IMG/VR virus record: IMGVR_UViG_3300034119_000831
Span: 1-34,359 of that record
Strand: one strand, 5' to 3'
Source of the DNA: a virus
Lineage: Duplodnaviria > Caudoviricetes
DNA: 34,359 nt
Made by a program: the position numbers and the translations under genes
Notes under the pieces: model-generated
Told to the model about the DNA's origin: nothing
The model's database searches: none
The model's input: only the letters and a program-made list of their open reading frames with translations
Shown: positions 1-34,359 of the stretch, one piece after another
Layout: each line of letters starts with the position of its first letter
How positions within the stretch are numbered: the first letter of the stretch is position 1

Positions 1-264
1 ACACCCCGACCCATACCCCTCCCACCCCGGGTTTTTGGAGATGGGGTATCCACGCGGCGTCCCGTCGCCCGAAGCCCCCTGCCCCCTCCGGGGTGCCGGG
101 ACGGTCGGGCCGAAACAAGGGATTCCTTGCCCCCCCCCCGGGGGGGCGGGTGGGCACGTCACGTGGGCGGGCGGGTGGGCGGGCAGGCACCCGGGCACGC
201 TACCAGGAAGGCACCCGGCCCGGTGGCGACCGCATCCTCGCCCCGGCGCCGGGCTTGGTGGGCG

Positions 265-370
265 ATTAGGTAGGATTTGCAGGAGGGTGCAAAAAATACC
301 TAATACTAGGGCACCGACCGAATATAATATGCCTTGTGCGCACGCGACCCGGGCGGGGTAGGTACCTACC
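265..370. promoter_or_regulatory. AT-rich patch with TAGGTA/TACCTA inverted repeats and a TATAAT hexamer
   Basis: ATTAGGTA(265-272)..TACCTAAT(297-304) enclosing TTTGCA/TGCAAA; TATAAT 323-328; perfect palindrome GGTAGGTACCTACC 357-370. Confidence 0.45.
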
Positions 371-377
371 GAGCAGG

Positions 378-794
378 CTAGGCGTCGATGGGAGGCACGC
401 CGGGGATGGTCCGGGGATCCGGCGGGAGCGGCTCGACCGTGGACACGTCGGTTGGAGGGAGGGAGAGCATCCTGCGGCGAGACTCGCCACGGGGGCGGGT
501 GGGGAGGGATAGGAGGTCAAGGAGTTGGGAGCGCAGGGCGACGGCGGCTTTGACGAGGCTGGCCACGGCAGCGGGTTCGCCGGTTGGGATTTCCGCCCGC
601 ACCCGCTCATGGAGGGCGAACGCTTCCGCCCGGGCTTGCACGATCAGCTTCGACGGCACCGTGACCCGCTGTGTATGCACGATGGCCTCCGCCCACGCGA
701 CACGGCGTGACAACGCTTTGCGCTCCATTGAGGGGGCCTCTTCGGACAGACTAGGCACGCGGGAAGGATGCCCACCGTTCCACCCGCTGTCCAC
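378..794 (-). CDS. Hypothetical protein, possible terminase small subunit (alternative start 728)
   Basis: Helical, protein-like composition with LLDLLSLPTRPRGESRRR; isolated next to a terminus-like region; function is inference only. Confidence 0.45.
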   Translation of the reverse strand: MDSGWNGGHPSRVPSLSEEAPSMERKALSRRVAWAEAIVHTQRVTVPSKLIVQARAEAFALHERVRAEIPTGEPAAVASLVKAAVALRSQLLDLLSLPTRPRGESRRRMLSLPPTDVSTVEPLPPDPRTIPGVPPIDA

Positions 795-844
795 ACGTTC
801 CCGAGGGTGTTCCCCGCCCCGGGTTCACGCCCTCCCGGGGCGAT

Positions 845-860
845 TGTTCCACGTGGAACA
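845..860. promoter_or_regulatory. parS: parS centromere-like site
   Basis: TGTTCCACGTGGAACA matches the chromosomal parS consensus (TGTTNCACGTGAAACA family); part of an 18-bp perfect palindrome at 844-861; intergenic. Confidence 0.75.
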
Positions 861-866
861 AAACCG

Positions 867-1015
867 TTGACAAGCCCTCGAAAGTGTGCATTCCCCCCGA
901 TGCCCATAAGCACCACAAAAGATTTTTCACGCGAAAACGTGAGGAAAACCGCAGAAAACGGAGGTCCGCAGAAAAAAAGTGTGGACGTTTCTGGAAAGCG
1001 GTTTCTAATGGGGGC
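867..1015 (+). promoter_or_regulatory. Candidate early promoter region
   Basis: TTGACA 867-872; phased GAAAAC tracts at 933, 944, 954; A7 at 972-978; TGGACG(982-987)-16 bp-TCTAAT(1004-1009) just upstream of ATG 1016. Confidence 0.45.
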
Positions 1016-1222
1016 ATGGAACGAAACACGAAACGACAGGACGCCGCCCGGAGCGCATGGCGAGCGGCATGGAAATGGGCGCGCATATCCGGAGACCCTG
1101 AGAACAAGATTGAGGTCCTCGCCGTGGACGCGTGGGACGCTCGCCGCGCTGTGGATGCGTTGCGCATTCCGGTGCGGCGGCGGGCGGTCAACATGGAAAC
1201 CGAACCCCTCCCCCTGCCATGA
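1016..1222 (+). CDS. Small early protein (paralogue 1, ends PLPLP)
   Basis: In-frame ATG inside ORF 884..1222; ATGA overlap with next gene; shares motifs with 1219..1455. Confidence 0.7.
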   Translation: MERNTKRQDAARSAWRAAWKWARISGDPENKIEVLAVDAWDARRAVDALRIPVRRRAVNMETEPLPLP

Positions 1223-1455
1223 ACAAAAGAGGAACCGCCACAGCCCGCGCCCTATGGCGCATCGTTTGGGCGAATGTCCGTCACGAGGCCAAGGACGGCG
1301 GGCACCGGCCGACCCGAGGCGACCGCGCCCGCCGCGTGGCGCTGGACGCGTGGCACGCCCGCCGCGACGGCGTGCCCGGCGACCCGTGGCCCGGCATTCG
1401 CGGCCGGTTGCTCGCCACCGGATGGCGTCCGCTGCCGCCCCTCCCCCTGCCCTGA
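1219..1455 (+). CDS. Small early protein (paralogue 2, ends PLPLP)
   Basis: ATGA-coupled start; motifs ARxxWRxxW, A(V/L)DAWxARR and PLPLP shared with upstream gene. Confidence 0.7.
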   Translation: MNKRGTATARALWRIVWANVRHEAKDGGHRPTRGDRARRVALDAWHARRDGVPGDPWPGIRGRLLATGWRPLPPLPLP

Positions 1456-1489
1456 CACGCGCCGACCGGGAGACCGGGCGGCGAAGTCA

Positions 1490-1526
1490 GGGCCGGATGG
1501 TCCGGCCCGGAATCGAAAGGAACACA
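1490..1526 (+). repeat. Conserved early leader, copy 1 (8-bp stem, TGG loop, AAAGGA, AC-rich spacer)
   Basis: GGGCCGGA-TGG-TCCGGCCC at 1490-1508 followed by AAAGGAACACA-ATG. Confidence 0.65.
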
Positions 1527-1799
1527 ATGACGACAATCGCAAAGGTCGAGAAATGGAAGGCCCTCCGCCCCACGTGGCGCGTCGGCCAAGGACACTGGTT
1601 CATAGGATTCCACGCCGGGAACGTCCTTCACGGTTCCCGAGGGGCCGTGGGAATCTGGGGGAGGAACTCCCGCCAGTATGGGCGGGGGGATGTAATCTCC
1701 CCCAAGAGCGGTTTGTGGCAGGATGAGGAGATTGCCGGGTTTATCCCGGCCCAGCATGGCTCCGGCCTTATGGCGCGACTGATGGGAGGTGCGCGATGA
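1527..1799 (+). CDS. Hypothetical early protein
   Basis: AAAGGA RBS; MTTIAKVEKW...; 3' part of ORF 768..1799. Confidence 0.75.
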   Translation: MTTIAKVEKWKALRPTWRVGQGHWFIGFHAGNVLHGSRGAVGIWGRNSRQYGRGDVISPKSGLWQDEEIAGFIPAQHGSGLMARLMGGAR

Positions 1800-2056
1800 G
1801 GCTAACGAACACCGCACGGGAAACCGTGCTAACCCTACCCGGGTCCCGAGGCCCCCGCCTCACCGGGTTTTTGGACGGCCTGAAGGCCGCAGGCCGGGCA
1901 GTGGACGTGGCCGCAACCGAGGACGGCGCGGGGCGCTGGACCTATCGGGTCCGCTCGGGTGATGCGGAGACGGATTCCGCCGTGCGCGCCTATGGGGCTT
2001 CGCTCGGCGCGCGGGTCGGGGAGCAGGAACTCTTCGGGTGGGAGGTGGGGCGATGA
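1796..2056 (+). CDS. Hypothetical early protein
   Basis: GGAGGTG RBS, ATGA coupling. Confidence 0.75.
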   Translation: MRLTNTARETVLTLPGSRGPRLTGFLDGLKAAGRAVDVAATEDGAGRWTYRVRSGDAETDSAVRAYGASLGARVGEQELFGWEVGR

Positions 2057-2214
2057 GGCCCGCCGACTCCCCGCAGGCCGCCGAGTGGCGCGCCTGGCTG
2101 GCCGTGGTGTACGGGCCGTACCAGACGCCGGGGCGACTCCGGCGCATCGCGTCCCGGATGGCGGACGCCGGGAACAGGGAGGCCGCCCTCCGCTACGTGA
2201 GGGGGCTTCGATGA
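2053..2214 (+). CDS. 53-aa hypothetical protein (not in ORF track)
   Basis: MRPADSPQAAEWRAWLAVVYGPY...; GGAGGTG RBS; ATGA overlap at both ends. Confidence 0.65.
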   Translation: MRPADSPQAAEWRAWLAVVYGPYQTPGRLRRIASRMADAGNREAALRYVRGLR

Positions 2215-2474
2215 GGTCCACGAATCCGACCCGCCGCCCCCGGCCCATGGTGGCCCGGGTCACGATCGAGACGCTGCCCACCGGGGCCATGGTCGCCCGG
2301 GACGACGCCGGGGACGTCTGGGCCTACCGAGCTCCGGGCTCCGGCCGCGATGGCGCCCGGTGGATCCACGGCGCCGCGCGGAGGGTGGCGGCCGTGGTGA
2401 CGTGGGCCACATCGGCGGCGTGCGGGGCCACGGTGGCGGGGTTGCTGGCCGCAGGCGAGGGGGTGGCGCGATGA
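2211..2474 (+). CDS. Hypothetical early protein
   Basis: ATGA coupling at both ends. Confidence 0.6.
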   Translation: MRSTNPTRRPRPMVARVTIETLPTGAMVARDDAGDVWAYRAPGSGRDGARWIHGAARRVAAVVTWATSAACGATVAGLLAAGEGVAR

Positions 2475-2995
2475 AGACCCAATGGGGAGAGTGCCGTTTG
2501 GTGACGCTTCGGGAAACGCCCCCGGATTACATGGCCGACACACCCGACGGCATTGCGGAATACTACCGCCAAGCCATCGCATCGGGGCAGGATTTCCGGC
2601 CAGACCAAGAGGGATTCTGGACAATCATGCTAAACACCCGGCGGAGGGTGTTGGGCCATACCCTGGTGTCCTTCGGCATCGTGGACCAAGTGTTGGTTCA
2701 CACCCGGGAGGTCTTCCGGGCGGCAATCGTCGGAGGCGCGCACGCCGTGGTCCTTGTCCACAATCACCCGAGCGGCGACCCGACGCCGAGCGAGCCAGAC
2801 GTTGGAACCACGCGGCAGCTAGTGCAGGCCGGAAAGCTGCTGAAAATCGAGGTGCTGGATCACCTAATCATGGCCAGCGACTCCCCATGGGATGACGCGC
2901 GGGAGATGGTTGGCCCGGCACCGGACCCGACCAAGCCTCCAACGACGCGCCGCCGACGGTGGTACAGCCTTCGGGCGCTGGGTTACATTAACTAG
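2471..2995 (+). CDS. radC: RadC-like JAB/MPN domain protein
   Basis: E..W..MLNTRRRV, VHTREVFRAAI, HNHPSGDPTPSEPD metal motif, LLKIEVLDHLI; lacks the HhH N-terminus. Confidence 0.92.
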   Translation: MKTQWGECRLVTLRETPPDYMADTPDGIAEYYRQAIASGQDFRPDQEGFWTIMLNTRRRVLGHTLVSFGIVDQVLVHTREVFRAAIVGGAHAVVLVHNHPSGDPTPSEPDVGTTRQLVQAGKLLKIEVLDHLIMASDSPWDDAREMVGPAPDPTKPPTTRRRRWYSLRALGYIN

Positions 2996-3054
2996 GGTCA
3001 ATCGACGGTGGCCCGCCGATGGGAGCGGCGGGCGGCAGTCGGGGAATCCCCCGG

Positions 3055-3097
3055 GGTCCGGCATGGTGCCGGGCCGGAGAGAGAAGGAACACACACG
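3055..3097 (+). repeat. Conserved early leader, copy 2
   Basis: GGTCCGGCA-TGG-TGCCGGGCC at 3055-3075 then AAGGAACACACACG-ATG. Confidence 0.65.
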
Positions 3098-3571
3098 ATG
3101 AACACAGGAACGAACGAGACGAACCCGGCCACCCTGGCCGACATCATCCGCGCGCGGCGCGCGCGGAAGGGCAAGTCCAACGGCATAGACGCCAATGGCG
3201 CGTGGTGGTCGGCGTGGCCGAGTGGGCTCGACCCGCGAATCCGCGCCCATGGCAGCGACGGCATCGGGCACAACGCCGCGCGCACGATCACGACGCTCCG
3301 AGCGCGCCATTACCGCTGTGGCCGCGTGGTGGTCGGCGCGTGGTCTGAGAGCTGGCATCAGAATACCGGCCAGCAGGTGCGTTGGGTACAGATCGACGGG
3401 CTGGCCACGGCGACGACCGCCGAGGACGTCATCGCGACGCTGGCCCGGGCCGGGGATGAATGCTGGCGGGCGTGCCACCGGCCCGCCGTCGAGGCGTGGG
3501 CGGCTGAAATCGGGCTCCCGCTTGCCCCGGCCGCGCCGGATGACGCGCCTGAGGGCGTGGCCGCATCCTGA
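3098..3571 (+). CDS. Hypothetical early protein
   Basis: AAGGA RBS; MNTGTNETNPATLADII... Confidence 0.75.
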   Translation: MNTGTNETNPATLADIIRARRARKGKSNGIDANGAWWSAWPSGLDPRIRAHGSDGIGHNAARTITTLRARHYRCGRVVVGAWSESWHQNTGQQVRWVQIDGLATATTAEDVIATLARAGDECWRACHRPAVEAWAAEIGLPLAPAAPDDAPEGVAAS

Positions 3572-3608
3572 CCGGGTCCCGCCCCCCGGCTCCGGTCGGA
3601 GGGCGTGG

Positions 3609-3644
3609 CCCGGGCATGGTGCCCGGGATGAAAGGAAACACACA
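3609..3644 (+). repeat. Conserved early leader, copy 3
   Basis: CCCGGGCA-TGG-TGCCCGGG at 3609-3627 then AAAGGAAACACACA-ATG. Confidence 0.65.
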
Positions 3645-4019
3645 ATGAACACGCGAAAAATCGAAGAGGCGATGAGGCTTGCCCGGGCGCTCCCCGGATG
3701 GTCCATCCCGGATATCATCTTGGCGCGCAAGTGCGCGGGGAAACTCCATCGCGCCGACGAGGCGAAATGCAACGGCGACGCGTACCTGGACGACGAGACC
3801 GGAGCGTGGCGCGACCGCCACGGCAGGCCATGCAGGAACCCCTATGGGAGGGCGGCGAAGACGCTGGACAACATCACGGCAAGCTACGGCTGGACGTGGC
3901 ACCATCAGAGCGACCCGCGCGGTCGGTCGGTCTATCTGATGTCCCCGGAGCTGCTCCGGAGCATGAAGGCGCGCGGGGTGCCGGTGTATCATGGCTACAG
4001 CCAAGGGGTGGCGCTGTGA
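3645..4019 (+). CDS. Phage hypothetical protein (CNG...DPRG type)
   Basis: AAAGGA RBS; LHRADEAKCNG and QSDPRG motifs resembling a recurrent phage family. Confidence 0.75.
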   Translation: MNTRKIEEAMRLARALPGWSIPDIILARKCAGKLHRADEAKCNGDAYLDDETGAWRDRHGRPCRNPYGRAAKTLDNITASYGWTWHHQSDPRGRSVYLMSPELLRSMKARGVPVYHGYSQGVAL

Positions 4020-4318
4020 GGGCGACACACACCCCGGGGCCGTGGTGGCTCCGACCTGGGAACGGATGCGTCCACGTCGGAGGGCCGACGATCGACAAGC
4101 AAATCGCCCTCGTGATGACGTGCGATGCCGTGGGGCTGGCCAACGCCCGATTGATCAGCCGCGCGCCGGAGATGCTGGACGCCCTGGCCGCGTGCGTTGC
4201 CGCCGGGGAGGATCTGCAGGCGGGCAAGCGCGACGGCGCGACGATGGGTCGTGTGAGTCTGGCGACGGACGCCGCGCGGGCGCTGCTGGCCTTCATCCGC
4301 ACGGAGGCCAAGCCATGA
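4016..4318 (+). CDS. Phage protein with HTPGPW...ANARLI..APE(M/L)L motif
   Basis: GTGA-coupled start; widespread phage early-gene motif. Confidence 0.8.
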   Translation: MRATHTPGPWWLRPGNGCVHVGGPTIDKQIALVMTCDAVGLANARLISRAPEMLDALAACVAAGEDLQAGKRDGATMGRVSLATDAARALLAFIRTEAKP

Positions 4319-4728
4319 CCCTCTATGTTGACCCCAGCCAGCTCCCGGGCCATCGGGTGGCCATCATTCAACCCGTCCCCAAGGGCACGCTCCGCGCGGG
4401 CATGATCGGGGGATCGCCCGTGTCCGCCCTGTCCCTGGACGGGCAAGCCGGGTCGGCGTGGGGCGTGGGGAAAACAGTGCTTTTCGGCCGGTACATCATC
4501 CAGCTACCCGGCTGCGACGACAACCCGCAGGCCCGCGCGGGCCGGTACGTTCACGCCATGCGTTTCCCGGGCACGCTGGACGCATCACGCCTAGGCCACC
4601 TCGCCCGGCGGACCATCGCGGCGACCGGCCACGCCCACGCTTGCGCGCTCGAGGTGGCCGCGACCGAGCACGCGGCGGAGATCGCCGAAATCCTGGACAG
4701 GACCCCGCCGGAGCCTGGCGTTGTTTGA
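4315..4728 (+). CDS. Hypothetical protein
   Basis: GGAGG RBS, ATGA coupling, MTLYVDPSQLPG... Confidence 0.7.
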   Translation: MTLYVDPSQLPGHRVAIIQPVPKGTLRAGMIGGSPVSALSLDGQAGSAWGVGKTVLFGRYIIQLPGCDDNPQARAGRYVHAMRFPGTLDASRLGHLARRTIAATGHAHACALEVAATEHAAEIAEILDRTPPEPGVV

Positions 4729-4796
4729 CGACGTGGCGCGCGCCGTGACAGGACGCGCGCCCAGTCGGGAATCAACCCGAGGAAGGAAAGGAAGAC

Positions 4797-5024
4797 ATGA
4801 AATTCATCGTTACGTTCGCCACCAACGACAAGATCGAGTTGGCCACCATCACCCGACGCAAGGGAGCGATGAGGCTCAAGCGCCTGAAGCCAGCGCAGGC
4901 CCTCGGGTATCACATCCCAGCCTCCAACGACCGCGAACTTGAACGGTGCGCTGACTATCTCTCCGCAGAGACCGCCGCAATTTCGGCGACGTGCATAGGC
5001 TACCGCGTCCACAAGCTCGCCTGA
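4797..5024 (+). CDS. Hypothetical protein
   Basis: AAGGAAAGGAAGAC-ATG RBS. Confidence 0.75.
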   Translation: MKFIVTFATNDKIELATITRRKGAMRLKRLKPAQALGYHIPASNDRELERCADYLSAETAAISATCIGYRVHKLA

Positions 5025-5069
5025 CCATCCGCCCCGCGCCCTCCCCATGGGAAACCGTGGGGAGCACGC

Positions 5070-5105
5070 GGGCCGGATGACCTGGCCCCGAACGAAAGGA
5101 AAACC
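5070..5105 (+). repeat. Conserved early leader, copy 4 (degenerate)
   Basis: GGGCCGGATGACCTGGCCC at 5070-5088 then AAAGGAAAACC-ATG. Confidence 0.55.
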
Positions 5106-5456
5106 ATGCCGAAGAAAACCACACCCGAGACCGAACCCACCCCCGAGGCCACCCCCGAGCTGGCCCCAGCCCCCGAGGCGACCCCGTCCGCCGTCTCCGA
5201 GGCCGCCGCCGCCCTGGGCAGGCGCGCCCGTGGCGTCCCGAAGACGCTCACGGAGGAACGGCGCGAGGAACTCCGCGCCGCCGCCGCCCACGCCCGAGGC
5301 TTCCGGGTGCGCGCACGCCCGGCCCCCGAGGCCACCCCGGCCCCCGATGCCGCGCCACAGCCCCCGACGACGGGCCGCCGGATCACCGCGCGCGTTGTCG
5401 CCCCGCGCATCGTGGCCCCGACCCCCGGCGACGTCGCCGCGTTCGGTCGAGGCTGA
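5106..5456 (+). CDS. Pro/Ala-rich hypothetical protein
   Basis: AAAGGA RBS; PEATP repeats; AAAALGRRARGVPKTLTEERR basic helix. Confidence 0.7.
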   Translation: MPKKTTPETEPTPEATPELAPAPEATPSAVSEAAAALGRRARGVPKTLTEERREELRAAAAHARGFRVRARPAPEATPAPDAAPQPPTTGRRITARVVAPRIVAPTPGDVAAFGRG

Positions 5457-5457
5457 T

Positions 5458-5520
5458 CCGGTCGCCCGCGCGATTCCCGGTCGCCCGCGCGATTCCACGT
5501 TGACAGCACCGGTCGCCCGC
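5458..5520 (+). repeat. Direct repeats CCGGTCGCCCGC(GCGATTC)
   Basis: Two exact 19-bp tandem copies (5458-5476, 5477-5495) plus a 12-bp copy at 5509-5520. Confidence 0.85.
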
Positions 5521-5528
5521 ACTACCGT
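5500..5528 (+). promoter_or_regulatory. Sigma70-type promoter
   Basis: TTGACA(5500-5505)-17 bp-TACCGT(5523-5528). Confidence 0.65.
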
Positions 5529-5534
5529 CGGGCT

Positions 5535-5594
5535 TGTTGGATTGTGTTGTTCGTGTGTTCAGCCCGCCCTCGCAAGGGGGCGGGTTTTCCTTTT
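5535..5594 (+). ncRNA. Candidate ~60-nt G/U-rich small RNA
   Basis: Lies between a promoter and an intrinsic terminator; no credible ORF; unstructured GU-rich 5' part. Confidence 0.5.
5561..5594 (+). terminator. Rho-independent terminator (+)
   Basis: AGCCCGCCCTC-GCAA-GGGGGCGGGTT stem with GNRA loop, followed by TTTTCCTTTT. Confidence 0.8.
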
Positions 5595-5613
5595 CCGGGT
5601 GGAACCCGGGCAC

Positions 5614-5643
5614 GAAAAAGCCCCGGGCCACGCGACCCGGGGC
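5614..5643 (-). terminator. Rho-independent terminator (-)
   Basis: On the minus strand GCCCCGGG-loop-CCCGGGGC then TTTTT, downstream of gene 5674..5868. Confidence 0.75.
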
Positions 5644-5673
5644 CGACGCCCGCCACCTATGCAAGGCTGGCGT

Positions 5674-5868
5674 CTAGGATGTTCGGCGGCGCTTGCGGGC
5701 CTGCGAGAACCCGTCCTCGCCGCGTTCCTGGCGGATCTCGAAGGCGGTTTCGTTTCCGGTCCGCTTGGCCCACGCGCGGAATGCGCGGTCGAAGCGAGCC
5801 TTGTCCGCGCCGGTCCAGCGCACGTCCCCGGCCTCGTCCCAGGCGGTCTTGATGGATGGGCGGTTCAT
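5674..5868 (-). CDS. Hypothetical protein, last gene of the minus-strand operon
   Basis: GAGG RBS; followed by terminator. Confidence 0.65.
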   Translation of the reverse strand: MNRPSIKTAWDEAGDVRWTGADKARFDRAFRAWAKRTGNETAFEIRQERGEDGFSQARKRRRTS

Positions 5869-5912
5869 GGTTGTGGCGCCTCGTCGTCGATGCGGCGTGG
5901 GCGGCGGCTCAT
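5865..5912 (-). CDS. 15-aa bridging mini-ORF MSRRPRRIDDEAPQP
   Basis: ATGA overlaps at both ends; GGAGG upstream. Confidence 0.4.
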   Translation of the reverse strand: MSRRPRRIDDEAPQP

Positions 5913-6478
5913 GGCTTCATCCTCCTGAACTCGACGGCCCAAACCCACGGGTTGGCGGCCCATGTGCCGTAGATGGATTGCCAGAGGTCGTTAAAGCCCT
6001 GCCTGAACGACATCACGCACGGATCGTCAAGGCATCCGGTCGTCGTTGGCGCGCCTTCATTGAATGCGTTTTGGTCCGTGATGTCATGCACCCGCTCAAC
6101 CCAAACGCGGGTGATCTCCAGCGTGATGCGCGAGGCCCAGCGGGGCATGTGGATGGATGGACGCCAGCGAAAGGCGGTTCCGGGTTGCGTTTGCAGTTCG
6201 CGCAAGTCGTTATCGGCACGGTAGCAACAACCATGCGACTGATGCGGATTAAATGGAGCCCACGTCTCCCGCACCCAAAGCCTGTCGCCGGGCTGGCCGA
6301 GGGGGCACAGAAGCGACGCCTCCTTGAGTAGGCCACGACCGAGGATGTTGAGCACCTGCCCCGGCTCCTCGCTACCCCTCAGGTGATGAGGCTTGACCGG
6401 CCGCCGCGTCTGCGTCTTCCGCCCGTCGAGAATGGAGCGGACCATGTCGCCACTGAATAGGATGGGGCGCTCTTTCAT
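5909..6478 (-). CDS. ASCH/PUA-like phage protein
   Basis: MKERPILFS..MVRSILDGRKTQTRR, CPLGQPGDRLWVRETW, WRPSIHMPRWASRITLEI, NPWVWAVEF. Confidence 0.9.
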   Translation of the reverse strand: MKERPILFSGDMVRSILDGRKTQTRRPVKPHHLRGSEEPGQVLNILGRGLLKEASLLCPLGQPGDRLWVRETWAPFNPHQSHGCCYRADNDLRELQTQPGTAFRWRPSIHMPRWASRITLEITRVWVERVHDITDQNAFNEGAPTTTGCLDDPCVMSFRQGFNDLWQSIYGTWAANPWVWAVEFRRMKP

Positions 6479-6735
6479 ACCCTGCCTCCCATCTCCGCCA
6501 ACCACGAATGCCTGGCGGCGTTGGCTTGCGCGCGCGGTGTCCCGGCCCGCCACTCCCCAAACTGCATTTCGTGGTGCATGGCGTTGCCAGCGGCCTCCAG
6601 CCTCCGGATGCGCTCGTTGGCGGCGGCGAGCTCGCGCTCCAGGTCGCGGGCGAAGTGTGATCCGACAACCGAATACCGTCCGCCTTCGCTCAATATCCAT
6701 CTTTCCTGGTCATCCGTCCTTGGCGTGTCGCTCAT
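6475..6735 (-). CDS. Phage hypothetical protein (MSDTPRTD...FARxLERELA)
   Basis: GGAGG RBS, ATGA coupling, recurrent phage motif. Confidence 0.75.
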   Translation of the reverse strand: MSDTPRTDDQERWILSEGGRYSVVGSHFARDLERELAAANERIRRLEAAGNAMHHEMQFGEWRAGTPRAQANAARHSWLAEMGGRV

Positions 6736-7004
6736 GGCTTGGCCCTCCTGGTCATCCTCCCGCCCCTGCATTCCCCGCGCGCCACGGCGCGAGAGACGTG
6801 CTTATAGACGGTGTTGAGGTGGCGTCCCGTAGCATCGGCAATGTCCTGCAATGCCATGCCCCCGTTCCGCATGGCGACGATGCGGGTGACGTCCTCGTCT
6901 GACAGCGGTGCGATGCGCCCGCGAGGATTGGATGGTGGGGCCTTTGGCATCATTTTGGCGACCGTCTCGCGGCGCGGGATGAGGGCCTTGAGGGCGGGGT
7001 TCAT
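6732..7004 (-). CDS. Helix-turn-helix DNA-binding protein
   Basis: LSDEDVTRIVAMRNGGMALQDIADATGRHLNTVYKHV. Confidence 0.8.
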   Translation of the reverse strand: MNPALKALIPRRETVAKMMPKAPPSNPRGRIAPLSDEDVTRIVAMRNGGMALQDIADATGRHLNTVYKHVSRAVARGECRGGRMTRRAKP

Positions 7005-7324
7005 TGGCTCGCCTCCTTCCACGCCTGGACGAGCTGGCGCGCGGTCTGGCCCCGCGTGTCCTCGGCGACGTGGCGCGCGAGGGCGTTCCCGGCGGCGCGC
7101 ATTTCTATGGCGGCGCTAGCGGCCTCGTATGCCCTTCGGATGGCGCTCTGTGCCCCTTGGCGCTCCGTGTCCAGCTCCGCCACGCGGTCGCGCATGGCCT
7201 TGTTCTCGGCCTCCAGCTCCGCGACGCGGGCAGCGAGGCCCTTGTTCTCTGGCTCCAATGCAGACAGGCGGAGCCTCATGGCCTCCACGTAGGCCGTGGA
7301 GAATGTCCCGTAGATTTCACTCAT
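7001..7324 (-). CDS. Coiled-coil hypothetical protein
   Basis: ATGA coupling; RVAELEAENKAMRDRVAEL heptads. Confidence 0.7.
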   Translation of the reverse strand: MSEIYGTFSTAYVEAMRLRLSALEPENKGLAARVAELEAENKAMRDRVAELDTERQGAQSAIRRAYEAASAAIEMRAAGNALARHVAEDTRGQTARQLVQAWKEASQ

Positions 7325-7869
7325 CGCGCACCCCCCATCTTGCGCGCGCGCTCCCAGTCCGGCGTCGCGTTGGCGCGGAGCCACGCGGCTTGCGCGTCCC
7401 ATGCGGCGTCCCGTGCGGCGGCCCGTGCGGCGTCCCGTGCGGCGGCCCCTGCGGCGGCCCGTGCGGCGTCCCATGCGGCGGCCCATGCGGCGTCCCGTGC
7501 GGCCCATGCGGCCCATGCGGCCCATGCGGCCCCTGCGTCCCATGCGGCGTCCCGTGCGGCGGCCCATGCGGCGTCCCGTGCGGCAGCAAGCTCCTCGTCG
7601 GTGGCGAGCCCGTCCGCATGACGCTCGGCAACGTCGAGCACGGCTAGGCTTCGCGGGTCGGTCATGAGGTGCTGGACCTGGCGAGCGGACCATGCCGAGA
7701 ATCGACGCAGCGCCAGGTCGTCCAGCACGCCCTTCCGCGTCGCGATCCAGACGAGCCAGTCCGGCCGCGCGTTCGCCCACGCCTCGCCCATGTCTTGGCA
7801 GTTGGCCAGCGCCCACTCGCGGCCCGCGTAGCATGGGTCAGTGAGGTCGCAGAACTCGGCTGGGCTCAC
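7321..7869 (-). CDS. Ala/Trp-repeat protein, paralogue B (Imm5-like region)
   Basis: GTG start coupled to upstream stop; DPRS..LDVAERHADGLATDEEL followed by AAW/AAR/DAA repeats. Confidence 0.8.
   Translation of the reverse strand: MSPAEFCDLTDPCYAGREWALANCQDMGEAWANARPDWLVWIATRKGVLDDLALRRFSAWSARQVQHLMTDPRSLAVLDVAERHADGLATDEELAAARDAAWAAARDAAWDAGAAWAAWAAWAARDAAWAAAWDAARAAAGAAARDAARAAARDAAWDAQAAWLRANATPDWERARKMGGAR
7395..7585. repeat. 9/12-nt coding microrepeat array
   Basis: Units such as GCGGCCCAT, GCGGCGTCCCGT, GCGGCGGCCCAT. Confidence 0.9.
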
Positions 7870-8426
7870 TTGGCACCCCCCATCTTGCGCGCGCGCTCCC
7901 AGTCCGGCGTCGCGTTGGCGCGGAGCCACGCGGCTTGCGCGTCCCATGCGGCGTCCCGTGCGGCGTCCCGTGCGGCGGCCCGTGCGGCGTCCCATGCGGC
8001 GGCCCATGCGGCGGCCCATGCGGCGGCCCATGCGGCGGCCCATGCGGCCCATGCGGCCCATGCGGCCCCTGCGTCCCATGCGGCCCCTGCGTCCCATGCG
8101 GCGTCCCGTGCGGCGGCCCATGCGGCGTCCCGTGCGGCAGCAAGCTCCTCGTCGGTGGCGAGCCCGTCCGCATGACGCTCGGCAACGTCGAGAGCGTGCG
8201 TGCTGCGCGGGTCGCGCATCAGGTGCCGCACTCGACTGGCCGAGAACACCGCAAACCTGCGCAACGTCCTGTCATCTAGCACGCCCGGCCTCGTCGCGAT
8301 CCACACGACCCATTCCGGCCGCGCCTTGCCCCATGCCTCTCGCATGTCGCGGCAGTTGGCCGACGCCCACTCGCGGCCCTTAGGGCATGCGCGGTGGCGG
8401 TCGCAGAACTCGGTGATGGTCATCAT
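7866..8426 (-). CDS. Ala/Trp-repeat protein, paralogue A
   Basis: GAGGAGGG RBS; same architecture as 7321..7869. Confidence 0.8.
   Translation of the reverse strand: MMTITEFCDRHRACPKGREWASANCRDMREAWGKARPEWVVWIATRPGVLDDRTLRRFAVFSASRVRHLMRDPRSTHALDVAERHADGLATDEELAAARDAAWAAARDAAWDAGAAWDAGAAWAAWAAWAAAWAAAWAAAWAAAWDAARAAARDAARDAAWDAQAAWLRANATPDWERARKMGGAK
7940..8140. repeat. 9/12-nt coding microrepeat array (second copy, different unit order)
   Basis: Same units as 7395-7585. Confidence 0.9.
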
Positions 8427-8605
8427 CGTGTGGCCCTCCTCACCCTCTCCGCATATCCCAGCGTCGCGGCCTTCCTCCACCCGTTCAGGTCCAGCGGGTC
8501 GGACCCGGAACCGACGTCGATGCCCTTCCCTTGGAAGACGCGCCACCAGAACCCGGCTGCCGGGCTCTCCCGCCTCCGGCGCATGGCCTTCGTGGTCTCG
8601 TTCAC
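8423..8605 (-). pseudogene. 60-aa ORF resembling a truncated SAM-methyltransferase N-terminus
   Basis: GTG start with GGAGGG RBS; FQGKGIDVGSGSDPL resembles motif I; ORF ends soon after. Confidence 0.45.
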
Positions 8606-9480
8606 AGCTCGCCCTCCATGCCAGCGCGCGCCCACGACGGCAGGTCGATGACGCTGAACCCGTCGTTGTACCCGGGCCAGACGCCGGACTTGTGGCACTC
8701 CTTCCAGCGCTCGAACGCCTTCATGGCCAGTCGCTCGCCCTCCTGCAAGGACTCCTCGGAGAGCTGGTGGACGGTGACGTCGGCCGTTTCATCCTCGACG
8801 GCGACGAGGATGCACGTGGTTCGCTCGCCTTCCCCGAGGAGGGACCATGCCAGGCGATACCACGCCATCTGGATGTGGTAGCCCATGTTGATGGCGTGCC
8901 TTGCGAAGACGCTGGGCTTGGCGTTGTTGGTTTTCTTGACGTCCACGATGCACGGCTTGCGCGGGACGAGGTCGAGTCGTGCCTTGCAACGGAAGCCGTC
9001 CTTGGAGTTCCAGAACATGGAAACCTCGGCGTCGGCATCGTTGAAGAGCGGCCCGGCGACGGGATGCTTCCCGACGGCCTGTGCGGCCTTGAACACGAAC
9101 TGGAGGCCGTTGTCCGTGATGACGATTTTGCCTGCGGCCTTCTGCTGGTCGCGCCAGTTCTGGCAGTGCTTGCGGCGGAAGGACCACTCGACGACCTCGC
9201 CGGGCTGGACGTCCTTCTTGGACTTGGGGACGTAGTCGGCGGGGACGGTGTAGGTCTCCGGGACGATGGCCAGGGGCGGCAGGGGTTGGCCTGGTTCCAT
9301 GAGGTGCTGGTGAACGAGCGTGCCGAGGATCATGGCGGCGGTTGGCTCGGGCGGGTTGTCCATCTCCAGCTTGCAGTGAAGCGGGCTGTCGATGGAGATC
9401 TTGCGGAGGCGTGACGCGGACGCGCCCGGTTCGGCGTGGTAGAACGGCGCCGGGAGGTCGCGGTAGATGCCGGGGTTCAT
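8602..9480 (-). CDS. RecE/exonuclease VIII-like PD-(D/E)XK nuclease (DUF3799-like)
   Basis: GIY...YHA..SAS.L, AMILGTLVH, AEVSMFW, CKARLD...IVDVKKT, GYHIQMAWY, WPGY. Confidence 0.88.
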   Translation of the reverse strand: MNPGIYRDLPAPFYHAEPGASASRLRKISIDSPLHCKLEMDNPPEPTAAMILGTLVHQHLMEPGQPLPPLAIVPETYTVPADYVPKSKKDVQPGEVVEWSFRRKHCQNWRDQQKAAGKIVITDNGLQFVFKAAQAVGKHPVAGPLFNDADAEVSMFWNSKDGFRCKARLDLVPRKPCIVDVKKTNNAKPSVFARHAINMGYHIQMAWYRLAWSLLGEGERTTCILVAVEDETADVTVHQLSEESLQEGERLAMKAFERWKECHKSGVWPGYNDGFSVIDLPSWARAGMEGEL

Positions 9481-9716
9481 CGGGCACCCCCTTCCCGGGC
9501 GCGGAGCATGGCGTCGGCGTATGCGTAGCAAGACCGAGCGACAGATGCCGGTTCGCTCGCCTCGTGATCAATCGGCCGATTACGCCCAGCAGCCCACCCC
9601 ATGAGGGCCTGCCCCGCGAACCAGTCGCGGAGGGACATGCCCCAAGTTGCCTCGCTACCTGGCGACGCCAAGGCTTGGAGCGGAAACGCCGGTCCCCCGT
9701 CGTTGGCGGCGCTCAC
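9477..9716 (-). CDS. Phage hypothetical protein (GGPAFP...GMSLRDWFAGQAL family)
   Basis: Widespread phage motif; ends AYADAMLRAR. Confidence 0.85.
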   Translation of the reverse strand: MSAANDGGPAFPLQALASPGSEATWGMSLRDWFAGQALMGWAAGRNRPIDHEASEPASVARSCYAYADAMLRAREGGAR

Positions 9717-10747
9717 TTGGCACCCCCTTTCAACGCCCGCGCCTTCCCGAGCGCCCCGAGGAACCCGACCTGGCTCTTCATCAGGCTCGCGTCATGCTCG
9801 GCGCTCAACGCCGACGGCGGCTGGTTCTTCTCGATGAACCCCTGCTCCCGCAGGTAGTCCGTGACCTCCTGCATGGTGAACCCCTTGGACGTGGCGAGCA
9901 TGACGGAATCGGGCACGGCATCGTCCTCCACGACCGTAACGGCGACCGCCTTGGTCGGCGGCTCGCCTGCGGGCTGCTCCACCTCGGGTCGCTCCGCCTC
10001 GGGCTGCGGCTCCGGCAAGGCCGGCCTCTGGGGCCGCTCGAACGCGGCGGCGGCGGTCTTCGGCGTGACGTCGGTGGGCTCGTCCTCCAACCGCTCGGCC
10101 TCGGCGAACTCCGGGGTGAGGGGGAGGACCTTGGCCAGCCGCTTGAACGCGGTCTTCTTGGCCATCTCGTTGAAGTCGGTGTCCCACGGGGACTGCTTCG
10201 ACCCCTTCTTGGACCGCGCCCGGATAGCCTCAACCTCGGAGCGCGGAAGGACGACGCAAGCCTCGCCGCCCCCGGCCATCTTGGCGATGGCGTACCACGC
10301 ATACGCCTCGCCACGTGGCGAGCGCCAGTCAACCGTGTGGCGCGTGATGACGCCACGGTCCCACTGGAAGTCGTCGTTCTCGCAGACGGTCTCCAGCGTG
10401 ATCGCGGTCACGAGCTTGGACTTCAACGCGAGCTGGATGAGCCCCTTGTAGTCGGGGACCAGCGTGCAGATTTTCTTGTCCCCATCCCGGAACGGAACGA
10501 GGTGCGCGTGCCGACCGTCGAGGGTCAGCCCCAGTTGGACGGCCTGATAGACCGCCGACAGCACGCTCTTCGGCGTGCATTCCGCCAGCCCGGGGGTGCG
10601 GGCAATGGACGTGACGACCATGCGCGCAACGCGGTCCGCCCCGACGGCGTCCCCGACGATGCGCGCCAGCTCCCGCTTGAACTCGGGGGCCTCAACCGCC
10701 GCCTTAACGGACAGCGGTTCCTTCTCTGCCTTGGCAATGTTGCTCAT
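9713..10747 (-). CDS. recT: RecT-family single-strand annealing recombinase
   Basis: LAECTPKSVL.AV..AVQLGL, AHLVPF, YKGLIQLA, VCENDDF, SPW.TDFNEMAKKT.FKRL.K.LP. Confidence 0.92.
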   Translation of the reverse strand: MSNIAKAEKEPLSVKAAVEAPEFKRELARIVGDAVGADRVARMVVTSIARTPGLAECTPKSVLSAVYQAVQLGLTLDGRHAHLVPFRDGDKKICTLVPDYKGLIQLALKSKLVTAITLETVCENDDFQWDRGVITRHTVDWRSPRGEAYAWYAIAKMAGGGEACVVLPRSEVEAIRARSKKGSKQSPWDTDFNEMAKKTAFKRLAKVLPLTPEFAEAERLEDEPTDVTPKTAAAAFERPQRPALPEPQPEAERPEVEQPAGEPPTKAVAVTVVEDDAVPDSVMLATSKGFTMQEVTDYLREQGFIEKNQPPSALSAEHDASLMKSQVGFLGALGKARALKGGAK

Positions 10748-10784
10748 GCGTCATCACGGGACCATATCCGTGAAGACGCGTCAA
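10748..10784 (-). promoter_or_regulatory. Inverted repeat and candidate promoter abutting the recT start
   Basis: GCGTCATCACGG(10748-10759)/CCGTGAAGACGC(10768-10779), 11 of 12 matched; TTGACG on the minus strand at 10784-10779; no SD. Confidence 0.5.
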
Positions 10785-10840
10785 GCACTGTCCATACAAT
10801 TTTCTCGACGCGCCCGCCGCTGGGCTGTACCCGCGCGATG

Positions 10841-11041
10841 CTACGGGCGCTTGCGACCACCGACGGCCCGGGCCTTGGACGCCGTGGTGTCAGGCTTGGC
10901 TGCCGCTGACCTGGCCTTCGGCCCCGGCTTGCGGGGCACGCCTCCCTCCTTGATCCACTTCTGGCAGTTCCACTTGGAGTCGGGGTTTCGCCGCTTCTCT
11001 GCGAAGCAGGCCCGCATCTGCGCCTTGTTCTTGAATGGCAT
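10841..11041 (-). CDS. Small basic phage protein (MPFKxKAQxR type)
   Basis: Recurrent phage N-terminal motif; follows the giant gene. Confidence 0.75.
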   Translation of the reverse strand: MPFKNKAQMRACFAEKRRNPDSKWNCQKWIKEGGVPRKPGPKARSAAAKPDTTASKARAVGGRKRP

Positions 11042-11063
11042 GGGCGTGGTGTGGGGGGGGTGG

Positions 11064-14000
11064 TCAGTATCCGAACATCTCCTTGGCCGTGCGGTTTCGG
11101 ATGCGCTCGGTTTGCTTGTCGATGAACGCCGCCGCCTCGGCCTTTGGCATGGTGGTGAGGTCGAAGCGGTTCTCCATGACGAACTCGCGATAGGCGCGGC
11201 CGACGGCCTTCTGGAACCGATGCTCCTCGGCGGGCGTCATCTCGCGCCGGGTGCCGTCCTCGTTGACGACCATGCGCTTGCCGATGGTGGGGAGGAAGAC
11301 GCCCTTGGAGGCGAGGGTGCCGAGGGTTTGCCACGCGGCGTCGTCCTTGCGTGCGGTGATCCAGCGGGACCACGGGTAACGCTCGATGGCGACGGGCTCG
11401 CCGAGGACGTTGAGAACCGGCCCTGGCCCGACGGTGCGCCGCAGGAAGGGCACCTGCTGGACGAAGTACTCACCCCCGGTCTGGGCCTTGAAAATGGACG
11501 GCTCCGACCACGCATCGACCTCCTTCAGGAGGTTCGGCACGAACGACCCGGCCAGCCGCGAGAAGTAACGCGGAAGGCGCTTCTCGATGATTTCCTGCGA
11601 GTCGTACTTGTAGGCGTTGGACGCCCCCAGGAACTCGGTCAACCCGGAGATGGCCGTGGAGTCCGTGACGACGAGCAAGCCCGCCGCCGCCGCGTCCGCC
11701 CACTTCTGGTAGATGGCCTCCTGGTCCCATTTCTCGCGCTCGAAGAGCTGCCGGTCGCGCAGCTCCCCGATGACCCCGAGGATGGAACCGAATCCAAACT
11801 GCCGGTACGAGTAGTACTTGTCCCCGACGCGCACGGAGTAGGGCTTGCGGCCCTCGGCGAGGAGCTGCTTTCGCTTCTCGGGCGTGAGGCCCTTGAACGA
11901 CCCCGTGATGTCTATGGTTCGGTCGTCCTCGTCGTCGTCGTCCCCGAGGAACAGGGTCGCCGCGAACGCCCCGAGGGCGGCGCCGATCCCAGCCTTGGCC
12001 ACGAGGAGCCTGCGCTCGATGGGCCGGTATTCCTCGGCCAGCCTCCCGCCTGGGCGACTCAGCATCCACCGGACCATGGCCGGGGCCACCATGAAGTCCG
12101 AGTAGTCGTTGAACATGTTGGTCGCGAACCGGAGGAACCCCGTCCCGAGGGCCAGCTTCGAGACGAACCCGGCGCCGCTCTTGGTGGCGAGCCTGTCCTC
12201 CGACCGGGCCATGCGCTCCGACAGTCGGTACACCATGCCCGCGAAACCCTTTGGCATGTTGGTGTAGTTCATGGCCTTCATGAGCGCCTGCGCGTCGAGG
12301 ATGACCTCGGCCGGAAGCTGCTGCTCGAGGATCTCGCGCACGCGCGCCTTCATGCGGTCAGGCTGCGTGCCCTCGTTTTCCGCCGTGGTTCGCGCGTCGG
12401 CCAGGTCCTTGGCCGTGGGCGTCAGGAACCGATTGATGGCGGCCTCGTTCTCGGTCCGCGCGAGGGCATCGACCAACCCCGCCCGGTAGGTGCCGAGGCC
12501 GTTGAGGTGGTCCAGCGCGGACATGATCCTAGAGACGTACTTCAGGTTGGAGATGACGCGCGCGAAGGCGTTGCGCGAGTTGGCGAGGGCCTCCAGCGCG
12601 TTGGGCGCCCGCTCCCCGTCCCACGCCTTGGACTTCCAGACGTCGTTGCGGAGGAGGATGGGGAAGAAATCCCCGGCCGCATCGGCGACGCCGCTCCCGT
12701 ATGCCTTGAAGAAGTCGAGCTTCCGGGGCGTGGCGAGCCCCAGCGCGGCGGTCTTGATGAACCCGTTGATGACGTTCATCCCGCCGTCCACCTGCGTCCG
12801 TGTCCCGGACAGCACGCTTGCGTACCAGTAGTCCTGGATGACGTCGCCCCACCGGACCCCGCCCACCTCCTGGATGCGGCGGTACATGTCCATGAGGATG
12901 CGCTTGCGGTTCTCCCCGCCCACGGCCTGCGCCTGCTGGGCCATGTCGGTGATTTCCTGGACGATGCCGGAGTCCAGCGAGGCGACCCCGAAGAACGGCG
13001 CCACCGCGTCCCGGAAGTTGGCATCGTCGAGAACCCCGAGGTTGGCCCACTTGAGGATGCGCGGGAAGGCGTTGACGAGGGCCTCCTGCGTCTTCTTGTT
13101 GGCCTTGGGTGCGACGTACTTCGCGATCTCGCGCTTTGCAATCTCGTCGCGCTTGGCCTGGAACTGCCGGCCGAGGAGGTTCGCCAGCTCGACGCGCGCA
13201 GGGTCGGGCATCCTGCTGAGGATGGGGTGGGCGAGGATGGAGTCGTAGATGGCCTGATAGACGTTGCGCTGAACCTCCAGCGAGGACTCCATGATCTCGC
13301 GCCAGTTGATGCCCATGTCCCGGGCGGTGCGGTTGAACACCCGCTTCACGAGGTTGTCCGGCTGCGAGGTCTCCCGGAGGATTTCCTCCACGACCCGGCG
13401 CCGCACGCCCTTGAGCCACTCGCGGATTTCCTGGCTGTTGATCTCCGGGAACGGAAGCCTGCGCTGCCGCTCCTTGATGAGGTTCAGCAGCGTGAGCATG
13501 GGGTTGAGGTAGGAGTACCGGGCCTGCGCGAGGTTGATGGCCCCCAGCTCGCGGCCCGCCTCCGTGGCGTTGGCGCTGTACGCCTTCGCCGCGCGGGGCA
13601 GGAAGTTCCCGAGGATCCACTGCGCCACGGCCGCGTTGGGCGAGGTCTTCGCCGCATTGCGGGCACGCGCCATGATCTCCAGCATGACGTAGTTCCGCGC
13701 CCCCCGGTTGTCCATCCCGAGGTCCGGGTTCCCCGACATGGCATCGGACAGGGCCGCCTCCAGGTCCGACCCGTAGGCGTCCACCCACCTGACGGCCTCG
13801 GCGTGGACCTGCTCGTCGGTCATGGTCTCGTACCGACCCTTGAACAACCCCTCGGAGCGCGCGGTCCTGCCGGTCCCGGGCATCTGGAACTCGGGCGGAG
13901 GCGTCGGCGCCCCGGGGCCATCCCCGGCCTCGGCCCGTGCGCGCCCAGCGGCGCGGTCGAGGCGGTCGATGAACCCGCCCATCTCCATGAGGTCCACCGC

Positions 14001-17000
14001 GTCCTGGTCGTCGGGGACGTACTGCTCGAAGTCGATCCCTGCCTTGGCGTGGTCCCAAGCCTTGGAGACGAGCCCGTTCAGGCGCACCCCGGCCATGCGC
14101 GCCAGGTCGGCGGCGGACTGGGCGCCGACCTTGATGGCCGCCTCGGCGAACTTGTAGAGGGCGGCATACACCTTGAACTGGAGGCGGATGGTCTCGCGCG
14201 GGTCGGCGCGAATGCCCATCTTCTGGGCCTCGTTGGAGTAGTTCGTCCAGGCGGTCTTGAGGTTGTCGAGCGCCTCGCTGACGGGGCCTTGGGTGGGAGT
14301 GACTATCTGGACCGGCTTCGCTGCTCCATATTTCTCAATCCAGTTTGCCGGAAGGAAGAACTCCTTGTCGGGTCGTCTGGAGTAAAATGCTGGATTGTCC
14401 TTGGCTTCTGACGATTTGGATCTTGGGATGTTTGACACTCGGAACTGCTCAACTTCCGATGCCGGAACATCAACATAGACCACTTGGCCATCTGGATATT
14501 CCTTCTCCAAATACCACTTCGCCTCTTCCAAATCGTCCGTGAACCATCGACCTTGCGAGGACACGGTGTTTTGAAATTGGACATCGCTTGCAATCCATTC
14601 AGGGGTTGGCCCCTTGGATCTTTGAAAAGGTTGAGCCCTGTAAAGCCTAACCGTGCCAGCCGTCGCCGTTTCCCCCTCCTCCCCCACCGTGTCCATCTCC
14701 TCGCCGATGTTGAAGTTGGCGATGTCCATGGTGACCTTCGGGACCTCGCCCCGAACGAGCGAGCCCATGGACTGCATCCGCTGCCCCACGCGCCCGGCGA
14801 GCGAGCGGTCGAGCTCGGAGTCCTTGACGAAGAGCCAGTTGATCCGGGCCACGCCCTTGAGCCCGTAGCGCGCCGACCGCTGCGTAACCTGCGTGACCTT
14901 CGAGGCCGTCCACGGGAGGATGATGTTGACCTGGGTGGTTGGGTGGTTGCCAACCCTGTCATGCAGGGACAGCCCGGTCCCGCCCTTGGCCATCGTCGCA
15001 ACGAGGACCATGGGCCTGGGTGCCTGCCTCCACCGCGCCAGCTCCCGTTGGGCGCCCTTCTCGGTCTCGGAGCCCGTGAAGATGGCCGTGTTCTCCGGCC
15101 CGAAGGCTTCCTTGAGCACGTCCTCCATGGCGGGCAGCTCGATGGAGCGGTTGCCCGTGGCGTTCATGTACGCCTCGAAGATGGCAACCGCGCCCTTCGG
15201 TGGGAGCCCATAATCCGCCCGCTTCGGAGGCGTGTCTCGCATGCTCTGCGCCATGGCCTTGGCGGCGAGAAACTCCCGCTCCTTCTCCAGGATCTCCGGG
15301 ATGTTGTAAATTCGCTCCGACCGCGTCTCCAGGAAGATGATGGGCCACCGCCCCTCGGCCATGGCCTGCCGCGCCATGTCGATTCCAGCCTGCACCTTGC
15401 CGTACTCCAGCAGGCGCTTGCGGAACATCTTGAGCCACTTCTGGGTGTTCCCGAAGTCGAAGTCCGTGGCGGTCGCCTCGGCCACCCTCTCGATGTCGTC
15501 CAGGATCTTCCCATACTTCGGGTCGATGGGGACCGGAGTGAGGCTGGTTTCGATCTGCTCCAGGGGCAGGCGCATGGGCCGTTGCACGAAGATGCCCAGC
15601 TTGCGCATGTAATCGCGCCCAGCCTTGGCGTCCTCCATGAACGTCTGGGTCTGGTCCCAGTCCACCGCGAAGATTTCACCGGAGGCATCCCGCTTGACCG
15701 TGGCCCCGAAGGCCGCCGCGAAGTTGAGGAACCCGCCCACCTCGTCGAAGACCCCCGTGCCTGCGACGTACTCCATCTGCGTGGGGTCCTCGTAGGGCGT
15801 TGCCGAGGCCATGATCGTGAACTTGGCCTGCCGCATCCACATCTGCGCCGTGGACCCCTGCTTCGCGTCGCGCGAGTGCTTGACGTAGTGAGCCTCGTCG
15901 AAGACCAGCGCGTCGGTGTCCCGGGGTGGCGTCTCCCGGAACTTCGCGTAGGTCATGAACTCGATGTCATCGACGCCGAACTTGGCGAGGTCCTCCTTGG
16001 CCTGGCGGATGAGGTCCTTGTTGGGCGTGACCCAGACGATGCGACGCGCTCCCTTCCTGCGAAGCTCGCGGATGGCCCCGCCGAGCACGAAGGTCTTGCC
16101 CGTGCCCGCGTCGTTGCCCAGCAGGAACAGGCGGCGCCCGTTGGCGTGGGCGCGGGCGATGGCGCCGACGTCCTCGACCTGCTCGTTGACTACGTTTTCA
16201 GGAATACCCTGCGCGATCCCGGCCCGTAGTAGTCCTGCGGTGTCGGCGGACACAGACTCCCGAAGCACGCGAGGATCTCCTGATTCGTCGGGTCGTCCGT
16301 CAGCTCGTTCCCGGATTCCTCGTAGCTTTGGATCAGTCTTGTGAGACGCGACTGGGCGCTGGGAGCCATCGCCGCCTTCCGAAGCCTTTGGAAGTATCTC
16401 TCGGAGGGCATTGAGCGAATCTCGTCCAAACTCCCATCTTCGGAGGGGATTATTCCATCTGCCGCCCGCACGCGAGAGGGATTCCTTGAGCTTGCGAGTC
16501 TCACCCGTGACTGCGTAGGCAGGGCCTTTGCTGGTTTCATAGAGGAACGCGATCTGGAGCTTGTTGCCCTTGAGGTTGGAAAGCAGGTCCGACGGCACGG
16601 CCCGGGCCAGCACCTTGCGCATGGCCTCGGGCGTCTCCATCCCGGCGTCGATTTCAAACTGCCCCGTGGCCGGGTTCAGCCGGGCGGTCCCGTCGTTGAG
16701 GTAGTTGTCGAAGAGCGTGCCCGCCTGGGACTCGTTGAAGCCATTGGCCATGGCGACCTCGACGAACCGGACGCGCCCGGTCTTGGGCTTGCCGGGAGGC
16801 GGAGGCGGCGTGGTCGGCGGCGGCGTTGGAGGCGGCGTTCCGCCACCCCCGCCCGGAGGCTTGTCGATGTCCGCGATGATGGCCCGGGCCTGCGACGGCG
16901 TGACCTCCTCGGCGTCGTCCACGCCAACGATGGCGCTGTTCCAGAAGCTTGCGAGGTGAGGCTTGAGGCGTTCCCACAAGTCCGGGGCCTTGGACTTGAC

Positions 17001-20000
17001 ATGGCCCGCGTACCGGGCGAACGAGCGGACGCCAGCCTTGATGTAAATGTTGGCGATGCGGATTCCGATTACGATGATCTCCGGGTCCGCGCCGGAATAC
17101 GTGGCCCTCAGCTTCGCAAACTCCGCATCAATGGCAGCTTCTTCCTCTGCGGATAGGAATGACTCGCTCGGCGGCGGCGTGGTCGGCGGCGTGGTCGGCG
17201 GCGGCGTGGTCCCCTCCGTCGTCTTCGGCCCCTTCCCGGTTCCCTCCGTTGTCTTCGGGGCCTTGGGCTTCTTTATCCTTGGGCCGCGTCCGGCCTTCTT
17301 CTTTCCTCCAGCACCCTCGCCATCCCCACCGTCCCCGTCGCCGTCGGCGTCCCCTTGTCCATCCGGAGCGCCTCCGCCCTCCGTCTTTCCCTCAGCATCG
17401 CCGCTGCCTCCGCCAGCGCCATCGCCCTCGGCGTCCCCTTGTCCCTCAGGAGCGCCTCCGCCTTTTCCAGCACCCTCACCTTGTTCGGTGCGACCCCCTT
17501 GCCCTGTTGCTTTTCCATCCTCCTCCTCCTTCTGCTTCTTCCGTCTTGCTGCATCCTCGGCGCGAGCCTGGCGGGCATCCCTGGCCTTTCGAGCTGCGAC
17601 CGACAAAACCTGCGGGCGTCCCGGAATTTCCGCCCCTCCCCAAAGCCCGCCGCCGACGGCGAGGTCCTTTAGGGCCTTCTGCGCGCTTTCCGCGTAGAAC
17701 TTGAACACCTCGTCCGCCTCCTTGGCGGACTGGATCCCCATGAGCACCCCGACCAGCGCCTTGGTCTCGGGGTCCTCCTGGCCACCGATCCCGAGCGTGG
17801 CCTGATCGACGTACTCCTCAACGGAAAGCCCCGAGGACTTGATGTCCACGATGGCCTTGAACGCATCCCGGAAGACCGACCCAAGCTCGTAGGCCGTGCC
17901 CGCAAGCTGGGCCAGCATCCCGGCGTTCTTGGCGATGCCGTTGATGGCCTGCCTGAACCCGAAGTCCCCGGCCCGCTCGATGATGAACGCCGTGTCCCGG
18001 TAGTCCTTCGAGCCAAAGAGGTACGCCAGAAGCGCCTTGTTCGCGAAGGGCTCGATCTGGTCGTTGAGCTCGCCCTTCGGGTCCTGGAACTTCTCGCTCA
18101 TCCCGGACAGGGACTGAACCAGCCGCATGAACGGCTCGTTCTGCTTCACCATCATGGACCCCGTCTCCGACGGGTTGAGCTTCAGCAGGATTGTCGGGTC
18201 CCTGCGGATGGCATCGGCCACGCGCACGGCGGCGTCGATGATCGTCGGGCTGATTGCCGGCGCGTCGTTCGCGGTCTCGGCGAACCGGAGCTTCGTGGTG
18301 TTCGGGTACGAAAGCGCCAGCCGGAACGCCATGGGGTTGCGCATGGAGTCCACCTGCTCCGGCGTGAACCCGAGGCTCGCGGCGTTCTTGCGGAGCCAAG
18401 CCTTGTACCGTTCCATGGACTGGAACCCGGCCTTCCCAAGCGTCCCGGAGATGGCCCTGCGCACGCCTCGAAGCCGGTTGTTCCCGGAGATGGCCTGCGC
18501 CTTCTCGTCGATGATGATGCCGCCCGTGTCCGTCGTGCCGCTCTCCGCGAGCCTGTGCCCTCGAAGGTCCCGGCCGTACTCGTCGGCCTTCTCCTGTCGT
18601 TCCACGGTGTCGAGGACGCGGGGCTGGATCTTCTGGTTGTAGGCGTTCCCCTGGAACGACGTGACCACGTCGTCCGCCTCCATGAGCACCCACACGCCCT
18701 CGGCCGTGACGTCTGGATCCCTCGGGGCGTCGGCCATCCACGGCTTGCCGGTGATGACCTGGAGCCTCCCAAGCCCGGCGGGCCGGTCGAGAACGGCCGT
18801 CCCCGGCGCGTCCCCGGGAGTGATGGCGCCCGGGCCACCGACGGATTGCGCGTCGGCATCCATGGTTTCCTCCGTCCACGCGTTGGGGGCGGGAGGGGGC
18901 GTGGGCGTCGTGGGCGTTGGAGGGGTTGGGGTGGATGGGGGCTTCCTGCCAATCGGTTTTGACGACTTAGACGGCGCATCGCCCTTTCGGCCGCCTGCCG
19001 CCCATTGCAGCCACTCCTGATAGCGCTGTTCCTCCTGCAACGCGAGGAAGGCAGCGTCATTCCTTCGTTCCACGCCAAATTGCGTCAGGCGTTGGTGCAG
19101 CCCAATCAGCGCGTCCACCTCACGCTCATTGACATTGCGCTCGATGGCGCCATTGATGCGCCCCTCAAGCGTCCTTAGGAAATTCGAGAGCGCTTCGTCC
19201 AGCGCGGAAAGCACATCCGGATCAACGTTCTCCCCGTTCAGATACCGACCAGAAATCGCTCCGGCCAACGAGTAGGAGTTGGCCACGTTTTCCGGTAGGT
19301 TGAGCTGCCGCTTCAGCGTGCCGTCCAGGATTGCCTCGTCGATGGGCGACGGGACGTTTTCTGTCTCGGCCGTCCCAAGGCCCTCTTCCAAGATGCTCGG
19401 GTCCACCGTTGCAACGCGGCGCCCGGATTCATCTGTGACCGCTTGCTCACCTTGCGCGGAAAACAATCCAGCCTCGACGCCAGCACGTCGTAGTTGTTGA
19501 CGCCCCGGTGACCCTGGTTGGGTTGCGCCAGTGTATGGCGTGACGATAACGTCTCTACCCGGGCCAGTGTATGGCGGCGTGAACACGCGAGGCTGGGTTG
19601 GGCGCGGCGCCGGCAACAACCCTGCAACCCCACCCCCACCCGGCAACAACCCCGTTGCCCCCGGCGCCCCTGCCCCGGGCGCTCCACCCTCACCCTGACC
19701 CGCCACTTCTGCCTCGTCGTTGACCGGAACCAACGGCATGGGTGGCGCTGGGGTAACCGTCCTCGGCGCGTCGGGAGGAACCGCCCTCGCCACCGGTTTG
19801 CGGGACAACGCACCGCGCGCCCCTCCGAACAAGGCGCCCACCCCGCCGCCGTAGAGCGCCTCCTCGACGAGCTGCGCCCCGACGGCCCTGTCCGGGTCAT
19901 AGACCGCCTTGGCGGCGATGTCCGAAAGCACGCTCTCGGAGCCTTCCTGAAGCGCCTCGGAGACGCCCCCGACGACGGCCCCGCCTGCGGCCCGGGCGGC

Positions 20001-20834
20001 CCGTGGGCCGACGCGACGCGCGGCGGCCTGAACGACCGCCTCCGCTGCCCTCTTCGCGAACGGGAGCTTGCTTGCCGCGCCCCCGACCACGCCCAAGGCC
20101 CCTTCCGTGACCGCCCCAATCGGCGCGGTCGCCGCGAACGCGAGCTGCGCCCGGGACTCGCGCTCGCCCTGCAACGCCCTTGCGCCCTCCCAGTCGCCCT
20201 CCGCGAGCAGCTCGGCGATCTGCCGGTCAGTCGTTTCCCTCGCCTCATCGGCGGCGGCCTGCCCTGCGGACAAGCCGTACACCCCGCCCGCGACGAACGG
20301 CGCGGCCGGACCCGCAAGCGCGGCCGGGGCGATTCCGAGGGTCGCGCCCACGGCGCCGAAGAACTTGCCCGGGATGCGTTGCTCCGAGGCCGGGAGCACG
20401 GGAAGCCCAGCCCCGGCTTCCTCGATGGCGCGACCGGCTTTGGTGACTCCGGATTCCTCGATGGCCCGGATTCTCTCCTGTCCGGTTGGGGCCTGCCACG
20501 CCGAAGGAAGCGACCTTGCCGATGGGTCGAAGAACGCTGGCATTGGGGCCATTGGCGCCGCAAGCGTCCCTGCTGCTGTTACCGCCTTCCCCACCACCCC
20601 TGCCGCCTCGCGCCCCAACTGCGCCGCCGCCGACCCGGCCTCCTCCATGAACGTGTCCGGGGCCTGCGCCGCCTCCTCGCGGGTCCGGGCCTCGTTTTCC
20701 TCCTGCCTCCGCCTCAGAAGCGCGGCGCGGATCGCGTCCCCGTTCTCCGCGAGGAACTGCGGGATCTGGGACTCGTCGAGGGTGTCCTCGACCGTGGCGA
20801 TTCCAATCTCGCCGAAGTTGAGCGTCGTGGGCAT
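11064..20834 (-). CDS. Giant polyvalent, probably virion-ejected protein (ParB-like, SF2 helicase and ART-like domains)
   Basis: 3256 aa; ISGNNR; GNDAGTGKT, FDEAH, SATP, GGTGLSLHD, QRSARYG; LYRA..WFTDD..KEFFL; last of three ejection-like genes. Confidence 0.9.
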   Translation of the reverse strand: MPTTLNFGEIGIATVEDTLDESQIPQFLAENGDAIRAALLRRRQEENEARTREEAAQAPDTFMEEAGSAAAQLGREAAGVVGKAVTAAGTLAAPMAPMPAFFDPSARSLPSAWQAPTGQERIRAIEESGVTKAGRAIEEAGAGLPVLPASEQRIPGKFFGAVGATLGIAPAALAGPAAPFVAGGVYGLSAGQAAADEARETTDRQIAELLAEGDWEGARALQGERESRAQLAFAATAPIGAVTEGALGVVGGAASKLPFAKRAAEAVVQAAARRVGPRAARAAGGAVVGGVSEALQEGSESVLSDIAAKAVYDPDRAVGAQLVEEALYGGGVGALFGGARGALSRKPVARAVPPDAPRTVTPAPPMPLVPVNDEAEVAGQGEGGAPGAGAPGATGLLPGGGGVAGLLPAPRPTQPRVFTPPYTGPGRDVIVTPYTGATQPGSPGRQQLRRAGVEAGLFSAQGEQAVTDESGRRVATVDPSILEEGLGTAETENVPSPIDEAILDGTLKRQLNLPENVANSYSLAGAISGRYLNGENVDPDVLSALDEALSNFLRTLEGRINGAIERNVNEREVDALIGLHQRLTQFGVERRNDAAFLALQEEQRYQEWLQWAAGGRKGDAPSKSSKPIGRKPPSTPTPPTPTTPTPPPAPNAWTEETMDADAQSVGGPGAITPGDAPGTAVLDRPAGLGRLQVITGKPWMADAPRDPDVTAEGVWVLMEADDVVTSFQGNAYNQKIQPRVLDTVERQEKADEYGRDLRGHRLAESGTTDTGGIIIDEKAQAISGNNRLRGVRRAISGTLGKAGFQSMERYKAWLRKNAASLGFTPEQVDSMRNPMAFRLALSYPNTTKLRFAETANDAPAISPTIIDAAVRVADAIRRDPTILLKLNPSETGSMMVKQNEPFMRLVQSLSGMSEKFQDPKGELNDQIEPFANKALLAYLFGSKDYRDTAFIIERAGDFGFRQAINGIAKNAGMLAQLAGTAYELGSVFRDAFKAIVDIKSSGLSVEEYVDQATLGIGGQEDPETKALVGVLMGIQSAKEADEVFKFYAESAQKALKDLAVGGGLWGGAEIPGRPQVLSVAARKARDARQARAEDAARRKKQKEEEDGKATGQGGRTEQGEGAGKGGGAPEGQGDAEGDGAGGGSGDAEGKTEGGGAPDGQGDADGDGDGGDGEGAGGKKKAGRGPRIKKPKAPKTTEGTGKGPKTTEGTTPPPTTPPTTPPPSESFLSAEEEAAIDAEFAKLRATYSGADPEIIVIGIRIANIYIKAGVRSFARYAGHVKSKAPDLWERLKPHLASFWNSAIVGVDDAEEVTPSQARAIIADIDKPPGGGGGTPPPTPPPTTPPPPPGKPKTGRVRFVEVAMANGFNESQAGTLFDNYLNDGTARLNPATGQFEIDAGMETPEAMRKVLARAVPSDLLSNLKGNKLQIAFLYETSKGPAYAVTGETRKLKESLSRAGGRWNNPLRRWEFGRDSLNALREILPKASEGGDGSQRPVASHKTDPKLRGIRERADGRPDESGDPRVLRESVSADTAGLLRAGIAQGIPENVVNEQVEDVGAIARAHANGRRLFLLGNDAGTGKTFVLGGAIRELRRKGARRIVWVTPNKDLIRQAKEDLAKFGVDDIEFMTYAKFRETPPRDTDALVFDEAHYVKHSRDAKQGSTAQMWMRQAKFTIMASATPYEDPTQMEYVAGTGVFDEVGGFLNFAAAFGATVKRDASGEIFAVDWDQTQTFMEDAKAGRDYMRKLGIFVQRPMRLPLEQIETSLTPVPIDPKYGKILDDIERVAEATATDFDFGNTQKWLKMFRKRLLEYGKVQAGIDMARQAMAEGRWPIIFLETRSERIYNIPEILEKEREFLAAKAMAQSMRDTPPKRADYGLPPKGAVAIFEAYMNATGNRSIELPAMEDVLKEAFGPENTAIFTGSETEKGAQRELARWRQAPRPMVLVATMAKGGTGLSLHDRVGNHPTTQVNIILPWTASKVTQVTQRSARYGLKGVARINWLFVKDSELDRSLAGRVGQRMQSMGSLVRGEVPKVTMDIANFNIGEEMDTVGEEGETATAGTVRLYRAQPFQRSKGPTPEWIASDVQFQNTVSSQGRWFTDDLEEAKWYLEKEYPDGQVVYVDVPASEVEQFRVSNIPRSKSSEAKDNPAFYSRRPDKEFFLPANWIEKYGAAKPVQIVTPTQGPVSEALDNLKTAWTNYSNEAQKMGIRADPRETIRLQFKVYAALYKFAEAAIKVGAQSAADLARMAGVRLNGLVSKAWDHAKAGIDFEQYVPDDQDAVDLMEMGGFIDRLDRAAGRARAEAGDGPGAPTPPPEFQMPGTGRTARSEGLFKGRYETMTDEQVHAEAVRWVDAYGSDLEAALSDAMSGNPDLGMDNRGARNYVMLEIMARARNAAKTSPNAAVAQWILGNFLPRAAKAYSANATEAGRELGAINLAQARYSYLNPMLTLLNLIKERQRRLPFPEINSQEIREWLKGVRRRVVEEILRETSQPDNLVKRVFNRTARDMGINWREIMESSLEVQRNVYQAIYDSILAHPILSRMPDPARVELANLLGRQFQAKRDEIAKREIAKYVAPKANKKTQEALVNAFPRILKWANLGVLDDANFRDAVAPFFGVASLDSGIVQEITDMAQQAQAVGGENRKRILMDMYRRIQEVGGVRWGDVIQDYWYASVLSGTRTQVDGGMNVINGFIKTAALGLATPRKLDFFKAYGSGVADAAGDFFPILLRNDVWKSKAWDGERAPNALEALANSRNAFARVISNLKYVSRIMSALDHLNGLGTYRAGLVDALARTENEAAINRFLTPTAKDLADARTTAENEGTQPDRMKARVREILEQQLPAEVILDAQALMKAMNYTNMPKGFAGMVYRLSERMARSEDRLATKSGAGFVSKLALGTGFLRFATNMFNDYSDFMVAPAMVRWMLSRPGGRLAEEYRPIERRLLVAKAGIGAALGAFAATLFLGDDDDEDDRTIDITGSFKGLTPEKRKQLLAEGRKPYSVRVGDKYYSYRQFGFGSILGVIGELRDRQLFEREKWDQEAIYQKWADAAAAGLLVVTDSTAISGLTEFLGASNAYKYDSQEIIEKRLPRYFSRLAGSFVPNLLKEVDAWSEPSIFKAQTGGEYFVQQVPFLRRTVGPGPVLNVLGEPVAIERYPWSRWITARKDDAAWQTLGTLASKGVFLPTIGKRMVVNEDGTRREMTPAEEHRFQKAVGRAYREFVMENRFDLTTMPKAEAAAFIDKQTERIRNRTAKEMFGY

Positions 20835-20843
20835 GGGGTTGGC

Positions 20844-21818
20844 TCAGTAAACCTTCCAGGCGCCGGAAGGGTCGCGCATCACGTTGAAGACGTTCGTCCC
20901 GCGAGGCTGGACGATGCCCGCCCCGGAAGGCGGGTTCGTTCCCTGCGGAACTCGGGGACCCGGCGGGCGAAGGTCTGGCTTTGTCGCCCCATCCCCCTCC
21001 TGCCCCACCGTCCTCCCAAGCAACCCCTCCAGATTCTGGATGCGCGCCTTGAGTTCCTTGCGCGCGGTGGCCTTGGTCATGCCGCCAAACATAGGCGAAT
21101 CGACCTTCGGCTCCTTGCCCTGCGGGAAGTCGATTGAAACCTTGTCTCCCTTGACCCCCTCGATTTCCCGCAAGGCGCCCTTGAGGCCCTGGATTGCATC
21201 CCGCACGGGCTTCTCCTCGCGCCTGCGAAGCGCGGCTTCCCGAAGCGTCGGCAAATCTGAGGCAGGGACCTTGCGGGACACCTTGCCAAGGCCCTCGACC
21301 TCCTCGCTGATGTCCACAAGCTCCCCGGGCGCGGACTTTTCCCCGGCCAACAGCGATCGAAGCTGGGTGTTCTCGTTGCGAATCCGCGCAACCTCCTCGG
21401 CTGTCTGGCCCCGCTGTTCCTGCAAGGCGCTTTGCCGCCCAAAGCGTTCCTCCTCCACGGCCCTCGACGCCATGCCGCTGGCCCACCCCTGCCGGTACTC
21501 CGGGAGGTTCCGGATGTCCTGCGGAATGTCCGCGAAGGACTGCCCCGAAAGGGCCTCAGCCTGACCGAGTTCCGCGGCCTGCTTGGCCGACTGCTGGGCG
21601 CGCGCGCTGGCCCTAATGTCCAGTTCCCCGTCCGGCCCCGTGACCGCGTAGGGGCCGAACTCTGCGGCGACCTGCTCCCTGCGGATGCGGTTCTGCTCGG
21701 CGCGTTCCTTGGCGATTTCCTCGCGGTAGCGGCGTTGTTCTTCGAGCTGGCGCCGCTGCATCTCAAGCCCCGGCAACGCTCGAATCCCGGCCGTCGTATC
21801 GACGAATGTCTGTTCCAT
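20844..21818 (-). CDS. Putative internal virion/ejection protein
   Basis: GGGAGG RBS before ATG 21818; helical Q/E/R-rich; gene order. Confidence 0.6.
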   Translation of the reverse strand: MEQTFVDTTAGIRALPGLEMQRRQLEEQRRYREEIAKERAEQNRIRREQVAAEFGPYAVTGPDGELDIRASARAQQSAKQAAELGQAEALSGQSFADIPQDIRNLPEYRQGWASGMASRAVEEERFGRQSALQEQRGQTAEEVARIRNENTQLRSLLAGEKSAPGELVDISEEVEGLGKVSRKVPASDLPTLREAALRRREEKPVRDAIQGLKGALREIEGVKGDKVSIDFPQGKEPKVDSPMFGGMTKATARKELKARIQNLEGLLGRTVGQEGDGATKPDLRPPGPRVPQGTNPPSGAGIVQPRGTNVFNVMRDPSGAWKVY

Positions 21819-21819
21819 G

Positions 21820-22506
21820 TTAGCCTCCCAACCCGATTCCCTTGAAGATGCTGGTGAAGCCGCCGCCGCTTCCAAGCATGGCGCCTCCGAAGTCCGACAT
21901 GGCCTTTGCGCCGACCTCGGTTGCACCCTGCGCCATCGCGGCGTCCTTCATCGCCCCCATCTTCTCCGTCCGCTCGCGCGACCGGAGCGCCATGATCTGC
22001 GACGGCGTGAGCATGTAGTTCGCCATCTCCGCCCGGGGCGTGGTCCCGAGGATGCCCGCGAACTGTTGCTGCCCCATGTTCATGAGGTCGAGCGAGGTCC
22101 TGCCAAGGTCGCGGGCGACAAGGTTCCTGCCAGCCGGGGTGCCTCCGTAGCCGCCCGTGACGGCCCGCGCCGCGGCGGACCTTTGGATGACGTCCGCAAC
22201 GTCGGCCGGGATCTCGCCGCGCATGAGGGCGAGCGCGTTCTGGCTTCGCTGGGCCTGCCCCTCCTCGTAGCCCGGGATGGTTTCGCCCAGCATCTTCCGA
22301 AGCTCGGCGCGGTTGAACTCGTTGCGTCGGCTCTCGATCCCCTCGGCCTGCCCCTGCGACCCGGAGACGTCGCCATAGACGTCGCCCATCTTGATGCCCG
22401 GCAGGTTGGCAATCGCCTCCAACTGCCGCTTGCGACGCGACGCCGCGTTGGCGGCCATGAACGAACCGCCAATCGACAACCCTGCTCCCAAAAGCGCCTG
22501 GTACAT
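21820..22506 (-). CDS. Putative internal virion/DNA-transfer protein
   Basis: Gly/Ala hydrophobic termini around a helical core, as in podovirus ejection proteins; gene order. Confidence 0.65.
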   Translation of the reverse strand: MYQALLGAGLSIGGSFMAANAASRRKRQLEAIANLPGIKMGDVYGDVSGSQGQAEGIESRRNEFNRAELRKMLGETIPGYEEGQAQRSQNALALMRGEIPADVADVIQRSAAARAVTGGYGGTPAGRNLVARDLGRTSLDLMNMGQQQFAGILGTTPRAEMANYMLTPSQIMALRSRERTEKMGAMKDAAMAQGATEVGAKAMSDFGGAMLGSGGGFTSIFKGIGLGG

Positions 22507-23549
22507 TATCGAAACCCTCCAAATACACGTTCAAGGCGCGCTGGCCCGAACAACGACACGCCAACGCTGGCGCGTTCCGCCGGGCTGTACGCCTCCAATT
22601 CCTGCCGAAGCTGACGAATGGCCCTCTGGTGGAACCCCTCCGCGAGCTGGAGCTGGTTCGCGTCCTCAAGCTGGATGGCGCGCATCTCGTCCTTGATGGC
22701 CCCGAGGTTCTGGATGAAGAGCCAGTCGGAATCCGCGCGCGCCGGGATGAACTTCAGCCGGACGAGGGCCTCGACGGTCACGTTCGAGCACGACGTGTCG
22801 GCGGGCGTGCAACCGTTGCCCTCGGTTCCGCACCCGGCCTCGTCGCACCTGCGGGGCATCCGCACGAGGAACGTGCGCCGGTACTCCGGGACGGTGGTCC
22901 CGGCCGACCAGATGGCGACCTGGGTTTCCTGCCCGGTGGAGACGTTGACCGCCGTGGCCGTGACGCGGTTCGCCGTGACGGGCTTCTGGACGCCCGTGAG
23001 GCTGGGGGCCGCGAACGTGTTCACGCTCTCGACGTACCCGGCCGGGGCGACGAGCGTGACGTACTCGCCGTCGATCCACCCCTCCGTGGGGTCGTTGGTG
23101 CGGATGACGTTCCCGTTCACGTCGAGGCCCTGGAGCAGGACGCGCTGCCCCGCGTCGGCCGCGACCGATGCGTAGAGGCGGACCTTGGAGGCCCCCGTGA
23201 AGTCGCGGAACTGGGGGAAGATTCCCCGGTCGAGAAGCTCGCGTTCCGCGCACGGGTCCCGGGGGTCCGGGGCCTTGGCCTCCTGGAGGAACTCGTACCA
23301 CTCGTTGCGGATGGGGACGCCCTCCCCGCAGGCGAGGAGGCCCTCGACGTTCAGGACGTCCTCGGGCCACGTCACGCACCCGGCCGTCACGCACACGCGG
23401 ATGCGCCGGTACGTCCCCCACCACTTCCCGGCCATGGCAAGGCGGGACTGGGCCTCGTTCACGAGGTCCGTGAAGCGCGGGTCGCACGCCGCGAGGTTCA
23501 CGGCCTGCGGGATGCTGGAGGCCTTTGCTCGGGAAAGCGGGGTTCTCAT
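22506..23549 (-). CDS. Putative head-tail adaptor / tail tubular protein A-like
   Basis: LVNEAQSRL N-terminal helix, C-terminal A..F..RAI..L helices; position in tail module. Confidence 0.5.
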   Translation of the reverse strand: MRTPLSRAKASSIPQAVNLAACDPRFTDLVNEAQSRLAMAGKWWGTYRRIRVCVTAGCVTWPEDVLNVEGLLACGEGVPIRNEWYEFLQEAKAPDPRDPCAERELLDRGIFPQFRDFTGASKVRLYASVAADAGQRVLLQGLDVNGNVIRTNDPTEGWIDGEYVTLVAPAGYVESVNTFAAPSLTGVQKPVTANRVTATAVNVSTGQETQVAIWSAGTTVPEYRRTFLVRMPRRCDEAGCGTEGNGCTPADTSCSNVTVEALVRLKFIPARADSDWLFIQNLGAIKDEMRAIQLEDANQLQLAEGFHQRAIRQLRQELEAYSPAERASVGVSLFGPARLERVFGGFR

Positions 23550-24469
23550 AGCGTGTACCGGATGGAGAAGAACCGGAGCTTCCAGTTGGCGGGGGTGAAG
23601 AGATGGGGTGTTCCTGCGGTTTTGTTGTACACCATGATGTCGCTGGAACCTCCAGGGTTCGCCATGCAGGTCACGAAGATGTTCACCGCATCGAACGTGA
23701 TCTTGTAGGCCGTCTTGCCGTCAGGATCAACGTCAGTCCCTTGCTCGTAGTTGAACGTGACATCCCACGGCATGATGCGGTCCCCGACCGCGTAGCCATG
23801 CTCGGCCGTGACGCATACGAAGTAGGCCGTCACCTCGTCCGGAAGCGCCGTCAACCCGTGCCCCTGCGAGGACATGGTTCCGAACCCCGGAAGGCCCAGC
23901 ATCTCCACCGCCGACTTCTCGTAGGGCGGCGGGGCGGGTCGCTCGGGGGACACCATCTGGAAGTTGGTCCCGTCGTGAACCACGACGACGATCTTGCCGG
24001 AGGTGATGTCATCCTGCTCCAGGTCCACCGTCCCGCGCTTCTTGATCGGCACCGCCGTCAACCCATCCACCGAGAGCGTCGCCGCCCCGGTGTTCGCGAA
24101 GGTCGCCTTGAAGATGTACGTCGCCCCGAGTCGGTATGCCTCGGCTGGGGGCGCGGCCGGGGACTGCGTGTACGTGTACGCATTGGACGAACCGCCCGGC
24201 GTGCCCGCGTTGTGCAGGCTCGAAAGCCAACGGGTCCAAGCCGCGTCCGGGACGCTCCACTTGAGCGGTTCGAGCCCCGGGCCTCCGGACAAGCCTTGCC
24301 GGAGCCAGTAGAGGGCGACGTCCCCGGGGGCGCCGGTTCCGTCCTGCCATTGGATGCCCCCGGAGATCGTCGCGAGGATGGCCGCAACGTAGGCGTCGAG
24401 GCGCGCCTGCTCCGTTGGGTAGCAGGCGGGAGGCGGAAGCGTGCCGGGGGTGAGCGTTACCGTTGCCAT
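23546..24469 (-). CDS. Tail fibre-like protein
   Basis: FKATFANTGAATLSVDGLTAVPIKK...DGTNFQM motif typical of tail-fibre domains. Confidence 0.65.
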   Translation of the reverse strand: MATVTLTPGTLPPPACYPTEQARLDAYVAAILATISGGIQWQDGTGAPGDVALYWLRQGLSGGPGLEPLKWSVPDAAWTRWLSSLHNAGTPGGSSNAYTYTQSPAAPPAEAYRLGATYIFKATFANTGAATLSVDGLTAVPIKKRGTVDLEQDDITSGKIVVVVHDGTNFQMVSPERPAPPPYEKSAVEMLGLPGFGTMSSQGHGLTALPDEVTAYFVCVTAEHGYAVGDRIMPWDVTFNYEQGTDVDPDGKTAYKITFDAVNIFVTCMANPGGSSDIMVYNKTAGTPHLFTPANWKLRFFSIRYTL

Positions 24470-24471
24470 GG

Positions 24472-26319
24472 TCAGATCTTGTAGGCGTAGTCCTCGGGCT
24501 GCGAGCAATAGCCCGCGCACTCCAGTTCAAGACACTCCGTTTGGCAGGAACCGGCCTGCGCCGGGGGGCACTGGAACCGGCTGATGTCCCCGAACCCGGG
24601 CTGCTGGACCTCGTTGGCCAGCACGGCCAGGCGCTTCAACCGGAAGCGGCCGGAGTTCTCAAGGCGGAACTGGAACTCGAACCCCTCGCGGGTGTGCCTC
24701 CCGGACTGTGGGTCGGGGATCGCCGGGGGCTGCGGGAACGCGATGCGCGACCGCGCGGCGGGCTTGAGGATGCGGACGGTCTTGCAGGGGTACGTCGCCC
24801 CGCAGTCCTGATACCTCGCGCAGTCCTCGATGCTGCCCATCTGCGACCAGCACTCGTTCTCGTTCGGCCGGAACCGCACGGACATGGAGACGTTCCCGGC
24901 CACGCGGTCGTACCACGTCTCCGCCCCGTCCAGCCGCTTCAGCTCGTTGGGGCTGTTGAACGTCATGCCGCGCGTTTCGACGACCCACTCGATGGGCGTG
25001 TCCCCGGTCCCGCTGAAATCGAAGAGCCCGCCGCGCGTGATTTCCGTCAGGCCGATGTCCCCGGAGTCACGAAGGCACCACGCGAAGCACCGCTCCTCCA
25101 GGCGGTCCATGACCGTCGAAATCCGAAGGATGCGTTCCCCGGTCCACACGCCCTCCCACGCCGGAGGGAGCTTCCGGCCCATGCCCGAGACGAGGTTGAA
25201 GTCCAGGACGACCATGCCCATGTGGTATACGCCCCGGCCGTTCACCGACTGCGGCAGGGTCGTCATGAGCATCCGGTTGTCGAACACGACGGACGACGCC
25301 TCCGAGAGCAACGCCTGCGTGTCGTACCGGAGGGCGCGCTCGATCTGCCTCGAAATCGGGGTGTTCCCCCACTCCGTGAAGTCGCGCCGGGCGTACACCA
25401 GGCTGCGGACGCCGTCCGTCGCCCGGAAGAACAGGTCGCCGTTCACGGCCACGATGGACTCGTGGTTCATCGACCCGAAGTTCAGGAGCGCAAACCGCTG
25501 GATGGGATACCGCAGGTCCTTCCAGACGTCCCGCTCCACGGGCGCGTCGAAGGCGAACGTGCCCTGCGGGGTGAACACCAGAAGGTCGCCGTCCCCCAGG
25601 GACGTGTCGAGGTTCGCCCCGAAGGCCATGCCCGTGATGGGACCCTGCGGGGTCGCGAACGCGCCGCCCTCGTTCAGGAAGTCGTTCTCCGAAAACCGCA
25701 GGATCGTCGCGCGCTGGAGGGTCGCGTCGGACCAAATCAGGTCGCCGCCGTAGTACTCGTTCCCACGGGCGACCCAGAGGCGACCCTTGCCGTAGGCCAT
25801 GGGGCCGCCCACGGGGACCTCCCGCACGCCGGTTGAGAGCCCCCCGGAGTTCGCCCGCCGCGACCCGGCGCCGTCGTAGATGACCGGGGCGCGCAGGTTG
25901 TCCTGAACGATGAGGAAGTTCTCCGCCTGGATGAACCACGCATGGAGCTGGTTCGGGTCCGAGGCGTCCCCGGGAATCGTGATCTCCGAGACGTCGAACC
26001 CGGGGAGGCGAACAAGGAAGATTCGCCCGGAAATCGCAACGGCCAGAAACGATTCCCCGGAGTCCGAACGGTACGACCCGCACCCTTGGAACCGGCCCGT
26101 TGCGAACGCCGACTGCATGGACGCGCCCGACGCGCCCGACGGGAACCGAAGCGGTCGCCGCCACCAGCCGGGCCTCGCCTGCGGAAAGCCGCCCCGGACG
26201 GTCGTGTTGACCGCCCATGCGAGCTGGTTCGGCTGGAGAAGGGACGGCGCGAAACCGGAATCCACGCCAGCCTCAGCCGTCAGCATCCCGTCCAGAATCG
26301 TTCCGGGAGCGCGAGGCAT
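24472..26319 (-). CDS. Putative tail nozzle / tubular protein B / stabilisation protein
   Basis: 615 aa, beta-rich (NGDLFFRATDGVRSL, GRLWVA); size and position. Confidence 0.65.
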   Translation of the reverse strand: MPRAPGTILDGMLTAEAGVDSGFAPSLLQPNQLAWAVNTTVRGGFPQARPGWWRRPLRFPSGASGASMQSAFATGRFQGCGSYRSDSGESFLAVAISGRIFLVRLPGFDVSEITIPGDASDPNQLHAWFIQAENFLIVQDNLRAPVIYDGAGSRRANSGGLSTGVREVPVGGPMAYGKGRLWVARGNEYYGGDLIWSDATLQRATILRFSENDFLNEGGAFATPQGPITGMAFGANLDTSLGDGDLLVFTPQGTFAFDAPVERDVWKDLRYPIQRFALLNFGSMNHESIVAVNGDLFFRATDGVRSLVYARRDFTEWGNTPISRQIERALRYDTQALLSEASSVVFDNRMLMTTLPQSVNGRGVYHMGMVVLDFNLVSGMGRKLPPAWEGVWTGERILRISTVMDRLEERCFAWCLRDSGDIGLTEITRGGLFDFSGTGDTPIEWVVETRGMTFNSPNELKRLDGAETWYDRVAGNVSMSVRFRPNENECWSQMGSIEDCARYQDCGATYPCKTVRILKPAARSRIAFPQPPAIPDPQSGRHTREGFEFQFRLENSGRFRLKRLAVLANEVQQPGFGDISRFQCPPAQAGSCQTECLELECAGYCSQPEDYAYKI

Positions 26320-26361
26320 CTTGCGGGCAGCATCCCATGCTGGCTACCATGCGGCAAGATG
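26317..26361. promoter_or_regulatory. Symmetric divergent control region
   Basis: CATCTTGC/GCAAGATG inverted repeat including both ATGs; internal CAGCAT-CCC-ATGCTG; TACCAT 8 nt before ATG 26359. Confidence 0.55.
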
Positions 26362-28158
26362 GAAACGACGCCGGGGGCGGAAGCGCGGCCGCACACCGAC
26401 CTGAAATGGGGCACCACGGACGAGTTCCAGATCCACGCCGCCATGATGCGGGCGGGCGGGTACAAGGAGTTCAACGGGGTTCGCTACGGCGGGGGCATGG
26501 CGTTCCACACCAAGGGGGCCATGAAGGCCCTGTGGCCATGGCTCGACTGGCACCTGTGGTCGGAGCTTCTGGTGAAGTCCTTCTCGGAAAACAACGAGGT
26601 GGGCGTCATGGGGCCGGGATCCTCCGGGAAGACGTTCATCGCCTCGGCGTGGGCGCTCTGCCAGCTCTACGTCTGGCCGCAGGGAACGACCGTCATCATT
26701 TCGACGACGACGCGCGAGGGTCTCCAGTTGCGCGTGTGGGGATCCATCAAGGAACTCCACAAGAAGGCCAAGGCCCGCCGCGCGTGGCTCCCGGGCAAGG
26801 TCCACGAATCGCGCTACGCGCTGGCCACCGGCGCGGACCCGGACGCGGAGCCCGGCGAGGGCGTGGACTTCCGGGACGGCATCATCGGCGTCGCCTGCCG
26901 CGTCGGAGGGCAGTTCGTCGGCATCTCGAACTACGTCGGCATCAAGAACGACCGCATCATCCTCGTGGCCGACGAGGCGTCGCTCATGCCCCGCGGGTTC
27001 CTCGACGCCGTCCCGAACCTGCGCAAGAACCCCGTGTTCAAGCTCATCGCCCTCGGCAACCCCAAGGACCGCACGGACGCACTCGGGGTCGTGTGCGAGC
27101 CTGCCCCGGAGGCCGGGGGGTGGGATGGCCTCCCCTACGAGGAGAAGACCCGCACATGGAAAACCCGGGCCACCGGGGGAATCGCCATCCAGCTCTGCGG
27201 CTACGACACGCCCAACGGCCGGTATCCCAAGGGCCTCAACCCATTCAAGGGCATCATCACGCCGGAGCAGATTGACGCCGACCTCGCCTACTACGGCCGG
27301 GACTCGCTCCAGTTCGCCATGATGAACCTGGGCGTCATGCCCCGGGACGGCGGCTCGCGTCGCATCATCACGGCCACGCTCTGCGAGGAGAAGGGGGCCT
27401 TCGAGGAAGCCGTCTGGTCGTCGGCCGACCGCATGACCCGCGTGGTGGGGCTCGACGCCGCCTACTCCGGAATCGGGGGCGACCGCTGCGCCCTCATCCC
27501 CCTCGTCTTCGGGCCGAACCGAGCGGGGGCCAGCATCATCGCCTTCGACGGCGCCCCGGTCATCGTGCCCGTGGACGTGCGCCTGCCCGTCGCGCCCGAG
27601 GAGCAGATCGCCAGGTTCGTCATGGAATGGGCCACCACGCGCGGCATCCCGCCCGAGAACGTCGCCTTCGACTCCACCGGCCGGGGCACGCTCATGTCCG
27701 CGTTCGCCCGCCTCTGGTCCACGGCCGTCGTCCCCGTCGAGTTCGGCGGCAAGCCCTCCGACCGCCCGTGTCGGCCAGGGGATCCCAAGACCGAGATCGA
27801 AGCCTACGACCGCAAGGTCACGGCCCTGTGGTACTCCACGCGCATGGCCGTCGAATCCCGGCAGGTCCGCGCCATGCCCCGCGAGGTCGCCGAGGAGGGC
27901 GCCCTCCGCGAATGGGGCGTCGGGAAGTCCGGCAAGGTTGAGGTCGAGCCCAAGTGGAAGACCAAGGAACGCATGGGCCGCTCGCCCGACCTCTATGACG
28001 CATGGGTCGTGGGCCTCGAAGTCGCGCGGATGCGGGGGTTTTCCATTGCCTCGGGGGCCGCTCCCGGTATTGTCAAGACACGGGTGCCTTCATGGCTGCA
28101 ACGTATGCACAAGGATGCCCGGAACACGCGAAGGGGAATGGAGTTGATTCATGGCTAG
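26359..28158 (+). CDS. terL: Terminase large subunit
   Basis: Walker A GPGSSGKT, Walker B IILVADEAS, LGNP coupling motif, nuclease VVGLDAA, FDSTGRG and RSPDLYDA. Confidence 0.9.
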   Translation: METTPGAEARPHTDLKWGTTDEFQIHAAMMRAGGYKEFNGVRYGGGMAFHTKGAMKALWPWLDWHLWSELLVKSFSENNEVGVMGPGSSGKTFIASAWALCQLYVWPQGTTVIISTTTREGLQLRVWGSIKELHKKAKARRAWLPGKVHESRYALATGADPDAEPGEGVDFRDGIIGVACRVGGQFVGISNYVGIKNDRIILVADEASLMPRGFLDAVPNLRKNPVFKLIALGNPKDRTDALGVVCEPAPEAGGWDGLPYEEKTRTWKTRATGGIAIQLCGYDTPNGRYPKGLNPFKGIITPEQIDADLAYYGRDSLQFAMMNLGVMPRDGGSRRIITATLCEEKGAFEEAVWSSADRMTRVVGLDAAYSGIGGDRCALIPLVFGPNRAGASIIAFDGAPVIVPVDVRLPVAPEEQIARFVMEWATTRGIPPENVAFDSTGRGTLMSAFARLWSTAVVPVEFGGKPSDRPCRPGDPKTEIEAYDRKVTALWYSTRMAVESRQVRAMPREVAEEGALREWGVGKSGKVEVEPKWKTKERMGRSPDLYDAWVVGLEVARMRGFSIASGAAPGIVKTRVPSWLQRMHKDARNTRRGMELIHG

Positions 28159-28432
28159 ACCGCTATTTGACGGCTTGGTTGACGTCACCAAGATCGACAA
28201 GTCTGGATTGTTTGAAGGAAAGCCGCGCCAAGACGGCACGAAGCCCAAGTACATGCGGATTTCGATTTGGGCCAAGCCAGCCGACAAGTTTGGCAACACC
28301 GCGTCCGTGTCCCAGGGATTCAGCAAGGAGGAGCGCGCGGCCGGGAAGAAGATGATCTTCATTGGGGATCTCAAGACCACCGAGGATGTCCCGCGACCGC
28401 AAGCGCCCGCCGACGACGACCCATTCGCCTGA
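28151..28432 (+). CDS. Small SSB-like protein
   Basis: VDVTKIDK..LF.GK, DKFGN..SVSQ..SKEER; acidic-aromatic tail DDDPFA. Confidence 0.6.
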   Translation: MARPLFDGLVDVTKIDKSGLFEGKPRQDGTKPKYMRISIWAKPADKFGNTASVSQGFSKEERAAGKKMIFIGDLKTTEDVPRPQAPADDDPFA

Positions 28433-28435
28433 CCC

Positions 28436-28726
28436 ATGCAACCCCTCGACCGCAACGCGACCCCGCCTGGGGGCTGGAAGTTCTACCAGCCCGAAACCCA
28501 GTGGACCATGCCCACCCCGCTCAGCCAGTCGTGGAAGACCGCCGTCGAGCGCATCGTCCAGCATCGCAAGGCCAACCCCGCGCTCGCGGACACGGCCACC
28601 GTCGCCCAGGCCGAGGCCGACCTCGAAGCGTACACGCGCTCTAGGATGCCAAAGGCCATCGTGGACGACGGTTCCGGATCGGCCGTGCGCCCAAGCGGCG
28701 GGTGCGGGGGGTGCGGAAAACGATGA
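28436..28726 (+). CDS. Hypothetical protein (ends GCGGCG)
   Basis: Clean ORF with genome-like codon use, coupled to next gene. Confidence 0.7.
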   Translation: MQPLDRNATPPGGWKFYQPETQWTMPTPLSQSWKTAVERIVQHRKANPALADTATVAQAEADLEAYTRSRMPKAIVDDGSGSAVRPSGGCGGCGKR

Positions 28727-29046
28727 ACGCCTTCATTCGGGGCATGTGGAGGCTCGCCGCGTGGCTCAACTCCGGGCGCGAGCGGGTTTACCCGTTCCTT
28801 GCCGAGGAGCGGGCGGCCAAGTGTGCGGGTTGCCCGAAGAGCATCGAGCGGAGAAGGCTCTCGACCCGCGTCTTCGCCTTCGTCTTCCGGTTCCCGCGCA
28901 CGCGCACGCTTTGGGGCCGGTTCGCGGGCACCTGCGCGGCCTGCGGGTGCGACATCCCCATCAAGGTCTGGGTCCCCCTCACCGAGGCGGACAAGCCAAC
29001 CCCGGAGATGCCGCCCGACTGCTGGGTGCGGACTGAGCGCGAATGA
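28723..29046 (+). CDS. Cys-rich putative Zn-binding protein
   Basis: RAAKCAGCP...CAACGC...K...P..CW. Confidence 0.7.
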   Translation: MNAFIRGMWRLAAWLNSGRERVYPFLAEERAAKCAGCPKSIERRRLSTRVFAFVFRFPRTRTLWGRFAGTCAACGCDIPIKVWVPLTEADKPTPEMPPDCWVRTERE

Positions 29047-29939
29047 ACCCGCAGGACGTCATTGAGGCGTACTACGCGAAGAAGAAGTCGCCCAAGGCGG
29101 GGCGGACGCGGCCGGTGTTGGGTTGGGACGTGACGCCGACGTTTGAGCCTATTGGGCTTGGAGACACGGTGATGCTGACGGACATTTTGGACGCGTCGGA
29201 TGGAAAGATTCAGCCGCACTCTTGGTCGCATCACTTCCATTCCGTGTTCTCCAGGACGATGCATCAACTTGGGAAGCGCAACCCAATGATGGTGGACCTG
29301 TGCCAAGCCTACCATGAATGGGACCTTGGAGGCGGGCATCTTACGCAGCGATTCCGAAGGTTGTTCGGAATTCCTGTTCAACACGTTCCAAGCGGGTCGT
29401 TGCGTTCCATTTCAAGGCGTCGGAAGGGTCGGGTGATTCTGCACATCGAGGCTGGAAAGCATGTCGAATGGCAACGCGTGAACATCCACCCTCGAGCGCG
29501 CGAGTTCTACCCGGAGCATTTGGAATCACTTCAGGCGTTCGCCCGCGAGCGCAAGGACCTTGAGTTTGTGACCGTTGGTGGTCGCGGGCTTTACTGGTGC
29601 TCGCATCAGGAAACAAGGGACGCGGCTGAACTTATCGATTTTATGGCCACGGGGGAGTGGTTCGTTGGGATTGTGAGCGGCCCCATGCACGTTGCCGCGG
29701 CGCTTGGTTTGAAATCCGTTGTGGCGCTCAACTTCCCGGACCCGAGGAAGATCATGCTGCCAACCGTTTGCGCGCTTGGGACGGTCGAGGAGGAATGGCT
29801 CTATCCCCAGAACGTCCACCTCCACGAGGACGCTTCCGGGCCGCTCGTTCCGAAGTTTTCCAAGCGCAACCTCCACCGCGCATTCGATGGGGAAGTGTAT
29901 CCGTTTTGGAAAACCGATTTGCTTGGGCTTGTTGAATGA
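29043..29939 (+). CDS. Glycosyltransferase, GT9 (heptosyltransferase-like)
   Basis: GLGDTVMLT and FVGIVSGPMHVAAALG motifs. Confidence 0.8.
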   Translation: MNPQDVIEAYYAKKKSPKAGRTRPVLGWDVTPTFEPIGLGDTVMLTDILDASDGKIQPHSWSHHFHSVFSRTMHQLGKRNPMMVDLCQAYHEWDLGGGHLTQRFRRLFGIPVQHVPSGSLRSISRRRKGRVILHIEAGKHVEWQRVNIHPRAREFYPEHLESLQAFARERKDLEFVTVGGRGLYWCSHQETRDAAELIDFMATGEWFVGIVSGPMHVAAALGLKSVVALNFPDPRKIMLPTVCALGTVEEEWLYPQNVHLHEDASGPLVPKFSKRNLHRAFDGEVYPFWKTDLLGLVE

Positions 29940-30523
29940 AGACGATTTCCGCAACCGCCTACGCCATGACTGGCGTTCATGGAAGCGCCGTCACGCGCGA
30001 TGAGCTTTTTGAGCTGGCGCGTCTTTGGGACGATGTTGGCGGGAACATTGTCGAGGTTGGAACCCAATGCGGGCAGACGTCTCGGGCGCTGGCAATGCAC
30101 GCTCCACATAGGACCGTGTTCACGGTGGACACAATTCACCCTTCGGACCTGCCGGAAATGCAGAAGAAGGAGCAGCCAGCGCTCGAAAACGTCGCTTGGC
30201 ATTGCAGGGGGTTGCCGAACGTCTTTGTTTCACTGGATGGGTTTGAGTCCTTCCGGATGGAAAACAAGGGGATCCGGATGGCGTTCATCGACGGAGACCA
30301 CAGCCTTGAAGGCGTCGCCAGGGACACCGCCAAGGTCCTGAACTACGCCGTTCGCGCGGGTCAAAAGTTCGTCATCGCGTGGCATGACTACAACATCGGT
30401 GACGATCACTGGTGCGGCGTGTACAGGGTGGTGGAACACTTTCATTCCTCGGGTAGGATACCGGAGCATTTCCACCTGTCCGGGACTCGCCTTGCCTTCA
30501 CTGTCATCAACCCGCAATCCTAG
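29936..30523 (+). CDS. Class I SAM-dependent methyltransferase (Methyltransf_24-like)
   Basis: IVEVGTQCGQT, AFIDGDHSLEGV..D, IAWHDY. Confidence 0.85.
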   Translation: MKTISATAYAMTGVHGSAVTRDELFELARLWDDVGGNIVEVGTQCGQTSRALAMHAPHRTVFTVDTIHPSDLPEMQKKEQPALENVAWHCRGLPNVFVSLDGFESFRMENKGIRMAFIDGDHSLEGVARDTAKVLNYAVRAGQKFVIAWHDYNIGDDHWCGVYRVVEHFHSSGRIPEHFHLSGTRLAFTVINPQS

Positions 30524-30526
30524 CCC

Positions 30527-32800
30527 ATGAGCCTCAAGTCTCCCCAGAAGACCCTCAACATGATCCGCGCCATGATGGACGCGGACAGGTCGAGGTCCAC
30601 CAACCGCGTCCGCATCCAGCGCCTCTTCAACGGGGCGCCGCCCTACACCGCGGAGGAAGCCGAGTCCCTCAAGGCGCAGACCAACATTTCCTTCCTGGAG
30701 GGCGTTCGCATCATGAACGGCGCGCGCTCGCAGTTCTCGTCGGCGCTCCTCAAGCCCGGCAACTTCTTCGACGTCTCCGTGGACTTCGGCCCGGAACACA
30801 AGCGCGTCTCGTGGGGAAACATCATCACCAAGGAGGTCAACCGCATCATGAAGCGGTCCAGGGCCTACCGCGACGTCATCGAATCCCAGGTCGGAAACAT
30901 CTGCCTCCACGGCGTCGGCCCCGTCACCTGGCTCCGTGACCGCGACTGGTGCCCGAAGCCCCACGCCATCGAGGACGTCCTCGTCCCGGCCAACACCCTG
31001 CAATCACTGGAGAACCTGACGCACTTCGCCGTCCACGTCGCCTTCACGTTGCAAGACCTCGTGCGCATGACCCGTCTGGACAAGGACGGATGGGACATGA
31101 ACCTCGTCAACGCCATCCTCCAAAGCCTCGGGAAGATGGAACTCGACGCCGTTTCAACGCAGACGACCTCCGACCCCTACTACTTCCCCGAGAAGGTCGA
31201 GGAAGACCTCAAGGAGGACTCCATCTACTACGGCTCCGACGCCGTCCCCGTTTGCTGGGTCTGGGACTTCTACTACCTCGACACGTCCTGCGACTGCGGG
31301 CCGTCGTGGAAGCGCCGCATCCTCGTGGACCAGACCCAGCAGGGCCTCCCAACCACGGCGGCCATGGACCGCTGGCTCTACAACCCGGGCGACCGCTGCC
31401 ACGGCAAGGACGTCTCCCAAATCATGCACGTCCAGTTCGCCGACGGCGCCGTCAAGCCGCCGTTCCGGTGGCACTCCACCAGGTCCCTCGGCTACCTCCT
31501 CTACGGCGTGTGCCACCTCCAGGACCGGCTCCGGTGCCGGTTCACCGACTCCGTCTTCGAGCAAATGCTCTGGATGTTCCGGGTTCGCTCCGAGGAGGAC
31601 CAGGAGGCCGTCCGCAAGGTGGACCTCGGCCACATGGGCGTCGTGCCGGATGGGTTGTCGTGGGTCCTGCCCAACGAGCGGCAGCAGATCGACGTCAACC
31701 TCATGACGCAGGGGTTCGCCATGAACCGCCAGAACATGGCCGAAAGCGCCGCCCAGTTCCAGACGGACGTCAACGACGGCACCCAGAAGGAAATGACCGC
31801 CACCGAGGTCATGGCCCGCGCCAACGCATCCAACGCCCTCATGGGCTCCATGCTCTCGCGCGCTTACACCATCGCCGAGGACCAGTACCGCGAAATCCTT
31901 CGCAGGTTCTTCACCATCGACCACGAGGACTGCAAGCGGTTCCGGCAGCGGTGCGAGGCGCAGGGCGTTGACCCGGTTTGCTGGGAACGCATCGACGACA
32001 TGGACGTCATGGCCGAGCGCGCCGTCGGAAGCGGCAACAAGATGCTCGAAATCGCCGCAGCCGAGAAGCTCATGGCCGTCCGGCCCATGCTCTCGCCCAT
32101 CGCGCAGCAGACCGTCCTCCACATGTACGTCGAGGCCAACACCGACAACGCCGGGTTGGCGTCGAGGCTGGTGCCACTGGAGGAGGCCGGGCCTTCGAGG
32201 GCCGTCGAGCGGGCCACCCTCGCGTGGGGAACCCTCTGGACCGGCCAGCCTGTCGTCATCGCCGACGCCATCAACCGCGTCGAGTACGTCGGCACCCTCT
32301 TGCAGATGCTCGACGCTCAATTGCAGAAGACCGAGCAGCAGGGCGGGATGCCCCAGCCGCAGGACGTCATGGGCATGATGAACATCATGCAGCACGTCCA
32401 GGAGCAGGCCGCGCGACTGGAGGGCGACGAGTCCATGCAGCCCTTCATCCGGCAGGTCGGCGACGCGCTCAAGAACGCCGGGAACATGGTCAAGGCGTAC
32501 ATGGAGCGCATCCAGGAGGCGCAGATGGCCCAGGCCGAGGGGCAGGGACAGGCGCAGGACCCAAAGGTCCAGGCCATGCTCATCCAGGCCGAGGCCAAGG
32601 CACGCATCGCCGAGGCCAACGCGGCCCAGAAGCGCGAGCAGCGAGACCTCCAGTTCGTCGCAGACCAACGGCGAAAGGACGCCGCCGTCGTCGGCGAGGC
32701 CCAGCGATCCGGCGCGCGCGTCCAGGCCGAAATCGCCGCCACCGACCTCCGCACGGCCGCAGAGATTCAACGGGGAAGCCAGACACCAGCCAACGAATGA
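30527..32800 (+). CDS. Portal protein
   Basis: 757 aa; EMTATEV motif; Q/A-rich helical C-terminal barrel as in P22-like portals; gene order. Confidence 0.8.
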   Translation: MSLKSPQKTLNMIRAMMDADRSRSTNRVRIQRLFNGAPPYTAEEAESLKAQTNISFLEGVRIMNGARSQFSSALLKPGNFFDVSVDFGPEHKRVSWGNIITKEVNRIMKRSRAYRDVIESQVGNICLHGVGPVTWLRDRDWCPKPHAIEDVLVPANTLQSLENLTHFAVHVAFTLQDLVRMTRLDKDGWDMNLVNAILQSLGKMELDAVSTQTTSDPYYFPEKVEEDLKEDSIYYGSDAVPVCWVWDFYYLDTSCDCGPSWKRRILVDQTQQGLPTTAAMDRWLYNPGDRCHGKDVSQIMHVQFADGAVKPPFRWHSTRSLGYLLYGVCHLQDRLRCRFTDSVFEQMLWMFRVRSEEDQEAVRKVDLGHMGVVPDGLSWVLPNERQQIDVNLMTQGFAMNRQNMAESAAQFQTDVNDGTQKEMTATEVMARANASNALMGSMLSRAYTIAEDQYREILRRFFTIDHEDCKRFRQRCEAQGVDPVCWERIDDMDVMAERAVGSGNKMLEIAAAEKLMAVRPMLSPIAQQTVLHMYVEANTDNAGLASRLVPLEEAGPSRAVERATLAWGTLWTGQPVVIADAINRVEYVGTLLQMLDAQLQKTEQQGGMPQPQDVMGMMNIMQHVQEQAARLEGDESMQPFIRQVGDALKNAGNMVKAYMERIQEAQMAQAEGQGQAQDPKVQAMLIQAEAKARIAEANAAQKREQRDLQFVADQRRKDAAVVGEAQRSGARVQAEIAATDLRTAAEIQRGSQTPANE

Positions 32801-33087
32801 AGACACCCAGACAGCAGTTCTGCGAACAGAAGGAGATCGCCCAGGCCGCAATGGACGCCATAGCGTCCGCTCCGGTCCAGCGCGCCATGCACGCCGCGTT
32901 CGAGCAGGTTGCGTGGACCCTCGGGACCGACGGGCTCGCGCACGCCAAGATCGCCGGGGCTCGCGCGTTCATGGATGCGCTCAACGCCATCGGCATCCCG
33001 CACGAGCCACGGAAGGTGCAACAGTTTGGAGTTCTCGACGATCCGGATGAACTGGGCGGCGGGAGCAGAAAGGGAGCAAACCAATGA
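32797..33087 (+). CDS. Small protein between portal and scaffold (Bbp19-like position)
   Basis: ATGA coupling; KIAGARAFMDAL helix. Confidence 0.65.
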   Translation: MKTPRQQFCEQKEIAQAAMDAIASAPVQRAMHAAFEQVAWTLGTDGLAHAKIAGARAFMDALNAIGIPHEPRKVQQFGVLDDPDELGGGSRKGANQ

Positions 33088-34349
33088 GCGAGGAATGGGA
33101 GGCGTCATTCGACGCCATGAGCGGGGACACGTCAACGGAAACGCCGGGCGCAGCGCAGGCGGCGCCATCCCAAGGCGGGGCAACGCCAGGGGCAAGCGCC
33201 GCTGTTGAAAAGGAACTCCAGCCGGGGCAAATCCCGGACGGCGTCCAGAAGCCAACCGATGCACCGCAGGGGAAGTCGGCGCCGCAGGACAAGACCGCGC
33301 CGCAGGGGAAGCCCGGCAAGGCCAAGCCCGATTTGTTTCGGACGGACGACATTCCGGACGACGAACCGGAACAGGCGAAGGGGGAGCCAGCCAAGCAGGA
33401 GCCTCCCAAGAAGAAGGACGGCATCGCGGCCCTTCGGGAAACCTATGAGTTGACGAAGAACGAGAAGGCCAAGCTGGAGGCCCGCGTCCAGGAGCTCGAA
33501 CGTACCCGCGAGGAGGGCACCAAGGCCGAGGTCGCCAAGGCCACCGCCGAGCTTCAAAAGCAGATCGACGACATCCGCAAGGCCCGCGAGGAGGCCGAAA
33601 CCGAGCTGCGGTTCGCCAACTACGCGCGGAGCAACGAGTACAAGGAGAAGTACCAAGCCCCGTTGCAGGCGGCCTACAAGCAGGCCATCGAGGACATCAA
33701 GGGCGTGCAGGTCGTGGACGAGGAAGGCGGCACGCCGCGGGACGCATCCGCGTCCGAGTTGCAGGCCATCCTCGAAGCGCCTTCGGCCGCAAAGGCGGCC
33801 CAGCTTGCGACCGAAATCTTCGGGTCCGCCGCACCCCTCGTCATGCAGCACCGCGCCGAAATCCTGAAGCTCGACGCGGCGCGGCGGGCGGCGTTGGACG
33901 AGTACAAGGCCAAGGGCGCCGAGCGCGAGAAGGCCAAGGCCGAGGAGATCCAGCGAACCCAGAAGGAAATCCGCACGCGCTGGGAAAGGTCCATTGATGC
34001 CACCGTCTCCGAGAGGCCGTCCCTCTACGCGCGTCCGAAGGAAGACGACCTCGCCAAGGCATGGGACCAAGGGGACAAGCTCGTGAAGCTGGCCTTCCTT
34101 GGGGAAATCCCGGCAGACGTCGATGCCGGAGACGATCCGTCCGGGCTCGCCCTGGAGGCGCAGGCCGAGGTCGCAGCCCGCGTTCGCTCCTTCAACGTCA
34201 TGGCCCACAGGAACGTCGCCCTTCGCAGGGAGGTTGCGTCCCTCAAGGCCGCGCTGGAAAAAATGAAGGGCTCCGAGCCCGGGCAGCACACCAAGGCCAC
34301 CGAGCCTCCCAAGGGCGAGTCTTGGGAGGAGAAGCTCGACGCGCTGTAA
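33084..34349 (+). CDS. Putative capsid scaffolding protein
   Basis: Disordered acidic/Pro N-terminus and long coiled coil; follows portal. Confidence 0.7.
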   Translation: MSEEWEASFDAMSGDTSTETPGAAQAAPSQGGATPGASAAVEKELQPGQIPDGVQKPTDAPQGKSAPQDKTAPQGKPGKAKPDLFRTDDIPDDEPEQAKGEPAKQEPPKKKDGIAALRETYELTKNEKAKLEARVQELERTREEGTKAEVAKATAELQKQIDDIRKAREEAETELRFANYARSNEYKEKYQAPLQAAYKQAIEDIKGVQVVDEEGGTPRDASASELQAILEAPSAAKAAQLATEIFGSAAPLVMQHRAEILKLDAARRAALDEYKAKGAEREKAKAEEIQRTQKEIRTRWERSIDATVSERPSLYARPKEDDLAKAWDQGDKLVKLAFLGEIPADVDAGDDPSGLALEAQAEVAARVRSFNVMAHRNVALRREVASLKAALEKMKGSEPGQHTKATEPPKGESWEEKLDAL

Positions 34350-34359
34350 CCGCCCACGT

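Follow-up and report, generated by a model that had tools for sequence, protein, structure and literature searches.

The locus examined here raises the question of whether a tailed phage carries, at the point where its rightward and leftward genes meet, a gene for a small RNA, and whether such an RNA could turn down the phage's own early genes, a step that is poorly known beyond a few models in phages that use the host polymerase. The window, that is, the whole stretch of DNA analysed, is a tailed-phage record of 34,359 bases (IMGVR_UViG_3300034119_000831) with a G+C content of 67%; at least 80% of the words sampled from its positions 1000-6500 were present in eight lake-water sequencing runs, of which four are marked as possible sources. 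Small rightward genes, a RadC/JAB gene included, extend from about 1016 to 5456. Leftward genes run from about 26,300 down to 5674 and encode RecT, an exonuclease VIII-like protein, an HTH protein and a 3256-aa helicase/ddrB-ParB protein, with a terminase-like gene (22% identity) next to them at 26359. The unit under study sits in the 217-base gap between the two sets.

Several neighbouring genes have features of their own. A promoter-like site seen by eye (983-1018) ends in TCTAAT about 6 nt 5' of the ATG at 1016, which suggests that this first early gene is leaderless; CCGCAGAAAA is present twice just 5' of the same site (also by eye). The RadC-like JAB gene (2471-2995) lies among the early cassettes, is skipped in some relatives and shows about 3% divergence in one relative, compared with 8-14% for the genes around it. 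The last early protein (5106-5456) contains an ALGRRARGVPK motif that is invariant, or nearly so, in 20 homologues; the same motif occurs in a tiny frame (5040-5132 of contig L002) before a terminator-like hairpin of an otherwise unrelated phage. On the leftward side an HTH gene with PHROG matches (E about 1e-5) is located at 6732-7004. Two tandem paralogous genes with AAWAAA/AARDAA repeats follow at 7321-8426 (minus strand), their DNA repeats being 219-300 nt long and 83-94% identical. The 3256-aa protein (11064-20834, minus strand), with ddrB-ParB and helicase-like domains, is presumably a DarB-like injected protein.

An earlier note, made from the sequence, had proposed that a TTGACA-17-TACCGT promoter points into the gap. 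We identified the -35 hexamer TTGACA at 5500-5505 and the -10 hexamer TACCGT, in which T1, A2 and T6 are kept, at 5523-5528, both on the plus strand, separated by 17 nt and unchanged in four of four relatives. No other TTGACA-16..18-TAnnnT arrangement occurs on the two strands of the window, 60 shuffles of the whole window contained 0.05 on average, and shuffling the intergenic stretch produced the pattern in 4 of 20000 trials; a stock promoter scanner passed over the site because its -10 scores 3/6. From the spacing, the transcription start site is predicted at 5534-5536. The region also contains three identical 12-bp boxes, starting at 5458, 5477 and 5509, which the earlier note had not mentioned. 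The first two belong to two 19-bp direct repeats (5458-5495, plus strand), each composed of the box CCGGTCGCCCGC and a TCGC-N4-GCGA palindrome, whereas the third (5509-5520, plus strand) falls within the promoter spacer and is unchanged in all four relatives; the first copy of the 19-bp repeat has two changes in one of the four. The number of such boxes in the window is at chance level, and it is their clustering within 63 bases that is notable. The repeats and boxes may represent an operator for a regulator of the unit's promoter.

The promoter is followed by a tract at 5536-5561 (plus strand) in which 24 of 26 positions are G or U, more than in any other 26-mer of the window, and which bears out the description of some 26 nt of G/U-rich sequence. 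It would form the largely unpaired 5' part of the predicted RNA and varies at 5545, 5547 and 5561, while the 13 nt that adjoin the terminator (5548-5560, plus strand) are identical in the window and four of four relatives and make the best candidate seed. The predicted GNRA terminator was found as an 11-pair hairpin at 5561-5586 with a GCAA loop and the tail TTTTCCTTTT, the whole element spanning 5561-5594 on the plus strand. Its folding z-score is -3.0, and none of 200 shuffles was equally stable. The stem (5562-5585) is the same in four of four relatives, so it offers no compensatory change. This is the first strong terminator 3' of the rightward early genes, after 5456. Beyond it lie a variable spacer hairpin (5596-5607), which marks the 3' limit of conservation with distinct indels in each of the four relatives, and the convergent terminator of the leftward genes (5619-5644, minus strand), which would halt minus-strand transcription ahead of the unit.

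The tract's setting differs between the predicted short RNA and a read-through transcript. With both alleles the core is unpaired to a mean of 0.66 in the short RNA vs 0.38 in the 3' end of a read-through early mRNA, where it is predicted to fold back onto the promoter sequence; an internal promoter would therefore free the core. That the unit lacks an ORF is true of ATG starts only: frames beginning with TTG and GTG are present at 5534 and 5544, and they extend through the terminator. Both are shifted by a 1-base deletion at 5545 in four of four relatives, and a coding frame was rejected on account of this indel. With its own promoter, an intrinsic terminator and no conserved ORF the unit has sequence attributes of a trans-encoded base-pairing sRNA. 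The opposite-strand gene overlap of cis-antisense phage RNAs was not found, the nearest leftward gene ending at 5674. A type I antitoxin was likewise rejected (no overlap, and a 64-aa neighbour that by eye is not hydrophobic), as was a CRISPR-repeat mimic (no Rfam CRISPR match). Across 107 sequences, together 1.1 Mb, 214 terminator-like hairpins were counted, of which only 3 were preceded by a G/U-rich 22-mer, and a promoter was present in addition only in the window's unit; these sequences comprise the window and 106 loci, partly redundant and mostly chosen by a promoter-plus-GTGTGTTC pattern.

Conservation was analysed in contigs of relatives from 5 of the 24 runs listed, none of them an RNA run, as two sets of four with three runs common to both; the pieces shown for the fifth run cover just 5562-5904. 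The unit was present in four of four runs, originating from four studies. Apart from the hexamers, the third box, the core and the stem, 5536-5544 is also unchanged in four of four relatives, which are close, about 10% apart. All four have the 1-base deletion at 5545, T>A at 5547 and A>C at 5561; C>A at 5589 and A>G at 5521 occur in one relative each, and every relative has its own indels at 5598-5607, just 3' of the U tail. In each of two flank-spanning contigs 4 of 141 positions differ in 5456-5596. Four coding pieces of the first contig together differ at 141 of 1294 positions (p 0.001 by Fisher's test), a count from which its radC piece (22 of 710 differing), conserved as much as the unit, was excluded; coding pieces of the second differ at 46 of 536 positions (p 0.018). 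The stretches 5400-5456 and 5608-5672, which include the last codons of the 5106 gene and the convergent terminator, are as conserved as the unit. Since the rest of 5400-5672 and the radC piece are equally conserved, block exchange may add to the signal, while one recent sweep is argued against because the indels in the middle of this stretch differ between relatives.

More distant relatives were sought in several collections. Among the viral contigs, a single RecT query, the seed pattern and a 757-aa protein gave no match each; an alignment search with RecT found six distant loci (28-39%), one with the 5106 protein two loci whose common feature was the short motif alone, and one with the 3645 protein a single weak locus. 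The promoter-plus-core pattern occurred at 86 viral loci, none of them related, and the leader pattern in two unrelated phages. A metagenome scan had one motif-only locus among the matches listed, genome contigs gave four matches, all without promoter-terminator context, and annotated phages four short ones, the best of which follows a stop codon by 5 nt in an unrelated podovirus and was attributed to a resemblance between terminators.

Thus, promoter, tract, terminator and conservation in relatives make a small RNA of about 58 nt, produced by the unit at 5500-5594, likely, and we consider it probable that this RNA is functional. The small-RNA part of the earlier proposal is well supported by the unique promoter, the strong terminator, the retention of the unit in four of four relatives and the indels that begin just past the U tail.

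The second part of the question concerns the targets. It had been pointed out that four early genes carry a conserved hairpin leader, and hairpins do precede the starts at 1527, 3098, 3645 and 5106. In these leaders (1490-1530, 3055-3100, 3607-3647 and 5069-5108) a G/C hairpin with an AUGG(U)-type loop is followed by AAAGGAAC. The GGCATGGTGCC hairpin leader also heads genes in two unrelated phage contigs, L097 (8248 and 7997, minus strand) and L098 (8001-8031), in the latter directly after a promoter-like site. The short complementarities listed in the earlier note are exact for three of these genes: 5541-5548 (ATTGTGTT) is complementary to 1521-1528, ATTGTGT (5541-5547) to 3640-3646, and 5551-5558, 5553-5560 and 5554-5561 to 3091-3098, 3087-3094 and 3099-3106 of the 3098 leader. 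The 11/11 match of 5583-5593 to the ribosome-binding site of the 5106 gene (5095-5105, plus strand) is exact as well, and falls outside the seed: the terminator supplies all of it, four bases coming from the 3' arm of the stem and the rest from the U tail. It was rejected as a target site, being also broken by the C>A change at 5589 in one of four relatives. As a conserved feature the ATTGTGTT match was rejected, as it is lost in four of four relatives, and the ATTGTGT match to the 3645 leader is lost in all four too.

Pairing was evaluated as duplex plus opening energy with ViennaRNA, our own approximation and not IntaRNA, over regions -35 to +20 of 40 gene starts, which were hand-chosen and some of which are uncertain. 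For the whole tract the ranking was recT and 3098 (both -17.7 kcal/mol), 1527 and 6735 (both -14.1), 28151 (-13.8), 3645 (-12.7), 5868 (-11.9), 1016 (-11.5) and 5106 (-10.1, ninth of 40). The site at the 3098 gene (3087-3106, plus strand) covers the ribosome-binding site to codon 3 and was, at -17.7 kcal/mol with accessibility, the best of the sense-strand scan; 53 of 170 dinucleotide shuffles were as good. The start region of the 1527 gene (1520-1542, plus strand) gave -14 to -15 kcal/mol, and -13.5 with the relatives' allele, whereas that of the 3645 gene (3637-3663, plus strand) gave -12.7 with 11 contiguous core pairs from codon 1. A candidate that the earlier note had not named is the recT start (10731-10752, minus strand), with 16 contiguous pairs, five of them G-U, and about -17.5 kcal/mol; none of 170 dinucleotide shuffles was as good, a result that is not significant after correction because this is the best of 40 starts tested. 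A site 29 nt 5' of the 28151 gene (28122-28133, plus strand) gave -13.8 kcal/mol, or -13.6 with the relatives' allele, and was equalled by 1 of 170 dinucleotide shuffles.

The comparison of pairing energies with shuffled sequence, which had been proposed both as a check and as a way to refute the idea, went against it with dinucleotide shuffles and not with base shuffles. For the four leaders together (-53.1 kcal/mol) base shuffles reached -35.1 (3 of 170 as good), while dinucleotide shuffles reached -54.0 (92 of 170 as good); dinucleotide shuffles were as good in 88 of 170 cases for the 13 early starts and in 34 of 170 for the best five starts. Because such shuffles pair equally well, the signal resides in the UG/GU make-up and not clearly in the exact order of bases. 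A signal at the dinucleotide level is expected of a low-complexity seed like that of GcvB R1, yet chance would also give it.

When the relatives' allele was paired with the window's leaders, dinucleotide shuffles were as good in 35, 21 and 34 of 250 cases. The sites at 1527, 3098, 3645 and 28151 keep -12.8 to -13.6 kcal/mol, and for 1527, 3098 and 3645 taken together equal values were reached by 19 dinucleotide and 2 base shuffles out of 250 each. The same allele brings 5106 down to -6.5 and recT from about -17.5 to -10.8 kcal/mol, for which reason recT was rejected as a conserved top target. With the C that the relatives have in place of A at 5561, the predicted duplex reaches the GGA within the ribosome-binding site. 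As regards covariation of seed and target, the core is invariant in the four relatives and their leaders are seen as fragments. GGAACAC is kept in the leaders of two relatives and changed in two, according to an ambiguous back-translation of read-through translations, and an exact 11-nt complement is present in the leader of one relative's contig, though this contig is not the one that carries the unit and has a tenth of its depth.

The core, 5548-5560, was chosen by conservation alone. Exact 7-mer complements were found in 6 of the 40 start regions (1016, 1527, 1796, 3098, 3645 and 8426), or 5 of the 13 early ones, and at one other sense-strand site. With base shuffles 1.4 fell at starts and 10.0 elsewhere (p 0.005); with dinucleotide shuffles, of which 60 were distinct, the values were 2.9 and 6.9 (p 0.06-0.08). 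For 6-mers and 8-mers dinucleotide shuffles gave p 0.08-0.64, within a total of 18 combinations of word length, allele and shuffle type. When hexamers are ranked by enrichment at starts, four complements of the core (ACACAC, AACACA, GAACAC and ACACGA) are in the top 18, while the seed's 5' end, represented by the final four hexamers of the complement, matches once at starts and 28 times elsewhere. With a share of 6.7% of the sequence, start regions hold 8 of the 20 best sense-strand sites, compared with 3-8 in 18 dinucleotide shuffles and 0-5 in 18 base shuffles. The claim that one sRNA is aimed at the four early genes is only partly supported: the core does point to start regions, early ones above all, better than base shuffles but not clearly better than dinucleotide shuffles, and the match to the phage's own start regions is only modestly better than chance.

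A further comparison was made with the unrelated phage L097. One of its ten start regions paired with the RNA at -24.3 kcal/mol, better than any of the window's own, the other nine at -3.7 to -11.5. No comparable RNA unit was found in this record, which is 71% complete, though hairpin-AAAGGAAC leaders are present; A/C-rich leaders thus need no sRNA to explain them.

The early region itself is mobile. Relatives gain, lose and swap whole early genes within 1021-5095, several times at leaders, with joints at 1509>1795, 2449>2995, 2449>4729, 3122>3589 and 4786>5095. From the position of these joints, cassettes may be exchanged by recombination at the leaders.

Considering these data together, the phage's own early genes are the leading, if unproven, targets, and the pairing model suggests that acting on them may well be the RNA's main job, a tentative reading that we stop short of calling probable. 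The host sigma-70 polymerase would start near 5536 and stop at about 5590, and the primary RNA of about 58 nt would use the terminator of the early operon and expose its 13-nt seed beside the stem. The core would then pair with GAACAC-type words at the ribosome-binding site, the start codon or the first codons of the 3098, 1527 and 3645 genes, more weakly of 1016 and 1796, and perhaps of recT and 28151, and translation would be lowered. Accumulation of a stable RNA could act as a delayed brake on the early cassettes, and the three 12-bp boxes would possibly time the promoter. In its most extended and speculative form, which we regard as possible but doubtful, this would be an RNA-run switch from early to later expression, in which a box-gated promoter frees a seed otherwise hidden in the 3' end of the early mRNA and silences interchangeable hairpin-leader cassettes through their GAACAC start words; the unit might have arisen from an inverted leader cassette and be one of a wider, unrecognised class of anti-leader RNAs. 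Such a switch would correspond, at the RNA level, to the RegA/RegB shut-off of phage T4. If this is true, one trans-acting RNA directed against a shared start word would regulate any cassette swapped behind the common leader, and regulation of this kind suits the early region because relatives reshuffle it.

Alternatively, the RNA might be aimed mainly at mRNAs of the host, or of a competing phage, its seed being a generic anti-start device for host takeover and the matches to its own genes a by-product of shared A/C-rich starts. Indeed, a foreign start region gave the best pairing found (-24.3 kcal/mol), the signal is a matter of dinucleotide composition rather than of precise base order, and a near-consensus host promoter would fire alongside the early genes. 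Phage sRNAs that act on host genes have been described, PreS on dnaN and DicF on ftsZ according to the available part of a review (PMC12197685). Complements of the core are, however, scarce elsewhere in the sense strands and gathered at early starts, and on this modelling we consider the host-directed reading rather unlikely. It is also unlikely that the unit is mainly the terminator of the early operon, preceded by a G/U stretch that binds a protein or controls decay, the RNA being a decoy, a primer or a by-product that acts without base pairing. A terminator is needed here anyway, this being the first strong one after 5456, the three 12-bp boxes and two palindromes suggest binding at the DNA level, the convergent terminator and the last 5106-gene codons are equally conserved, and dinucleotide shuffles pair equally well. 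A plain terminator, on the other hand, has no use for a conserved promoter 60 nt upstream or for an invariant unpaired 13-mer, and G/U-rich tracts ahead of terminators are rare (the 3 of 214 mentioned above).

The DNA of the gap could also act as a replication origin or RNA-primer site, with the 19-bp repeats as iterons, a T-rich strand that unwinds and a promoter that activates or primes; layouts of this sort may resemble T7- and lambda-type origins. Two tandem repeats and a partial third do lie beside a promoter where opposed transcription units meet. The tract, though, is just 15/26 A+T, there are only two full repeats, of which one is degenerate in a relative, and no initiator was recognised among the proteins scanned, the window being possibly part of a longer genome (a 49,994-base contig has the same proteins), so that we rate an origin as quite improbable. 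Least probable is a functionless relic, a decayed, inverted or minus-strand gene leader, which the earlier note had named among the outcomes that would overturn its proposal. Read on the minus strand, the unit is a hairpin followed by an A/C-rich tract, as in the leaders, the reverse complement of a leader in L097 passes the same G/U-plus-hairpin filter, and leaders are reshuffled in relatives. Nevertheless, neither an ATG nor an AAGG-type site occurs between the minus-strand hairpin and the tract, a terminator stands upstream on the minus strand, promoter and U tail are both oriented towards the plus strand, and conservation exceeds that of coding sequence. A decayed leader is therefore unsupported as the present state of the unit, while an inverted leader is plausible as its origin.

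In Rfam nothing came near a gathering score: GcvB, presumably accession RF00022, was not among the 11 matches at E up to 5, nor among the four at E up to 1. The Betaproteobacteria toxic sRNA (RF02278) and anti-hemB (RF02837) families were rejected, their scores of 21.5 and 18.1 bits being far below the respective gathering scores, 50 and 49.5; the 5' end of their alignment derives from the promoter spacer and the remainder falls on the terminator. Their resemblance lies in size (57-92 nt in the part of PMC4603805 available) and in the terminator end. No described case was found in the literature covered, which took in few subscription journals and left out a review's table of 38 phage sRNAs whose function is undescribed. 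OOP, sar, aQ, 24B_1, VpdS, PreS and DicF are similar in that they are short, are encoded by phages with a promoter or terminator of their own, and target mRNAs of the phage or the host (PMC12197685; bioRxiv 10.1101/2024.10.31.621285, each in its accessible portion); according to the same portion of the former, OOP, sar and aQ are antisense to one gene each, and PreS and DicF act on host genes. None of these phage sRNAs is described in the accessible portions of the two sources as using a GU-rich seed to act on several early starts of its own phage (PMC12197685; bioRxiv 10.1101/2024.10.31.621285). In position the unit is like the Vibrio cholerae sRNAs OppZ and CarZ, which come from 3' UTRs and repress the operon that encodes them; as far as the available text of PMC7398697 goes, those are cut out by RNase E, whereas the unit has a predicted internal promoter and several dispersed start regions as putative targets.

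The closest comparison is with GcvB, and the unit is probably a GcvB-like multi-target phage sRNA, not GcvB itself. GcvB is about 200 nt long, whereas the unit is phage-borne, about 58 nt long and has its seed directly before the terminator; its predicted targets are phage genes, those of GcvB amino-acid transport genes. In the accessible part of PMC3879156, GcvB R1 is a conserved, unstructured GU-rich region that pairs with CA-rich sites at or near the ribosome-binding sites of many mRNAs, and the core of the unit resembles it in being conserved (five alleles), GU-rich and unpaired to a mean of 0.66.
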